Assembly (NCBI GenBank): GCA_947259195.1
Contig: CAMYLC010000067.1
Span: 18,070 to 82,069, forward strand
Reading direction: 5' to 3'
Length of the DNA: 64,000 nucleotides
Source: Thermoanaerobaculia bacterium
Lineage (GTDB): Bacteria > Acidobacteriota > Thermoanaerobaculia > Multivoradales > JAHEKO01
Part shown: positions 1-64,000 of the stretch, one piece after another
How the letters are laid out: every line of letters begins with the position of its first letter
How positions within the stretch are numbered: the stretch's first letter is position 1
The notes under the pieces: model-generated
The model's input: only the letters and a program-made list of their open reading frames with translations
Told to the model about the DNA's origin: nothing
Databases searched by the model: none
Made by a program: the position numbers and the translations under genes

Positions 1-1
1 G

Positions 2-2227
2 CGCGATGTCTTCAACGCCCACCTCGAGAAGAAACTGGTGCAAGTCGCAGCGATGGAGGAGGGCTATCTGCCGCTGGTGGATCCACTGCGCGACGGGGGA
101 CAGCCTCTGCTGGGCAATCCCAATTCGGTGGCGCTTTATCCCGACAACCTGCTCTTCCTGGTGGCCTCCCCATTCTGGGCGCTCAATGCTCATTTCTGGG
201 TACACCTGCTGCTGGCCCCGTTCAGCGCTTACTGGCTGGCCAGAAGTTGGGGGTTTCGAAGGGAGGCGGCGTGGGCGGCAGGGGTGTGTTTTGCGGGTAG
301 CGGCTACTTCCTGTCGACATTGAACCTGTACAACCTGGTGGCTGGAGTGGCTCTGACGCCGGCCCTGACGGCGGCCATGATGGAGCTCTCGGGGCCGGTT
401 CTCCGATCCTCCAGGTTGGTTGCCGTGGCTGGCCTGTGGACGCTCCTGCTGCTCAGTGGAGATCCGATGACGGCGGCCGCGGCTCTGTTCCTGGCGCTCT
501 CGGCGGCGGTTTTTCGATGGGGTGTCCGTCAAGTCCGGTGGCCCCTGTCGGTTGCTGCCCTCGGGCTTGGGACTCTCATCGCGCTGCCGCAGCTGGTGGA
601 GTTCTTGAGGATCTTGCCGCTGACGTTCCGCGGCCACTGGGGCTTTACCCTGCAGCAGGCCACCGTGGCCAGTTGGGAGCCGGCGACCGTCGCCGAGCTC
701 TTGGTGCCTTTCTTCTTTGGGAAGCCCGATCTCACGTTCTGGGGAAAGAGCTTCTTCTCGGAGAATCTGCCTCTGTTTGTAACTCTCTATCCGGGCGTCT
801 TGGCTCTTGCGCTGATCGCGGTCAGTGGCAAGCCACGCAACCGGTCTGGCTGGTGGGCATGGACCATGGTGGCCCTGGGTCTGTTTCTGGTCCTCGGCAA
901 GTTCAATCCTCTCATCGGGCTGCTTTGGAAGCTCCCCGGGGCGTCGCTTCTCCGCTTGCCGGTGAAGTTCTGGCTCCTCATCGCGGTCGGCAGCTCCCTG
1001 CTGTGTGCCGCCGGATTCGAGCGGCTCTTCGCCTCAGAACGTCGGCAGCGTGATGGCTGGATCCTCACCGGGCTGACGCTCTTCTACTTCCTGACGTGGC
1101 TGGCTCTGACAGTGTTCTCTGGGCCCGTCGATGCATGGGCCAGGGGGCTGGTGCCCGACAGCTTCTCTGACCAGCTGGTCGACCACGAGCGGGTTCGCTG
1201 GGCCGGCCTTTGCCTGCTTTCCTTCGTCGCCTTGCTGATACTGGGTTTCCTTTGGCGCCTGGCAGGCAGGTGGCCGACTGTGGCTGGTGCCGCACTGCTG
1301 GCCTTCCACATGGTCTTCCAGTTCGTGGTTCTGAAGCCAGCCGTCGCCTTCGATGAGGTGGCGGAGTATCAGAAGCCATCCCCACTGTTGGATGTCGTGC
1401 CGGAAGGCGCAATTGTCATGCACGGCAAGGCCGGCGGATCTTTCGGCGATAGCGTCGTGCCGGTCTCGGAGTATCCAGACCCACGGATCCTCTGGCTTCA
1501 GAGGCAGACATTTCACGAGATCTATCCTGTTGCTGGAATCATGTACGGACGTCGCTACGAGTTCAGCGTCTCGCCGGAAGGTCTCGATTCCTTTCTGACG
1601 AGGGCTACGGGCTTTACCTTCCCCCACCAGTCGGATCTGGGCCGGGTGCGAATCCTTGCTGCCTCTGCCGTGGAGTATCTTCTTGTCGATCGCGAGCTGG
1701 ATCCAGAGACCGATCGAGAGGTGGTTCTCGTAAGAAGGGTGCCGAGCACCGGCGGTGAGATTCTCGTCTACCGGCTGGTCCACAGCGCCCCCGCCGTGCA
1801 GCTGGTCGGTCGTGTGCTACGGGCCCCACACCTGAACGCCGCACTGACCTGGATGACCTCGGACGATTTCGACCCGACCGGCATGACGGTGCTACCCGAA
1901 GGTGGCAGCGAGCTCGATGGTCCGAGTGGCTCCGTAATCGTCGAGTTGTCGGCGCCGGAAGAGCTCGAGATCTCAACCGAGTCGGTGGCGCCTGGTGCCC
2001 TGGTCGTGCAGCGAGCTTTTCTGCCTCTCTATCGTGCGACTGTGGATGGTCAGAAAGCGCCCATAGTGGCCGCCAATATCCATCGGCTCGGCATCGAGGT
2101 TCCGGCCGGCTCCCATCGCGTCAGGATCTGGATCGATCGGCGACCTCTGTGGGTGTCGAGCCTGGTGGCCCTGGCGGCCCTGGTGGCCCTGATCGGGCTG
2201 GCCTGGAGGCTGCGGGGGTCCTGCTAA
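2..2227 (+). CDS. YfhO-like polytopic membrane protein (5' partial, continues upstream of window)
   Basis: The frame is open from the window start, with no stop upstream of the Met at 38. There are many hydrophobic helices in the N-terminal ~430 aa, a large soluble C-terminal part and a final TM (LVALAALVALIGLAW). The family call rests on architecture only. Confidence 0.5.
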   Translation, partial: RDVFNAHLEKKLVQVAAMEEGYLPLVDPLRDGGQPLLGNPNSVALYPDNLLFLVASPFWALNAHFWVHLLLAPFSAYWLARSWGFRREAAWAAGVCFAGSGYFLSTLNLYNLVAGVALTPALTAAMMELSGPVLRSSRLVAVAGLWTLLLLSGDPMTAAAALFLALSAAVFRWGVRQVRWPLSVAALGLGTLIALPQLVEFLRILPLTFRGHWGFTLQQATVASWEPATVAELLVPFFFGKPDLTFWGKSFFSENLPLFVTLYPGVLALALIAVSGKPRNRSGWWAWTMVALGLFLVLGKFNPLIGLLWKLPGASLLRLPVKFWLLIAVGSSLLCAAGFERLFASERRQRDGWILTGLTLFYFLTWLALTVFSGPVDAWARGLVPDSFSDQLVDHERVRWAGLCLLSFVALLILGFLWRLAGRWPTVAGAALLAFHMVFQFVVLKPAVAFDEVAEYQKPSPLLDVVPEGAIVMHGKAGGSFGDSVVPVSEYPDPRILWLQRQTFHEIYPVAGIMYGRRYEFSVSPEGLDSFLTRATGFTFPHQSDLGRVRILAASAVEYLLVDRELDPETDREVVLVRRVPSTGGEILVYRLVHSAPAVQLVGRVLRAPHLNAALTWMTSDDFDPTGMTVLPEGGSELDGPSGSVIVELSAPEELEISTESVAPGALVVQRAFLPLYRATVDGQKAPIVAANIHRLGIEVPAGSHRVRIWIDRRPLWVSSLVALAALVALIGLAWRLRGSC

Positions 2228-2318
2228 GATGCGCCTGTCGGTCAACCGAGCTTCCATGTGACTTTGGACCGCAACGCTGCGATCGGTTTCCTCCATCCCC
2301 GAGCGTTGACTCCCAGGT

Positions 2319-3863
2319 ATGACGCAATCGACTCCAGCAAGGGAATTCAAGAAGGTCCTGGTGGCCAATCGCGGCGAGATAGCCGTGCGAGTCATCCGAG
2401 CGCTGCGTGATGAGGGCATCGGCAGCGCGGTGATCTACTCCGATCCCGACCGCCAGGGGCTTGCCGTTCTGCTGGCCGACGAGGCCTACCGGATCGGTCC
2501 GGCAGCGTCGCGGGACAGCTACCTGCAAGGTCCGGCGATTGTCGAGCTGGCACAGAGGATCGGTGCCGACGCGATTCATCCCGGCTATGGTTTTCTGGCG
2601 GAGAACGCTGAGTTCGCCGGACTCTGTCAGGCGGCAGGGGTGTGCTTCATCGGACCCTCTTCCGCTGCCATGGCGGCCATGGGGTCCAAGATCGAGAGCC
2701 GTCGCCTGATAACGGAGGCCGGGGTTCCGATCGTGCCTGGTGGCACCGATGTGCTCGGAACGATGGACGAGGCCGTGGCCTTTGCCAATGAGATCGGTTA
2801 TCCGGTCATGCTCAAGGCGTCGGCCGGCGGCGGCGGCAAAGGGATGCGGCTGGTGCTCGAGCCCGACGCGCTCGAGGGCGCCTATCGCGCTGCGCGTTCC
2901 GAAGCCGGTGCGAGCTTCGGCGACGACACGGTCTACATGGAGAAGTACATCGAGCAGCCGCGACATGTGGAGGTTCAGATTCTCGGCGACGAGCACGGCA
3001 AAGTCGTAGCTCTGGGCGAGCGAGAGTGCTCCCTGCAGCGCCGACATCAGAAGGTGGTGGAGGAGTCCCCGTCACCGGTGGTGACGCCCGAAATGCGGCA
3101 ACAGATGTGCACCGCGGCGGTGAAGGCGGCACAGGCGGTCGGGTACACCAATGCCGGGACGGTGGAGTTCCTTTTGGCAACTAGCGGTGAGTTCTACTTC
3201 CTGGAAATGAACACCCGGTTGCAGGTAGAGCATCCGGTAACCGAGATGGTTACCGGTCTCGACCTGGTTCGCGCTCAACTGGACATTGCCCAGGGCCGGC
3301 GTCTGGGGGAGGAGTTCGACGGGCTGCAGCCAAATGGCCATGCCATCGAGGTGCGACTCTATGCCGAGGATCCGTACCATGGCTTTGTCCCCTCGCCGGG
3401 CAGGATCGAGCGCTTGCGTTGGCCCGAAGGGCCCGGGATTCGCAACGACGCGGGGGTCTACGAGGGGGCCGAGGTGTCGATTCACTATGACCCCATGCTG
3501 GCGAAGTTGATCGTCTGGGGTAGCGATCGGTCGCAAGCGATGGATCGCCTGGCCAGGGCTCTGGCCGAGCTGCGAATCGAGGGTATCTGCACTACCGTGC
3601 CGCTCTTCAGGGCCCTGTTGAAAGACAAGGACTTCCGCGCCGGCAATCTCGACATCGGCATGCTCGATCGGAAACTGGCGGCCGGTGAGTTGGCTCCGGA
3701 ACGACACTCGGAATTCGAAGATCTCGCCGTGATCGCGGCCTCCCTCGAACACCTGGCCAAGCAGGCGCGGGTCTCCGGCTCCCCTGTTCAGCAGGGAGGG
3801 CTGAGAAGTCAGTGGCGCCAGACTGGGCGCCGGGAGTCTCTGCGGGGTGAGCCATGGAGTTGA
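2319..3863 (+). CDS. accC: Biotin carboxylase subunit (ATP-grasp) of an acyl-CoA/acetyl-CoA carboxylase
   Basis: 514-aa ORF. Hallmark motifs: KKVLVANRGEIAVRVIRA, MLKASAGGGGKGMR glycine loop, EMNTRLQVEHPVTE. Confidence 0.85.
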   Translation: MTQSTPAREFKKVLVANRGEIAVRVIRALRDEGIGSAVIYSDPDRQGLAVLLADEAYRIGPAASRDSYLQGPAIVELAQRIGADAIHPGYGFLAENAEFAGLCQAAGVCFIGPSSAAMAAMGSKIESRRLITEAGVPIVPGGTDVLGTMDEAVAFANEIGYPVMLKASAGGGGKGMRLVLEPDALEGAYRAARSEAGASFGDDTVYMEKYIEQPRHVEVQILGDEHGKVVALGERECSLQRRHQKVVEESPSPVVTPEMRQQMCTAAVKAAQAVGYTNAGTVEFLLATSGEFYFLEMNTRLQVEHPVTEMVTGLDLVRAQLDIAQGRRLGEEFDGLQPNGHAIEVRLYAEDPYHGFVPSPGRIERLRWPEGPGIRNDAGVYEGAEVSIHYDPMLAKLIVWGSDRSQAMDRLARALAELRIEGICTTVPLFRALLKDKDFRAGNLDIGMLDRKLAAGELAPERHSEFEDLAVIAASLEHLAKQARVSGSPVQQGGLRSQWRQTGRRESLRGEPWS

Positions 3864-4357
3864 TCGTTCTCAGCAATGGTCACGAGGCGAGAGTGGAATT
3901 GGAGCACCTGGGATCGGGGATCGAGGTCAAGATCGAGGACAGGAGATACCTCGTCGACACCGTTGCCACCAACGGTGCGGTCCGCAGCCTGATCATCGAG
4001 GGTCGGCAGTTCGAGGTCGCTGTTCGGAGTCGCGAGGAAAGCCGCTATCAGATCAGCTATCGTGGATCGATCGAAGAGGTGGAGGTCCTCGATCCCCTGA
4101 CCCATCTGGCCAGACAGGGCTTCGATAGTCGGAGCCAGGAGGGCCTGGGAAGGGTGACCGCCTACATGCCAGGGCGGGTCGTGGAGCTTCTCGTTCAGGA
4201 AGGCGACGAGGTCACGGTGGGCCAGGGCCTGGTCGTGCTCGAAGCCATGAAGATGGAGAACGAGATCCAGGCCGAACGGGCTGGTGTCGTCAAGAAGGTC
4301 TTCGTCTCTGCGGGTCAACCGGTCGAAGGGGGAGATCCCCTGTTTGAATTGGGTTGA
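3854..4357 (+). CDS. Biotin carboxyl carrier (biotinyl/lipoyl domain) protein
   Basis: 167-aa ORF overlapping the biotin carboxylase end by 10 nt. C-terminal biotinyl domain with VVLEAMKMENEI (AMKM biotinylation motif). Confidence 0.8.
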   Translation: MELIVLSNGHEARVELEHLGSGIEVKIEDRRYLVDTVATNGAVRSLIIEGRQFEVAVRSREESRYQISYRGSIEEVEVLDPLTHLARQGFDSRSQEGLGRVTAYMPGRVVELLVQEGDEVTVGQGLVVLEAMKMENEIQAERAGVVKKVFVSAGQPVEGGDPLFELG

Positions 4358-4525
4358 GGCGCCCAGCGCTATGCGCCGGGCGGTCTTTGAGGGCCTGGGG
4401 TTGAGAAGGCCGTCGTACCTCCGGCCTATCTTTGAGGGCTTGGGGTCATGGGACCTGGGGCCTCGGCAGATGACCACGATCTTGTGAGGTCAGCCCGAGG
4501 AGCAGGATCCCAGCGCCTCAACCCC
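4351..4525. repeat. Mosaic intergenic repeat cluster, locus 1 of 4 (convergent junction, BCCP gene -> <- heptosyltransferase)
   Basis: Contains CTTTGAGGGCCTGGGGTTGA (4385-4404) and CTTTGAGGGCTTGGGG (4430-4445). A ~60-nt module at 4455-4514 matches the reverse complement of 24803-24862 at roughly 54 of 60 positions by eye. Terminal GGGTTGAGG / CCTCAACCCC motifs are present. Confidence 0.8.
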
Positions 4526-5574
4526 TATTGCGAGCCTTCGAGGGAGTCGAGAAGGTGGGCGCTCGTCTCAACCACTCGATCGACGCTCAGATCCCGCATG
4601 CAGCGGTGGTGGATCAGGGGGCAACGTTTTCGGAAGCAGGGTGAGCACCAGCGGTCGGTGTAGAGCACCTGGTGCTCGGGGCCAACGGGTCGGGTGCGAG
4701 TAGGGTCGGTGGGACCGAAGAGCGCGACGCAGGCAACTCCCAGCCCTGCCGCCAAATGCATCGGTCCCGAGTCGTTCGTGACGAGCAGGTCGAGTTGGTC
4801 GAGTACCGCAGCCAGATCGGCCAGGTCCAGGTCGGGTCCAACCACGGGGTGGATCTTGCCGGTCTCCTCGTGGATTCTGACCGCCAGCCAGAGCTCCTTG
4901 GGACCGGCGATGAGAACGATTCGCACGTCAGGTCGGGTGCGTCGGAGATCGCGCGCCAGCGCCACGAAACGCCGCCACGGCCATCGCTTGCTGGGGCCGA
5001 ACTCAGCGCCGGTAAAGAGTCCAACGACGGGTGCCGGGCCTGGAGCTAGCCGTGCCCGAGCGAGCAGGTCCCGCCCGGCCGTCTGTGCCTCTTGGGAAAG
5101 GCTAAGGTGAGGCTGCCAAAGGTTCGGCACCGGGGCGTCCATCGCTTCCAGCAGTTCCTGGTAGTCGGCCGACTGATGACGACCAGAGACCTTGGGTCGC
5201 CTCACCGAGGGTTTCAGAAGTGGTGACCGGAAAGACCAGGAAGGGAATCGGCCGCCGTAGCCCCATCGCGTGGGTACTCTGGCCCGGAATGGCAGCCAAG
5301 CAGAGCGAAAGGAGTTCGGCAAGATCACGGCCTCGTCGAATCTCTGCGCGCGCATCGCTTCGACCGTTTGCTCGTCAGAGGTGCTACGAGTCAGCGAGTC
5401 GCTGACGCTGGGCATCAGACTCAGCAGTGATCGCAGGTGGGGTCGGGCCAGGACCTTCACTTTTCTGCCACTGGCGGCGAGGGCCTCGAAGACGGGCTGG
5501 GCAAGAACGGTGTCGCCCACCCAGTTGGGAGCGATGACCACGGTTTCCATGGTGGTAGAGGTCTCTCCGGGCAC
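4525..5574 (-). CDS. ADP-heptose:LPS heptosyltransferase (glycosyltransferase family 9, RfaF/WaaF-like)
   Basis: 349-aa ORF. N-terminal PNWVGDTVLAQPVFEAL and C-terminal VTNDSGPMHLAAGLGVACVALFGPTDP are typical of GT9 heptosyltransferases. It sits next to lpxK and waaA. Confidence 0.8.
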   Translation of the reverse strand: MPGETSTTMETVVIAPNWVGDTVLAQPVFEALAASGRKVKVLARPHLRSLLSLMPSVSDSLTRSTSDEQTVEAMRAQRFDEAVILPNSFRSAWLPFRARVPTRWGYGGRFPSWSFRSPLLKPSVRRPKVSGRHQSADYQELLEAMDAPVPNLWQPHLSLSQEAQTAGRDLLARARLAPGPAPVVGLFTGAEFGPSKRWPWRRFVALARDLRRTRPDVRIVLIAGPKELWLAVRIHEETGKIHPVVGPDLDLADLAAVLDQLDLLVTNDSGPMHLAAGLGVACVALFGPTDPTRTRPVGPEHQVLYTDRWCSPCFRKRCPLIHHRCMRDLSVDRVVETSAHLLDSLEGSQ

Positions 5575-5600
5575 CGCAGAATAGTACAGGAGGTCGAAAG

Positions 5601-6635
5601 TCAGCTCATGGCCGCTATCTGCTGATCGAGGCGCATGTCGAGCCAGGTCCAGAACTCCTCCTCTGGATCAGCCCGAACAGGCAGGCTGGCAAGAGGGCTA
5701 TCCAGACGCCCCAGGAGCTTGACCTCGTCTTTGGTAGTCGTCAGCACCGCCACCGCGCGAGAGTCTTCGAATGCCTCTTCGATGCTGCTCAGGCTGGAGG
5801 AGGGGTAGTCGTGGTGGTCCGGAAAGGTAAGAGTCTCTGCGACTTCGAGGTCGAACAGCCGGGCTGCCTCGAGAAAGCGCTGGGGTCGGGCGATCGCAGC
5901 GACCAACAGCACCCGCGATCCCTCCGGCAGCGCCCCTCCGGCTGCCAGTCGAGGTGCCTCGATACGAGTCGGTGAGCTGAATCCGGGGCCCTCGAAGCCG
6001 AAGTCCCGCAAAGCCGTCGCGATATCAGAGCCGGCCAGTTCGGTATCTCCAGTGAGGATAACCGCATCGGCTCTGCGGACTGCCGACAACGGTTCGCGCA
6101 GCCGTCCACCAGGAAGCAGTCGCCCGCCAGCAAACGGATCGTCAGAAGGAAAGGCCAGCAGATCGATATCTCTGAAGAGTCGTAGGTGAGAGAAGCCGTC
6201 GTCGAGAACGAAGACCTGCGGAGCGGGGTCCAGGCGTTCCAGTGCGTGCCGACCGACTTCGAAACGATCAGGGCCGACCAGTACCGATACGCCGGGCAGA
6301 GAGCCAGCCAGCAGCACGGGTTCATCTCCGGCAACCTTGGGGCCGAGCAACGGCCCGTCGCCAGCGCTGACGATCCGCACCCCTCTGCCTCGGCTCCGAT
6401 ATCCCCGCGAGAGAATCGCAGTACGCATTCCCCGATCCCTTAGATGGCCTGCAATGGCGGCCACCAACGGAGTCTTCCCGGTGCCTCCCCAGTGCAGATT
6501 GCCAACGCTTACCACCGGCCTCGGGAGCCGCTTCGAACGTCTCGCGAACCATCGCCAGCGAGCGGAGTGAGCGGCGCCATAGAGCAGCTGCCAGGGCGAT
6601 CGGGAGGGTATGGGTCGGGGCAGAACAGTACTCAT
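5601..6635 (-). CDS. lpxK: Tetraacyldisaccharide 4'-kinase
   Basis: 344-aa ORF with the LpxK P-loop VVSVGNLHWGGTGKTPLV. Adjacent to waaA. Confidence 0.85.
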   Translation of the reverse strand: MSTVLPRPIPSRSPWQLLYGAAHSARWRWFARRSKRLPRPVVSVGNLHWGGTGKTPLVAAIAGHLRDRGMRTAILSRGYRSRGRGVRIVSAGDGPLLGPKVAGDEPVLLAGSLPGVSVLVGPDRFEVGRHALERLDPAPQVFVLDDGFSHLRLFRDIDLLAFPSDDPFAGGRLLPGGRLREPLSAVRRADAVILTGDTELAGSDIATALRDFGFEGPGFSSPTRIEAPRLAAGGALPEGSRVLLVAAIARPQRFLEAARLFDLEVAETLTFPDHHDYPSSSLSSIEEAFEDSRAVAVLTTTKDEVKLLGRLDSPLASLPVRADPEEEFWTWLDMRLDQQIAAMS

Positions 6636-6650
6636 GGGGCCTACCAGCCT

Positions 6651-7910
6651 TCAATCCGTTTCTGCCTTGTCGAGCGCCAGGAGAGGCCGAAGAAAGGTCA
6701 ACGTGTTCTCCAATGCGCCCCTGTTTTCGGCGACGACCTCGGCACCTCGTCGGCCGATCCGACGTGCCGCCTCGGGGTCATCCAGCCATTGCTCCCAGAC
6801 TGTGGCCAGCTGCGCTGCATCTGCAGCTCTTTCCCACGCGGCAGCGCGATCGAAGATCTCCGCGATCTCTCGAAAATTCTCCATCGATGGACCGACGACG
6901 GTCGGTACTCCAAAGCGCGCCGCCTCCAGTGGGTTGTGACCCCCGGTCGGAACCAGTGTCCCACCGATGAAGGCAGCATCGGCCACCCGGTACAGAGCTG
7001 CCAGCTCACCGAGGCTGTCCAGTAGTACCACATCGGGTCGCTCACCTGAGGTCCACTGCGAACGGCGTAGCACCACCAGGTCCCTTCGCTGCAGAAGATC
7101 TTCAACTTCGTTGCATCTTTCTGGATGGCGCGGAGCCACAACCAGGAGGGCGCGTTTTCCACCGCCAAGCTGTCCAAAACTGTCCAGGACAAGGCCTTCT
7201 TCGCCGTGCATCGTAGAGCCAGCGATGAGAATCTGTCGCCCTGCGGCGAGCTCGGTGAGTCTGGATTCCAGTGAGGGCCGCGGCGCGACCTCGGAGGGTT
7301 CGAACTTCAAGTTGCCGGTGCGTCGTACGCGTTTGGCGGAGACCCCTAGCTCGATCAGGCGTCGCCGGTCCTCATCGGTCTGGACCGCGAAGCCGTCGAC
7401 CCGCCCCAGAAGAGGACCGAGCAGCGGTCGCAGGCGTTTCATCCGTCGGAAGCTGCGGTCGCTGATTCTGCCGTTCACCACAGCCACCGGTAGACGTCTT
7501 CTCTTTACCCGTGCCAGGAGCAGTGGCCAGAGATCTCCTTCGACCAGGATCAGAGACTGGGGTCTGAAGCGCCTCAGGAAGGGCTGAATGGCGAGATCGG
7601 TCTCGTAAGGCAGGTAGGAAATGGCGGCCCGGTCTCCGAGCAGGTCTTGTGCGCGCTCTTGGCCGGTGGGCGTTATTGTGGTCACGAGCAGCGGTTGTTC
7701 GGGGGGTAGCGCTTGGATCAGGGTGGCTGCCACCCCGACTTCTCCCACCGATACGGCGTGTAGCCAGAGAGGACTGTGCGGGACTGGGCCGCCGTAGAAG
7801 GCCAGACGCCCCGGTATGGTCCTCAGGTAGTGCCGACCGCGTTGTACCAGCAAGAAGGGTGCGGCGAGGATCATGGCCAACATGGCGACCAACTGATAGA
7901 CAATCCACAT
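6651..7910 (-). CDS. waaA: 3-deoxy-D-manno-octulosonic acid (Kdo) transferase
   Basis: 419-aa ORF with an N-terminal TM. Motifs WLHAVSVGEVGVAATLIQAL and the C-terminal GGTLVPTGGHNPLEAA are typical of KdtA/WaaA. Confidence 0.85.
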   Translation of the reverse strand: MWIVYQLVAMLAMILAAPFLLVQRGRHYLRTIPGRLAFYGGPVPHSPLWLHAVSVGEVGVAATLIQALPPEQPLLVTTITPTGQERAQDLLGDRAAISYLPYETDLAIQPFLRRFRPQSLILVEGDLWPLLLARVKRRRLPVAVVNGRISDRSFRRMKRLRPLLGPLLGRVDGFAVQTDEDRRRLIELGVSAKRVRRTGNLKFEPSEVAPRPSLESRLTELAAGRQILIAGSTMHGEEGLVLDSFGQLGGGKRALLVVAPRHPERCNEVEDLLQRRDLVVLRRSQWTSGERPDVVLLDSLGELAALYRVADAAFIGGTLVPTGGHNPLEAARFGVPTVVGPSMENFREIAEIFDRAAAWERAADAAQLATVWEQWLDDPEAARRIGRRGAEVVAENRGALENTLTFLRPLLALDKAETD

Positions 7911-8200
7911 GGCTACTTGTCGCTACGACCCTGGACGCGGCATCCAGTCCTATAATTCATCACTACCGGCGGCGGTGTCCGACATGCCTGCGAAACCCCA
8001 TAGTCACGAAATCAGAGGCCGTCGTGGCATCGGCATTCTAGCCCCATTCCCGCTAGGGCCCGCTGAGAACTCCGCGGATTTGGGAATGCAGCGGCAAATG
8101 GGGAGTGATCCACCGAACCATTGCGTCCTCCGGTGGGCAAAGTCTAGGCCGCGACTAGATGCTGACGGACTTCCGTTCGTAAGAGTATAGGGACCTGACC

Positions 8201-8842
8201 ATGCCTTCTCTCGTCCGTACTTCACCCGACAAGCGACCCTCCTGGCTGGAGGTTTCGGATCGGCACCTCATGAAAGCCCTCCAGCAGGATGAAGAGGGGG
8301 CTCTCGATGAGTTGATCGCTCGAAAATCACCCGGCCTAATGAGCGTGGCCGGCCGAATGCTGGGTGACGCGGAGGAGGCCAGGGACATCGTGCAGATCAC
8401 CTTTGTCAGGGTCTGGGAGCACCGACACGAGTTCCGGGATCGATGGAGCCCAAATACCTGGATCTACCGGATAGCCACCAACTTGACGATCGATCATCTG
8501 CGGGCCCGGCAACGACGAGAGCGAGCCTTGGGTCTGGCCGGTTTGTCACTGCGGGCAGTGGACAGCGAGAGGAGAAGCCTGGCTGAGCTCGAGCAGCGAG
8601 AGGTCGAGGAGATATTCCTCAAGCTCGTCGGCTGCCTCAGCAGTCGCCAACGAGTCGTATTCGTGTTGCGAGCGATTGAGGGCTTCGACACCAAGGAAGT
8701 TGCGGCCATGGTCGGCTGCAGAGCCTCGACTGTCCGCAATCACCTGTTCGTGGCCCGACGCAAGCTGAAGCGAGAGCTCGAGGCCTGTTTCCCCGAGTAC
8801 TCCCCGGGCTCGCCGATCGATTCGATGAGAGAGGACCCGTGA
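8201..8842 (+). CDS. ECF-type RNA polymerase sigma-70 family factor
   Basis: 213-aa ORF. Region 2 (DIVQITFVRVWEHRHEF...WIYRIATNLTIDHLR) and region 4 HTH (KEVAAMVGCRASTVRNHLFVARRKLK). A 4-nt overlap couples it to the downstream anti-sigma ORF. Confidence 0.85.
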   Translation: MPSLVRTSPDKRPSWLEVSDRHLMKALQQDEEGALDELIARKSPGLMSVAGRMLGDAEEARDIVQITFVRVWEHRHEFRDRWSPNTWIYRIATNLTIDHLRARQRRERALGLAGLSLRAVDSERRSLAELEQREVEEIFLKLVGCLSSRQRVVFVLRAIEGFDTKEVAAMVGCRASTVRNHLFVARRKLKRELEACFPEYSPGSPIDSMREDP

Positions 8843-9396
8843 AGAGTAGCTGCCAGCACCTGACCGACCGGGGGATCCTGGGGCTTTTTGCCGACAGCCT
8901 CGCCGACCTCGACCTCGATCTGCGACAAGAGGTTGTCGAGCACCTACGAGCTTGTTCGTCATGTCGGCGAGCCGCTGTCGAAGAGAATCCGACGGTCGTT
9001 TTCTCACTCCTCGAGACCGACTCGATCGGCGAAGCCGAGATCGCCGAGATTCAATCCGCTGTCAGGACTCTGCGCCGGTCGAGAGCCATCGAAACGGCTG
9101 AGAGAATCAGGCCCAAAGGTGGCAGGAAGACTGCCTCGGTGGCGGCGAGTCTGGTTTTCGCCCTTGCGCTGCTGCCGCTGGCTGGTGGGCGGCCGCTCGA
9201 GGATGGCGCGGAACCGCTGGTGGATGCGGTCTCCGAGCGCCAACCGGAAGCGCGGTCTGAATGGCAGTCGTGGGTCGATGACAGGTCGGTGCCGCCAGTC
9301 ATCGAAGAGTTGAACCGCCCCGAGGCAAGGGTGTATCAGCTCACCGAAGAGGACCTTGCCGTGGTAATGATCGTGGACGAGACCTTGGATCTCTAA
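8839..9396 (+). CDS. Putative anti-sigma factor (zf-HC2 type)
   Basis: 185-aa ORF translationally coupled to the ECF sigma gene. N-terminal H-x3-C-x2-C motif (HLRACSSCRRA) and one central TM (ASVAASLVFALALLPLA). Confidence 0.6.
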   Translation: MKSSCQHLTDRGILGLFADSLADLDLDLRQEVVEHLRACSSCRRAAVEENPTVVFSLLETDSIGEAEIAEIQSAVRTLRRSRAIETAERIRPKGGRKTASVAASLVFALALLPLAGGRPLEDGAEPLVDAVSERQPEARSEWQSWVDDRSVPPVIEELNRPEARVYQLTEEDLAVVMIVDETLDL

Positions 9397-9452
9397 AGGC
9401 GTCTCAGGTGTTCAAATCTGACATGGTCGTCGAAGGGAGGAAGAGACAGTGA

Positions 9453-10235
9453 GTGGTGGGTCCTCCAACCCCAAGCTCGCCGACGAACTTTCCAGTGACT
9501 TCGAAGTCTTCATGCAGGACTCTCGCCTTGGCGGTTTTCATGGCGACAATTCTGGTCTCGCCCGCGGTGGTGGCCAACGAATCGGGTCCGATAGTGACGG
9601 GTACCTTCACCCTGCAGCATCGGGCTGCATCGGAAGCCATCGATCTGATCCACCCCCTGCTCACAGCCCGAGGCGCCGTGGAGCTGCGCCCGGTAGACAA
9701 CACTCTGGTGATTCGAGACATATTCGAGACGGTCGACCGAGCCCTCGTGCTGCTCGCAGAGTTCGACCTTCCTGCGCCAACTCTCAGATTCGAGGTCCGC
9801 GTCGTTCGGGCGGGCCTGGACCGAACCGACAAGGCAAACCAGGTGGCCGAGGGCTTGCCGCCCCCACTCGTCGACCGGTTGCGGGAGTTGCTTCGCTACG
9901 AGAGTTTCGAGCTGCTTTCGGGAACCGACCTGGCGGCGCCCGAGAACCAGCAACTCGAAGCCTGGATCGGCGCCGATTTCCAGATCCGATTTCGAGTCGG
10001 CGTCGTGCAGGTCGACAGGCGGGTCAAACTGTATGGCTTCCAGGTGGCGCGTCGGGAACCGGACGGCGAGGTGGAAGTGTTGATTCACACTAATCTGAGC
10101 CTCTGGTTGGACAAACCGATGATCCTCGGCTTGGCGCGCACCGAATCGAGTGAACAAGCACTCATGGTCGTCATCCATTGCACCTATGAAAAGCCCCTGA
10201 ATAGGGCACGTGCGATGGCAGGCGACAGGGACTAG
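9453..10235 (+). CDS. Small secreted secretin-N (NolW-like) domain protein ('mini-secretin')
   Basis: 260-aa ORF with a GTG start and GGGAGG ~12 nt upstream. Signal-like segment LALAVFMATILVSPAVVA. The segment FTLQHRAASEAIDLIHPLLTARGAVELRPVDNTLVIRDIFETVDRALVLLAEFDLP matches the Secretin_N pattern. The C-terminal half is beta-rich. It lies directly upstream of gspF/gspE. Confidence 0.5.
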   Translation: MVGPPTPSSPTNFPVTSKSSCRTLALAVFMATILVSPAVVANESGPIVTGTFTLQHRAASEAIDLIHPLLTARGAVELRPVDNTLVIRDIFETVDRALVLLAEFDLPAPTLRFEVRVVRAGLDRTDKANQVAEGLPPPLVDRLRELLRYESFELLSGTDLAAPENQQLEAWIGADFQIRFRVGVVQVDRRVKLYGFQVARREPDGEVEVLIHTNLSLWLDKPMILGLARTESSEQALMVVIHCTYEKPLNRARAMAGDRD

Positions 10236-10253
10236 TAGGCGGCGAGGAAGAGA

Positions 10254-11468
10254 ATGCAGTTCCTTTGTAGAGTCGGCACATCGGACGGGCGCATCCTGGA
10301 GGACGTCTTCGAGGCGGCCGACGAGGCGACGCTGAGGCAGCAGCTTACCCAGCGTGGCTACCACCTGTTCGACCTACGCCGCCGTGGGGCTCTGGGCAAG
10401 CTGCGGCTGCCCGGCCGGAAGCGCACGGCAAGTCGGGTCAGCCCCAGGGCTTTGACCATCTTCAACCAGGAGCTGGCAGCCCTGCTGCGCTCGGGCCTGC
10501 CGATGATGCAAGCCCTGGATCTGGTGCTGGGGCGGCAGCGGGAACCGGTCTTCCAGGCCGCTTTACGTGACGTGCGGGACCGGGTGAAGGGCGGAGAGGA
10601 TCTATCCGCGGCCATCGGAGCCTTCGGCGACATGTTCCCTCCGCTCTACGCTGCAACGCTCCAAGCGGGCGAACGCAGCGGCGAGATGGAGCAGGTCATT
10701 CGCCGATTCATCCGGTATCAGCAACTGGTGACAGAGACTCGCAAGAGGATCGTCTCCGCCCTGGTCTATCCAGCTGCACTGGTTGGACTGTCGGTGGCCC
10801 TCATTGCAGTCATGATGATCTGGGTGATGCCCAGATTTACAGAGTTCTTTTCGAATCTACGGGTCGATCTGCCGCTGCTGACACGCCTGACCATGGGTCT
10901 CTCGCTCTTTGTCAAAGACAACTTCGGTTATCTGATCACCTTTCTGGTCGTGCTCGTCCTGGTCGGTGTCCGCATGAGCCGATCTCGATCCGGACGTGAT
11001 GCCATTTCGCGGCTGCAGCTGCGGATTCCGCTGCTCGGCCCTATCTTTCACCGTCTCGGACTGTCGGAGTTCTGTCGATCGTTGGCCACACTGCTGGCCG
11101 GCGGAATTCCAATCGTCGCGAGTCTCGAGGTGGCGGTTGGAGCGGTGAGCAATCCGTCCTTCAGACGGCGTCTGGAACCGGTGATCGACAATGTGCGTCA
11201 AGGCCAGTCCCTTTCCATCAGTCTGGATGAGGCCGGAGTCGGATCGGATATCGTCATCGACATGGTCGAGGTCGGGGAAGCCACTGGTTCGCTGGATTCC
11301 ATGCTGTCCGATGTGTCGGACTTCCTGGACGAGGAAGTGGAGACGAACCTGCAGCGCATACTGAGCCTGCTCGAGCCGGTGATGCTGGTGCTGATGGGGA
11401 TTATCGTGGCGACGCTGTTGATCTCGGTCTATCTGCCGCTGTTCAGTCTGCTCGGACAGGTGCAGTGA
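10254..11468 (+). CDS. gspF: Type II secretion / type IV pilus platform protein (GspF/PilC family)
   Basis: 404-aa ORF with a duplicated T2SF domain layout and three TM segments. Includes the conserved segment LATLLAGGIPIVASLE. Confidence 0.85.
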   Translation: MQFLCRVGTSDGRILEDVFEAADEATLRQQLTQRGYHLFDLRRRGALGKLRLPGRKRTASRVSPRALTIFNQELAALLRSGLPMMQALDLVLGRQREPVFQAALRDVRDRVKGGEDLSAAIGAFGDMFPPLYAATLQAGERSGEMEQVIRRFIRYQQLVTETRKRIVSALVYPAALVGLSVALIAVMMIWVMPRFTEFFSNLRVDLPLLTRLTMGLSLFVKDNFGYLITFLVVLVLVGVRMSRSRSGRDAISRLQLRIPLLGPIFHRLGLSEFCRSLATLLAGGIPIVASLEVAVGAVSNPSFRRRLEPVIDNVRQGQSLSISLDEAGVGSDIVIDMVEVGEATGSLDSMLSDVSDFLDEEVETNLQRILSLLEPVMLVLMGIIVATLLISVYLPLFSLLGQVQ

Positions 11469-11519
11469 TGCGGCCGCTGTGGGTGTATTGCATAGCAAGA
11501 GAAAGGTGAGAGTCGAGTC

Positions 11520-13166
11520 GTGAGCGCAGAGCGATCGGAAGAGGGCGCATCATTGGTGGAGCCGGCCGAAGGTCTGGGGACGAACCATCGCCGGGAGGAG
11601 CGTGAGGCGGTTGAGCTGGCCCGGAAGTACGGGCTGGAGCTGGTGGACATGGACCATTTCCGTATCGATAACGATCTTCTCCGGTCCATACCTTTCGACA
11701 CCATGCTGCGGTACAACTTCGTCCCCGAGGCCCAGCGGGATGGCCGTTTGATCATCGTGATGGTCGACCCCGTGGACATCACCAAGCTGGACGAGCTGGA
11801 GCTGCTGCTGGGCAAACCCATCGAGGCCAAGTTGGGTCGGCGCTCGGCGATCGAGGAGATCCTGAAGCGGTCCGAGGGTGCCCAACGCGTTCTCGATGAG
11901 GCATCCGAGGACTTCCGGCTGCAGCTGGTCCAGGAAGATGCGGCCGGTGACGAGGTCCTGTCCCTGGACAGCATTACGGCAGACGGCAGTCCCATCATCA
12001 AGCTGGTCGACTCGACGATCTTCAATGCCATCCAGCGTCGGGCGAGTGACATCCATATCGAGACTCGCGAGACCGAGGTGATCATCAAGTACCGCATCGA
12101 CGGGGTGCTCTACCAGGCTATGGAGCCCATCGACCGGCGGCACCATCAGACGATCATCAGCCGCGTCAAGGTGATGGCTGAGTTGGATATCGCCGAGAAG
12201 CGGATTCCGCAGGATGGTCGCTTCAAGCTACGTTTCGAAGGTCGAAATATCGACTTCCGCGTCTCTATCATGCCTTCGGTCCACGGCGAGGACGCAGTGA
12301 TCCGTATCCTCGACAAGGAGTCCATGAGCAAGGAGTTCCGGAGCCTGCGCCTCGACGTTCTGGGATTCGATCATGCGACGATCCACAAGATTCGGAAGTT
12401 CATTCGCGAGCCTTACGGCATGGTGTTGGTGACCGGGCCTACGGGCTCGGGAAAGACCACTACGCTGTACGCCTGCCTGTCGGAGATCCAGTCCTCGGAG
12501 GACAAGATCGTCACCATCGAGGATCCGGTGGAGTACCAGCTGCGTGGCGTGACTCAAATCCCGGTCAACGAGAAGAAGGGGCTGACCTTCGCTCGAGGCC
12601 TGCGCTCCATTCTGCGCCACGATCCCGACAAGATCATGGTGGGTGAGATCCGCGACGAGGAGACGGCCCAGATCGCTGTGCAGTCGGCCCTCACAGGGCA
12701 TCTGGTCTTCACTACCGTGCATGCCAACAACGTCGTGGACGTGCTGGGACGCTTCCTCAACATGAACGTCGATCTCTACAATTTCGTCTCGGCCCTCAAC
12801 TGCGTCTTGGCCCAGCGGCTGGTGCGCAACATTTGTCGGCATTGCAAGCGCGAGGTGCAGCCGTCGGAGGAGCTGCTCATGGAAAGTGGCCTCGACCCGG
12901 CGATCGTCAGCGATCTGACTTTCTTCGAGGGTGCAGGGTGCATCGAGTGCAGTGGGGCCGGTTTTCTGGGACGGACTGCCATCTCCGAGCTGTTGGATCT
13001 GTCTGATCATATTCGTGAGTTGATCCTGGAGCGGCGACCCGCGTCGGAGATCAAGCGGGCAGCCAAGGAAGAGGGCATGATCTTCTTGAGAGAGTCTGCC
13101 CTGCAGCGAGTTTTCGAGGGAGTGACCACACTGCGTGAGATCAACAAAGTTACCTTTGTGGAGTAG
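11520..13166 (+). CDS. gspE: Type II secretion / type IV pilus assembly ATPase (GspE/PilB family)
   Basis: 548-aa ORF. N-terminal T2SE_N-like domain, Walker A VTGPTGSGKTTTLYA, Walker B/Asp box IMVGEIRDEETA, tetracysteine motif CRHCK...CIECSGAGF. Confidence 0.9.
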   Translation: MSAERSEEGASLVEPAEGLGTNHRREEREAVELARKYGLELVDMDHFRIDNDLLRSIPFDTMLRYNFVPEAQRDGRLIIVMVDPVDITKLDELELLLGKPIEAKLGRRSAIEEILKRSEGAQRVLDEASEDFRLQLVQEDAAGDEVLSLDSITADGSPIIKLVDSTIFNAIQRRASDIHIETRETEVIIKYRIDGVLYQAMEPIDRRHHQTIISRVKVMAELDIAEKRIPQDGRFKLRFEGRNIDFRVSIMPSVHGEDAVIRILDKESMSKEFRSLRLDVLGFDHATIHKIRKFIREPYGMVLVTGPTGSGKTTTLYACLSEIQSSEDKIVTIEDPVEYQLRGVTQIPVNEKKGLTFARGLRSILRHDPDKIMVGEIRDEETAQIAVQSALTGHLVFTTVHANNVVDVLGRFLNMNVDLYNFVSALNCVLAQRLVRNICRHCKREVQPSEELLMESGLDPAIVSDLTFFEGAGCIECSGAGFLGRTAISELLDLSDHIRELILERRPASEIKRAAKEEGMIFLRESALQRVFEGVTTLREINKVTFVE

Positions 13167-13194
13167 AAGCCTCCTGGGCCTCGAGCCGGTGGCG

Positions 13195-14118
13195 ATGCCA
13201 CCGCATGTCTTCGCGCTGGATGGTGCGCGGCTCCGCTATGGTCGCTTTGTCGAAGGCGAGCAGAGCTGGAGCATGTCCGCCTACCGGCAGGTAGGGCTGG
13301 GTGAGGAGGCCTTCGTGCCGGGCCCTCTTGGCAGCAGCCTTCGTGATCCGGAGTGGTTTCGAGAGCCGCTGGCAGAGCTGCTGGGGACTCTGGACTCGCC
13401 GGTCATCGAAGCCTCCCTGGTGCTTCCAGATTCCTGGCTGCGGCTGGCCGTGGTCGAGATCGAGAAGCTGCCGAGGGGCGCCAAGGCGAGAGAGGAGATC
13501 TTGAGGTGGAAGCTGCAGCAGATCATCCCCTTCAAGGTGGAGGACCTGCGACTTCGCGAGATGGAGCTGGCCCAGTTGCAGAACCGTCAGGGTGCCAAGC
13601 GCGTCCTGATCGGCTTCGGGCTCGACCAGCCCCTGAGCCAAATCGAGGAGTTGTTCGCCGAGCAGGGAATCCGAATCGGCAATCTCGTAAACCAGAGTCT
13701 GGCCACGCTGAGTGCCGTGGGTCACAATCTGCGAAACGTGGAGCTCGGAGCCGTGGCCCTGCTGACCGACGATGGTTACAGCTTGTCGTTCACCTACCGC
13801 GGTGAGCCCCTGGTGCATCGCCACCGGCCGCTGGCCGGTCAGTCGATCGCCGAGCTGCCCGAGGCAATGGTGACCCGGGACCTCAACTTGACCCGGGTAT
13901 TTCTCGAGGAGCTGCTGGGCGATGTCGCGCTGGAGCGTGTCCTGCTCGTCGGTCCGGAAGAGTCCCTGGCGCCCTGGTCGAGTTGGTTGGAAGAGAGCTT
14001 CGGTTTCCCAGCCCTGCCCTTGGAAGCCCAACACCTGTCCCTCGCGGGAGACCTGTCCGGGGCTTTGATGCACGAATTGGCGCCGGTGCTCGGAGCCGCG
14101 GTCCAGAGGATCCCATGA
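13195..14118 (+). CDS. PilM/GspL-like inner-membrane assembly protein
   Basis: The ORF track gives 13135-14118. The ATG at 13195 avoids a 32-nt overlap with gspE. It sits directly before PilN/O/P-like genes, and the segment LVLPDSWLRLAVVEIEKLPRGAKAREEILRWKLQQIIPF resembles the PilM N-terminus. Assignment is mostly by position. Confidence 0.5.
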   Translation: MPPHVFALDGARLRYGRFVEGEQSWSMSAYRQVGLGEEAFVPGPLGSSLRDPEWFREPLAELLGTLDSPVIEASLVLPDSWLRLAVVEIEKLPRGAKAREEILRWKLQQIIPFKVEDLRLREMELAQLQNRQGAKRVLIGFGLDQPLSQIEELFAEQGIRIGNLVNQSLATLSAVGHNLRNVELGAVALLTDDGYSLSFTYRGEPLVHRHRPLAGQSIAELPEAMVTRDLNLTRVFLEELLGDVALERVLLVGPEESLAPWSSWLEESFGFPALPLEAQHLSLAGDLSGALMHELAPVLGAAVQRIP

Positions 14119-14807
14119 GGCCCACCAAGATGAATCTGGCCTCGAGGCCCTTCGTGAACGAGCAGCCGGTGATCCGCACGTCGGCGTTATTGTGGATCCT
14201 CGGCCTGGCCCTACTGGCGCTCAACGTCTCCTTGTACTACAGGCACATCGAAGGCACGGGCGAACAGCAGGAGTTGCTGCGGCAGGCGGACGAGCGCTTG
14301 ATCCAGGAGACCGACGCGATCGAGCAGCTGCGTGGCGAGTTGGCGCAGCTGAATCTCGCGGGGCAGAATGAGCAGGTGTCGTTTCTCAACACCCAGATCG
14401 CTCTGCGGACTTTCTCCTGGAGCTCCCTGTTCGATCGGTTGGCCGAGGTCGTGCCGGCGGCGATTCAGATGAAGGGAATCTCACCCAGAAGCGTGGCGGC
14501 CGGTTCCGCCGACCGTCGTAGCCGCTCGTCCGGGGCTGCCGAAGAGATGGTGAAGGTGGATCTACAGGGAACGAGCCGCAGCCCCGAGGCTATTCTGCAA
14601 TTGGTAGATGCCCTGTTCGCGCATCCCAGCTTCTTCGATCCGGATCTGACGCGGGAGTCTTTCGCCGAAGGGCAGGAAGGCAGTTTCGTCCTCTCCGTGC
14701 TGTACCTGCCGACTGTTGAAAACGAAGCCGAGCGTTTTGAGGTCGATGAAGAGGCTGGTCAGGCTCCGGTCGTAGAGAGCCTGGAGTCGATGGAGGGAGG
14801 CGAATGA
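14115..14807 (+). CDS. PilN-like bitopic assembly protein
   Basis: Internal ATG at 14115 forms an ATGA overlap with the upstream stop. N-terminus MNLASRPFVNEQ followed by one TM and then a coiled coil, which is the PilN/GspL-C layout. Confidence 0.55.
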   Translation: MRPTKMNLASRPFVNEQPVIRTSALLWILGLALLALNVSLYYRHIEGTGEQQELLRQADERLIQETDAIEQLRGELAQLNLAGQNEQVSFLNTQIALRTFSWSSLFDRLAEVVPAAIQMKGISPRSVAAGSADRRSRSSGAAEEMVKVDLQGTSRSPEAILQLVDALFAHPSFFDPDLTRESFAEGQEGSFVLSVLYLPTVENEAERFEVDEEAGQAPVVESLESMEGGE

Positions 14808-15406
14808 CCTCGTCGCAGGGTGCCTGGCGGGCGCGACTCAAGTTCTGGCTGCCGGCCCTGATTCTGGTTGGGCTGAACCTGGCGGTGCTCTCCACCTACC
14901 GCTTCCTGCTTGCCGGACAGGCACAAATCCAGGCCGGGAGGGTCGAGCGACGGCAGGCTCGGGTAGAGGAGCTCGAGGCGGATCGACTTGCCCTCGAAGA
15001 GATCTTGACCGAGGCCAAACGCAACCGGGAGCTCGTCGACCGGCTCTATAAGGAGTGGCTTGGTCCGGAGAGCCAGAGACTGACCGCGGTGATCGCGGAG
15101 GTGAAGAGACTGGCTCAGATGGCCGGTGTCGAGTACTCGAGCTTCAGCTATCCCGAAGAGCTGCTGGAGGATCGGGGACTGCTGAAGCGCTCACTCGTCT
15201 TTTCTGTGGAGGGCAGCTACCCCGAGCTGCGGAGTTTCATCAACCTCATCGAGGTCTCCGATCTGTTCCTCATCCTCGAATCGGTTCGGCTGAGCGGTGG
15301 GCCGCGCGATGGACCGTACATTCGGGTCTCGATGACGGTCTCGACTCTCTTCGTGCCGGATGAACGGGACGAGCTTGGGGGAGACCAGCCGGGAGTGTCG
15401 AGCTGA
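14804..15406 (+). CDS. PilO/GspM-like bitopic assembly protein
   Basis: 200-aa ORF with a 4-nt overlap to the upstream gene. Layout is one N-terminal TM, a coiled coil and a C-terminal alpha/beta domain. The call rests on position and architecture. Confidence 0.5.
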   Translation: MTSSQGAWRARLKFWLPALILVGLNLAVLSTYRFLLAGQAQIQAGRVERRQARVEELEADRLALEEILTEAKRNRELVDRLYKEWLGPESQRLTAVIAEVKRLAQMAGVEYSSFSYPEELLEDRGLLKRSLVFSVEGSYPELRSFINLIEVSDLFLILESVRLSGGPRDGPYIRVSMTVSTLFVPDERDELGGDQPGVSS

Positions 15407-16011
15407 TGAGCAAAGACCAGCGGCAGAAGCTGCTGTTGGGGGTGCTCCTGGTGCTCATGCTCGCCGCCGTATGGCGGCAATTCGGGCCGCGCATCACGGT
15501 AGGATCCGGATCGAGCGAGTCTGGCAATCGCGGTCAGGCTGCCGAGCGTGGGACGGTCCGATCGGTAGTCGAGTCGCCGGGAGTGGTCGAGTTGCGACTC
15601 GAGGACCTCGACAAGGTGGCGGGTCGATTCAGACCTGGCCGAGACCCTTTTCGATTCGGAGAATCCGGAGTGGCGGAAGCAGAACCTACCGAGGATGAGG
15701 ACGATGAGGCGGCGCGGGCGGCCGCAGCGCAGGAGGCTTTGCGGCGGGCCATGGAGGCGCAAAGACGTCAGGAGGCTGCCGTGTCCGGCAGGCCCGTGCT
15801 GCCGGATTTCGATTTGAAGTTCCTGGGCAGTTTCGGATCTCGACAGAAGCGCCTGGCGGTCTTCAGCGATGGGGTCGAGATTTTCAACGCTCTGGAGGGT
15901 GGGGTCTTGAAGGGTGATTTCGTGATCAGGCAGATCGGTTTGGAGTCCGTAGACGTCGGCTACCTCGACTATCCGGACGAACCCGCGATCCGTCTGGCGG
16001 CGGGAGGGTAG
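15406..16011 (+). CDS. PilP/GspC-like protein
   Basis: 201-aa ORF with an N-terminal TM, an RDPF motif, an acidic/Ala-rich linker and a C-terminal beta domain (LKFLGSFGSRQKRLAVFSDGVEIFNALEGGVL). It lies immediately upstream of the secretin. Confidence 0.4.
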   Translation: MSKDQRQKLLLGVLLVLMLAAVWRQFGPRITVGSGSSESGNRGQAAERGTVRSVVESPGVVELRLEDLDKVAGRFRPGRDPFRFGESGVAEAEPTEDEDDEAARAAAAQEALRRAMEAQRRQEAAVSGRPVLPDFDLKFLGSFGSRQKRLAVFSDGVEIFNALEGGVLKGDFVIRQIGLESVDVGYLDYPDEPAIRLAAGG

Positions 16012-16012
16012 T

Positions 16013-18586
16013 ATGCTGAAGGTGGTGAAGATGCCAAGCAACCATACTCGAAGACTCGCGGCTTTGGGTCTCGCGCTCTTGGTGGCGGCGTGCTCCGGCT
16101 ATCGAGACGCGCGGGATGCTCAGATAGCCGAGCAGAAGGGCGACTGGGATACGGCGGTGTTGCTATATCTCGAACTGGCGGACCAGCACCCCGGCAATGT
16201 CTCCTATCGAACGGGACTTCTGCGTGCCAAGATCAAGGCCTCCCAGATGCACTTCGAGCGCGGCAAGGATCTCTATGACGCGGGAGTGCTGGATCGGGCC
16301 ATTGAAGAGTACCGCCAGGCGGTTCAGCTCGATCCGAGCAATCAGTATGCACAAGTCGAGTTGGAAAAGGCCATCTACGCTCAGGCTAGAGCGCAAGAAG
16401 ACGGATCGCAGCCGGAAACCCTGGCCGAGATGAAGGAGAATATGCGGGGCAGCCGCGCCCAGCCGCCGGTGTTGAACCCTCGCTCCAACGAGCCGATCTC
16501 ACTAAGCTTTCCGAAACCGGTCAGCGTGACCAGTATCTACCGCGCTCTCGGCAGGGCCTTTGGCATCGATGTCCTGTTCGATCCCAAGATGAGGGAGCAA
16601 GAGATCAGCATCGAGTTGGAGGACGCTACGGCGCAGGAGGCCTTGGAAATCCTCATGCGGGCCTCCGGCCACTTCTACAAAGTCCTCAACGAGCAGTCGA
16701 TCATCGTCATCGAGGACAGTCCACAGAATCGGCGGGCCTATGAGGATCTCGTCATCCAGACGTTCTTCCTCTCCAATGCCGAGGTCAAAGACGTCATGAC
16801 AATGCTGCGCAGCCTGGTAGGGGCGAAGAGTGTCGCCGCCAACGACCAGCTCAACGCCATCGCGCTGCGCGACACGGCCGACAAGGTAAAGGTGGCCGAG
16901 AGCATCATCCGCACCAACGACAAGTCACGCGGCGAAGTTGTGGTAGACGTCGAGCTGCTTCAGATCAACACCAGCAAGCTGCAGGAGCTCGGGGTCCTGT
17001 TGACCGACTACACGATCACGCAATTTCTGGACCCGACGTTGCAGGTCGGGGACTCCGGAGCCTTCCGGGTGTCGGACCTGGAATTCATCAATCAGGGCGA
17101 CTGGCTGGTGACCATCCCGGGTTTCGTCTACGACTTCGTCAAGACCAGCACCGAGGCGCAGCTGCTGGCCAGTCCGCAGGTGCGAATCAGCGATGGCGAA
17201 CAGGCCACAGTCCACATCGGCGAACAGGTGCCCATACCGGTAACGACCTTCAATACTTCGGGCACCATCGGCGGCAACATCGTGCCGATCACCTCGTTTC
17301 AGTACCAGGACATCGGCATTCGTCTCGACATTCAGCCGCGCCTGCACCACAACAAGGAGATCACTCTCGAGCTCAAAGTCGAGGTGAGCAACATCTCCGG
17401 GTTCGTGACCGGCGTTGGAGATCAGCAGCAGCCGATCATCGGCACGCGCCGCGTCGAGTCCACGATCCGCCTGATGGACGGCGAGACCAACTTCCTCGCC
17501 GGGCTGATCCGCACCGACGAGACCGTGACCGACACCGGAATACCCGGACTGATGGACCTGCCACTGATCGGGCGGCTCTTCACGCACAAGAAGACCGACG
17601 CCAAACGCACCGACCTGATCCTGACATTGACCCCACACATCATCCGGACGCCGAATGTGGACGAGGAAGACTTGGCGCCAATCTGGGTCGGGACCGAGGC
17701 CAACATCACTTTCCGAGGCGGCAGTCCCCGGGTCGAGTCGGAGGTGGAGGGGCCCTTCGACGAAGGCGAGGACGAGGATGCCGAGCGGATCCGCGAAATG
17801 ATCCGCCGCCGCATACAGAATCTGCCGCGTGGCTTGCAGGATTCGGCAGGAGAAGGCGAGGATGGGGCCGAGGAGCCTTCCGAATCGATCGACTTGACGC
17901 CGTCCGCGGCTCCGGGCGACATCTTCGACGGCCCGTTGGACCGCGAGACCGGGGAGGGACCTCTGGGTGACGATCCACTTGACGAGCCACCGAACAACGA
18001 CCTGGCCTCGAGGTCCTCGCTGACGTGGCCCACGCCGACGATGCTGTCTGTGGCTCTTCAGGTCGAAGGAGACGGACAGGTCGAGGACGCCGAGAAGGGG
18101 CCTCCCAAGGTGGAGCTCGAGCTCCAGCCAACCCGACCGCTGGTGGCGCCGGGCGCGACGTTCGAAGTGCAGCTCGTAGCGAGCGCCAAGGTACCGGTCT
18201 CGCATCTGCCGGTGACCCTGGTCTTCGATCCACGGGTTCTGGAAGTGATCCACGTCCAACGGGGAGGTTTTCTGGGTGCCGCGGGTCAGGCGAAGTTCAT
18301 GGCTGACTCTTCCAGCCCGGGGCGCATCGTGCTGGGAGCCAGTCGCGTTGGGCAGCAACCCGGGGTCACCGGCAATGGCCTCGTCGCCAGCCTGCGGTTC
18401 CGGGCCCTGGAGGCAGGTCAGACCAGTCTGAGCTTCGAGAAGGGCCGGGCCCTGGACAAGCGACTGAAGCCGATCACCCCCATTGGCAGGGCCCAGGCCG
18501 TGATTCGGGTCTCGGGAACCGCCAAAAGGAGAGATCCTGCCGAGAGGCCGACCAGGCCAGACGACTCCTCAACGCCCCCCGGCTAG
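16013..18586 (+). CDS. Secretin (GspD/PilQ family) with N-terminal lipobox + TPR region and C-terminal cohesin-like domain
   Basis: 857-aa ORF. Lipobox LLVAAC, then TPR-like helices (aa ~30-130) and NolW-like N-domains. Secretin core includes LLASPQVRISDGEQATVHIGEQVPIP and GIPGLMDLPLIGRLFTHKKTDAKRTDLILTLTPHII. An acidic linker follows, then a ~140-aa C-terminal beta domain with a cohesin-like pattern. Confidence 0.85.
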   Translation: MLKVVKMPSNHTRRLAALGLALLVAACSGYRDARDAQIAEQKGDWDTAVLLYLELADQHPGNVSYRTGLLRAKIKASQMHFERGKDLYDAGVLDRAIEEYRQAVQLDPSNQYAQVELEKAIYAQARAQEDGSQPETLAEMKENMRGSRAQPPVLNPRSNEPISLSFPKPVSVTSIYRALGRAFGIDVLFDPKMREQEISIELEDATAQEALEILMRASGHFYKVLNEQSIIVIEDSPQNRRAYEDLVIQTFFLSNAEVKDVMTMLRSLVGAKSVAANDQLNAIALRDTADKVKVAESIIRTNDKSRGEVVVDVELLQINTSKLQELGVLLTDYTITQFLDPTLQVGDSGAFRVSDLEFINQGDWLVTIPGFVYDFVKTSTEAQLLASPQVRISDGEQATVHIGEQVPIPVTTFNTSGTIGGNIVPITSFQYQDIGIRLDIQPRLHHNKEITLELKVEVSNISGFVTGVGDQQQPIIGTRRVESTIRLMDGETNFLAGLIRTDETVTDTGIPGLMDLPLIGRLFTHKKTDAKRTDLILTLTPHIIRTPNVDEEDLAPIWVGTEANITFRGGSPRVESEVEGPFDEGEDEDAERIREMIRRRIQNLPRGLQDSAGEGEDGAEEPSESIDLTPSAAPGDIFDGPLDRETGEGPLGDDPLDEPPNNDLASRSSLTWPTPTMLSVALQVEGDGQVEDAEKGPPKVELELQPTRPLVAPGATFEVQLVASAKVPVSHLPVTLVFDPRVLEVIHVQRGGFLGAAGQAKFMADSSSPGRIVLGASRVGQQPGVTGNGLVASLRFRALEAGQTSLSFEKGRALDKRLKPITPIGRAQAVIRVSGTAKRRDPAERPTRPDDSSTPPG

Positions 18587-18597
18587 TCGGTTGGTGG

Positions 18598-19095
18598 ATG
18601 GAGCACCAAGAGATGTCCAGCGTCAGATCGCGGTTCGGCGTGCACTTGAGTCTTGGCTACACCATGGTCGAGCTGGTAGTCGTCTGCTCGGTATTGGTCA
18701 TCCTCGCCGCGGTCGCCCTGCCCACCGCCAAGCACTCCATCAAGCGCGGCAAGGAAATAGAGTTGCGCCAGGCTCTGCGCCAGATGCGCAACGCGATTGA
18801 CGAGTTCAAACGATACAGCGACGCGGGACTGATTGCCGTGGAGCTCACCACCGACGGCTACCCGGCAGAGTTGGAGCTCCTGGTGGAGGGTGTCGCGGTC
18901 GTGGGTCAGATCGACAAGTCGGTCAGATTTCTACGTCGCATACCGGTGGATCCCATGACCGGGGAGGCCGAATGGGGCCTGAGGAGCTATCAGGACGACT
19001 TCGATTCAGGTTCCTGGGGGGGCGAGAACGTATTCGACGTCTATTCGCTGAGCGAGGGGGTGGGCCTCGACGGAGTGCCCTATCAGGAGTGGTGA
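18598..19095 (+). CDS. Prepilin-type N-terminal cleavage/methylation pseudopilin
   Basis: 165-aa ORF. Class III signal G|YTMVE with Glu at +5, followed by a hydrophobic helix. Ends in PYQEW. Confidence 0.75.
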   Translation: MEHQEMSSVRSRFGVHLSLGYTMVELVVVCSVLVILAAVALPTAKHSIKRGKEIELRQALRQMRNAIDEFKRYSDAGLIAVELTTDGYPAELELLVEGVAVVGQIDKSVRFLRRIPVDPMTGEAEWGLRSYQDDFDSGSWGGENVFDVYSLSEGVGLDGVPYQEW

Positions 19096-19097
19096 AG

Positions 19098-19529
19098 ATG
19101 ACCTGTCGAACAAGAGTCTGCAGAGGCACCGGGTTTACCCTCCTCGAGCTGATCATCGTGGTCGCCATAGTCGGTATTCTCGCCACCATGGCCATGCCGG
19201 CGCTCAAGAACGTACCTCGGAAAGCCGCCGAGGCGGTTCTCAGGTCGGACTTGAGAACTTTTCGGGACGCCATCGATCAGTTTCATGCCGACCAGGGCTA
19301 CTATCCACCAACGCTGGAAGCCCTGGTTGAAGAGGGCTACTTTCGCGCCATTCCCGTAGATCCGATCACCAAACGGTCCGACACCTGGGTGGAGATCTAT
19401 GATGAGCCCGATCCAGACTTCATACCGGCCGAGACCGACCTGCCAGAGGATGGACAGCCTGGAATCGTGGATGTGCGATCGGGCTCCACGATACTGAGCG
19501 TGTCAGGAACTCCATACTACGAGTGGTGA
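19098..19529 (+). CDS. gspG: GspG-like major pseudopilin
   Basis: Internal ATG at 19098 (the ORF track starts at 18972). Signal G|FTLLELIIVVAIVGILATMAMP, then LRTFRDAIDQFHADQGYYPPTLEALV, typical of GspG. Ends in PYYEW. Confidence 0.8.
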   Translation: MTCRTRVCRGTGFTLLELIIVVAIVGILATMAMPALKNVPRKAAEAVLRSDLRTFRDAIDQFHADQGYYPPTLEALVEEGYFRAIPVDPITKRSDTWVEIYDEPDPDFIPAETDLPEDGQPGIVDVRSGSTILSVSGTPYYEW

Positions 19530-20344
19530 GAACTCGGCTCTTGAATCAGCAGCGAGGCAGAGGGTTCTCTTCGCGGTCAGGGCTCGCCGACCAGGGGCGG
19601 CGGGGCTTCACCCTGGTGGCTTTGGTCGTGATCACGACCGTCATGACGATCTTGGTGGCCGCCGCGATGCCCATGTGGAGTCAGGTCGTGCAGCGTGATC
19701 GGGAGGCGGAACTGGTGTTTCGGGGGCTCCAGTACGCCGAGGCGATCCGAGTCTTCCAGCTGCGGTTCGGGCGCCAGCCCGTCAGTCTCGAAGAGCTATT
19801 GAGCGCCAAGCCGCGCTGCCTGCGCCAGCTCTGGAAGGACCCCATGACCGATAGCGGGGAATGGGGTCTCGTCGTGGTGCAGGTGGGAAGGCCTGCCGGC
19901 AGGGGGCGCCGCGGTCGAGAAACTCGAGAAGATCGGAGAAGACGACTCAGGGAAGCTCAGGATCAGGCCCGCAAGACCGGCGGTCTCACAACAGGTCAAG
20001 CCCCAGGTGATCTCGCGGGAGGCGGCGCGCCTTCGGGGCGAGCCAGCTCGCGGCGCGGCAGACAGGCCATGGGCCCCATCCAGGGTGTCAAGAGCCGCAG
20101 CACCGAGGAGGGTGTCCGGACGTTCTTCGGTAGCGACAGGTACAGTGAATGGAGGTTCACCGTCAATGTCCTTCCGACTCCCGCGGTGGTGCCGGGGAGT
20201 TTGAACCTCCTGAGGGCGAACGCTGATCAGGTAGGCCGCGCATTTCCACCGGACTTGCAACCCCAGCAGGGTTCGGCACCTGGCTTAGGACAAGCGCCAG
20301 GCGGTAGCCGTCGCCAGAACCAGCAGAGGAGACCCGGTGGATGA
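19523..20344 (+). CDS. Atypical pseudopilin-like protein (Ala at +5, Arg-rich disordered insert)
   Basis: 273-aa ORF. GTG start overlaps the upstream stop. Signal RRG|[22 protein letters not shown] lacks Glu+5. It has a GspG-like helix, a long Arg/Gly-rich low-complexity region and an internal RYSEWRF motif. Confidence 0.6.
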
Positions 20345-20789
20345 GGTGACTCTCCACGTTCGACGCCTGCCGCACGCCTCCGGTCTACCTCTACCGGAGC
20401 AGGCCTCTCCCGGCAGCGCGGGCCTCGATCTTCGAGCGGCTGTTTCTGATGACCTGCTGCTCGATCCAGGGGAGCGGACCCTGGTCCCGACAGGACTAGT
20501 CCTCGAGCTGCCGGAGGGTTGGGAGGGTCAGGTCAGGCCACGCAGTGGCCTCGCCATCCGACACGGCATCAGTCTCCTCAATTCCCCAGGCACCATCGAC
20601 AGCGACTACCGGGGTGAGGTGATGGTGGTGCTGGCCAACCTCGGAGGTAAGCCCTTCGCTATTCGTCGTGGCGACCGCATTGCCCAACTCGTGGTATCGC
20701 CTGTTACCAGGGTGGTGGTGCGAGAGGTGTCGGAGTTGAGCGCTACCGACCGCGGCTCCGGGGGCTTCGGCTCCACCGGGGTCGACTGA
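20337..20789 (+). CDS. dut: dUTP diphosphatase
   Basis: 150-aa ORF. Motifs [39 protein letters not shown] and a C-terminal [10 protein letters not shown]. Confidence 0.9.
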
Positions 20790-21320
20790 CCCGGGCTGCT
20801 TGAGGACGGAAAACGGTCGTTTCGAAGCCGCATTTTCGCCCCGGGCGGGGCCTAAGTCCTGCGGGCTCAGGTCGTTGCGGAAATGTCCGAAATTCATCAG
20901 AAATCTGTGTCGAGAGGCGGCTCTCGTGTAGTAGACTGACAAGCACTCGAGAGACTTTTCCTCCCTCCGAAGAGCCTTCGAGAAGAGTGTCGGAGCCGAC
21001 GGATTCATGAGCAGTCAGCAGCAGCCTCGGCTCCTTGCGGTTCAGACACTCGAAGTTGTCTCGGGGACGGGTCACCGAGCTCGACGACCAGGCGTCAGGG
21101 AGGGCCGGCAGCAGACTCTGGATTGCTTCCGGCGGACAACCTCCAGGGTGGCAACTCCTGCCTGACGCCGTCATGCAGTTGTGGGAGTAGGGAGCGTGAC
21201 CAGAGTCGAGCAGTACCGAGTAGCACCCCTCTCAGTTCCTCCAGCCGTATTACGGCTCCCGACAGTGGAGCCTTCGAAGCCCATTTATTCTCACCTCGTC
21301 GAAGAAGAAGGAGGACACCG

Positions 21321-24300
21321 ATGAAGTATCCGACTAGAGCCTTGGTCTTTCTGGGCTTGGCGCTTTGTGCCGGCATGGTGTTTGGACAGGGTCTCACCAC
21401 AGGAGTCCTGTCCGGTGTGGTCACCGATGCCGACAACGCCGTCCTGCCTGGAGTCAGTGTAGAAGCTGTTCACACCGATACGGGAACTCGCTATTCAAGT
21501 CAGACTGGAGGGGATGGCCGCTTCAGCTTCCAGAATGTGCGGCCCGGCGGCTATAGCGTCACTGTGACACTCGAGGGTTTCCATCCTCAGGAAGTGACCG
21601 ACCCCGTGGTCTCCCTGGGTGAGCAGACCAGGCTCTCCTTTCGCTTGGAGCTGGAGACGGTCACCGAGACCGTGACGGTGGTAGGGGAGTCGAACCCTTT
21701 GATCACACCCTCGCGAACCGGTGCCTCCAGCAACATCTCCACGGGTCAGATCGAAAACCTGCCGAACATCGATCGAAACTTCAACGACTTTGCCCGCTTG
21801 AACCCATTCATGGTTCCGCAGGCTGAAAACGAAGACCCGGATGCCATCAGCGTAGCTGGGCGCAGCAGCCGTTACAACAACATCCAGATCGATGGCGCGG
21901 TGAACAACGACCTGTTCGGCCTGGCGGATTCGGGTACTCCGGGTGGTCAGACCGAGACCGCTCCCATCAGCATGGACGCCATCGCGGAGATGAAGCTGGT
22001 CGTTGCCGATTACGACGTTCGCAACGGTGGCTTCACCGGCGGCAGCATCAACGCCATCACCCGCAGTGGCACCAACGCCTACAAGGGGTCGGTCTTCTAC
22101 TACACTCTTGACGAGTCCCTGGTGGGCGACGGCAAGGAAGAGCTTGGCGAGCCGGGCATCTTCGATGAGGAGCAGTACGGCTTCCGCATCGGCGGACCCA
22201 TCAAGCAGGACAAGATCTTCTTCTTCGCCAACGGCGAGATCGGCAAGCGGAACACCGCCACCGGTTGGTCGCTCGACGGATCCAGCGGTCAGTGCTTCGG
22301 AGGTTGCGACCCCTTCGTTAAGGCACAGGCCGCCCGGTTCAAGGAGATCCTGCAAACCCGGTACGGTTTCGATCCGGGCGCGCTCAGCGAGCTGTCTCGT
22401 CCCACCGACTCCGACCGGTGGTTCCTCCGCTTCGACTTCAACGCCGGCACCCAGCACCAGGTAACGGCTCGGTGGAACTACGTCGATGCCACCAACCTCA
22501 TCAACCGACCGAGCTCCAGCACTTACGAGTGGGACAGCGAAGGCTACTTCATCAACAACAAGACCAACTCGCTGGTCGGTGCGGTCAACAGCACCTTCGG
22601 CTCGAACAAGTTCAACGAGGCCCGGATCACCTACCAGACGGTCGAGGATCGGCGGCCGGCGGTTTCGTTCTTTCCCTGGGTCGAGGTCGAGGACCTGGAT
22701 CCAGACAACGGCTTCTTCGAGGAATTCGAGGCCGGTGGCGAGCCCTTCTCGACCCGCAACGCCCTGGACCAGGATGTCATCGAGATCACCGACAACTTCA
22801 CGTGGTTGCTGGGCAATCACACCCTCACACTGGGGACCCACAACGAGTTCTTCTCCTTCGACAACCTGTTTGTCGAGCACGCCTGGGGTGGGTACGAGTT
22901 CGAAACTATGGTCGAATTCGAAACGGGAATCGCTCAGGACTACCGCTGGGCCTTCGTCAACCCGGGTCAGCCCGATTCCCAGAAGTTCGATGTCCAGCAA
23001 TGGGGATTCTACGGCGGCGATCAGTGGGCGGTGAAGTCCAACGTGACGCTCACCTATGGCCTGCGGGTCGACATCCCGTTCTTCCCCGACAAGCCGAGCT
23101 TCAATCCCCTGACCGTGGATCTGTACGGGCTTTCCACTTCCAATATGCCCGACGGAGAGATGCTCTGGCAGCCCCGCCTGGGATTCAACTGGGACATCGC
23201 CAACGACGGCCAGCAGCAGTTGCGCGGCGGCCTTGGCGTGTTTGCCGGCCGGGCGCCCTACGTCTGGATCTCCAACAACTATGCCCGCACCGGAATCGAG
23301 CAGACGATCATCGATGCCGGAGGGGCCTTCGTGTTCAATCCCGACCCCAATACACAGCCTCCAGATGGCGTTGCCGGAAACGTGGCCTCTGAAGAGTTCA
23401 ACCTGATCGACCCGAACTTCAAGTTCCCGCAGCTGCTGCGCTTCAACCTGGCTTACGATCGGCAGTTGCCCTGGTGGGACCTGGTGGGCTCGGCCGAGTT
23501 CATTTACTCGGACAGTATCGAGGAGGTCGATTACAAGAACGTCAACATCACGCCGACCGGTCCGCCGATTCCCTTCGACGGTCGGCCCACGTTCGAGCGC
23601 GTCTCCAATGACGTCTCTGGTGCCTTCTTCATCACCAACACCGACCGGGGCGACTCCACCAACTTCGCCCTGAAGCTGGAGAAGCCCTACCGAGGCGGAG
23701 TCTGGGGATTCGTGTCGTACGCTTACGGCGAGTCGAACGTGATCAACGACGGTACCTCCAGTCGAGCGATCTCGAACTGGCAGTATACGGAGGCGTTCAA
23801 CCCCAACGATGTCGGGCTGTCCAGATCCGACTACTCGGTGCTACACCGGTTCAACTTCTCGCTGGCCTACCGCTTCAACGACAACAGTCGGTGGCCGACC
23901 ACGGTGTCGACGTTCTACAACCTGCAGTCGGGACGGCCCTACAGCTACATCTACGACCGGCAGAACTTCCGGAGCATCAATCAGGACAACTTCTATGACA
24001 ACGACCTGATCTACGTTCCGACCGGGCCCGACGACGTGGAGATCACCAATGGCACCTGGGAGCAGCTGGATGCCTTCATTAGCTCGGAAGAGTGTCTGAA
24101 CAGCAGGCGCGGTGCCGTCGCCGTGCGCAATGACTGCGACGCACCTTGGTACCACACCCTGGACGTCCATATTGCCCAGGACATTCCGATCAAGAACACG
24201 AATCTGCAGGTGACCTTCGATATTCTCAACTTCATGAACCTGTTGGACAAGGAGTCCGGCTCGCTCAGCTATGCCAATTTCAATACCATCGACCCCATCG

Positions 24301-24443
24301 GCTACGGTGGGTTCAATGACGACGGCAAGCCGATCTACACTCTCGACCGGGTCATCACCCAACCGGACGACAACAACAAGTACGATTTCCACTCGCTCCA
24401 GTCTCGCTGGAGAATGAAGTGGGGAATCCGCTGGACGTTCTAG
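21321..24443 (+). CDS. TonB-dependent outer-membrane receptor with N-terminal carboxypeptidase-regulatory-like domain
   Basis: ATG at 21321 is preceded by GAAGGAGGA. Signal peptide MKYPTRALVFLGLALCAGMVFGQG. CarboxypepD_reg-like segment GVVTDADNAVLPGVSVEAVHTDTGTRYSSQTGGDGRFSFQNVRPGGYSVTV. Plug-like region, then a long beta-barrel ending in the aromatic terminal RWTF. Confidence 0.85.
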   Translation: MKYPTRALVFLGLALCAGMVFGQGLTTGVLSGVVTDADNAVLPGVSVEAVHTDTGTRYSSQTGGDGRFSFQNVRPGGYSVTVTLEGFHPQEVTDPVVSLGEQTRLSFRLELETVTETVTVVGESNPLITPSRTGASSNISTGQIENLPNIDRNFNDFARLNPFMVPQAENEDPDAISVAGRSSRYNNIQIDGAVNNDLFGLADSGTPGGQTETAPISMDAIAEMKLVVADYDVRNGGFTGGSINAITRSGTNAYKGSVFYYTLDESLVGDGKEELGEPGIFDEEQYGFRIGGPIKQDKIFFFANGEIGKRNTATGWSLDGSSGQCFGGCDPFVKAQAARFKEILQTRYGFDPGALSELSRPTDSDRWFLRFDFNAGTQHQVTARWNYVDATNLINRPSSSTYEWDSEGYFINNKTNSLVGAVNSTFGSNKFNEARITYQTVEDRRPAVSFFPWVEVEDLDPDNGFFEEFEAGGEPFSTRNALDQDVIEITDNFTWLLGNHTLTLGTHNEFFSFDNLFVEHAWGGYEFETMVEFETGIAQDYRWAFVNPGQPDSQKFDVQQWGFYGGDQWAVKSNVTLTYGLRVDIPFFPDKPSFNPLTVDLYGLSTSNMPDGEMLWQPRLGFNWDIANDGQQQLRGGLGVFAGRAPYVWISNNYARTGIEQTIIDAGGAFVFNPDPNTQPPDGVAGNVASEEFNLIDPNFKFPQLLRFNLAYDRQLPWWDLVGSAEFIYSDSIEEVDYKNVNITPTGPPIPFDGRPTFERVSNDVSGAFFITNTDRGDSTNFALKLEKPYRGGVWGFVSYAYGESNVINDGTSSRAISNWQYTEAFNPNDVGLSRSDYSVLHRFNFSLAYRFNDNSRWPTTVSTFYNLQSGRPYSYIYDRQNFRSINQDNFYDNDLIYVPTGPDDVEITNGTWEQLDAFISSEECLNSRRGAVAVRNDCDAPWYHTLDVHIAQDIPIKNTNLQVTFDILNFMNLLDKESGSLSYANFNTIDPIGYGGFNDDGKPIYTLDRVITQPDDNNKYDFHSLQSRWRMKWGIRWTF

Positions 24444-24468
24444 TCGATCGGCAGAGGATGAGAGTTTT

Positions 24469-24495
24469 CGGGGACCGCCTGGCGGTCCCCTTTTT
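24469..24495 (+). terminator. Rho-independent terminator downstream of the TonB-dependent receptor
   Basis: GGGGACCG (24469-24476), loop CCTGG, CGGTCCCC (24482-24489), followed by TTTTTT (24490-24495). Confidence 0.75.
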
Positions 24496-24504
24496 TCGTC
24501 CTCT

Positions 24505-24890
24505 CCTTTGGAGAGGCCTGAGGGCTTGAGGGTTGAGGCAGCCGGTGCTTTGCACCGGCTGGTCTTTGAGGGCTTGAGGTTGAAGCGTCCGGGCGTTCCT
24601 TCCGGCCGGTCTTTGAGGCATTGGGACAATGAAGGCAGTGAGGACTTAGGGGTGTAGGGATGAGTTCGAGACTCCCATCGTCCGGCGCGGGGACCTTCAG
24701 GGCGTTGTTGACGCAGAAGGGAGGAGCTCTCCGGGTACGTCCAAAAGGTCGGTCCGGGGGGCAGGATCCCAGGGGGTTCTTGCAGCGGAAGGGAGGATAG
24801 CCCCCTGGGATCCTGCCCCCCGGGCTGACCTCACAAGAGCGTTGTCATCTGTCGAGGACCCAGGACCCAGGACCCAAGCCCCAGGACGCA
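24505..24890. repeat. Mosaic intergenic repeat cluster, locus 2 of 4 (convergent junction, TBDR -> <- SDR)
   Basis: Contains CCTGAGGGCTTGAGGGTTGAGG (24516-24537) and TCTTTGAGGGCTTGAGGTTGAAGCGTCCGGGCGTTCCTTCCGGCCGGTCTTTGAGGC (24562-24618). Also a 21-bp perfect inverted repeat (24755-24775 / 24800-24820) and the CTGACCTCACAAGAGCGTTGTCATCTGTCGAGGACCCAGG module. All have counterparts at the other loci. Confidence 0.85.
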
Positions 24891-24904
24891 GATCTGCGTC
24901 CCGC

Positions 24905-25642
24905 CTAGCTCTGCCGATGCACTACCGTTGCCGTCGCCTGGTCGCGGGGGCGGACGACGATCTCGTCGATATTGACGTGCGGAGGCCTGGTCGCCGCCCA
25001 GGTGATGCAGTCGGCAACGTCCTCGGAGATCAAGGGAGTCATCCCTTTGTAGACGGCGGCGGCCTTCTCGGCGTCCTGGTTGAAGCGCACCATCGAGAAT
25101 TCCGTCTCGACCAAACCCGGGCAGATCTCCGTCACTCGGATCGGCTTGCCCACCAATTCGACTCGCAGGGTCTTGGTAAGCGCGCGAACGGCGTGCTTGG
25201 CCCCGGTGTAGCCGGCCCCACCGGGATAGGTCTCGAAACCGGCGATGGAGCCGACGTTGACGATGTGACCTTCCCCCGAGGCCAGAAGCGCAGGCAGGAG
25301 AGCCCGTGTCATGCGTGCCAGCCCCAGGAAGTTCACCTCCCACATGGTTCGCCAACGCTCGTCCGAGGCCGCCTCGATGCGATCCACTCCCAAGGCGCCA
25401 CCCGCGTTGTTGACCAGCAGGTCGAGTTTCTCGATCGGCTCCACGAAAGCCTCGACGCTGTCCGGATCCGTCACGTCGAGCTGCTGAAAGCGGGCGCCGA
25501 TCGGTTCGGCCACTGCCTGCAAACGCTCGAGCCTTCGGGCACCGAGCACCACCTCGAATCCGGCCTGGGCCAGGGCTGCGGCGGTGGCGGCACCGATGCC
25601 GGAGCTGGCGCCGGTGACCACTGCGAGCTTCTTGTCACTCAT
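24905..25642 (-). CDS. Short-chain dehydrogenase/reductase (SDR) family oxidoreductase
   Basis: 245-aa ORF. Cofactor motif VVTGASSGIGAATA, NNAG, and catalytic Y-x3-K (YTGAKHAV). Confidence 0.85.
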   Translation of the reverse strand: MSDKKLAVVTGASSGIGAATAAALAQAGFEVVLGARRLERLQAVAEPIGARFQQLDVTDPDSVEAFVEPIEKLDLLVNNAGGALGVDRIEAASDERWRTMWEVNFLGLARMTRALLPALLASGEGHIVNVGSIAGFETYPGGAGYTGAKHAVRALTKTLRVELVGKPIRVTEICPGLVETEFSMVRFNQDAEKAAAVYKGMTPLISEDVADCITWAATRPPHVNIDEIVVRPRDQATATVVHRQS

Positions 25643-25654
25643 CGAAAAGGGCTC

Positions 25655-26359
25655 CTATATCTCGGCCGAAGGGCAAAGGTCTACCAGCACGCAGTCGGCG
25701 CAGGCCGGCTTGCGGGCCTTGCAGACCTGGCGGCCGTGAAAGATCAGCAAGTGCGCCCAAAGCGTCCAGTCTTCCTGTGGAACCAACGCCATGAGATCGG
25801 ACTCGATCTTCACTGGGTTGCTCTCCTCGGAGAGGCCCAGGCGGTTGGAGAGCCGCCCCACATGGGTGTCTACGACGACGCCCTCGTCGATTCCGAAGGC
25901 ATTCCCCAGGACCACGTTCGCCGTCTTGCGACCGACACCCGGAAGCGAGGAGAGCTCAGCCATACTGGCAGGAACCTCTCCGTCGTGGTCGCTCTGCAGT
26001 GCTTGACCGAGGCCCTGCAGGGACTTCGCCTTGTTACGGTAGAAGCCTGTCGTGCGGATCATCTCTTCGAGCTCCGCCATGTCGGCTGCGGCGAAGGAGG
26101 CGGCGTCTGGATAGCGATCGAACAGTGCCGGGGTCACCATGTTGACGCGTTTGTCAGTGCACTGTGCCGAGAGGATGGTGGCCACCAGAAGCTGGAGCGG
26201 GGAGCGGTGCTCGAGAGCGCAGCAGGCGTCGGGGTACTCCTCCTTGAGTCGTTGGAGGATCTCTTCCGTCCGTTGTCTTTTCTTGGGCTTGGATTCGCGT
26301 CTCGCCTTGGCTGGAGTCAGGCGGCCTTGGCGGGCGGCTGTCGCCTTCTTGGACGTCAT
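25655..26359 (-). CDS. nth: Endonuclease III (DNA glycosylase/AP lyase)
   Basis: 234-aa ORF. HhH-GPD motif LPGVGRKTANVVL and C-terminal 4Fe-4S cysteines C-x6-C-x2-C-x5-C (CKARKPACADCVLVDLC). It also has a basic ~35-aa N-terminal extension. Confidence 0.9.
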   Translation of the reverse strand: MTSKKATAARQGRLTPAKARRESKPKKRQRTEEILQRLKEEYPDACCALEHRSPLQLLVATILSAQCTDKRVNMVTPALFDRYPDAASFAAADMAELEEMIRTTGFYRNKAKSLQGLGQALQSDHDGEVPASMAELSSLPGVGRKTANVVLGNAFGIDEGVVVDTHVGRLSNRLGLSEESNPVKIESDLMALVPQEDWTLWAHLLIFHGRQVCKARKPACADCVLVDLCPSAEI

Positions 26360-26372
26360 GATCGAGTAGCTC

Positions 26373-26717
26373 TCAATCGCTGGAGAGCGCGCGTATCACC
26401 CAGTTGAACAGCGCCATCACCAGACCGCCGAGGATCGCCGGAAAGCACCCGTCGATGGTCAGGCCGTTGAGGAGAAAGCTCGCCAGATACAACAGGGCAC
26501 CGTTGATGACCATGAAGAACAGGCCCAGAGTCAGGACGATGAAGGGTAACGAGAGGAGGACCACCAGGGGGCGTACCAGGAGATTGATGCCGCCGACCAC
26601 CAGGCCGGTGAGCAGCAGGTACCAGATGTCTCCCTGGTAGTGAATGCCGGGCACGACCTTGGCCACCAGCAGAATGGCGATCCCATTGAGCACGATTTGG
26701 ACTAGGGCTCTCAACAT
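26373..26717 (-). CDS. Small 4-TM membrane protein (phage holin family 4 / YvlD-like)
   Basis: 114-aa ORF, almost entirely hydrophobic with four predicted helices. The pattern NGIAILLVAKVVPGI...LVVGGINLLVRPLV resembles the holin-4/DUF360 family. No prophage context is present. Confidence 0.6.
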   Translation of the reverse strand: MLRALVQIVLNGIAILLVAKVVPGIHYQGDIWYLLLTGLVVGGINLLVRPLVVLLSLPFIVLTLGLFFMVINGALLYLASFLLNGLTIDGCFPAILGGLVMALFNWVIRALSSD

Positions 26718-26810
26718 TATCGAAACTCCTTTACTCGATCTCGGTCATCCGATCCGACATCTTTCCATCGCCGGATTGCTTCTCCGGCTTGAGGATTTGG
26801 CCTCTGCCAG

Positions 26811-27416
26811 TCAGTTGGAGGTCTCCTCGTCGTCGGGCATGGTCCAAGAAGGCAGGGAGGCCGGGTCCAGTCCGACCGATCGCAGTGCGGACTCCCAGAC
26901 TTCCTCGCTGTTCTCGGAAAAGAGGAGATCCTCCGATAGGGGAGCCGTGAGCCAATCGTTGCGAACGATCTCGTCCATCAGCTGTCCAGCTCCCCAGCCC
27001 GCATATCCTAGAAGGAGACGAAACTGGGCAGGTGGGTTCTGGGCCAGTCTGTCCAAGTCCTCCAACTGCTGGCCGATCCGGATGCCCGACTGGACTTCGG
27101 TAGAGGTGGCGGCGTACAGCTGGGCGTCAGCCAGATCTCGGTCTCGAAACAGGATCGTGCCCATCTGGGATTGGACGGGACCGCCGAAAAAGGCGGTGGC
27201 ATCATTCGCACCCTGCCAATGGATCTCCATACCGTCGAGGATGTCCTCGATGGGAAGTTCGGTCGGCCGGTTGATGATGAAGCCGACGCTACCTTCGTCG
27301 TCATGGTGTACCAGCAGCACCACGGCCTGGTGAAAGAACGGGTCCAGAACCTGAGGCATGGCCAGGAGCAGCACCGGGGTCTCGAGATCGGCGGCGGCCA
27401 CAGACATCACTTGCAT
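26811..27416 (-). CDS. yqgE: YqgE/AlgH family protein (UPF0301)
   Basis: 201-aa ORF. LLLAMPQVLDPFFHQAVVLLVHHDDEGSVGFIINRP and YAGWGAGQL are characteristic of the family. Confidence 0.8.
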   Translation of the reverse strand: MQVMSVAAADLETPVLLLAMPQVLDPFFHQAVVLLVHHDDEGSVGFIINRPTELPIEDILDGMEIHWQGANDATAFFGGPVQSQMGTILFRDRDLADAQLYAATSTEVQSGIRIGQQLEDLDRLAQNPPAQFRLLLGYAGWGAGQLMDEIVRNDWLTAPLSEDLLFSENSEEVWESALRSVGLDPASLPSWTMPDDEETSN

Positions 27417-27461
27417 CTTACCCCGACTGGAAGCCCTATCGATGGCCCCGAAAGGGCAAGA

Positions 27462-27494
27462 TGAAAAGAGAAAAGGCCGCGCTGTCGCGCGGCC
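27462..27494 (-). terminator. Rho-independent terminator downstream of tRNA-fMet (minus strand)
   Basis: Plus-strand GGCCGCGC (27475-27482), loop TGTC, GCGCGGCC (27487-27494). On the minus strand the hairpin is followed by TTTTCTCTTTTC. Confidence 0.6.
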
Positions 27495-27504
27495 TCGAGC
27501 TGGC

Positions 27505-29107
<1,603 letters not shown>

Positions 29108-29115
29108 TCCGTATC

Positions 29116-29457
29116 GTGACAACCGAGTCGCCAAGACCCTTTCCCCGATTGCTGGCTCTGGTAGTCGGCTCTTTGCTGTTGCTCCTGGGACTGGCAGCCT
29201 TGGGCAGCTATCGGGACTTGTCTGCGGCTCGAGAGCGAAGGCAGACCTTGCAGGGAGAGATTCGAGAGACCCGAGCCGAGAACGACGAATTGATTAGGCG
29301 AATCGAGCGACTGCGCAGCGATCCGGTGACCCTCGAGCGGCTGGCCCGGGAGCAGTACCGAATGATGCGCCCCGACGATCTCGTAATCGTAATCCCGGAG
29401 GATCCAGAAGAGGTCCCTCTGACGGACTCGGCCGTCGTGCCTCCAGCCGATCCTTGA
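29116..29457 (+). CDS. ftsB: Septum formation initiator (FtsB/DivIC family)
   Basis: 113-aa ORF with one N-terminal TM, a coiled coil (RQTLQGEIRETRAENDELIRRIERLRSDP) and VTLERLAREQYRMMRPDDLVIVI. The position after eno is common for ftsB. Confidence 0.7.
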   Translation: MTTESPRPFPRLLALVVGSLLLLLGLAALGSYRDLSAARERRQTLQGEIRETRAENDELIRRIERLRSDPVTLERLAREQYRMMRPDDLVIVIPEDPEEVPLTDSAVVPPADP

Positions 29458-29789
29458 GGGCTTGGGGGTTGAGACGACCGGCCACCCCCAGCCCCCAACC
29501 GTCCTGGGGCTTGGGTCCTGAGCAATGAACCGTGATCGTGTTGGGGTCCGCCGTGGGGCCCCCAGGGGGCTATCCTCCCTTCCGCTGCAAGAACCCCCAT
29601 GGAGGTCCCCACGCCGAACCCTCATCGAGTTGAGAGACCTCGGGCACCAATAGGGGCTTAGGGGCGTAAGGGCTTAGGGGAATGGGCGGGGGCCCCACTG
29701 CCTCAAAGGCCGCTCGGCGAGGTCGCCGGGCGCTTCAACCCCCAAGCCCTCAAAGATCGTCCGGAAGGAACGCCCGGAAGCCTCAACCC
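29452..29789. repeat. Mosaic intergenic repeat cluster, locus 3 of 4 (convergent junction, ftsB -> <- antiporter)
   Basis: CCTTGAGGGCTTGGGGGTTGAG (29452-29473). The 24-nt module at 29570-29593 is the exact reverse complement of 24776-24799. Also GGGGCTTAGGGGCGTAAGGGCTTAGGGG (29652-29679) and GCTTCAACCCCCAAGCCCTCAAAGATCGTCCGGAAGGAACGCCCGGAAGCCTCAACCC (29732-29789). Confidence 0.85.
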
Positions 29790-31171
29790 GCTTTCCTGCG
29801 TTCACCGCGGGCGAGGGTGATCTTGAGCACGGGGGGGGTCATCAGGGTGGTGACGATGACCATGATGACCACCGCGGAGAAGATGGCTGATGAGATGACC
29901 GGCTGGCCGTGGAGCACGAGGCTGGCGCCGATGCCAGCGAAGATCAGACCGACCTCACCTCGTGGCACCATTCCCACGGCGACCGAGATCCGGTCGAGCC
30001 CTTTCTCCAGCACACCGAGGGCGCAGAGCATCTTGCCGATGATCGCGGCCACCGAGAGCAGTGCCGCGAAGCCCAGGACTCCCTTCTCACCGAAGGTGGA
30101 TAGATCCACCTTGATTCCCATGAGGACGAAGAAGACCGGCACCAGGAAGATGGTGATGGGGTGGATGAGCTCTTCCAATTGGTGTTCGCCTCGGTTGAGA
30201 AAGTCCTTGTAGTGTGCATCTTCCAGGATCAGGCCCGCCGCGAAGGCACCCACGATCGGTGCCAGCTCGATGACATTTGCCAGATAGGCCAGAAAGAAGC
30301 AGAAGGAGAGCGAGACCGTCAGCAGCAGACCGCGAATTTGAAGCTTGCTGAAGAGCCTGAAGAGCCGTGGTGAGAGCCATCCGCCAATGAGAATGGCTCC
30401 GACGAGGAACCCCGCAGCCTTGAGGATGATCATCAGCACGTCCAGGCTGGCCAGGGTGCCGCCGGTGTTCGCAGCAGTGATGACCCCGGAGACGACCGCC
30501 AGAATCACCAATCCGAGTACGTCATCGATGACCGCTGCGCCGAGAATGATCTTCGACTCGCGGGTCGTCACCTTGCCGAGGTCGGTCAAGACCCTGGCGG
30601 TGATACCGACGCTGGTGGCACAAAGCGTTGCGCCGATGAAGAGATGTACCAGAATGTCCTCATCGGGTATAAACCAGGCCGAGACTCCCCAGCCCAGAAA
30701 GAACGGCGCCACGACCCCGAAGATGGCCACGAGGAGACTCGATGCACCGACGGAGAGCATTTCGCTGACGTTGGACTCGAGCCCGACCTCGAAAAGCAGC
30801 AGGATGACGCCGATTTCAGCCAGAATGGCAATGCCTTCGTTGGTGGCAAGGAAATCGAAGCTCGAGATGCCGATCAGGGCCAGGTTCCCGATGACGACTC
30901 CAGCCACGAGCTCGCCCAGGACTGCTGGCTGATGGAAGCGCTCGGCGAGCTCGCCGCCGATCTTGGCGGCGATGAGAATAATCACCAATCCCAGCAGCAC
31001 TGGCGTGACCGGGCTCGTGTGATCGACATGCGAGCCCTCGTCCGAGGCCTGGTGCTCGGCCTGTTCGTCCGTCGCGGACTCCTGATCACCGGTGGCCCAG
31101 AGCCCGGTGCTCGGACCGATTAGAACTCCAAAGACGGCAATGAGCAGAACAGCTGGAATCAGACGTCGCAT
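29783..31171 (-). CDS. Cation:proton antiporter (CPA2/Kef-type Na+/H+ exchanger family)
   Basis: 462-aa ORF with a signal-like N-terminus and a short acidic/His-rich segment. About 12 TM helices follow, with typical segments such as QPAVLGELVAGVVIG and SVGITARVLTDLG. Confidence 0.8.
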   Translation of the reverse strand: MRRLIPAVLLIAVFGVLIGPSTGLWATGDQESATDEQAEHQASDEGSHVDHTSPVTPVLLGLVIILIAAKIGGELAERFHQPAVLGELVAGVVIGNLALIGISSFDFLATNEGIAILAEIGVILLLFEVGLESNVSEMLSVGASSLLVAIFGVVAPFFLGWGVSAWFIPDEDILVHLFIGATLCATSVGITARVLTDLGKVTTRESKIILGAAVIDDVLGLVILAVVSGVITAANTGGTLASLDVLMIILKAAGFLVGAILIGGWLSPRLFRLFSKLQIRGLLLTVSLSFCFFLAYLANVIELAPIVGAFAAGLILEDAHYKDFLNRGEHQLEELIHPITIFLVPVFFVLMGIKVDLSTFGEKGVLGFAALLSVAAIIGKMLCALGVLEKGLDRISVAVGMVPRGEVGLIFAGIGASLVLHGQPVISSAIFSAVVIMVIVTTLMTPPVLKITLARGERRKAG

Positions 31172-31248
31172 CGACTTCTCCTGTTGGTCGGGATTCGCGA
31201 AACGCGATTCATCCTACCACTCGGCTAGAGGACATTCGGGCCGGTGCC

Positions 31249-34200
31249 GTGGCCGTGTCACGGCTGCCGCCGAGAAGGATAGACTTGACGCGGGTGGCGC
31301 TGAAAGAGGCCTTGTCCGGCCTGTCCCGACAGCTCCGCGACAGTGTGGAGTACCGCAAGCTCGAGCGCGAGCTCGGCAGGGCGGAGCGTCTGCCGTTGCC
31401 GGCCGCGGCCTGGGTCGGCGAGTTGCTGAGTCGAGACCTGGATCGGCCCCTGCTTGTCATCGTACCTCACGAGTCGGATGCCTTGGCCTGGACCGAGGCA
31501 AGTGAGCTTCTTTCCGGCTCGGCGGTCTATTTCTCGACTCCATCTCTGACGCCCTACCACGCAGCCGATGTCTCGCTGCAGGTTCGAGCGCTGGAGTCCG
31601 TGGCTCTCTGGCGCTCGCTGAGCGGTGCGGCTCGAGTTCTGGTCTGTACTCCGCGAGCCCTCTTTCGGCGGCTGCCTTCCAAGGAGGCTTTTCTGTCAGC
31701 GGTTCTCGAGCTCGAGACTGGTGAGGAGCAGCCCGTGGACCTGTTGGCAGGGCATCTGACACGCTATGGCTATCACCGCACCGACCTGGTCACCGAGGTG
31801 GGCGAGTTTGCGGTCCGCGGGGGTGTGTTCGATCTCTATTCCCCCGGTGAGGAGACTCCTGTTCGCCTCGACCTCTTCGGCGACACGATCGAGTCGATCC
31901 GTCGCTTCTCCGTCGAGGATCAACGCTCATCAGAGCCGCTGTCTTGCACGGCTATTCTGCCCCTGTCGTTGTATCCCGTCGGCGAGGAGACGGCAGAGCA
32001 CCTGGCTGAGATCCTGGTGGAGATGGCGGGAAGCGAGGCGGGTTACGACGTCGTCGAGAAGGTCGAAGCACTGCGAGCGCGCCAGGCTTTTACCGGGTGG
32101 GAGAACTACCTTCCCCTGGTGGCCACAGAGACCCAGGCGCTGAACGATTGGCTCGATCGACCTCTGGTCGTAGCCTATTCGCCCCAGGACTCTCGATCCG
32201 AGGTCGAGCGCTACAGCGCTCGATTGGAGGCCGACTTCGTGGCGCGATCGGAGCACCGGGAGTTGGCGGTGGAGGCGGTCTTTCTGGAGCAGCCACCGGA
32301 GGTCGTCGAGGGAATTCTGGACAGTGCAGAGCTCGAGTTCGGGCTCGATGTGTCGGGCCTTCGGCAGGACGTGGTCGATTTCAAAGGCAGCACTACCGAC
32401 CTCTTTCATGGCCAGCTGCCCCGGTTTCCCAGAGAGGTGGAGACTGCCAGGGAGCGGGGCGAGCGATTGCTGGTGGTGAGTCCTCGAGAGCATTGGCAAC
32501 GTCTGGAGCACTGGTGCCAGGCAGCCGGGATTCCTCTGGGAAGGGGTGGAGTGGAGCTGGTTGATGGGGAGCTTCGAAGGGGCTTTCGACTGCCGGCGGC
32601 TGCCGTGGTGACCTTCGGTGAGCACCAGATCTTTCCGCGCGTCGCACCCGAGCGACAACGCCGCAGGAATCGCTTCGGTCCCTTTGTGTCCAGCCTGCGG
32701 GACCTGCGCATCGGTGACCATGTCGTGCACCAGGATCACGGCATCGGCCAATTCGTCGCACTGCGCTCCGTGGGCACAGAAGAGCAGGACCTCGACCACC
32801 TGCCACCTGCCTTGTTGCCGCTGCTTGCTGGGGAGCAATCACTCGCATCGGAGGTCATGGAGATTGCCTACGAGAGTGGACGGCGCCTGCTGCTGCCGTT
32901 GAGCCGCCTGGACCAGATTCAGCGCTACAGCGGCATCGAGAGTATGCCTCCCCGCCTCGATCAACTGGGTGGCACGTCGTGGACTCGTACCAAGGACCGT
33001 GTCCGAAGGGGTATGCAGCGTCTGGCTGGTGACCTGGTGAAACTCTACGCGGAGCGCCAGCTCGCCAAGGCTCCAGCCCTTCCCGGGGACACCGACCTGA
33101 TGGCCCAGTTCGAAGCCGCCTTCGAGTTCGAGGAGACCGAGGATCAGCGGCAGGCCATCGACGCGATCAAGGAAGATCTGGAGCGGGAACGCCCCATGGA
33201 TCGCTTACTCTGCGGGGATGTGGGCTTCGGCAAGACAGAGGTGGCCATGCGGGCTGCCTTCAAGGCGGTCGAGGGTGGATATCAGGTAGCCGTTCTGGCG
33301 CCGACGACCATCCTCGCCGATCAGCACCTGGAGACCTTTCGCCGCAGATTCGACGGCTATCCCGTGCGCGTGGAGATGCTCTCGCGCCGCCGCACGGCTG
33401 CCGAGGTCAAGGAAATCCGCCGGGGGTTGACCAGTGGCGAGGTCGATATTCTCATCGGCACCCACCGCCTCTTGGGTCGAGACGTAGAGCTGCCGAAGCT
33501 GGGCCTGCTGATTGTGGATGAGGAGCAGCGTTTCGGAGTGGCCCAGAAGGAACGTCTGCGTGAGCTGAAGAAGAACGTCCATGTGCTGGCCATGTCGGCG
33601 ACTCCGGTCCCCCGGACTCTGCAACTGTCACTAGCGGGAGTGCGCGATCTTTCGGTGATCGAGACCCCACCAAGGGATCGGATGGCGGTCGAAACCGCCA
33701 TCATGCCCTTTTCACCCGAGTTGGTGCGTGAGGCCGTGGAATTCGAGCTCGAAAGGCGGGGTCAGGTCTACTATGTGTTCAATCGAGTCGAAGGCATCGA
33801 GCAGTTCGCCGCCTATTTGAGAGAGATCCTGCCCGCAGTGCGTATGACCATCGGCCACGGCCAGATGGAAGAAAACGAGCTGGCGCGAAGGATGCGCGCC
33901 TTCAAGAAGGGAGAGTATGATCTTTTGCTGGCGACGACCATTATCGAGAACGGAATCGACATTCCCAACGTCAATACCATTCTCGTACACCAGGCCGAGC
34001 GATTCGGGTTGGCACAGCTCTATCAGCTCCGCGGCCGTGTGGGTCGCAGCGATCAGCTGGCCTACTGCTATCTGCTGGTGCCGGGTGATCGGGTACTAAG
34101 AGGCGAGGCTCGCAAGCGCCTGCACGCCATTCGCGAGTTCACAGAGCTGGGAGCAGGCTTTCGGGTCGCCGCCAGGGATCTCGAGATTCGGGGCGCGGGC

Positions 34201-34737
34201 AATCTCCTGGGGGCGGAGCAGAGCGGTCATATAGCCGCGGTCGGCATCGAGACCTATCTCAAAATGCTGGAGGAAACGGTACGCGAGCTTCGAGGTGAGG
34301 CTGTCGAGGCGGTCCCCTCTGTGGCTCTGGATTTGCCGCTCAATGTCACCATCCCCAGCGACTATCTCTCGGATGCCAATCTCAGGATGGAGATCTACCA
34401 GAGAATAGCCTCCGGAGATGTGGATACTACGGACCTGCTGGATGAGCTGCAGGATCGCTTCGGTCCACCCCCACCTTCCGTCTATGGACTGCTTGCAGCG
34501 ACGTCGCTCAAACGCCTGGCGGAAGCTATGCGGGTTCAGTCGATCTCGCATCAGGGACAGAGGCTGCAGATTCGATTTCGCCGGGACTCGAGTGTCGACG
34601 TCGAGCGCCTGGTGAGAATGGTCTCCGAGAGACCCGGCCTGACGTTCAGTCCCAGTGGAATCCTCATTCTCGATCAGGTCGGCGGGGCTCAGGCCCTGGA
34701 GCGGTCCAGATGGCTGCTGGAAGAGCTCGGCAAGTGA
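31249..34737 (+). CDS. mfd: Transcription-repair coupling factor
   Basis: 1162-aa ORF. UvrB-homology N-terminus and a CarD/RID-like segment (GDHVVHQDHGIGQF). Superfamily-2 helicase motifs LLCGDVGFGKTEVAMRAAF, DEEQRFGV, SATPVPRTL, QLRGRVGR. TRCF C-terminal domain. Confidence 0.9.
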   Translation: MAVSRLPPRRIDLTRVALKEALSGLSRQLRDSVEYRKLERELGRAERLPLPAAAWVGELLSRDLDRPLLVIVPHESDALAWTEASELLSGSAVYFSTPSLTPYHAADVSLQVRALESVALWRSLSGAARVLVCTPRALFRRLPSKEAFLSAVLELETGEEQPVDLLAGHLTRYGYHRTDLVTEVGEFAVRGGVFDLYSPGEETPVRLDLFGDTIESIRRFSVEDQRSSEPLSCTAILPLSLYPVGEETAEHLAEILVEMAGSEAGYDVVEKVEALRARQAFTGWENYLPLVATETQALNDWLDRPLVVAYSPQDSRSEVERYSARLEADFVARSEHRELAVEAVFLEQPPEVVEGILDSAELEFGLDVSGLRQDVVDFKGSTTDLFHGQLPRFPREVETARERGERLLVVSPREHWQRLEHWCQAAGIPLGRGGVELVDGELRRGFRLPAAAVVTFGEHQIFPRVAPERQRRRNRFGPFVSSLRDLRIGDHVVHQDHGIGQFVALRSVGTEEQDLDHLPPALLPLLAGEQSLASEVMEIAYESGRRLLLPLSRLDQIQRYSGIESMPPRLDQLGGTSWTRTKDRVRRGMQRLAGDLVKLYAERQLAKAPALPGDTDLMAQFEAAFEFEETEDQRQAIDAIKEDLERERPMDRLLCGDVGFGKTEVAMRAAFKAVEGGYQVAVLAPTTILADQHLETFRRRFDGYPVRVEMLSRRRTAAEVKEIRRGLTSGEVDILIGTHRLLGRDVELPKLGLLIVDEEQRFGVAQKERLRELKKNVHVLAMSATPVPRTLQLSLAGVRDLSVIETPPRDRMAVETAIMPFSPELVREAVEFELERRGQVYYVFNRVEGIEQFAAYLREILPAVRMTIGHGQMEENELARRMRAFKKGEYDLLLATTIIENGIDIPNVNTILVHQAERFGLAQLYQLRGRVGRSDQLAYCYLLVPGDRVLRGEARKRLHAIREFTELGAGFRVAARDLEIRGAGNLLGAEQSGHIAAVGIETYLKMLEETVRELRGEAVEAVPSVALDLPLNVTIPSDYLSDANLRMEIYQRIASGDVDTTDLLDELQDRFGPPPPSVYGLLAATSLKRLAEAMRVQSISHQGQRLQIRFRRDSSVDVERLVRMVSERPGLTFSPSGILILDQVGGAQALERSRWLLEELGK

Positions 34738-35555
34738 GAGTCCTCCGACGCTCCTTGTGGCTAGGTTTGTGGTTGCTGATGGCAGCAGGAGGGTGTCGGG
34801 AGGCACCTCCGGCACCCTATGTGGTGGCTGAGATCAGCGAACAGGAGGTTCGCTTCGCCGAGTTCCAGAGCTATCTCGAGGCGAATGCGGGCGAGCCAGA
34901 GGGGGACCTGGAGGACCAGGTCTCGAGCGCGCTGTTCGATGGTCTTCTCGAGGAGTGCCTGATCGCGCGCTGGGCGGTGGACGAGGGGCTGGTTTCGGCC
35001 AACGCCGGCAGGCGGGCGGGGGTCGGTGCGGTCACCGCCGAGCTTGCGGCAGCGGAGGTGTCCAGCAGGGCGATCGCTTCCTACTATGACGAGCATCGCG
35101 ATCACTTTCATCGACCGGACAGAGTCCACCTCCAGCAGATTCTCCTCGGCAACCGGGCGGTGGCCGAGGAAGTGCGGGCCGAGTGGGACGCCGGGATGCC
35201 GTTCCTGAAGCTCGTCGACCTCTACTCACAGGAAGGCTTGCTGTTGGGTGCCGACGAGGGGGATCTGGCCCGAGAGGAGCTGCCGCTGATATTCGCGGAC
35301 GCCATCTTCGACCTGCAGCTGGGGCAGGTGAGCGAGGTCTTCGCCGCCGAATACGGATTTCATCTGTTCAAAGTTACCGATCGTCTGCCGGCAGGAGTGC
35401 CCTCACTGGAACGGGTGGAAGAGGCGGTGCGGCGGGAATTGCTGCGTCACGAGGTCGCCAGCGGTCTGCGAACCCTGGTGGAGAAGGCTCGGCAGCGCTA
35501 CAATGTGCGGGTTTTCGAGAGGAACCTGCCTTTCGAATACACCGGCGAGTACTGA
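34710..35555 (+). CDS. Peptidyl-prolyl cis-trans isomerase, PpiC/parvulin type (probable lipoprotein)
   Basis: 281-aa ORF. An alternative GTG at 34734 overlaps the mfd stop (GTGA). Signal plus lipobox LWLLMAAGGC. Parvulin-like segment HLQQILLGNRAVAEEVRAEWDAG...EYGFHLFKV. Confidence 0.7.
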   Translation: MAAGRARQVRVLRRSLWLGLWLLMAAGGCREAPPAPYVVAEISEQEVRFAEFQSYLEANAGEPEGDLEDQVSSALFDGLLEECLIARWAVDEGLVSANAGRRAGVGAVTAELAAAEVSSRAIASYYDEHRDHFHRPDRVHLQQILLGNRAVAEEVRAEWDAGMPFLKLVDLYSQEGLLLGADEGDLAREELPLIFADAIFDLQLGQVSEVFAAEYGFHLFKVTDRLPAGVPSLERVEEAVRRELLRHEVASGLRTLVEKARQRYNVRVFERNLPFEYTGEY

Positions 35556-35559
35556 TTCA

Positions 35560-36711
35560 ATGCGAAGTCGGCTCAACTCCAGGTTGGTTTGCGGTCTCCT
35601 GTTGGCGGGAGTCTCCCTCGGCTCGGCCGAGGTCAATGAAATCGTCCTGCGTGTCAACGACCGAATCGCGACGACCTACGACTACAACAGCGAGCGTTTA
35701 GAGCGTTTCCAGGCAATTCAGCAGGCGGAAAGCCTGACGGAAGAAAAAAGGCAGGAGCTCGTCGCCGTGCTGGGCGAGACGGTGATGAAGGACCTCTTCG
35801 AGCAGCTGCTGATGCTGTCGCGGGCCGATCAGCTGAAGATCCAGATCTCTCCGAGCGAAATCGATGAGGCAGTTGAGCGCACCAAGCAGAACTTCGGCAT
35901 CCAGAATCAGGCCGAGTTCAAGGCTGCCCTCGAGGCCTCCGGCATGACGGAGGAGAGACTTCGTCTAAGGTTGGAGAAGACACTGCTGACTCAAAAAGTG
36001 ATGGGGCAGGAGGTCTACTCCAGGGTTTCCGTCGACGAAGAGGATCTGCGACGCTACTACCAGTCGCATGTCGAGGACTTCCAGGTGCCTCAACGCCTGA
36101 GCCTGCGGGAAGTGGTTGTCCTGGAGTCGAGTGGTTTGAATGACGACGACCTGGCGCTTCTGGCCGAAGAGATCCGCCAACAACTCAGCACCGGGCGGGA
36201 TATCGAAGAGGTTGTGGCGCCCTACCTGGAGGAAGGTGTGTCGTCAGGCGTCATCGATCTTGGTTGGGTAGAGGTCGGAGACCTGAATCAGGATCTCGAG
36301 GAGGCCGTCTGGGGCCTCGAAGCCGGAGAAGTGAGCCCAGCGGTCGAAGCGCGCGGTGGTCTGCATATTCTCGTCGTAGCCGAGCGGGAGGAGGCGAGGC
36401 TACTCGAGTTCCTAGAGGTGCAGGATCAGATCCGTTCGATCGAGCAGGGCCGGCTGATGCAGGACGAGATGGCCAAGTACATCGAGGAGTTGAAGAAGAA
36501 CTCCTATGTCGTCGCCAACCCACCCCCCGAGGCAGCGGGCTTCAGGGCTTCTCTCGCCACTTCACTACCCAGCGAATTGGATGCGTTCCGGAAGGTAGAA
36601 CCGGGGCTCGGCGATTCGCTGCCACTGCAGATCCCCGCCGATACACCCAGTGAGGGCTCGGACGAGCCTCCCACGGAATCCACAGTCGATCCACCTCCAG
36701 AGGGCGGCTGA
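35560..36711 (+). CDS. SurA-like periplasmic chaperone / PpiC-type PPIase
   Basis: The ATG at 35560 gives the signal peptide MRSRLNSRLVCGLLLAGVSLGSAEV. It has a SurA_N-like helical region, one parvulin domain (LSLREVVV...GGLHILVV) and a C-terminal Pro/Glu-rich tail. Confidence 0.7.
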   Translation: MRSRLNSRLVCGLLLAGVSLGSAEVNEIVLRVNDRIATTYDYNSERLERFQAIQQAESLTEEKRQELVAVLGETVMKDLFEQLLMLSRADQLKIQISPSEIDEAVERTKQNFGIQNQAEFKAALEASGMTEERLRLRLEKTLLTQKVMGQEVYSRVSVDEEDLRRYYQSHVEDFQVPQRLSLREVVVLESSGLNDDDLALLAEEIRQQLSTGRDIEEVVAPYLEEGVSSGVIDLGWVEVGDLNQDLEEAVWGLEAGEVSPAVEARGGLHILVVAEREEARLLEFLEVQDQIRSIEQGRLMQDEMAKYIEELKKNSYVVANPPPEAAGFRASLATSLPSELDAFRKVEPGLGDSLPLQIPADTPSEGSDEPPTESTVDPPPEGG

Positions 36712-36837
36712 TTCCGCAACTCCCACGAGGGCCAGAAAGGGTTGATGAACGGAAGATCCTTGCCGAAATGAGGCACGGCTCGACCCTTCCTCGTACTCCT
36801 CGAACAGCCTGATTTTCCAAGGATTTTCACCTTTCGG

Positions 36838-36894
36838 GTGGATGGGCTCGCTCGGTGGAGAAAAATGGACAAAAGTGGACTGCGATGCTAGACT
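36838..36894 (+). promoter_or_regulatory. Putative dcw (Pmra) sigma-70 promoter overlapped by candidate MraZ operator repeats
   Basis: Direct repeats GTGGA (36838), GTGGA (36855), ATGGA (36865), GTGGA (36875); the last three have exact 10-bp periodicity. TGGACA (36866-36871), a 17-nt spacer, then TAGACT (36889-36894), located 35 nt upstream of the mraZ ATG. Confidence 0.5.
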
Positions 36895-36928
36895 GCGCAG
36901 CGATCTACTCCCTTAGGTGGACGGGTCT

Positions 36929-37369
36929 ATGTTTCGTGGAAGCGCGCCCACAAAGATCGACGAGAAAGGCCGGCTGAAGGTGCCGACCGGCTTCCGTCGG
37001 CACATGGAGGAGAGGTACGGCAAGGACGTCTTCATCACCTCCGTTTTGGGGGACTCCGTGCAGTTGTACCCACTCCAGGTATGGGAAGAGATCGAAGCTC
37101 GCCTGGCCGCGCTTCCGTCGACGGACAGGGCCAAGCAACGCTACCTGGAGAGGGTCAGTTACTACGGTCAGCAGGGGAGGCTCGATGGTCAGGGAAGAGT
37201 CGTGATCCCCCCGCTCCTGAGAGAAAGCGCTGCGATGACCGGCGAAGTGGTGGTCAGTGCCCGCTTGGATCACCTTGAAATCTGGAACCGTCAGCGGCTC
37301 CAGACCCGCTTCGCCGAGCAGCCCTTCGACGAAGAAGACTTCAACTATCTGAGCGAGAAAGGGATCTAG
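36929..37369 (+). CDS. mraZ: Transcriptional regulator MraZ
   Basis: The ATG at 36929 gives MFRGSAPTKIDEKGRLKVP. A second DxxxR-type repeat is LDGQGRVVIPPLLR. It is the first gene of the dcw cluster. Confidence 0.9.
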   Translation: MFRGSAPTKIDEKGRLKVPTGFRRHMEERYGKDVFITSVLGDSVQLYPLQVWEEIEARLAALPSTDRAKQRYLERVSYYGQQGRLDGQGRVVIPPLLRESAAMTGEVVVSARLDHLEIWNRQRLQTRFAEQPFDEEDFNYLSEKGI

Positions 37370-37418
37370 ATGCACGGATTGCTTCGTCGCTCGACGGCAG
37401 CTCATTGAATCGGCGAAC

Positions 37419-38342
37419 GTGCGGCACATACCCGTTCTGCTAGAGGAGACCACTGCTCTCCTGGCGCCTGAGCGGGGCGGCCTGTTCGTGGACTGCACGC
37501 TGGGTTTGGGCGGTCATACAGCAGCTTTGCTGGCGGCCAACCCGAGAGCCCGCGTCATCGGGATCGATCGCGACCCGGCAGCTCTACGGCTGGCCAAATC
37601 GCGGCTGCAACCGTTCGCCGAGAGGGTGCGCCTGTTGCCTGGGGAGTTTTCTCGTCTGGAGGAGCTGCTCGAGGCGGCGCGGGTCGACAAGGTCGACGGC
37701 ATCCTCGCGGATATTGGTGTTTCCTCGCTGCAGCTCGAGACGGCCGAGCGGGGATTCAGCTTCCGCTTGGAAGGACCGTTGGATATGCGGATGGGACCAG
37801 GCGAACTGACCGCCAGTGAGGTGGTCAACAGGTACAGGGAGGCCGACTTGGAGAGGATATTCAGGGACTTCGGTGAGGAGAGACAGGCGCGGCGAATAGC
37901 GCGAGCCATCGTTGCTCGGCGCGACGAGCAGGCCATCCAGAGCACTTCCGACCTGCGCCAGGTGGTTCACAGGGTACTCGGTCGCCAGCCGAGCCACAGA
38001 AAGCGGCGTATCGACCCGGCCACCCGTGTCTTTCAAGCCATTCGAATAGAGGTCAACAAGGAGCTCTCCGGACTCGAGAGCCTTCTCGATCAGGCCGTTC
38101 GCCTATTGCGCCGAGACGGACGGCTGGTGGTGATCTCGTACCACAGTCTCGAGGATCGCATCGTCAAGAACAAGCTGCGAGATCTGGCCAGGGGAGAGGT
38201 CGATCAGATTACCGGCCGGCCGAGGTCGGAGACCCAGGTCATCGAGGTATTGACCAAGCGCCCCGTCCGGCCCGGCGAGGCCGAGATCGCTGCCAATCCC
38301 CGGTCGAGATCGGCTCGGCTGCGGGCTGCCAGGAGGCTATGA
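37419..38342 (+). CDS. rsmH: 16S rRNA (cytosine1402-N4)-methyltransferase
   Basis: 307-aa ORF. HIPVLLEETTALL, DCTLGLGGHTAALL, DIGVSSLQLE, ISYHSLEDRIVK. Confidence 0.9.
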   Translation: MRHIPVLLEETTALLAPERGGLFVDCTLGLGGHTAALLAANPRARVIGIDRDPAALRLAKSRLQPFAERVRLLPGEFSRLEELLEAARVDKVDGILADIGVSSLQLETAERGFSFRLEGPLDMRMGPGELTASEVVNRYREADLERIFRDFGEERQARRIARAIVARRDEQAIQSTSDLRQVVHRVLGRQPSHRKRRIDPATRVFQAIRIEVNKELSGLESLLDQAVRLLRRDGRLVVISYHSLEDRIVKNKLRDLARGEVDQITGRPRSETQVIEVLTKRPVRPGEAEIAANPRSRSARLRAARRL

Positions 38343-38346
38343 CGGC

Positions 38347-38691
38347 TTGAGAAGTGCCTACGTTGTCCGCCGACCGGTTCTCAACAGCTATCTGGTTCGC
38401 CAGCGCGACCGAAAGCGTCGGAAGGAGCTCGGCCTCGTCCTGGTGGTCATTCTGCCATTGGCGATCGGTCTCCTGGGATACGTGTGGCTGAACCTGGAGC
38501 TCATCGACCTCGGTTACGAGGTGCATGACCTCGAGCGGACACTGAAGCAGCAAGAGCAGCAACAACGCGAGTTGTTCGTGGAATCGGCCTATCTGTCGAG
38601 CCCGGCGCAGGTTCAATCGCGAGCCTCGGCGGAGCTGGGAATGGTGCCGGCGACTCTCGACAAAGTCGTCTTCCTCGAGGAGATCCCGTGA
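38347..38691 (+). CDS. ftsL: Cell division protein FtsL-like
   Basis: 114-aa bitopic ORF with a TTG start: a basic N-terminus, one TM and a coiled coil. It occupies the conserved position between rsmH and ftsI. Confidence 0.65.
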   Translation: MRSAYVVRRPVLNSYLVRQRDRKRRKELGLVLVVILPLAIGLLGYVWLNLELIDLGYEVHDLERTLKQQEQQQRELFVESAYLSSPAQVQSRASAELGMVPATLDKVVFLEEIP

Positions 38692-40679
38692 AGGCTCGCC
38701 TGTTCTTGAGCCTGGTGATCCTGGCGCTGTGGACCGGTGGCATCGTCTATCGTCTGGTGCAGCTGCAGATACGGGATCACGAACACTACAGCCAGAGGGC
38801 CGAGGGCCAGCATCACCGGAAAGTCGAGCTGCTGGCCCCCCGCGGGACGATTTTCGATACCCGTGGTCGCGAGTTGGCCGTCTCGGTCGAAGTGGACTCC
38901 GTATGGGTCGACCCCTCGAGAGTCGAGGATACGGCGGCCATGGCGAGCCAGCTCGCAGCAGTGCTGAAGGTCGATCGCCAGGCTCTTGCCCGAAGCATGG
39001 ACGGCGCGCGCGAGTTCGCCTGGGTAGCCCGTCTTCTCGACCCGCCTCAGGCAGCGGCCGTTCGCGACCTGCGGTTGCCTGGAGTCAGCTACCTCAAAGA
39101 GAGCAAACGCTACTACCCGATGCGGCAGGTGGCCTCTCAGGTGGTCGGCTTCGCCGGCGTGGACAACCGTGGACTCGAGGGCATCGAGGGCGCCTACAAC
39201 AATCTGGTAGCGGGCAAGGCAGCGCGACGTGGAGTCCTGCGGGACGCGCGTCGAGGAACGGTGCTGCTGCCGAGTCTATCGTTTCGGGATCCACAGCCGG
39301 GTAGCGACCTCTATCTCACCATCGACGTGTGGATTCAGTATCTGCTGGAAAAGGAACTGTCTGCTGCGGTGCAAAGAACCGAGGCCAAGAGTGGCACGGC
39401 TCTCATCCTCGACCCCACCAGCGGAGCCATTCTGGCCATGGCCTCCGTACCGACCTTCGATCCGAATCACTTTGGCGAGTACGGCCGAGACCAGTGGAGG
39501 AATCGGGCGGTAACGGATTCTCTCGAGCCTGGTTCCACGTTCAAGATGGTCACCGCCGCCGCTGCTCTGGAGGCGAATCTCGTCGATCCCACGGATGTTT
39601 TCGACTGTGAGAGAGGCAGTATCGTGGTCAAGGGGAGGCGAATTCATGACCACCACTCCTTCGACCAATTGACCTTCCGAGAGGTCATTGCCAAGTCCAG
39701 CAACGTGGGAGCGATCAAGGTGGGGCTGCTCGCGGGCGAATCCGCCCTCTACGAACAGATCCGAAAGTTCGGATTCGGGCGGCTGACGGGAGTCGACCTG
39801 CCCGGCGAAAGTGCCGGCCTCCTGCAGCCCGTCGAGCGATGGCACAAGCGAGCGGTGGCCTACATCTCTTTCGGGCAGGGTCTGTCGGTGACAGCGGTAC
39901 AGCTGGCCTCGGCCTTTGCGGCTGTCGCCAATGGCGGACAGCTGTACCGACCCTACGTGGTGCAAGCAGTGAGCAGAGCTGGTGTCCGACAGCCCGTGGA
40001 GGGCAAGCCGGAGATAGTGGGACGGGCAGTGAGCGCCAGCACGGCTCGTACGCTGGAGAGGCTACTCGAGGCGGTCGTCGAAGAGGGAACAGGTAGGAAA
40101 GCCGCTATCGATGGGTACCGGGTAGCCGGCAAGACCGGCACTGCTCAGAAGGCGGCGGCGAGTGGTGGATACGCCCAGGGACGGTATGTTGCCAGTTTTG
40201 TCGGGTTTGCTCCGGCTCGACGGCCGAGGCTGGTTGGACTGGTGGCACTCGATGAGCCCAACCCCAAACGTGGCTATCACGGTGGCGATGTGGCGGCCCC
40301 CGTCTTCGCGGCAATAGTCGGTCCCGCACTGCTCTACCTCGGCGTCCCTCCGGAGCGTGAGCCCATGGAGGTCTGGCCGGGTCAGAGGGATCCCTCCGAG
40401 CAGCCGGTATTGACGGCTGCGAGTCCGCGCGGTCAACGGCCAACCGACGCTGAGACCAGCCAGGAGCTGTTGGCCTCTACAGGCCACGGCGAAGGCTCGC
40501 TGCCCGACTTTACCGGGCTGACAGCCAGGCAAGCGGTGGTGAGGACCGCGACGCTCGGTTTGAGGGCAGATCTCCACGGGCGGGGTCTGGTGAGTCGCCA
40601 GGTTCCATCTCCCGGCTCAGCGGTCGAAACGGCCGAGGGCAGGGTCGAGCTGTGGTTGGCAGGGGATTCGGGCCGATGA
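38688..40679 (+). CDS. ftsI: Class B penicillin-binding protein (FtsI/PBP3-like transpeptidase) with C-terminal PASTA domain
   Basis: 663-aa ORF with an N-terminal TM and a dimerisation domain. Transpeptidase motifs STFK (GSTFKMVTAAA), SSN (KSSNVG) and KTGTA. The C-terminal 59 aa show a PASTA-like pattern. Confidence 0.85.
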   Translation: MKARLFLSLVILALWTGGIVYRLVQLQIRDHEHYSQRAEGQHHRKVELLAPRGTIFDTRGRELAVSVEVDSVWVDPSRVEDTAAMASQLAAVLKVDRQALARSMDGAREFAWVARLLDPPQAAAVRDLRLPGVSYLKESKRYYPMRQVASQVVGFAGVDNRGLEGIEGAYNNLVAGKAARRGVLRDARRGTVLLPSLSFRDPQPGSDLYLTIDVWIQYLLEKELSAAVQRTEAKSGTALILDPTSGAILAMASVPTFDPNHFGEYGRDQWRNRAVTDSLEPGSTFKMVTAAAALEANLVDPTDVFDCERGSIVVKGRRIHDHHSFDQLTFREVIAKSSNVGAIKVGLLAGESALYEQIRKFGFGRLTGVDLPGESAGLLQPVERWHKRAVAYISFGQGLSVTAVQLASAFAAVANGGQLYRPYVVQAVSRAGVRQPVEGKPEIVGRAVSASTARTLERLLEAVVEEGTGRKAAIDGYRVAGKTGTAQKAAASGGYAQGRYVASFVGFAPARRPRLVGLVALDEPNPKRGYHGGDVAAPVFAAIVGPALLYLGVPPEREPMEVWPGQRDPSEQPVLTAASPRGQRPTDAETSQELLASTGHGEGSLPDFTGLTARQAVVRTATLGLRADLHGRGLVSRQVPSPGSAVETAEGRVELWLAGDSGR

Positions 40680-42142
40680 GAGTCGCCGAGATCATCGCAG
40701 GCATGGCCGTCCGACGGTCATCGGAGGCCGACCCGGAAGTTAGCGGAATTACCTTCAATTCGAGGCAGGTCAGGCCTGGTGATCTCTTTGTCGCCTTGAC
40801 GGGCCAGCGTTTCGATGGCCGGGCCTTCGTGCCCGACGCCCTCGGGCGTGGAGCCGTAGCGGTCCTGGCCGCGGGAGATCCGCCGGAGGAGTTTCAGGGG
40901 TTGTGGCTGACAACGGCCGAGCCGAGATGGTTGATGGGCCCCATTGCCGCCAGAATCTTCGGCCATCCAGAGCGAGACCTGCTGATCGCCGGAGTGACCG
41001 GGACCAACGGCAAGTCCACGTTGGTGCATATCCTGGAAGCTATTCTGAATGCGGCTGACATCCCGAGTGGTTGCATGGGGACGCTGGGGTACCGGTTCAA
41101 GGACGAGGTCTACCCGGGAGAGCGAACAACCCCCGAGTCGGCGGATCTCTACAGGACCCTCCGGAAGATGCGGGACGCGGGTGCCGAAGCGGTCTGCATG
41201 GAGGTTTCCTCGCATGGGCTGGAGCAGGGGAGGGTAGAGGGGCTGAGCTTCGACCTGGCCATCTTTACCAACCTTTCTCGGGACCACTTCGATTTCCATC
41301 ACGGTTTCGAGGACTACTTCGCCGCCAAGCGAAAGCTGTTCGAAAGACTGAAATCCGATGGCTGGGCCGTGGTCAACCTCGACGACCCCTACGGCAGGCG
41401 CATGGCCGCAGGGCTGCCTCAGGTGGTCACTTTCGGCAAGGAAGGCGACGTCCGAGTTCTCCGAGCCGAGCTGGACTCGCAAGGCATTCGGGCGGACCTG
41501 GCGACGCCTCGAGGCTCCTTGTCCATCCAATCGCCGCTGCTGGGAGGCTACAACCTCGAGAATCTCCTGGCGGCGGTGGCAGGGGGCGAAGCCTTGGGGT
41601 TGCCCGAGGAGGCCCTGATCCAGGGGATCGCCGATCGTCCCCCGCTGTCGGGTCGCATGGAGCCGATCGAGTGTGGTCAGCCTTTCCCTGTGCTTCTCGA
41701 CTATGCCCATACCGACGCCGCTCTCGAGGCAGCTCTGCGATCCCTCAAGGGGTTCTCGAAGTGCAAGGTCCTAGTGGTCTTCGGATGCGGGGGCGATCGA
41801 GATACCGGGAAGCGTGTGCTGATGGGGAGGGTGGCCGGTGAGCTGGCCGATTTCTCCATCATCACTTCGGACAATCCCCGCCGGGAAGATCCACTAGCGA
41901 TCATCGCGAGTATCGAAGAGGGTCTCAAGGAGAGCGGTGCCAGCGACTATCGGATCCTGCCGGATCGTCGGGAGGCGATCCGCAGAGCCGTAGGTCAAGC
42001 GGAGGCCGGCTGGGCGATCCTGCTCGCCGGCAAGGGGCACGAAGAGGTTCAGATCCTGGGGGACCAGGAGCTACCCTTTTCCGACCGCAAAGAGATGCGT
42101 CGAGTGTTGGAGGAGCGGTTTGGTTCAAGGCCGACTGGGTGA
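40676..42142 (+). CDS. murE: UDP-N-acetylmuramoyl-L-alanyl-D-glutamate--2,6-diaminopimelate ligase
   Basis: The ATG at 40676 overlaps the ftsI stop. GVTGTNGKSTLVHIL; the DNPR motif (TSDNPRRED) indicates meso-DAP specificity. Confidence 0.9.
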   Translation: MRVAEIIAGMAVRRSSEADPEVSGITFNSRQVRPGDLFVALTGQRFDGRAFVPDALGRGAVAVLAAGDPPEEFQGLWLTTAEPRWLMGPIAARIFGHPERDLLIAGVTGTNGKSTLVHILEAILNAADIPSGCMGTLGYRFKDEVYPGERTTPESADLYRTLRKMRDAGAEAVCMEVSSHGLEQGRVEGLSFDLAIFTNLSRDHFDFHHGFEDYFAAKRKLFERLKSDGWAVVNLDDPYGRRMAAGLPQVVTFGKEGDVRVLRAELDSQGIRADLATPRGSLSIQSPLLGGYNLENLLAAVAGGEALGLPEEALIQGIADRPPLSGRMEPIECGQPFPVLLDYAHTDAALEAALRSLKGFSKCKVLVVFGCGGDRDTGKRVLMGRVAGELADFSIITSDNPRREDPLAIIASIEEGLKESGASDYRILPDRREAIRRAVGQAEAGWAILLAGKGHEEVQILGDQELPFSDRKEMRRVLEERFGSRPTG

Positions 42143-43508
42143 GGCAGCCACGATCATGGGAGGAGAGATGATCTCCGGCTCTGCGGCCGCCATGTGGCGG
42201 GGCGCCACGCTCGACTCGCGCCAGGTCAACGGTGGAGAGCTGTTCTTTGCGCTTGCCGGTGAACGCACCGACGGGCATCGATTTGTTGGGCAGGCTCTCG
42301 AGAGAGGCGCGGCTGCGGCGATCGTTCAGCGTGAGATGGAGATTCCCGCCGACGGTGGAGCCATTCGGGTCCCCGACACCCTCGAAGCCCTCCATAGCTT
42401 GACCCGAGAAGTTCGGACCCGCGAGCCGCGCCAGCTGGTGGGGATAACCGGGTCGGCTGGCAAGACCACGACAAAAGAGATGCTGGCCGCCATGCTCGCC
42501 CGGCGGTTCCGGGTAGCCCGCAACCCGGGCAGCTTGAACAATACCCTGGGGTTTCCGGTCGCTCTGCTGGGAATCCCGGAGGGAACCGAATGGATGGTGG
42601 CCGAGATGGGGATGTCCACCCCGGGAGAGCTCAGCCAGGTGAGCCGGTTGGGCAAGCCCGACGTAGCGGTGTTCCTCAATGTCCGCCCGGTGCACCTGGA
42701 AGCCTTCGGAACCCTGGAGGCTATTCGGGAGGCCAAGGCGGAGCTACTCGACGGACTCGCCGAGGACGGTCTGGTCGTGGCGAATCAGGACGACAGGCAA
42801 GTCGTGGAGATCGCGCATCGGCAGGCCGGCAGGGTGATCTGGTTCGGGCGGCAGACGACCGCGGACTATCGGGTCGAGGTTGTCGAGAGTCTTGCTGATG
42901 GAAGGGTCGGTAGTCGGTTCAAGCTGGTGACCAGCGAGGATGTCGTCGAGGTCGAGCTGCCGATGCATGGCCTCTACAACGTCGACAACTTCCTGGCCGC
43001 GGCGGCCTGCGCCAACACCCTCGGTGTTCCCCTGCTCGAGATCGCCCAGGCCGTGCAGGCCGTGATGCCACAGCCCATGCGGGGAGTGGTTCACCGACTC
43101 GCCAACGGCTCGATCGTTGTGGACGACTGTTACAACTCCAATCCGGCCGCGCTGACCGAGGCCCTGCAAAGCGCGCTCGAGATTCCGGGGGAGCGTCACT
43201 GGGCGATCCTGGGTGACATGTTGGAGCTCGGCGAGGCAGCTGAGGAATTTCACCTTCAGGCCGGAAGAACAGCCGCCGGAATGGGATTCTCGCCGGTGGT
43301 GGGTGTCGGTCCGCTGGCCCGAAAGCTGGTCGAGGGTGCCCGGCAGGCGGGGGCCGAGGGCCACTGGTACGAGGATGCCGAGGCAGCGGCTGTCATGGCC
43401 GATCACCTTCAGGCGGGTGACACGCTGCTGGTCAAGGGCTCGCGAGGAGTGGGCCTGGAGGCCGTGGTGGGAGCAATGCTGGCAGCGGCGGCCGAGGTGG
43501 TGAGCTGA
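42120..43508 (+). CDS. murF: UDP-N-acetylmuramoyl-tripeptide--D-alanyl-D-alanine ligase
   Basis: 462-aa ORF with a TTG start. TLDSRQVNGGELFFALAGERTDGHRFV, GITGSAGKTTTKEML. Position between murE and mraY. Confidence 0.85.
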   Translation: MVQGRLGEAATIMGGEMISGSAAAMWRGATLDSRQVNGGELFFALAGERTDGHRFVGQALERGAAAAIVQREMEIPADGGAIRVPDTLEALHSLTREVRTREPRQLVGITGSAGKTTTKEMLAAMLARRFRVARNPGSLNNTLGFPVALLGIPEGTEWMVAEMGMSTPGELSQVSRLGKPDVAVFLNVRPVHLEAFGTLEAIREAKAELLDGLAEDGLVVANQDDRQVVEIAHRQAGRVIWFGRQTTADYRVEVVESLADGRVGSRFKLVTSEDVVEVELPMHGLYNVDNFLAAAACANTLGVPLLEIAQAVQAVMPQPMRGVVHRLANGSIVVDDCYNSNPAALTEALQSALEIPGERHWAILGDMLELGEAAEEFHLQAGRTAAGMGFSPVVGVGPLARKLVEGARQAGAEGHWYEDAEAAAVMADHLQAGDTLLVKGSRGVGLEAVVGAMLAAAAEVVS

Positions 43509-44596
43509 TGCTGTTCCATCTGCTCTTTCCCCTTGCCGAGCAGTACCCGGTGTTCAATGTCTTTCGGTACATCACCTTTCGGGCGGCGGGTGCGGTCGTG
43601 ACCGCTGTCTTGCTGACGCTCTGGATGGGACCCTGGTTCATTCGCGGGCTGCGCCGACTGTCGATCGGTCAGAACATTCGCGACGTCGGACCCGAGCGAC
43701 ATCAGGTCAAGGCTGGTACGCCGACCATGGGTGGCCTGTTGATCCTCTTCTCGGTGCTGCTGCCGACGCTCCTGTGGGCCAATCTCAACAACCCCTTCGT
43801 CTGGTTGGCCGTCGGGGTCATGACAGGCTTCGGTGCCATTGGCTTTCTGGACGACTACTTGAAGATCCGGCGGCGACAGAACGAAGGTCTTTCGGTGCGA
43901 CTGAAGCTGACACTGCAGATTCTGGTCGGTGTGTTGGCGGGGGTTGCGGTGTTGTCCCTTCCAGAGGCTTTCGGTTTCGAGAGCACGATCGCGTTCCCGT
44001 TCTTCAAGCGAGCCGTCTACAACCTGGGAGTCTTCTACGTGCCTTTCGTGGCGGTCGTCCTGGTCAGTTCCTCCAATGCGGTCAACCTCACCGATGGTCT
44101 CGACGGCCTGGCCATCGGCGCCACGCTCATCGCCGCCGCGACCTATGTGATCTTCACTTACGTGGCCGGTAACTCGGTCCTCGCCGGCTATCTGCAGGTG
44201 CCCTACGTGAGAGGCGTCGGCGAGGTGGCCGTTTTCTGTGGCGCCCTGGTGGGATCCAGCCTCGGGTTTCTGTGGTTCAACTCCCATCCGGCAGAGGTCT
44301 TCATGGGAGATGTGGGCTCCTTGGCCATAGGCGGTGCCATCGGCATGGTGGCTGTGCTCTCGAAGCAGGAGGTGGTCCTGCTGCTGGTCGGAGGGTTGTT
44401 CGTCATGGAGGCCATGTCGGTGATCATCCAGGTCGGGTTCTTCAAAGCGAGCGGCGGGCGGCGAGTATTCCGCATGGCACCGTTGCATCACCACTTCGAG
44501 TTGAGTGGCTGGGCAGAGCCGAAGATCATCGTGCGCTTCTGGATCCTATCGATCCTGTTCGCACTGATCGGACTGTCGACCTTGAAGTTGAGATAG
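43508..44596 (+). CDS. mraY: Phospho-N-acetylmuramoyl-pentapeptide transferase
   Basis: 362-aa polytopic ORF. KAGTPTMGGLLIL, NAVNLTDGLDGLA, FMGDVGSLAIGG, APLHHHFEL. Confidence 0.95.
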   Translation: MLFHLLFPLAEQYPVFNVFRYITFRAAGAVVTAVLLTLWMGPWFIRGLRRLSIGQNIRDVGPERHQVKAGTPTMGGLLILFSVLLPTLLWANLNNPFVWLAVGVMTGFGAIGFLDDYLKIRRRQNEGLSVRLKLTLQILVGVLAGVAVLSLPEAFGFESTIAFPFFKRAVYNLGVFYVPFVAVVLVSSSNAVNLTDGLDGLAIGATLIAAATYVIFTYVAGNSVLAGYLQVPYVRGVGEVAVFCGALVGSSLGFLWFNSHPAEVFMGDVGSLAIGGAIGMVAVLSKQEVVLLLVGGLFVMEAMSVIIQVGFFKASGGRRVFRMAPLHHHFELSGWAEPKIIVRFWILSILFALIGLSTLKLR

Positions 44597-44598
44597 AG

Positions 44599-45954
44599 GT
44601 GAGCTTGAAAGCTGAACATTGGAAGCGTGCTCTGGTCTACGGCCTCGGAATCTCCGGCAAGGCCGCGGCACGGCTGTTGCGGTCGAGAGCAGTCGAGGTC
44701 GTGGGCATGGATCGGCGCGCGGCCGAGGATCTGGAGCTCGGCGATCTGGCGAGCGATCCAGGGGTCGAGTTGCATCTCGGCGAGGAGCCCGAGTTGCTTC
44801 CCGCAGGCGTCGATGGGCTGGTGATCAGCCCCGGTGTCCCGCCTGGCCAGCCGTTGCTGCAGGCAGCGCGGCAAGCGGGTCTACCCATCGTGGCGGAGGT
44901 GGAGTTGGCCTCGTGGTATCTCAGTGGCCCTATCGTCGGTATTACGGGTAGCAACGGCAAGAGCACCACGACCGCCCTGACCGGTGAGCTCCTTCGCGCC
45001 TCGGGCTTTGATGTCGAGGTGTGCGGCAACATCGGGCTGCCCCTGAGTGCGTGTGTGGAGGGTGAGGCAGGGCGGATCTTCGTGACCGAGCTCTCCAGCT
45101 TCCAATTAGAGGGCATCGATAGTCTTCGACCGAAGGCTGCGGGTCTTCTCAATCTGGCCGCTGATCACCTCGACTGGCATGGCGGCGAGGATGCCTACCT
45201 CGCGGCCAAGAAAGCGATCTTCCGGAACCAGACTGCGGACGACTCCGCTGTCCTCAATGCCGACGATTCACGGGTAGCAGCCATCGAGACAGAAGCGCAT
45301 CGACGAGCGTTCTCTCGCACGGCGCCGGTACAGGACGGCTGCTATGTGGAGGGAGACATCGTGGTCGAGGTGGCTCCGGGTGAGGCGCCCAGGGCACTGT
45401 TCAGCTGCGACGACCTGGCCCTCGAAGGCGAGCACAATCTGGAGAACGCGATGGCAGCCGCATTGCTGTCGCGGGCCATGGGGGCCGACGGGTCGGCATT
45501 CCCCGCCGCCCTGGCTCTGTTTCGAGGCTTGCCGCATCGGGTCGAGCAGGTCGGGGACCGGCTGGGGGTGCAGTGGATCGACGATTCCAAGGCGACCAAC
45601 TTTGCGGCCACGCTCCGGTCGTTGGACGCCTTTCCAGACCACAGTGTGCACCTGATCCTCGGTGGCCGGAACAAGGGCGGCGACGCTGCCCTGCTGGCAG
45701 AGGTCGCGGGTCGCAAGGTAAAGAGAATCTACTTGGTGGGCGAAGCCGCTGAGGACTTCCGCTCAGCGTTGGCTGGCGTCGTGCCGTGTGAGATGGCCGT
45801 TCATCTGCCACAAGCCGTGGACTCGGCGGCGCGAAGGGCCGTCGAGGGGGATGTGGTGCTGCTATCACCAGCCTGCGCCAGCTTCGACCAGTATCGGAAC
45901 TTCAATGAGCGTGGAGACCACTTCCAACAGCTGGTGGGGGCCCTGAATGGCTAA
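44599..45954 (+). CDS. murD: UDP-N-acetylmuramoylalanine--D-glutamate ligase
   Basis: GTG at 44599, immediately after the mraY stop; the ORF-track start at 44272 lies inside mraY. ALVYGLGISGKAAARLL, GITGSNGKSTTTAL. Confidence 0.9.
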   Translation: MSLKAEHWKRALVYGLGISGKAAARLLRSRAVEVVGMDRRAAEDLELGDLASDPGVELHLGEEPELLPAGVDGLVISPGVPPGQPLLQAARQAGLPIVAEVELASWYLSGPIVGITGSNGKSTTTALTGELLRASGFDVEVCGNIGLPLSACVEGEAGRIFVTELSSFQLEGIDSLRPKAAGLLNLAADHLDWHGGEDAYLAAKKAIFRNQTADDSAVLNADDSRVAAIETEAHRRAFSRTAPVQDGCYVEGDIVVEVAPGEAPRALFSCDDLALEGEHNLENAMAAALLSRAMGADGSAFPAALALFRGLPHRVEQVGDRLGVQWIDDSKATNFAATLRSLDAFPDHSVHLILGGRNKGGDAALLAEVAGRKVKRIYLVGEAAEDFRSALAGVVPCEMAVHLPQAVDSAARRAVEGDVVLLSPACASFDQYRNFNERGDHFQQLVGALNG

Positions 45955-47029
45955 GAAGCTCGCCTTCGACAAGGTGCTCTTCACCACCATCATCCTGCTG
46001 GTGGGTCTGGGTCTGATCTCGGTCTTCTCTGCCAGCGCGGCCTTTGCCCGGGACCAGGGTACCGGACTGAACATGTTCCTGGCCAAACAGAGTGTCGCCG
46101 CCGTGATCGGCCTGGTCGCTATGTGGATCCTGATGCACATCGACTATCGCCACTACCGGCGGCCGCAGGTGCTGTATCCCATCATCGTCGGCTCGCTCGT
46201 ACTTCTGGTGGCCAGCCTCTTCGGCCCGGAGCTCAACAACACTCGTCGTTGGCTGTTTGTCGGGGGGCTCTCGATCCAACCGTCCGAGCTGGCCAAGCTG
46301 GCGATCATCGCCTTCGTCGCCTTTCAGATCGAACGCAATGAGGACCGCGGGAGTCGCGATCTGGTCTTGCCGGTGTGCCTCCTTTTGGGACTGATGGCCA
46401 GTCTGACCCTGATGCAGCCCGATCTCGGAACAGCTGTGCTCCTGTGCGGAGCCACGATCTTCATGCTGTTCCTGGCGGGTGTGGGCTGGCGCTACTTCCT
46501 CGGGGGAGCCCTGGCTCTTCTCCCGGCGCTATGGCTGGCGGTCTACTCGGTGCCCTATCGTCGGCAGAGGTTCATGTCCTTTCTGAACCCCGATCTGGAA
46601 CCCCTGCGCTCCGGCTATCAGGCGCGCCAGTCACTCATCGCAGTTGGTTCCGGGGGCCTGCTTGGGCGCGGTCTGGGCGAAAGCCTACAGAAGCTCTACT
46701 TCTTGCCCTATCCGCATTCGGACTTCATCTACTCGATCATCTCCGAAGAGCTCGGGCTGATCGGTGCGGTTGGCGTATTGCTGTTGTTCGCCGTCTTGTT
46801 TTGGCGTGGTATTCGCGCCGGTGTGAAGGCACCGGACACTTTCGGGCGCTATCTGGCCTGGGGCATCGCGGGCCTCATCACAATGCAGGCTTTGATCCAT
46901 ATCAGCGTTGCCCTGGCTCTGGTGCCGACGAAGGGTATCCCGCTGCCGTTTATCTCTTACGGCGGCTCCTCCCTGGCCGTGTGTCTCGCCGGTTCTGGGG
47001 TGCTGCTGAATGTGTCGCAACATGCGTGA
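45947..47029 (+). CDS. ftsW: SEDS-family peptidoglycan glycosyltransferase / cell division protein FtsW
   Basis: 360-aa ORF with 10 TM helices. RWLFVGGLSIQPSELAKLA, HSDFIYSIISEELGLIG, KGIPLPFISYGGSS. Confidence 0.9.
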   Translation: MAKKLAFDKVLFTTIILLVGLGLISVFSASAAFARDQGTGLNMFLAKQSVAAVIGLVAMWILMHIDYRHYRRPQVLYPIIVGSLVLLVASLFGPELNNTRRWLFVGGLSIQPSELAKLAIIAFVAFQIERNEDRGSRDLVLPVCLLLGLMASLTLMQPDLGTAVLLCGATIFMLFLAGVGWRYFLGGALALLPALWLAVYSVPYRRQRFMSFLNPDLEPLRSGYQARQSLIAVGSGGLLGRGLGESLQKLYFLPYPHSDFIYSIISEELGLIGAVGVLLLFAVLFWRGIRAGVKAPDTFGRYLAWGIAGLITMQALIHISVALALVPTKGIPLPFISYGGSSLAVCLAGSGVLLNVSQHA

Positions 47030-47089
47030 GAAGCGAGTGCTTGGGAAGACGGTGAATCGTGAAGCTGGTCTACGAATGGCACGGAAACG

Positions 47090-48175
47090 ATGGCGAATGA
47101 GCATGCACTCCTGGCCGGAGGCGGTAGTGGCGGACACGTGTTTCCCGCTCTGGCGGTGGCTGATGAACTGCGTCAACGGGGCTGGCAGGTGAGCTGGATG
47201 GGACGAATTTCGGGAATGGAGAGAGAGCTCGTGGAGGCCCGCGGACTGCCGTACCAGGGTCTATCGGCGAAGGCCGTCGTGGGCCGCAGACCGTTCCAGA
47301 AAGTCGCAGCGCTCGGCACCCTTGCAGCCTCGTCGTGGCGAGCCAGACAGATGATCCGCGACTCCCAAGCCGACGTGGTCCTGGGAACTGGCGGGTACGT
47401 TTCCGTACCAGGGGTTCTCGGCGCGGCGCTGAGCAAGCGGCCGGTTGTCCTGCTCGAGCCCAACGCCGAGGCCGGCTCGGCGAATCGGTGGCTATCCCGG
47501 TGGGCATCGTCGGCAGCGGTTGCTCTGCCGGGGATGGAGGGGCAGTTACGTTGCCCTTCGCGGGTAACGGGAGTGCCGGTTCGACGGGAGTTCTTCGCAG
47601 CTCGGGATACCCGGCCGACCAGCGGAGCCCTTCGCCTGCTGGTTCTGGGTGGAAGTCAGGGGGCCCGGCAGCTGAATCAACTGGTGCCGGCAGCCCTCCA
47701 ACAGCTCGGGGACCGGCTTGCCGGTCTCGAAGTCGTGCATCAGGTGGGAGAAGCGCTACAAGAAGAGGCGGAGAGCACCTACCGGAAGAGCAACTCGAGG
47801 GGGCATCAGGTCAGGGTCGTACCCTTTTTGGATGACGTCGCCGCCGAAATGGCCGCGGCCGATCTAGTGATCTCGAGAGCCGGAGCCATCACGGTAGCCG
47901 AAATCTGCGCCGCCGGACGGGCCGCTTTGCTCGTGCCGCTGGCGCTGGCGGGTGGGCACCAGGTTGCCAACGCCCAGCGATTGGCAGCCAGTGGTGGAGC
48001 GGCTGTTCTAACGCCTGAGACGGCTGATGCAGCGAGTCTCGTGACTTTGCTCGAATCGCTGCTCGACGATCGACAGCGGCTACGGTCCATGGGCGAGACA
48101 CTCCGTGGGCTCGCTTGGCCGCAGGCTGCCGAATCGGTTGCCGACCTCTTGCGCGAAGCAGTGGAGGCCGCCTGA
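47090..48175 (+). CDS. murG: UDP-N-acetylglucosamine--N-acetylmuramyl-(pentapeptide) pyrophosphoryl-undecaprenol GlcNAc transferase
   Basis: 361-aa ORF. LLAGGGSGGHVFPALAVA, ISRAGAITVAEICAAGRAALLVP, GHQVANA. Confidence 0.9.
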   Translation: MANEHALLAGGGSGGHVFPALAVADELRQRGWQVSWMGRISGMERELVEARGLPYQGLSAKAVVGRRPFQKVAALGTLAASSWRARQMIRDSQADVVLGTGGYVSVPGVLGAALSKRPVVLLEPNAEAGSANRWLSRWASSAAVALPGMEGQLRCPSRVTGVPVRREFFAARDTRPTSGALRLLVLGGSQGARQLNQLVPAALQQLGDRLAGLEVVHQVGEALQEEAESTYRKSNSRGHQVRVVPFLDDVAAEMAAADLVISRAGAITVAEICAAGRAALLVPLALAGGHQVANAQRLAASGGAAVLTPETADAASLVTLLESLLDDRQRLRSMGETLRGLAWPQAAESVADLLREAVEAA

Positions 48176-49566
48176 TGTTTCGGCGCTTCACCAACCTGGC
48201 GGCAGTTCACTTCATCGGCATTGGTGGGGCCGGTATGAGTGGCATCGCCGAGGTATTGCTGGACTACAACCTGGAAGTGAGCGGCTGTGATCAGTCCATG
48301 AGCGAGACGACAGAGCGACTTGCGAAACTCGGTGTGACTGTCTATCAGGGACATTCTGCCGCGCATGTCGAGACGGCCGATCTGGTCGTGATCTCCTCGG
48401 CGGTATCGAGAGACAACCCGGAAGTGGTAGCCGCCCACCAGAACAATATTACCGTGGTGCGCAGAGCCGAGATGCTGGGCGAGCTCATGCGCTTGAAGTA
48501 TGGCGTCGCCGTGGCGGGAACCCATGGCAAGACGACGACGACCTCGTTGATCGGGACTGTGCTGACGGAAGCGGGACTGGATCCGACGGTCATCGTGGGC
48601 GGTCGCCTGAGGGTCTCGGGCACCGGCGCTCGGCTGGGTAAGAGCGAATACCTGGTCGCCGAGGCCGATGAGTACGACCGCAGCTTTCTCAGGCTGCAGC
48701 CCATCCTGGCGGTGGTCACTTCGATCGACGAGGACCACTTGGACACCTACGCGAATCTGGACGAGATCCGTAAAGCCTTCGTGACTTTTGCTGGCAAAGT
48801 GCCGTTCTTCGGCCAGGCCATTCTCTGCCTGGACGACACCAATATCCAGGAGCTCCTGCCTCAGTTGAAGCAAGAGCACCGGGTCGTGACCTATGGACTG
48901 TCGCCGCAAGCCGATCTGAGAGCGACGGAGTTCGAGAGCACGCCCGCTGGATCTCGGTTCCAGGTCGTCGATTCACGTCAGGGCGAAATGGGGACGATCG
49001 AGCTGCCGATGCCGGGCCTGCATAATGTGCGCAACTCCCTGGCCGCGATAGCCGTGGGACAGGCGATGGGCGTTCCCTTCGTCAGCATCGCTCGGGCACT
49101 GGCGGGTTTCTCGGGTGTACATCGAAGGTTCGAGACCCGCGGTGTGTGGCGGGGCGCCAAAGTCATCGACGACTACGCCCATCATCCGACCGAGGTGACG
49201 GCAACTCTCGAAGCCGCTCGACAGGCCTTCCCGGGAGCCGTGATTCACGCCATCTTTCAACCGCATCTTTTCTCGCGGACTCGCCATCTGGCTCTCGAGT
49301 TCGGGCGTTCGCTGTTGGGGGCCGACAAGGCCGTGGTGACGGACATCTACCCGTCGCGGGAGCAGCCTGAGCCGGGAGTGACCTCCGATCTCGTGGTCGA
49401 GGCTGCCAGGCAAAGCGGTCACCGCGATGTCCGTTCCTGTGCCGACTGGCGGGAGGTCCCTCCAATGCTGGCGGCAGATGTCCAAGAAGGGGATGTGATC
49501 TTGACCCTCGGAGCCGGCGATATCTACCGCTTGGCGGAGCTGCTCGTTGCGGAGGGTGCGAGATGA
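48175..49566 (+). CDS. murC: UDP-N-acetylmuramate--L-alanine ligase
   Basis: The ATG at 48175 overlaps the murG stop. VHFIGIGGAGMSGIAEVL, VAVAGTHGKTTTTSLI, DDYAHHPTEV. Confidence 0.9.
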   Translation: MFRRFTNLAAVHFIGIGGAGMSGIAEVLLDYNLEVSGCDQSMSETTERLAKLGVTVYQGHSAAHVETADLVVISSAVSRDNPEVVAAHQNNITVVRRAEMLGELMRLKYGVAVAGTHGKTTTTSLIGTVLTEAGLDPTVIVGGRLRVSGTGARLGKSEYLVAEADEYDRSFLRLQPILAVVTSIDEDHLDTYANLDEIRKAFVTFAGKVPFFGQAILCLDDTNIQELLPQLKQEHRVVTYGLSPQADLRATEFESTPAGSRFQVVDSRQGEMGTIELPMPGLHNVRNSLAAIAVGQAMGVPFVSIARALAGFSGVHRRFETRGVWRGAKVIDDYAHHPTEVTATLEAARQAFPGAVIHAIFQPHLFSRTRHLALEFGRSLLGADKAVVTDIYPSREQPEPGVTSDLVVEAARQSGHRDVRSCADWREVPPMLAADVQEGDVILTLGAGDIYRLAELLVAEGAR

Positions 49567-50369
49567 AACCGCTAGATCTCCAGGTGTCGAGCCCGAGCCC
49601 GTTTCGGCGACGGCGATTCGTCGCGCCGCATCGGCGTCGCAGCCAAGTGCTGATGTTGGCACGACCCTTTCTGACTGCGCTACTGCTCGTCGGTCTGCCG
49701 GTAGCTGGAGGAGCCTGGGTCCTCACATCGCCCCGCTTCCTGCTCGACAACATCGTGATCAGTGGCACGAGTCGAGTTCGACCTTCCGAGGTCGCCGAGG
49801 CCCTGCGATCGCTGCGGGGAAAGCACCTTCTATTGGTCTCGCTTGCTGACGTGGAGAGTCGACTCTCCCAGAACCGATGGATCGAAGGGGCCAACCTGCG
49901 CAAGAAGATGCCCAACAGCCTCGTAGTAGAGGTCAAGGAGAGGCAACCGGTCATCCTGTTGAGGCGTGACGAAGGTCTTTTCTATGTCGATCGGAGTGGC
50001 ACCGTGATCGATCTCTATGATCCGGCGCGAGAGGCGGACCTGCTTTTGCTGAGTGTTGCCCCGGGTGTCGAATTGGAGGTTTGGCCAGCGCTCGCCATCG
50101 CAGCAGAGCTGGAACTGGTGGCGCCGGACTGGGCGTCGGGCCTGTCGGAGGTCGAGGTTTTGGGAGGAGATGATTTTCGACTCTTTACGGCGGCCCTGCC
50201 GTTTCCGGTACTGGTAAGTCTCGGCGGAGTCGGAAGACAGGTCAGGAAGTTCAGGCTAGTGATGCCCGAAATCGCCCGTCGGTACGACCGGGTCTCCGCG
50301 GTCGACCTTCGTTTCTCACGTCAAATCGTTGTTCAACCCGCGGTGGACCCGCGTAGTCAGGAGGGGTGA
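49563..50369 (+). CDS. ftsQ: Cell division protein FtsQ (POTRA domain)
   Basis: 268-aa bitopic ORF with a basic N-terminus, one TM and a POTRA-like segment (IVISGTSRVRPSEVAEAL...NLRKKMPNSLVVEVKERQP). Positioned between murC and ftsA. Confidence 0.75.
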   Translation: MKPLDLQVSSPSPFRRRRFVAPHRRRSQVLMLARPFLTALLLVGLPVAGGAWVLTSPRFLLDNIVISGTSRVRPSEVAEALRSLRGKHLLLVSLADVESRLSQNRWIEGANLRKKMPNSLVVEVKERQPVILLRRDEGLFYVDRSGTVIDLYDPAREADLLLLSVAPGVELEVWPALAIAAELELVAPDWASGLSEVEVLGGDDFRLFTAALPFPVLVSLGGVGRQVRKFRLVMPEIARRYDRVSAVDLRFSRQIVVQPAVDPRSQEG

Positions 50370-51616
50370 GGCTTATGCCCAAGGCGGACTCATACATCGT
50401 TGCCATCGACATCGGATCTTCGAAGGTCGGAGTGTTGATCGGGCAACGGGACGAGCGACAAGCTCTCGAAGTAGTTGGCAAAGGCGTCGCCCTCAACCGA
50501 GGGTCCCGTAAAGGGAACATCGTCAATGTCGAGGCGACGGTCGATGCTCTCAAGCAGGCCACCGAAGAGGCAGAGGTCATGGCCGGCATCGAGGTGTCGA
50601 GGGCCTTTGTCGGCGTGGCCGGAACCGATATCCGCAGTATCAACTCCCGCGGCATGGTCTCGGTGGCCAAGAAGGACCAGGACCGGGAGATCACGCGACA
50701 GGACATCAGTCGCGTCCTCGAGGCAGCGCAGTCTGCGGCGCTGCCCTCGGATCGCGAGATCCTCCACGCCATCCCGCAGGACTTCATCGTCGACGAGCAG
50801 GGTGGAATCTCCGATCCCATGGGGATGCTGGGAAGTCGCCTCGAGGTCGCAGTGCATCTGGTGACCGGCAACATCACTCGCCGCAAGACGCTGCTGACCT
50901 GCATCAATCGGGCTGGCATCGAAGTCATCGAGCTGGTATTCGAGCCCCTCGCCACGGCCGAGGCGGTCCTCACCCACGATGAGCGGGAGCTCGGGGCCCT
51001 GCTGCTCGATATCGGCAGCGGGACTACCGAGTACGCGGTCTTTGGTGATGGAGAGGTGCAGCACAGTGCGGTCCTGCCGGTAGGTGCCGGGCACTTCACC
51101 AACGACCTCGCCATGGTTCTGCGCACCCCTTTTGCGGAGGCCGAACAGATCAAAGTCAAGCACGGTTGCTGTCTCGGCGGCATGGTCGGCGAAGAAGAAG
51201 GCATATCGGTGCCGACGGTAGCGGGCGGGCCGCCGAGGGTCGTTCCCAAGCGGGAGCTCTGCGGCATCCTGCAGCCGCGGGCCGAGGAGATGTTGACTCT
51301 GGTGAGAGAGGACCTCTCCAAGTACGGCTTGGACGAGACTCTGCGCGGTGGTCTGGTGCTGACAGGAGGCGGCGCGCAGCTCGACGGCTACCTCGAATTG
51401 GCCGAGCAGGTATTCAACTGCACGGTCCGCTACGGCCTGCCTCAGCACCTGGCCGGCCTGGTGGACGTGATCAGCTCCCCGACCTGGACAGCGGCCTCGG
51501 GCCTGCTGCTCTACGGTCGAGGCGCGGAAGACCGACAACGTAGGACTATAAACACAGGTTTCAGCGTGCGTGGAGTGGTGACCAGTCTCCGCGGCATGTT
51601 CTCGGATTTACTGTAG
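50366..51616 (+). CDS. ftsA: Cell division protein FtsA
   Basis: 416-aa ORF; the start is either GTG 50366 or ATG 50375. Actin-fold motifs [44 protein letters not shown]-terminal amphipathic tail is present. Confidence 0.9.
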
Positions 51617-51648
51617 GAAGTAGAACCACCCGGAAGGAGAACAAGACA

Positions 51649-52896
51649 ATGATTCTATTTGACGATCACGAGATGGTAGGCAGTCTCCCCATCACCTTGG
51701 AAGAGGCGGAAGGCACGGCGGCCAAGATTACCGTCGTCGGCGTCGGTGGCGGTGGGGGAAACGCGGTGAACCGGATGATCGACTGCCAGATGCGAGGCAT
51801 CGAGTTTATCGCCGGCAATACCGACATGCAGGCGCTGCGGAAGTGTAGCGCGCCTGTGAAGCTCCAATTGGGCCCAACCCTGACCAGGGGTTTGGGCGCC
51901 GGCGGCGATCCGGAGGTAGGTCGCAAGGCGGCCCTCGAGGACACTGAGCGAATTCTGGAGCTTCTGGACGGTTCCGACATGGTGTTTCTCACGGCTGGAA
52001 TGGGTGGCGGGACCGGTACCGGAGCCATCCCGATCGTCGCGTCTCTGGCCGCTGAGCTGGGAGCTCTGACGGTAGCTGTCGTGACCAAACCCTTCACCTT
52101 CGAAGGCCGTCGACGCATGGAGATGGCGGAACGTGGAATCGAAGAGCTGCGGGGTGCGGTCGACACCCTGATCACCATTCCCAACGAGAGATTGCTCAAC
52201 TTCGTGGAGCGTGGAACGCCGCTCAACGAGGCCTTCCGCATTGCCGACGATGTCCTTCGCCAGGCGGTGCAAGGTATCTCCGATCTGATTACCGTGCCTG
52301 GCGAGGTCAACGTGGACTTCGCCGACGTGAAGACCATCATGACCGGTATGGGCATGGCACTGATGGGCACCGGCGTGGCCAAGGGCGAGAGCCGGGCCAT
52401 CGAGGCCGCCCAGCGCGCCATCTCGTCGCCCCTGCTGGAGGAGACCTCAGTCGAGGGCGCGAAGGGGGTGCTCATCAATATCTCCGGTGGCTCCGATCTG
52501 ACTCTTCACGAGGTGGATGAGGCGGCCAAGGTCATCGCTGAGGCAGTGGATTCGGCGGCCAATATCATCTCCGGTCTCGTCATCGACGAGTCGATGGAGG
52601 AAGAGATGAAGGTCACCGTGATCGCCACTGGCTTCCAGGTAGCAAATGCACCCATCTATAGCCAACCGTTCCTGCCCGCGGCCGAGAGTGACGAACCGGT
52701 CTATCCGCCAGAGCCGGTCGGGCCCGAGATGCAGGCAGAGCCAGAGCCGGTAGCCGAGGAGAAGGAGGAGGACATTCCGTTCTATCGCAAGGTAATCGCG
52801 CAGACCCAGCAGGACGACCCCAATGGTTACGGGCCGAACTGGTCGAACGTCGACGACTTCGACATTCCGACGGTGCTGCGGAAACAGATGGACTAG
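51649..52896 (+). CDS. ftsZ: Cell division GTPase FtsZ
   Basis: 415-aa ORF. Tubulin signature [17 protein letters not shown], and the conserved C-terminal peptide [12 protein letters not shown]. Confidence 0.95.
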
Positions 52897-53008
52897 AGGG
52901 GAAGACAGGGAGCACTAGGCGTATCGAGAGCAGCAGGCAGCAAGGCTGAGAATTCGAGTTGTCACTCTCGACGACTCCAGACTTCCGGGTGGATCGTCTC
53001 CAGGTGAA

Positions 53009-53605
53009 ATGGGCTTCACCTCCGCACGTGAACGACGACTGTGGATCTTGGCTGGCAGCTGCCTGCTGCTCATTTATTCTTCACTCTACATCGCCAGGCC
53101 CGTCACCAACTGGCTGCGGGACGCCAACTTGTTGCGCTTGGCAGTCGCAGGGGCCTTCCTCCTGGCAGCAGCAGGGGTTGGCCTCGGGCTTCTTCGGAGT
53201 CGCCCCGGGTGGCGTGTCTGGGTGGCGCTGGCAGGCATTGTCGCGGGCTACGTGGTTCTACTCTCTCGATTCGACCTACCCGAAGAGCGGCTTCACTTTC
53301 TAGAGTACGGACTGGTCGGCGGCCTGTTGTTCACGGCTCTTCTGGAGCGGCAGAAGAACACCAGGGGAGAATCCGGAGAGCTGTCGAGTCGCCGCGCCTT
53401 CCTTTGGCCGGCGGTTGGAGCCTTCGTCATGACGGGCCTTGCGGGGTGGATCGATGAGTGGATCCAGGCGGTCTTGCCCAACCGGTTCTACGATCTCAGG
53501 GACGTCGCCATGAACGCGGCGGGCGGGGCCCTTGCCGTGCTCTCGATCTGGGGTCTCGACCGCCTTCGCCAGATAGGTGAAAGGCCTCGGACCCGAGGTT
53601 TGTAG
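53009..53605 (+). CDS. VanZ-like membrane protein
   Basis: 198-aa ORF with ~5 TM helices. HFLEYGLVGGLL and DEWIQAVLPNRFYDLRDVAMNAAGGALAV match the VanZ family pattern. Confidence 0.6.
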   Translation: MGFTSARERRLWILAGSCLLLIYSSLYIARPVTNWLRDANLLRLAVAGAFLLAAAGVGLGLLRSRPGWRVWVALAGIVAGYVVLLSRFDLPEERLHFLEYGLVGGLLFTALLERQKNTRGESGELSSRRAFLWPAVGAFVMTGLAGWIDEWIQAVLPNRFYDLRDVAMNAAGGALAVLSIWGLDRLRQIGERPRTRGL

Positions 53606-53709
53606 ACAGGGTCGGCCGATCAGGTAAAGGATCCCTGCAGTCCGGTCAGGTTCCGAATCTTCCTCTGGTAGACTTCGGGCGAATTTCCACCCTGTTTGGA
53701 GGGTTCTTC

Positions 53710-54237
53710 ATGGAACAAGGTTTCGACGAGGCAAAGGCCCAACGCAATTGGTTGGAGCGATTGGGAGAGAAGATTCCCGGTTTCCGAGGCTTCCAGGATC
53801 GGGAGCTTCGAAGAGATGTCGACAAGTTGCAGCGCGAGTATCTCTCAGGCCAGGTGACGAAGGCCAAATCCACCCTTCGCAAGATTGCCGAGCGCTATAC
53901 GGATGCCGGCAAGATTGGAGTCCTGCATCTGTTCGACCGGCTCGACAAGCGATTGGATGGTCTGGCCCGGGCCATTCAGTTCAGCGATTATGGTGCGTCG
54001 GGCTTCTTCGATGTGATCAAGGTCGATGAGGCGGCTCTCGAGGAGCTTTATCGGTTCGATCTCGCTCTATTGGAGGAACTGTCGGGACTGGCTGACGACG
54101 CCGCAGCCATCCCAGCGCCCGCCGCCGGCGACCCAACGGAGGCTCTGGAGGTAACTCTAGATCGCCTCCAGCGACTGGAAGACAGGTGGGCGTTGCGGGA
54201 GAGCGCCGTCAACAAAGTCGTGCAAACAACAGGCTGA
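53710..54237 (+). CDS. Hypothetical soluble all-helical protein (first gene of the 53.7-60.8 kb cluster)
   Basis: 175-aa ORF with GGAGGG upstream of the ATG. There is no TM or signal peptide, and it has charged heptad-like helices (RELRRDVDKLQREYL, LDRLQRLEDRWALRE). I recognise no family. Confidence 0.5.
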   Translation: MEQGFDEAKAQRNWLERLGEKIPGFRGFQDRELRRDVDKLQREYLSGQVTKAKSTLRKIAERYTDAGKIGVLHLFDRLDKRLDGLARAIQFSDYGASGFFDVIKVDEAALEELYRFDLALLEELSGLADDAAAIPAPAAGDPTEALEVTLDRLQRLEDRWALRESAVNKVVQTTG

Positions 54238-54265
54238 TAGAGCCCTTGAGTCCTTAGGAGGACCG

Positions 54266-55306
54266 GTGATGAAGGTCATTCAATATGTAGACAGTACAGG
54301 CCAGACGATGGTAGCCAGGGTTCCCCGGCAGGGCACCGAGGCAATCAAGCTGGGTAGCCAGTTGATTGTCGAAGAGAGCCAGGAAGCGGTTTTCTACCGC
54401 GATGGCAAGGCTCTCGACACTTTTCGACCCGGTCGCCACACGCTCGCCACACAGAACTTGCCTCTGCTGGCAGGCCTGCTGGGGGTACCCTTCGAGGGAA
54501 AGTCGCCCTTCCAGGCGGCGGTCGTCTTCGTCTCGACGAAGACCTTTCTGGATCTCAAGTGGGGCACCAAGGAGCCGGTCGTCTATCGGGACAATGAGCT
54601 GGCGATGGTGCGGCTACGGGCGTTCGGCAAATTCGCCGTTCGCATCACCAACTCGCAGGTCTTCGTCAACGGGGTCGTCGGCACCATGGGGGTGTACACG
54701 ACCGATGGCGTGGAGTCCTACTTCAAAGACGTCATCGTTGCTCGCCTGACCGATGTGCTGGGTGAGAATCTGCAGTCGATTTTCGATCTGCCGAAGGTCT
54801 ACGACGAGCTGGCGATGGCACTGAAGGCCCGCGTCGCTGACGACTTCTCGAAGTACGGCATCGAACTGGTGGATCTCTACCTCGGCGCCATTACACCGCC
54901 GACCGATGTCCAGAAGCTCATTGACGAACGTGCCGGAATGGCCGCCGTGGGCGACATGAACGCCTACCTGAAATTCAAGGCTGCTCAGGCCATGGGCGAT
55001 GCAGCTCAGCAGTCGGGTGGAGAAACGGGAAGTGGGGTCGGAGCCGGCCTCGGAGTTGGCATGGGGGCGGGGATGGGCATGATGCTGCCGCAGATGATGA
55101 AGGAGGCGATGACCGATTCCGGTGGCGGCCAGGCTGCACCAAGTGAGCCAGCGACGGAGGGCCAGTCTCAACCCACGGGAGACGCCGCGGCTCCCGCAGC
55201 AGCGGGGACCGCTGCAGCGGCAGCCGCCTTCTGCCATTCCTGCGGTGGCAAGCTACCTACAGGTTCCCGGTACTGCCCCAGCTGCGGTACCAAGGTCGCC
55301 GAGTGA
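54266..55306 (+). CDS. SPFH/Band-7 family protein of the YdjI ('virion core protein'-like, Band_7_1) type with C-terminal zinc ribbon
   Basis: 346-aa ORF with AGGAGGA upstream. LIVEESQEAVFYRDGKALDTFRPGRHTL, KWGTKEPVVYRDNELAMVRLRAFGKFAVRI and GIELVDLYLGAITPP match my recollection of B. subtilis YdjI-type SPFH proteins. It has a Gly/Ala-rich linker and a terminal CHSCGGKLPTGSRYCPSCG. Confidence 0.8.
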   Translation: MMKVIQYVDSTGQTMVARVPRQGTEAIKLGSQLIVEESQEAVFYRDGKALDTFRPGRHTLATQNLPLLAGLLGVPFEGKSPFQAAVVFVSTKTFLDLKWGTKEPVVYRDNELAMVRLRAFGKFAVRITNSQVFVNGVVGTMGVYTTDGVESYFKDVIVARLTDVLGENLQSIFDLPKVYDELAMALKARVADDFSKYGIELVDLYLGAITPPTDVQKLIDERAGMAAVGDMNAYLKFKAAQAMGDAAQQSGGETGSGVGAGLGVGMGAGMGMMLPQMMKEAMTDSGGGQAAPSEPATEGQSQPTGDAAAPAAAGTAAAAAAFCHSCGGKLPTGSRYCPSCGTKVAE

Positions 55307-55370
55307 CCGGCGGACTCTCGCGGCTTGAGATCTTGACCGACCAGGCTGGACCGATCCGAGACCGTGGTCT

Positions 55371-56135
55371 ATGGCGACGGAGTTGAAAGACAGGGGTTTC
55401 GTCTGCACACAGTGCGGTGGAGAAGGCGACCTGGAGTCGGGCCAGCGCTTCTTGACCTGCCGGTTTTGTGACGCGACACTGTTCGTCGATCGATCGGGCG
55501 TGGTCAGCCACTACCGTCTGCCCCGTCTGTTGGGAGCAGATGAAGCCGAGGCGGCCTTGCGGCGGTGGATGGCTGGCAACGACACGGTCAAGGACCTCGA
55601 CAGCAAGAGCGGAATCGAAGCTGTCGAGGCGATCTCGTTTCCAGTGTGGCTCTTTCGGGTTCAGGCTGCCGGTGGAGAAGAGGTCTTCATCGAGCCGGCC
55701 GCTCCCACGACAATCCCGCAGTTGGCCGACTTCAAGCTGCCGGCCGGCAAGCTCGAGCCCTATCAAGCTGAAGAAGAAGTTGTCGAAGCGACCCCGGAGA
55801 CGATCCCTTTGGAAACCGCTCGGGGTTGGCTGGAACAGCGCGAGCTGGGTCGAGCGACCGAGACGGCTTTGGTACAGCTACCGCTCTGGAGATGTCGCTA
55901 TAGCTTCGAGAACCAGTCCTACCTGGCTCTGGTTGATGCCTCCACCGGCGCGGTGATGGCGGCCGTCTTCCCGGAGAAGGCCGAGAGCCCCTACTTCCTG
56001 GTCGCAGCTCTCGGGATCCTCCTCTTCACGATCGAGGGGTTGGCGATCTCCAACCCGGCCGCGAAGTTCGTGACCTACCTGGTTACCGCGATACCCCTTC
56101 TTCTACTAGCCTACTGGGTGGCCCGCAAGATATGA
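55371..56135 (+). CDS. Zn-ribbon membrane protein, paralogue 1 (CxxC-x14-CxxC, two C-terminal TMs)
   Basis: 254-aa ORF. CTQCGGEGDLESGQRFLTCRFC, then FPVWLFRV and LPLWRCRYSFENQSYLALVDASTG. The C-terminus has two hydrophobic helices. Confidence 0.6.
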   Translation: MATELKDRGFVCTQCGGEGDLESGQRFLTCRFCDATLFVDRSGVVSHYRLPRLLGADEAEAALRRWMAGNDTVKDLDSKSGIEAVEAISFPVWLFRVQAAGGEEVFIEPAAPTTIPQLADFKLPAGKLEPYQAEEEVVEATPETIPLETARGWLEQRELGRATETALVQLPLWRCRYSFENQSYLALVDASTGAVMAAVFPEKAESPYFLVAALGILLFTIEGLAISNPAAKFVTYLVTAIPLLLLAYWVARKI

Positions 56136-57256
56136 CCGAAGCCGTAGATTCTCCGGACACCGCACAGGTGCCCGATCGGGAGACCGAGGCCACGTTCGCG
56201 GGACGGGTCGAGGGCCTGAGCTGTCCGAGCTGCGGCGGAGCCCTCGACGTGGTGACAGGTCTGCGGGTAGTCACCTGTCCCTATTGTGAGAAGTCGCTCC
56301 TCGCCACTCCGGAGGTGGGCGTACGACGCTGGGTAGTCAAGCCGAGGCTCGGTGTCGACAAAGCTCGTGAGCTCGCCAAGCGTTGGCTATCGCAAGGCTG
56401 GAGCAAGGACGCGCGATTGCGACGCGAGGCCGAGACGGGCGAAGCCATCCTCTGCTTCCTGCCGTTCTATCGAGTGGAGGCCGACTGCATCGGTTTCGCT
56501 CTCGGTACCGAAGAGCGCCGTCGGACGGAAGGCTCGGGAAGCCATCGACGGCAAGTGGTCGAGGAGGTCGATGTGGAGCGGTCATTGGCCAGGAGCTTCG
56601 ACCGTACCTATCCGGCCCTCAACGTGGCGGAGTGGGGAATCCAGAGAATCGACCTGATGGGAGACGAGATCGTACCCTACGACGGGGTAGTTCTCGAGGG
56701 ACACGGCATGGTCTTCCCACCGACGGGCTCCGAAGTAGCGGTCAAGAAAGCCGCCATCGAGCAATTCAAGCTGCAGTCGGATCCGGCCAGAGGTCTCAAG
56801 CGGGTGCGCTTCCGTCATCTCGAGACTCTGCGAGAGCGTCTCAGTGTCGTCTACTACCCGCTCTGGGTCGTGCGCTATCGCTTCAGGAACCGTTCTTATC
56901 AACTCCTCATGGACGCCGAGGATGGATCGCTGGCTTATGGCAAGTCTCCCGGCAACGACTTGTTCCGAGCCGTCATGCTCGTCGGGTCGCAGGCTGTGGC
57001 CTTGTTCTTGGGGACAACGGCTTTGCAGCTGCTGGGCGGTAGCCCCGCGGGTCTTCTCATCATCGGTGGCGCCGTGGTCCTGGCCTTGACCTGGGGCTGG
57101 CGGCGCTTTCGCCACGGTGGAGTGGTGATCGAGGGTACAGGAGTCGATCCGGAGTTGGATCTGGGGGAGGCCTGGAGCACCCTGACGGATCGTGACGCCC
57201 AGGAGCAGATCCTACGTGACCTCATGCAGGGGCGCCTGCCGGAGATCGGTCGATGA
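56132..57256 (+). CDS. Zn-ribbon membrane protein, paralogue 2 (CxxC-x14-CxxC, two TMs, cytosolic tail)
   Basis: 374-aa ORF with an ATGA overlap to the upstream gene. CPSCGGALDVVTGLRVVTCPYC, FLPFYRVEA and YPLWVVRYRFRNRSYQLLMDAEDG are clearly alignable to paralogue 1. It has two TMs near aa 280-330. Confidence 0.6.
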   Translation: MTEAVDSPDTAQVPDRETEATFAGRVEGLSCPSCGGALDVVTGLRVVTCPYCEKSLLATPEVGVRRWVVKPRLGVDKARELAKRWLSQGWSKDARLRREAETGEAILCFLPFYRVEADCIGFALGTEERRRTEGSGSHRRQVVEEVDVERSLARSFDRTYPALNVAEWGIQRIDLMGDEIVPYDGVVLEGHGMVFPPTGSEVAVKKAAIEQFKLQSDPARGLKRVRFRHLETLRERLSVVYYPLWVVRYRFRNRSYQLLMDAEDGSLAYGKSPGNDLFRAVMLVGSQAVALFLGTTALQLLGGSPAGLLIIGGAVVLALTWGWRRFRHGGVVIEGTGVDPELDLGEAWSTLTDRDAQEQILRDLMQGRLPEIGR

Positions 57257-57879
57257 CCGTCGGCATCGAGTTCGCTCTCATTCCGCTGGACTGCCCGACC
57301 TGTGGAGCGGGAATCGACGCTCAGGGAGAAGATGTCGTTTACTACTGCACGGCCTGCCGCAACGGCTATCTCCTAGATGAGTCGGACTGGTCTCTGCGAC
57401 TCATCGACGCCTCCTTCGTCGCAGCAGCCCACCTCCAGGCAGAGGAATACAAGCCGTTCTGGCTCCTGCCGGCCAAGGTCGACATCGTTGACCGTCAGGC
57501 GAGCGGTGGAGGTTTCTCCGGTATCCTGCGCACGTTTTTCGGCAAGGACCGGACCCTCGACGAAGCCGGCAAGGGGGTCTTCGCAGTGCCGGCATTTCAC
57601 GCATCGCTCGAGTCGGTGACCCGCCTGGTACGCAGCTATACCGAAGCGCTTCCCGAGCTGAAGGAGAAGCTGGGCGAGCGTCTGCTGGGAGGGTGCTATG
57701 GGCGGCAGGATGCCGAGAAACTGGCTCACTATGCCCTGATTGCCACGGAGGTGGAAAAGCCCGACAAGCTGCTGGAGCTGAAATACGAAATCGAATTTGG
57801 TGAGCCCCGCCTTCTCGGAGTTCCTTTTTACAAGAAGGGTGATACCACTTTGGACGCCATCTTCGACATCGAGGTTTGA
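57253..57879 (+). CDS. Zn-ribbon protein, paralogue 3 (CxxC-x14-CxxC, soluble)
   Basis: 208-aa ORF with a 4-nt overlap to the upstream gene. CPTCGAGIDAQGEDVVYYCTAC, then KPFWLLPAKV. No TM segment. Confidence 0.55.
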   Translation: MTVGIEFALIPLDCPTCGAGIDAQGEDVVYYCTACRNGYLLDESDWSLRLIDASFVAAAHLQAEEYKPFWLLPAKVDIVDRQASGGGFSGILRTFFGKDRTLDEAGKGVFAVPAFHASLESVTRLVRSYTEALPELKEKLGERLLGGCYGRQDAEKLAHYALIATEVEKPDKLLELKYEIEFGEPRLLGVPFYKKGDTTLDAIFDIEV

Positions 57880-57982
57880 TCTTCGAGCCCTTGGCTACAG
57901 AGGGGCTCCGAACCTCCAGGTCTCTTGTTCAACGTGAGCGACGCTCGAGGATACGGTACTCTGAGAAGGTCGGGCTAGCTTA

Positions 57983-58819
57983 GTGAAGGAAACGACAGGC
58001 ATGATTATCGATGGCGTCGAGCTCTTTCTGAGCACTCCGGTAGAACAGGTTCCGCCCTGGGTCGGACAGCGTGAGGTCCTGATGCAGTTGCTCGCCGCCT
58101 GGTCGCGGGTGGAATCCGCAGATTTCCCCCTGAACCCGCGCCTCCTGGGGAAACCCGGTGTGGGGAAGACCACCCTCGCTTGTGCTGCTGCTCGAGAGCT
58201 GGGTCTGGATATCTACATTGCCCAGGCCACCATGGATACGCGCCCCGAGGACCTCATCGTCTCGCCGGTCCTGGCGAAGGAAGGTGGGGTTCGATACATG
58301 GCTTCGCCCTTGGTCAGCGCCATGGTTCGGGGCGGAGCCATGATTCTCGACGAAGGGAACCGAATGAGCGAGAAGTCGTGGGCATCCCTGGCTCCCCTGC
58401 TCGATCACCGGCGCTACGTGGAAAGCCTGGTGGCCGGAGTTCGTATCCCGGCGCATGACGACTTCCGCTTCGTGACCACCATGAACGAGGATGCCTCGAC
58501 CTATGAGCTGCCCGGTTACATCCACTCCCGACTGATGCCACAGATCTACATCGACTTCCCCGAGGAGGACGAAGAACGGGAGATTCTGCGTGCCCAGGTG
58601 CCGTTCGCCGACACTGAGGTCGTGGAGTACGTCTTGTCGTTCCTCCGGGCGGCACACGATCGCGACCTACGCTATACGGTTCGCGACGGCATCAATCTCG
58701 TGCGCTATGCCATGAAGCTTCTCAAGCGGGGTGAAGCTGAGAACGCACCCGATGCGGTCGATGCGGCCCTGAGACTGTCCGTGGGCGACGAGCAGATGGA
58801 GGAGTTCGAAATCTCGTGA
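57983..58819 (+). CDS. MoxR/NorQ/CbbQ-like AAA+ ATPase (AAA_5 type)
   Basis: 278-aa ORF with a GTG start (alternative ATG at 58001). Walker A LLGKPGVGKTTLA, Walker B AMILDEGNR, sensor-like FRFVTTMN and a helical lid. The size matches NorQ/CbbQ-type MoxR ATPases. Confidence 0.8.
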   Translation: MKETTGMIIDGVELFLSTPVEQVPPWVGQREVLMQLLAAWSRVESADFPLNPRLLGKPGVGKTTLACAAARELGLDIYIAQATMDTRPEDLIVSPVLAKEGGVRYMASPLVSAMVRGGAMILDEGNRMSEKSWASLAPLLDHRRYVESLVAGVRIPAHDDFRFVTTMNEDASTYELPGYIHSRLMPQIYIDFPEEDEEREILRAQVPFADTEVVEYVLSFLRAAHDRDLRYTVRDGINLVRYAMKLLKRGEAENAPDAVDAALRLSVGDEQMEEFEIS

Positions 58820-60822
58820 GCCAGCCGAGCGGCGCTGGCGTCGATCTGGATCGACTGGCCCCCGAAGTGGGTGAGGGCATTCGCCTGCTGCCGGTGGTTC
58901 ACGAACGCGTCGAGTTGGCCAGCGTCGCCCGGGCGGTACTCGAGGCCGTAGATCCGGCGGCGGTGGCCGTCGAGCTGCCGACAACCCTGAGGGAAGCGGC
59001 GGTCAGGGCCGTCGGGCGGCTTCCCCGGATCTCGCTGGTGATCTCGGAAGAACCGGGGTACCAAGCCCTGGTGTGGGTCGTGGCACCCGGTGACCCCCTG
59101 GTCGAGGCCATCCGCTGGGCGCTCGATCGTGACAGAGCCCTTTTCTGCGTCGATCCAGATCTCCCATATGAGGAGAGGCACCTAGACCGCGTTCCCGACC
59201 CCTATGCCCTCTTTCAGATGGGCGCGAGCGACTATCTCGAGAGCCTGCAACTCGGTCTGGAAGAAGGGGGCAAGTCCGAGGCCGATGATCGTCGAGAGTC
59301 GGGGATGGCCTTCCATCTTCAGCAGGCTCGCGACGAGATCTCTGGCCCCATTGTGGCATTCGTCGGAGCGGCCCACGTAGAGGGTGTCCGCTCCCGGGTG
59401 GGGGCACCCCTGGCGCATCCCTTTGCTCGTACGCGGCGCAATCGGGTTCTGGTGCGACACTTGGCTCCCAACAGTCTCACAGCACTGCTTCCGGATGCGC
59501 CGTTGGCACACGCCGTCTGGGAGCGAGTTCGGGAGGGTGAGGTTCCGGCTGAGACGGATCTGGGATCGACTCTCTCGCGTCGCCAATCCGTGATGCGCTT
59601 CGGCCTGCGAGTGATCCAAGGAGAGCGGGGGAGCGACGACGCCAACCGCGGAGAGAAACTCGTGGACTATGCCAGCTGCCTGGGAACTCGAGAGGCCCTT
59701 GGCGGCCGGTTGGCTCCCGATCGGGCACGCCTTGGCGGGGTCGTCTGGCGCATCGCAGCCGGCTCGTACACTGAGCAGACCGGCGAGTCGGCGGCCGCTT
59801 GGCAACGGAGAATGTTCTTCGACTACTCTCGGCGCTGTGCCAGGGTGCAGGGCAATCTGATACCGGGACTCTATGAATGGGTGATCGCGGCGCGCGGCGT
59901 CGGCGATGACAATCTCGCCTGGGAGGTCTTCGACGCATCCCGGACGTATCCCTGGCAGAAGGACCACGCAGAGATCGAGACCGCTTCCGTCGATGGGGAC
60001 GAACTGGATCTCGGCACGCGCTCGATCCGTTTTCGGCGTCGATTCTTTCGCGTCAAGCAGCGGCCGATCGCCGTCCCTGTGCGGCAGCACCCGCAAGCCG
60101 AAAGTCCGGAGGACTGGCTGCGGGCGTTCGATTCGTCAGGCCTGTGCTCCTACCCGCCGGAGGACCTTGTTGTCGAGGATTACGGGTGCTTTCTACAGAA
60201 GAAGGCCCTCTCGGTGCTGTCAGCGGAGCGCAAAAGGACCGAGCCATTCACCAGCAGCTTGCTGGACGGGATCGACGTTCGGGAGACGCTTCGCAACGTC
60301 CATGAAGACCGGATCTATGTGGAAGAGAAGGGACAAGTGCCGGGTGATGCAGGATCGGTGGTGGTCGTCTTCGATCGAGACTTGGACAACGAGCGGTACC
60401 CCTTTGCCATGACCTGGTTGGGAGAGCACGATCAGGAATCGGATATGGCGTTCTATGCGACGAATCCGGCGGACCAGGTGGTGGGTCCCGGAATGATGCG
60501 GGCGACCTACGGCGGTTTCGTGTTGACGCAGCCGAGGGGCAGGCTGTTCGATGTCTGGTCGGATGATGACTATCGACTCGCTCGTGGCAAGGCGGAGGTT
60601 CTGCTGATGGCCGCCGTCGACTACAGCCTCGAGAAGATCGTGGTGCATCTGGCGGCGGAGGCTCCCGCTGAGAGATTGCGCCGCTATGCCGCTGCTCAGG
60701 GCAAGCAGATCCTCCACATCCCGCTCGCCTCTCTCTCTCCCCTGAGCCTGAAAAAGATCCGTGTCATGCATATTCTTGCCGGCCGCGACAAGCGTGCTAT
60801 CGCGAAAGACTACATTTGGTGA
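58816..60822 (+). CDS. Large uncharacterised protein, N-terminus TraB/GumN-like, overall reminiscent of DUF5682
   Basis: 668-aa ORF with a GTGA overlap to the AAA+ gene. LLPVVHERVELASVARAVLEAVDPAAVAVELP, PLVEAIRWALDRDRALFCVDPDLP and IVAFVGAAHVEG resemble TraB/DUF5682 N-terminal patterns from memory. No TM and no clear MIDAS (DxSxS) motif. Confidence 0.55.
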   Translation: MSQPSGAGVDLDRLAPEVGEGIRLLPVVHERVELASVARAVLEAVDPAAVAVELPTTLREAAVRAVGRLPRISLVISEEPGYQALVWVVAPGDPLVEAIRWALDRDRALFCVDPDLPYEERHLDRVPDPYALFQMGASDYLESLQLGLEEGGKSEADDRRESGMAFHLQQARDEISGPIVAFVGAAHVEGVRSRVGAPLAHPFARTRRNRVLVRHLAPNSLTALLPDAPLAHAVWERVREGEVPAETDLGSTLSRRQSVMRFGLRVIQGERGSDDANRGEKLVDYASCLGTREALGGRLAPDRARLGGVVWRIAAGSYTEQTGESAAAWQRRMFFDYSRRCARVQGNLIPGLYEWVIAARGVGDDNLAWEVFDASRTYPWQKDHAEIETASVDGDELDLGTRSIRFRRRFFRVKQRPIAVPVRQHPQAESPEDWLRAFDSSGLCSYPPEDLVVEDYGCFLQKKALSVLSAERKRTEPFTSSLLDGIDVRETLRNVHEDRIYVEEKGQVPGDAGSVVVVFDRDLDNERYPFAMTWLGEHDQESDMAFYATNPADQVVGPGMMRATYGGFVLTQPRGRLFDVWSDDDYRLARGKAEVLLMAAVDYSLEKIVVHLAAEAPAERLRRYAAAQGKQILHIPLASLSPLSLKKIRVMHILAGRDKRAIAKDYIW

Positions 60823-60827
60823 TTGCA

Positions 60828-61177
60828 CGCCTGGGGCCTGGGTCCTGGGCAGATGACCCTCTTCTCGTAGAGGCCCGTCCGGGTGGTCCGCAGGCGGACG
60901 GCGACGGCTACTCAGACTACGACGGGCGGGCCGTCCCCTCGTCTCGTCATCGCGCCTCATCTGTTGTGCCCTTTGATGGCCCTGGCGCCGCGCTCGACTC
61001 GGCGCCCCCTGTCGAACCACCCGGACGGACCCCCCCAACCAAGGTCAACTGCGTAGGACCCAAGCCTCAGGACCTCAGTGCCTCAAGCCCTCAAAGGTCG
61101 GTCGGAGCAAGCGACGGACGATTCAACCCCCAAGCCTTCCAAGGCCGGCTGGAAGGTACGCCCGACCGCTTCAACCC
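60828..61177. repeat. Mosaic intergenic repeat cluster, locus 4 of 4 (convergent junction, 668-aa protein gene -> <- methyltransferase)
   Basis: CCTGGGGCCTGGGTCCTGGGCAGATGACC (60830-60858) and CCTCAAGCCCTCAAAGGTCGG...ATTCAACCCCCAAGCCTTCCAAGGCCGGCTGGAAGGTACGCCCGACCGCTTCAACCC (61081-61177). The latter parallels 29701-29789. Confidence 0.8.
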
Positions 61178-61932
61178 ATCTGGCCGTAGTACACCTGGGT
61201 GTCGTACTCGATGCTGACGTGATCGTCGATCTCGTGGGCCTCGAAAATCTCGCGTAGGGCCCGAAGCATGTCGGTGTGGCGGGGATGGTCCGGACCAGGG
61301 GTGTAGGAGGACGACAGGAGACGGGCCTTCAAGCCTTCGAAGCGGAAGCTCTGGTGGTTGTCGAAGGTGGCGGTGCCGATCGGCGCGCTGCCGTAGAAGG
61401 ACTGGATCTCCTTGGGCCCGATCCGAGTATGGTCAACCTCCTGGTAGTCCGTACCGTAGGCGAGCAGTAGTTCTTCGTAGGCTTGCAGAAATGGGCTGCT
61501 CTGCTTCCTGCGGTCGTTCCAGAGCAGGACCACCCAGCCTCGCGGCCGCAGTATCCTGGCGAATTCGCGTCGCGCCGCCCTGGCCTCGAACCAGTGAAAA
61601 GCCTGGCCGGCCGCCACCAGATCGACACAAGCACCAGGCAGTCCGGTGTCCTCGGCACTTGCGGCGAGGCTGGTGAAGAGGCGGTAGGTCGCCAGCAACG
61701 CCTCACCTGCTCTTCTCATCTGGGCATTGGGCTCGACGCCGTAGACTCGACAGCCACTTTCCAGGAAGAGACGGCTCAGAAAGCCGGTGCCGGAACCGAT
61801 GTCTGCCACCGCCCAGCCGGGTGAGAGACCACATTCAGCCTCCAGGAGCTCGACCACCGCCTGCGGGTAGGAGGGCCGGGAGCGGACGTAGCTTTCCACA
61901 CGACGGCCGAATCGTTCCGTAGGTTTCTTCAT
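61171..61932 (-). CDS. Class I SAM-dependent methyltransferase
   Basis: The start at 61932 (MKKPTERFGRRVESY) avoids overlapping the PilZ gene. SAM motif I VADIGSGTGFLS and Methyltransf_11-like VDLVAAGQAFHWF. Confidence 0.8.
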   Translation of the reverse strand: MKKPTERFGRRVESYVRSRPSYPQAVVELLEAECGLSPGWAVADIGSGTGFLSRLFLESGCRVYGVEPNAQMRRAGEALLATYRLFTSLAASAEDTGLPGACVDLVAAGQAFHWFEARAARREFARILRPRGWVVLLWNDRRKQSSPFLQAYEELLLAYGTDYQEVDHTRIGPKEIQSFYGSAPIGTATFDNHQSFRFEGLKARLLSSSYTPGPDHPRHTDMLRALREIFEAHEIDDHVSIEYDTQVYYGQMG

Positions 61933-62011
61933 GGTACTCGCTGTGGATATGCCGCCAGTGACACCCCGCGAATCGTTGGTGTGCAGCGGCCGTCCTGCAC
62001 CTGGCTCGGCT

Positions 62012-62359
62012 CTACGGTTCCGGGCTGTCCAGCACGGCCTCAAGGGCCTCGATGTCTTCGGGTGTCAAGTCTAGAAACTGGAGCCCGACGTCGAAGGATG
62101 CCGGTGCGTCTGCCGGTAGCTCCTGGAGCCAGACTACTTCGGTGAGGAAGGTCAGTTTCGACTCGTCCGGGAGCCTGAGCTCGACCTCGAGTCTGTGCCC
62201 GGGTTCCATTGGGGCATCGCTGTAGACGCGAACACCCCCCAGGCCCACATCGACGAGAAGACCTCCCCGCCCGGCCGAAGGACCCACTGGTCGGCAGTAG
62301 ATCGGCGCCTGCAGCCGTGGATAGCGCCTTCTCTCCTCGCGATCCGTGTGATCAGTCAA
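62012..62359 (-). CDS. PilZ domain protein (putative c-di-GMP receptor)
   Basis: 115-aa ORF. RRxxxR-type motif (EERRRYPRL) and D/NxSxxG-like LLVDVGLGGVRV. Confidence 0.7.
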   Translation of the reverse strand: MTDHTDREERRRYPRLQAPIYCRPVGPSAGRGGLLVDVGLGGVRVYSDAPMEPGHRLEVELRLPDESKLTFLTEVVWLQELPADAPASFDVGLQFLDLTPEDIEALEAVLDSPEP

Positions 62360-62441
62360 TGCCTCTCTGTTTCCCTCTTCCTTCAGTCAGAGCTTACCAC
62401 TTGCTCAGGAATGTAGAGCCGTTCCTCGGCAGGTCGCCGAT

Positions 62442-64000
62442 CTACATCCGGTCCGGCAGGGGTAGCCCCAGGAGGTCGCTGAGCACGGTCAGGCCCTGGA
62501 CAAACACCTGCATCGTTGCCAGTCGGGCATGGCGTTGCCTTGAGTCCTGCTCCTGCAGGATGGGGTGACGATGGTAGATAGCGTGGAATTTCTGCGCCAG
62601 CTCCAATGCGTGCCGGGCCAGGAGGGAGAGCTCCAGGGAGTCCGCGGCTGCCTCTGCCTTTTGTGGGATCAGCGAGACGGCCAGGATCAGGTCCCAGAGG
62701 TCGTCATCCCAGACTTCTGTTGGAAGAGCGGTTGCCTCTGCTGGTGAGACCTCGGTAGGGAGGCCGACCTCTCCGAGCCGGCGGCTTATATTGAGCGCTC
62801 TGACAGCTGAATACTGCAGGTAGGGTCCGGAGTCACCCTCGAAGCTCAAGGCCTCGTCGAGGTCGAAGGCGATGATCCGATTCGTCGTCGCCTTGACCAT
62901 GAAGAAGCGAAGAGCCGCGATCGCAATCTGGCGTGCCAAGATGTCGAGGGCCTCGGAGCTCAGCTCGCGATTCCTGGCGCTGATCTCCTCACGACTCTTG
63001 GCTTCCAGCCGGTCGATCAGGTCGTCGGCCTTGACTCCGATTCCCTTGCGCCCAGACATCTCGAGGCTACCTGAGGCCTCCTCGGTGTCGTCTTCGAGGA
63101 ATCCGAACTGACGCGCTGTCGACGGCGAGAGGGTTACCATTTCATAGGCGAAGTGGATCGACCGCCTGGCCTGCTCGTGGTAGCCGAGCGCGTCGAGCCC
63201 GGCACGGACGATCTTCTGCAGGTAGCCCTGGCGGATGTCGATCACGTTGATCACGCGGTCTGCCTTGCCAAAGCTCGGGTGCTCGGGCACGCCGTCTACA
63301 GTGGTCTCCCAGACGTCCTCCGCCCGCCAGAAGCGATACTGGAAGTCCTTGTCGAGAAGGCCGAACTTCCACAGCTGGTAGGCGATGTCCTTGCCGACAT
63401 AGGTCACGGTACCGTCGGAGCGCACGATCACCTTGTCGGGATCCTCGAGGCCGGCAAACTCCTCGCTTTCCGACAGTGGCATGACCCAGCAACCTACGTT
63501 CTTGCCGGCGTCTTCAAAACGGACGGCATCTGTGGATTTGAGTTGCTCGAAGGCGTCGGAAAAGAAGTCGAGGCCCAGCACCGCTCCCTCGTGGGTCAGT
63601 AGATCGTAGGCGATGTCCAGTCGTCGCATCGTCGCCAGATGACGGCTGACGACGCGGCGTGAAACGAGCCGTGCCATCTCGGCACGAGGTCCGCTGCCGT
63701 GCTCGAGCTCCTGCAGGGTCAGGCGGCGGAGCTCCTGGTTCTCAGGGTCTTCCCCGTACCACCTACCGACTTCGCTGTAGAGATCCCAGCAGTAGTAGTC
63801 GAAGGGCTCGGGTAGGGCGGCGACCTCCTCGAGAGTCATCTGCCGCAGGTCCATGAAGCCGACGACGACGTCGGCCAGCTGCACACCCGTGTCGTCGATG
63901 TAGTTCTCTACCTCGACGGTATGTCCCAGGGCACGTAGGACCTTGCTCAACACATCCCCGAGGACCGCATTGCGAAGATGACCGATGTGCGCTGCCTTGT
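62442..64000 (-). CDS. argS: Arginine--tRNA ligase (N-terminus beyond window end)
   Basis: The frame is open to the window end. The reverse complement of the last bases encodes KAAHIGHLRN (class I HIGH motif). It also has an MSGRKG motif and a C-terminal DALR anticodon-binding helical domain. Confidence 0.9.
   Translation of the reverse strand, partial: KAAHIGHLRNAVLGDVLSKVLRALGHTVEVENYIDDTGVQLADVVVGFMDLRQMTLEEVAALPEPFDYYCWDLYSEVGRWYGEDPENQELRRLTLQELEHGSGPRAEMARLVSRRVVSRHLATMRRLDIAYDLLTHEGAVLGLDFFSDAFEQLKSTDAVRFEDAGKNVGCWVMPLSESEEFAGLEDPDKVIVRSDGTVTYVGKDIAYQLWKFGLLDKDFQYRFWRAEDVWETTVDGVPEHPSFGKADRVINVIDIRQGYLQKIVRAGLDALGYHEQARRSIHFAYEMVTLSPSTARQFGFLEDDTEEASGSLEMSGRKGIGVKADDLIDRLEAKSREEISARNRELSSEALDILARQIAIAALRFFMVKATTNRIIAFDLDEALSFEGDSGPYLQYSAVRALNISRRLGEVGLPTEVSPAEATALPTEVWDDDLWDLILAVSLIPQKAEAAADSLELSLLARHALELAQKFHAIYHRHPILQEQDSRQRHARLATMQVFVQGLTVLSDLLGLPLPDRM

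Follow-up and report, generated by a model that had tools for sequence, protein, structure and literature searches.

MoxR-class ATPases are currently seen as motors that work with VWA/MIDAS adaptors, as in NorQD, CbbQO, CoxDE, CobST, BchID, RavA-ViaA and midasin. Two overlapping genes in the stretch of DNA analyzed here (the window, 64,000 nucleotides from a Thermoanaerobaculia bacterium) raise the question of what such an ATPase does with a large partner for which the first-pass annotation could name no VWA domain, leaving a choice between a degenerate VWA protein and a different class of adaptor. The features of the gene pair are as follows.

57983..58819, + strand: MoxR-class AAA+ ATPase gene (278 aa from GTG 57983)
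57986..57990, + strand: AAGGA, Shine-Dalgarno-like site 10 nt 5' of ATG 58001, read in the sequence
58798..58819, + strand: translational coupling site (GGAGGAG at 58798-58804, then the GTGA overlap at 58816-58819)
58816..60822, + strand: partner gene (668 aa)

The sequence bears out both open reading frames and their overlap as first annotated: within GTGA, the GTG start of the partner overlaps the TGA stop of the ATPase gene, and the Shine-Dalgarno-like GGAGGAG lies 5' of that start. The ATPase itself most likely begins at ATG 58001 (residue M7), which would give 272 aa, because AAGGA lies 10 nt upstream and the majority of orthologue alignments begin at residues 7-9. The pair is single-copy and has the G+C content of its surroundings.

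The ATPase and its partner are an obligate unit, translationally coupled, co-inherited and co-diverging. More than 2224 homologues of the partner, forming 1302 clusters (50 % identity, E <= 1e-3), and at least 8000 homologues of the ATPase were found, and the pair is kept in at least 559 species-level genomes. In 67 of 71 loci, the gene immediately upstream of the partner gene is the ATPase gene, in the same orientation, and the pairing is kept down to 26-30 % partner identity. Each gene occurs in 11 of 151 phylum genomes, and these 11 are identical for the two; in one of them the genes are unlinked. Both are absent from a sampled genome of the same family. The co-occurrence survey proposed at the outset upholds the pairing. 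Pairwise identities of ATPase and partner correlate (r = 0.95), with the ATPase orthologues 50-98 % identical across 75 loci and 50-80 % identical between phyla. Distant phyla carry the pair, as does a plasmid of Neochlamydia, and orthologues occur in cultured strains of Geobacter, Geomonas and Pelotalea. At one locus, an SNF2 helicase gene and a nucleotidyltransferase gene lie between the two. The flanking genes are housekeeping genes that differ between lineages, and we found no other conserved neighbor, none occurring in more than 18 of 80 loci. Generic VWA proteins are encoded elsewhere in every carrier genome, so a VWA partner could be encoded in trans. The pair is widespread, and we found no description of it in the literature.

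The motor half of the pair is conventional, with these features:

58148..58171, + strand: Walker A, G56-KPGVGK-T63 (residues 56-63)
58223..58255, + strand: conserved acidic loop Q81-ATMDTRPEDL-91, located between the two Walker motifs
58340..58363, + strand: Walker B, M120-ILDEGN-R127 (residues 120-127)
58484..58534, + strand: TTMNED...YIHSRL, with N168 (putative sensor-1) and R183 (candidate arginine finger), assigned by comparison with MoxR motifs
58682..58711, + strand: candidate sensor-2 region, R234-DG...R241-YA

Judged by its sequence, the ATPase is a MoxR-class AAA+ protein whose set of ATP-binding and hydrolysis motifs is intact. It matches Pfam AAA_5 with E 9.9e-16 (58.4 bits; cut-off 22) and AAA_3 with E 2.3e-7 (31.2 bits; cut-off 27), and it scores 29 bits against the NCBIfam GvpN equivalog, for which the cut-off is 267. 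Its best matches in the PDB are midasin AAA modules, followed by full-length CbbQ and NorQ, at about E 1e-9 to 1e-7. The CbbQ/NorQ match spans residues ~50-265 (E 9e-9 to 1e-7), and these proteins, from a subfamily whose members have about 260-300 aa, are similar to it in size and are its best full-length solved matches. Both the MoxR assignment that had been made from GKPGVGKT and MILDEGNR and the likeness in size to NorQ and CbbQ therefore stand. In an alignment of 76 sequences, most columns of Walker A are at least 98 % identical and the remaining ones more than 90 %; LDE.NRMSEK around Walker B is conserved; and conservation reaches at least 98 % in DTRPEDL, N168, R183, R234, HSRL, RDG and RYA. 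From its position, the DTRPEDL loop is a candidate for the helix-2 insert of MoxR ATPases, which belong to AAA+ clade 7, and motif position likewise makes N168, R183 and R234 the putative sensor-1, arginine finger and sensor-2 residues. The ATPase has almost no N-terminal extension and therefore lacks a built-in domain for target binding.

The partner is the less familiar half. Its regions are the following:

58864..59415, + strand: TraB/TIKI-like domain, aa 17-200 (H29, E53, R160-E161, G184-x-x-H187)
59416..59991, + strand: middle region, aa 201-392, mostly helical, common to YehM/DUF5682 (by hhalign, to residue 359)
59548..59712, + strand: lineage-specific insertion, aa 245-299, whose columns are gaps in most aligned relatives
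59992..60105, + strand: basic disordered linker, aa 393-430, TRSIRFRRRFFRVKQRP, a candidate ring-pore 'finger'
60106..60822, + strand: C-terminal alpha/beta domain specific to the family, aa 431-668, with the highest conservation in the partner and the tail ...DYIW

Profile alignments indicate that the N-terminal region contains a TraB/TIKI-like domain in which the His/Glu/Arg-Glu/GxxH signature is retained. A TraB/GumN-like N terminus had been proposed from short motifs, all of which are present (VVHER at residue 27, AVAVELP at 49, EAIRWAL at 97, FCVDPDLP at 110 and GAAH at 184), and hhalign supports it: residues 21-198 align with a TraB/GumN profile over 176 columns (93.6 %, E 2.1e-7). In this register, H29, E53, R160-E161 and G184xxH187 fall on the GTAH, E, ER[DN] and GAGH of TraB/GumN, with the first motif reading P-V-x-H in the partner versus G-T-x-H. 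Residues H29, E53, R160, E161, G184 and H187 are kept in 91, 91, 90, 81, 81 and 85 of 105 relatives, respectively. A signature residue is absent in about 13-23 % of relatives, whether by misalignment or by real loss. TIGR00261 traB matches 8 of 56 diverse relatives of the partner (best E 8.1e-6) and Pfam TraB (PF01963) matches 3 of the 56; the partner alone has no match to Pfam TraB at E <= 1. A fold search of BFVD returned a Marseillevirus 'TraB family protein' as its top match (probability 0.97, E 1.5e-2, TM 0.38), and the top 50 Foldseek matches in the PDB included no solved structure of the TIKI fold (ChaN, Bcr135, PMT), which has a core of parallel beta-sheet with helices on its flanks, for this domain. 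Enzyme activity in the TIKI superfamily, to which the haem-binding ChaN also belongs, needs a His-Glu pair, and members without it are inactive (PMC6254334).

The homology extends beyond this domain. Partner residues 20-359 align with residues 2-321 of the YehM family (hhalign, 96.2 %, E 2.2e-9), with no alignment past residue 359, and we conclude from this comparison that the N-terminal half of the partner is a remote homologue of the N-terminal half of YehM/DUF5682. Against Pfam DUF5682 (PF18934), a model of ~700 positions, the partner scores 12 bits, below the cut-off of 26, with a match confined to positions 164-208; sub-threshold matches occur in 18 of 56 diverse relatives, the best at 1.1e-7. 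The first-pass annotation had likened the pairing to DUF5682 proteins encoded next to AAA+ genes and had suggested a Pfam search for DUF5682, TraB and VWA. The comparison is right for the N-terminal half but not for membership of the Pfam family. The C-terminal domains are unrelated, and BLASTP does not place the ATPase with YehL (E 0.1). Among the relatives, the Pfam search gave matches to TraB and DUF5682 and none to VWA. The linker that follows has pLDDT < 50 at aa 413-424 in an AlphaFold2 model and is rich in Arg and Lys in most of 14 sampled relatives, despite 19 % identity. By analogy with the finger of NorD, it is a candidate for an element that enters the ring pore (PMC13036017).

The AlphaFold2 model, built with 105 sequences, has a mean pLDDT of 91.1, and the C-terminal domain exceeds 90. 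This domain of ~240 residues fits no recognizable family: the partner and 56 diverse relatives gave no Pfam or NCBIfam match to it, and it had no match in the PDB, by sequence or by fold (Foldseek). It is nonetheless more conserved than the TraB-like domain (mean pairwise identity 41 % vs 28 %), with G485, E537, H652 and R660 invariant, and the main activity of the partner may therefore sit here. Acidic and His residues are conserved at many positions of both domains.

The partner is not a VWA protein. D-x-S-x-S occurs nowhere in it, as first annotated, and lies inside the C-terminal domain in only 2 of 105 relatives, consistent with chance. Among 56 diverse relatives, none matches a VWA-type Pfam family at E <= 0.1. 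Alignment of the C-terminal domain by hhalign to a VWA profile of nine sequences with intact MIDAS gives 0.2 %, and Foldseek of the partner model against the PDB, where VWA structures are numerous, found no VWA fold. The core of the domain consists of seven strands in succession (aa 474-571) rather than the alternating Rossmann-like arrangement of VWA, and neither the model nor Foldseek places a Rossmann-like VWA fold at aa 480-620, where one had been suggested. The earlier candidate for a degenerate motif, SVVVVFDRDLDNE at residue 514, forms a beta-strand with D-x-D after it, and the domain around it gives no VWA signal in Pfam, hhalign or Foldseek. Thus, the degenerate-VWA branch of the original alternative falls and the branch of a different adaptor class holds.

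These results are consistent with a model, to which we give about even odds, in which the pair is a self-contained two-gene MoxR-class AAA+ machine without a VWA adaptor. In this model, the ATPase would form a hexameric ring that binds its partner. NorD docks on NorQ via a pore finger and its C-terminus (PMC13036017), and, purely by analogy, the partner could bind in a similar manner, with an extended element entering the pore and its C-terminal part making a second contact. The basic linker is the candidate pore element and would lie opposite DTRPEDL, the conserved acidic loop in the ATPase; the C-terminal domain, or else the DYIW tail, is the candidate for the second contact. On ATP hydrolysis, the ring would remodel either the partner or a client that the partner binds, and this remodeling would gate the TIKI-type site, a putative hydrolase site (for peptide or ester) or a small-ligand site. 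Because no client gene travels with the pair, we take the partner itself to be the probable effector, acting on a common cellular component. A more specific and rather unlikely version is that the pair is an ATP-driven hydrolase of the TIKI/TraB type, in which aa 431-668, as a new domain, and a basic pore loop replace the ring docking that VWA domains provide in every characterized MoxR system; it would then represent a class of AAA+ machine that has no name so far. Its substrate would be one that many cells share, which would explain the lack of a traveling client gene.

A self-contained machine of this kind would have several implications. At least 559 species-level genomes keep the pair, in which the sole obligate companion of the ATPase is a non-VWA protein, so the rule that MoxR ATPases work with VWA proteins is not general. 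The pair would also be the first energy-dependent context for TraB/TIKI proteins, and aa 431-668 define a large, strongly conserved domain without family assignment or structural relative in the PDB. Since it consists of two soluble proteins with orthologues in cultured strains, the pair lends itself to experiments on the coupling of a MoxR ring to a non-VWA partner.

Among the alternatives, a chaperone for cofactor or metal insertion fares best, although we consider it unlikely. The pair would then resemble NorQD, CbbQO, CoxDE or CobST, with the TraB/ChaN-like domain holding a metal or tetrapyrrole. Most characterized MoxR systems of similar size mature metalloenzymes (PMC13036017, PMC9976466), and the TIKI superfamily includes a haem-binding member, ChaN (PMC6254334). 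The acidic and His residues conserved in both partner domains would also suit such a role. However, maturation systems of the NorQD/CbbQO type are typically encoded beside their client, and no conserved neighbor stands beside this pair. The retained His-Glu pair, moreover, is a hydrolase signature (PMC6254334).

We regard a horizontally spread anti-phage or conflict system, in which an NTPase sensor or motor acts with a hydrolytic effector, as distinctly unlikely. The patchy distribution, with 11 of 151 phylum genomes carrying the pair and a sampled genome of the same family lacking it, would fit such a system, as would its presence in distant phyla and on a plasmid and the helicase and nucleotidyltransferase genes inserted at one locus; an AAA_5 NTPase with an effector-bearing partner also recalls McrBC. 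Against this, PADLOC-DB gave no match to the partner and only P-loop-level matches to the ATPase (IetA and TRIP13, E 1.6e-4 or weaker), and no nuclease or other known defense effector domain was found. The single-copy pair sits among lineage-variable housekeeping genes with a G+C content like theirs, and 50-80 % identity of the ATPase between phyla is unusually high for a defense gene.

It is improbable that the pair is a reduced YehL-YehM-YehP-YehQ (DUF5682) system whose YehP-like VWA and YehQ-like SWIM proteins are encoded elsewhere in the genome. The homology of the N-terminal 340 residues to YehM, the position of YehM beside the MoxR ATPase YehL and the presence of some VWA proteins in every carrier genome would all be expected, but the C-terminal halves are unrelated, the ATPase is not YehL-like and the DUF5682 score falls short. 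Canonical DUF5682 is absent from the genome that holds the window, a full-length VWA_CoxE occurs in only 5 of 11 carrier genomes, this one not included, and no VWA or SWIM gene adjoins the pair at any inspected locus. A seven-gene system joining the pair to the upstream SPFH/Band-7 and zinc-ribbon genes (53710-57879) is very improbable. All seven genes are closely spaced on the same strand in the window, and the same SPFH cluster lies near the pair at one relative locus (L001), but three unrelated genes intervene there, two of which run on the opposite strand; a second relative locus (L002) and most others lack the cluster, the zinc-ribbon ORF clusters occur in 5-6 of 80 loci, and in the window the cluster lies 103 nt away from the ATPase gene. 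Finally, an ordinary MoxR-VWA pair of the NorQ/NorD or CbbQ/CbbO type, with a VWA/MIDAS at about aa 480-620 degenerated past recognition, is barely credible: it would fit the size and best full-length solved matches of the ATPase and the strand with acidic residues VVVVFDRDLD (aa 515-524), which superficially resembles a MIDAS start, but it fails four independent tests (DxSxS, Pfam VWA, hhalign, Foldseek), and the seven-strand run is unlike an alternating VWA.

The pair has parts in common with several known systems. In McrB-McrC, an AAA_5 ring works with a non-VWA partner that carries the catalytic effector and docks via the pore. McrB has a DNA-binding domain of its own and uses GTP, and McrC is a PD-(D/E)xK nuclease; none of these traits is seen in the present pair, and we detected no sequence relationship. 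E. coli yehLMPQ likewise has a MoxR-class AAA_5 gene (yehL) followed by a gene for a large soluble protein, YehM, whose first ~340 residues are homologous to partner residues 20-359, including the TraB-like H/E/RE/GxxH motifs. However, the C-terminal ~440 residues of YehM are Ala/Leu-rich and not alignable with the C-terminal domain of the partner, YehL has 362 aa versus 278 and no specific relation to the ATPase, and the operon also encodes YehP (a CoxE-type VWA protein) and YehQ (SWIM), whose like do not adjoin the pair. NorQ-NorD and CbbQ-CbbO share with the present pair an ATPase of similar size and motifs, one large dedicated partner encoded alongside and, by analogy, a likely docking logic of a pore element plus a C-terminal contact (PMC13036017). 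It differs from them in its lack of a VWA/MIDAS and of adjacent client genes. With TraB/PrgY/GumN (PF01963, TIGR00261), the whole TraB domain aligns with partner residues 21-198 and the signature is in register. The TraB/GumN proteins that we sampled are 300-400 aa long, and several carry a signal peptide or a membrane segment at the C terminus; we know of no link described between this group and AAA+ ATPases. In the partner, by comparison, about 470 more residues are fused to the domain, which is cytoplasmic and tied to an ATPase.

Our results show that the genes for the MoxR-class ATPase and its 668-aa partner form one unit, translationally coupled and strictly co-inherited. The two open reading frames that the first-pass annotation had placed on a single strand are present in the window, as follows.

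57983-58819, + strand: ATPase open reading frame, 278 aa
58816-60822, + strand: partner open reading frame, 668 aa
58816-58819, + strand: GTGA overlap, the partner GTG start lying on the ATPase TGA stop
53710-57879, + strand: five-gene cluster, all on one strand, upstream of the pair

A GGAGGAG site lies 13 nt 5' of the partner GTG start. For the ATPase, AAGGA stands 10 nt before ATG 58001 (M7), and orthologue alignments mostly start at residues 7-9; judged from these features, ATG 58001 is probably the true start. A promoter and terminator scan gave no signal exceeding background.

The association extends well beyond this genome. Scanned for relatives of the partner, the GTDB species genomes yielded at least 559 loci, and the 80 that were fetched span Acidobacteriota (mainly Thermoanaerobaculia), Myxococcota, Geobacteraceae (including cultured Geobacter, Geomonas and Pelotalea) and Desulfobacterales. 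Where upstream DNA sufficed (71 loci), the ATPase gene stands directly upstream of the partner gene on the same strand in 67, an adjacency that holds down to 26-35 % partner identity, a Neochlamydia plasmid included, and the pairwise identities of the two proteins are correlated (r = 0.95, 69 loci). The pairing was also borne out by a co-occurrence survey of 151 genomes spread evenly over the phylum: partner and ATPase were found in the identical 11 genomes, and neither in the other 140. One carrier, an 8.3-Mb genome of the phylum, has kept both genes on separate contigs amid housekeeping genes, the partner (L099, 2131-4296) beside a PLP decarboxylase and the ATPase (L100, 4020-4856) between holA and an M16 peptidase. 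A search of the 80 loci for a third conserved gene returned no further ORF cluster common to more than 18. Full-length CoxE-type VWA proteins occur in just 5 of the 11 carrier genomes, and this genome has none.

Several individual loci deserve description. In one exception to adjacency (L056, Geobacteraceae MAG WSYB01000006.1, 1419-5999), a 1166-aa SNF2-family helicase and, on the opposite strand, a 333-aa NTP_transf_8 nucleotidyltransferase lie between the ATPase and partner genes; this insertion may be mobile or of defence type, and a comparable large gene precedes the partner in another locus, L050. On the 231-kb plasmid pS13 of the amoeba symbiont Neochlamydia sp. S13 (NZ_AP017978.1, 7093-9806), the pair, at 58 % (ATPase) and 35 % (partner) identity, lies between a TtcA-family gene and surE and is annotated as 'AAA family ATPase' and 'hypothetical protein'. 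No AAA+ gene lies within 5 kb of a longer, divergent partner relative on a metagenome contig (L094, 5001-7421; P0133, 806 aa), and the precomputed 'AbpE_bact' label of that relative's upstream gene was not reproduced by a Pfam scan. A 1017-aa open frame in one sampled genome (G129), considered as an ATPase-partner fusion, proved to be a spurious upstream extension, the ATPase being a separate gene in another frame.

Within the window, the pair follows ordinary housekeeping context, the tail of a division and cell-wall cluster (murC, ftsQ, ftsA, ftsZ) and, after it, a gene for a VanZ-like membrane protein (53009-53605), together at 48115-53605 on the + strand. The intervening five-gene cluster encodes a 175-aa protein without a Pfam match, an SPFH/Band_7_1 protein (54266-55306) with its zinc ribbon at the C-terminus, and three further proteins (254, 374 and 208 aa) whose N-termini bear zinc-ribbon-like CxxC motifs; of these three, two have hydrophobic C-termini and none has a significant Pfam family. 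The cluster is a lineage-local neighbour of the pair: all five genes recur in one related locus (L001) and are absent from most others. Because three unrelated genes part it from the pair in L001, it looks like a separate uncharacterised module. Just 3' of the pair, two Acidobacteriota genomes carry a convergent gene of about 551 aa without a Pfam family (L001, 12178-13833, -; L002, 12197-13855, -), which is missing from the window, where a class-I methyltransferase gene (61171-62043, -) stands instead. A stand-alone PilZ-domain protein of 115 aa (62012-62359, -) adjoins arginyl-tRNA synthetase (62442-63998, -).

By its motifs, the ATPase is a MoxR-type protein predicted to be ATP-competent. 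It carries Walker A (GKPGVGKT, residues 56-63) and Walker B (MILDEGNR, residues 120-127) and belongs to Pfam class AAA_5 (58 bits vs a cut-off of 22), matching AAA_3 as well; no NCBIfam model claims it (GvpN, 29 bits vs a cut-off of 267). In a PDB sequence search, its closest solved structures were single AAA modules of midasin, and the top full-length solved matches were CbbQ (5c3c) and NorQ (9qhd, 9qh4), at E values of about 1e-8 to 1e-9. An alignment of 76 ATPases, the window's own and 75 orthologues from other loci with identity down to 50 %, has as near-invariant features Walker A, the Walker B segment LDE.NRMSEK, N168 (sensor 1 by position), the HSRL motif, whose R183 is the candidate arginine finger, RDG and RYA, R234 being the candidate sensor 2, and an acidic loop, DTRPEDL (85-91), at the helix-2 insert position of MoxR proteins. 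With just about 50 residues ahead of Walker A, the ATPase itself has no domain for binding a target.

The partner is not a VWA protein, and four independent tests concur on this point. The first-pass annotation had found no DxSxS motif in it, and D-x-S-x-S was indeed absent; in the relevant domain the motif occurs in 2 of 105 relatives, a count that chance can explain. Of 56 diverse relatives scanned with Pfam, none matched a VWA-type family at E <= 0.1, and hhalign of the partner family against a profile of nine VWA sequences (YehP and the VWA domains encoded in this genome, with invariant MIDAS residues) gave a probability of 0.2 %. A first AlphaFold2 model, built with 22 close relatives, had a pLDDT of 64 over residues 393-668 and was uninformative in Foldseek; with 105 diverse sequences, the partner reached a mean pLDDT of 91.1, exceeding 90 throughout the C-terminal domain, and Foldseek found no VWA in the PDB and nothing under E 0.19. 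The nearest MIDAS candidate proposed earlier, SVVVVFDRDLDNE, proved to be a strand followed by D-x-D within seven consecutive strands (474-571), with no alternating VWA fold.

The most conserved section of the partner is this C-terminal domain (residues 431-668; mean pairwise identity 41 % vs 28 % in the TraB-like domain), with G485, E537, H652 and R660 invariant and E449, D450, E454, D484, D487, E490, T491, R493, E541 and S542 nearly so. It is unmatched in Pfam, NCBIfam and the PDB, the last by both sequence and fold; the two family profiles, run against PDB sequences, retrieved nothing. HAD-like (DxDx) and PD-(D/E)xK readings of its acidic motifs were dropped because Foldseek, apt to detect such common folds, found neither.

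The N-terminal half can be placed more closely. All the motifs cited for the partner in the first-pass annotation were found, and the suggested TraB/GumN-like N-terminus was supported by hhalign to a profile of seven TraB/GumN sequences from same-phylum genomes (93.6 %, E 2.1e-7, partner residues 21-198), which aligned the signature residues as follows.

H29: aligned to GTAH
E53: aligned to E
R160-E161: aligned to ER[DN]
G184-x-x-H187: aligned to GAGH

These residues are kept in 77-87 % of the 105 relatives, and TIGR00261 (traB) matches 8 of the 56 scanned (best E 8.1e-6). In BFVD, the top fold match (probability 0.97, E 1.5e-2) was to a 'TraB family protein' from a giant virus. No solved TIKI-fold structure came up when the high-confidence model was compared with the PDB in Foldseek, and the fold assignment therefore rests on profile comparisons and this one BFVD match. 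In the TIKI superfamily a His-Glu pair forms the catalytic core, and members without it are inactive (PMC6254334); since the signature is retained here, the TraB-like domain is probably active, or at least ligand-binding. The proposed DUF5682 link held in part: weak matches appeared in 18 of 56 relatives, but the partner alone scored E 0.065 (12 bits vs 26). In E. coli yehLMPQ, the ATPase YehL belongs to AAA_5, YehM is a genuine DUF5682 protein (E 2.4e-98), YehP a CoxE-type VWA protein and YehQ a SWIM protein. The 105-relative profile matched a 24-protein YehM-family profile at 96.2 % (E 2.2e-9), with YehM 2-321 aligned to partner residues 20-359 and no alignment past that. YehL has no specific kinship with the window's ATPase (BLASTP E 0.1). 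A 55-residue insertion (aa 245-299; window 59548-59712), modelled as beta-hairpins and a helix, is confined to this lineage's partners and is a gap in most of the wider family. The linker (393-430) is disordered, shares 19 % identity family-wide and is Arg/Lys-rich in most sampled relatives.

Taken from its sequence, then, the partner is a dedicated, non-VWA protein with a TIKI-like signature. In NorQD, a NorD finger is inserted in the NorQ pore and touches the H2 inserts, the NorD C-terminus is bound to the post-sensor-1 loop, and ATP hydrolysis remodels a NorD linker (PMC13036017). By analogy, the ATPase would form a ring that docks on the partner. The part of the NorD finger could plausibly be played by the partner's basic disordered linker, opposite the acidic DTRPEDL loop; the conserved C-terminal domain or the DYIW tail could also serve for docking.

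NorQD, CbbQO and CoxDE are typically encoded next to their clients. Because no client gene accompanies our pair, unlike those systems, we favour, with moderate confidence, the partner itself as effector, with the motor gating its TIKI-type site, which would either hydrolyse a substrate or bind a ligand. Cofactor insertion is the strongest alternative, although we consider it unlikely. A role in conflict or defence ranks below it and seems improbable: the distribution is patchy across phyla and partly on plasmids, but PADLOC gave no meaningful match, the pair sits among housekeeping genes and conservation is very high.

Our literature search found no paper that mentions DUF5682, yehM and yehL turned up in gene lists only, and a search for MoxR together with TraB gave nothing relevant. 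Named database entries, one evident misannotation aside, call the partner 'hypothetical protein' and the ATPase 'MoxR-like ATPase'. Systems that couple a MoxR AAA+ ATPase to a partner of its own are known; a partner that lacks a VWA and has this unclassified C-terminal domain is not.
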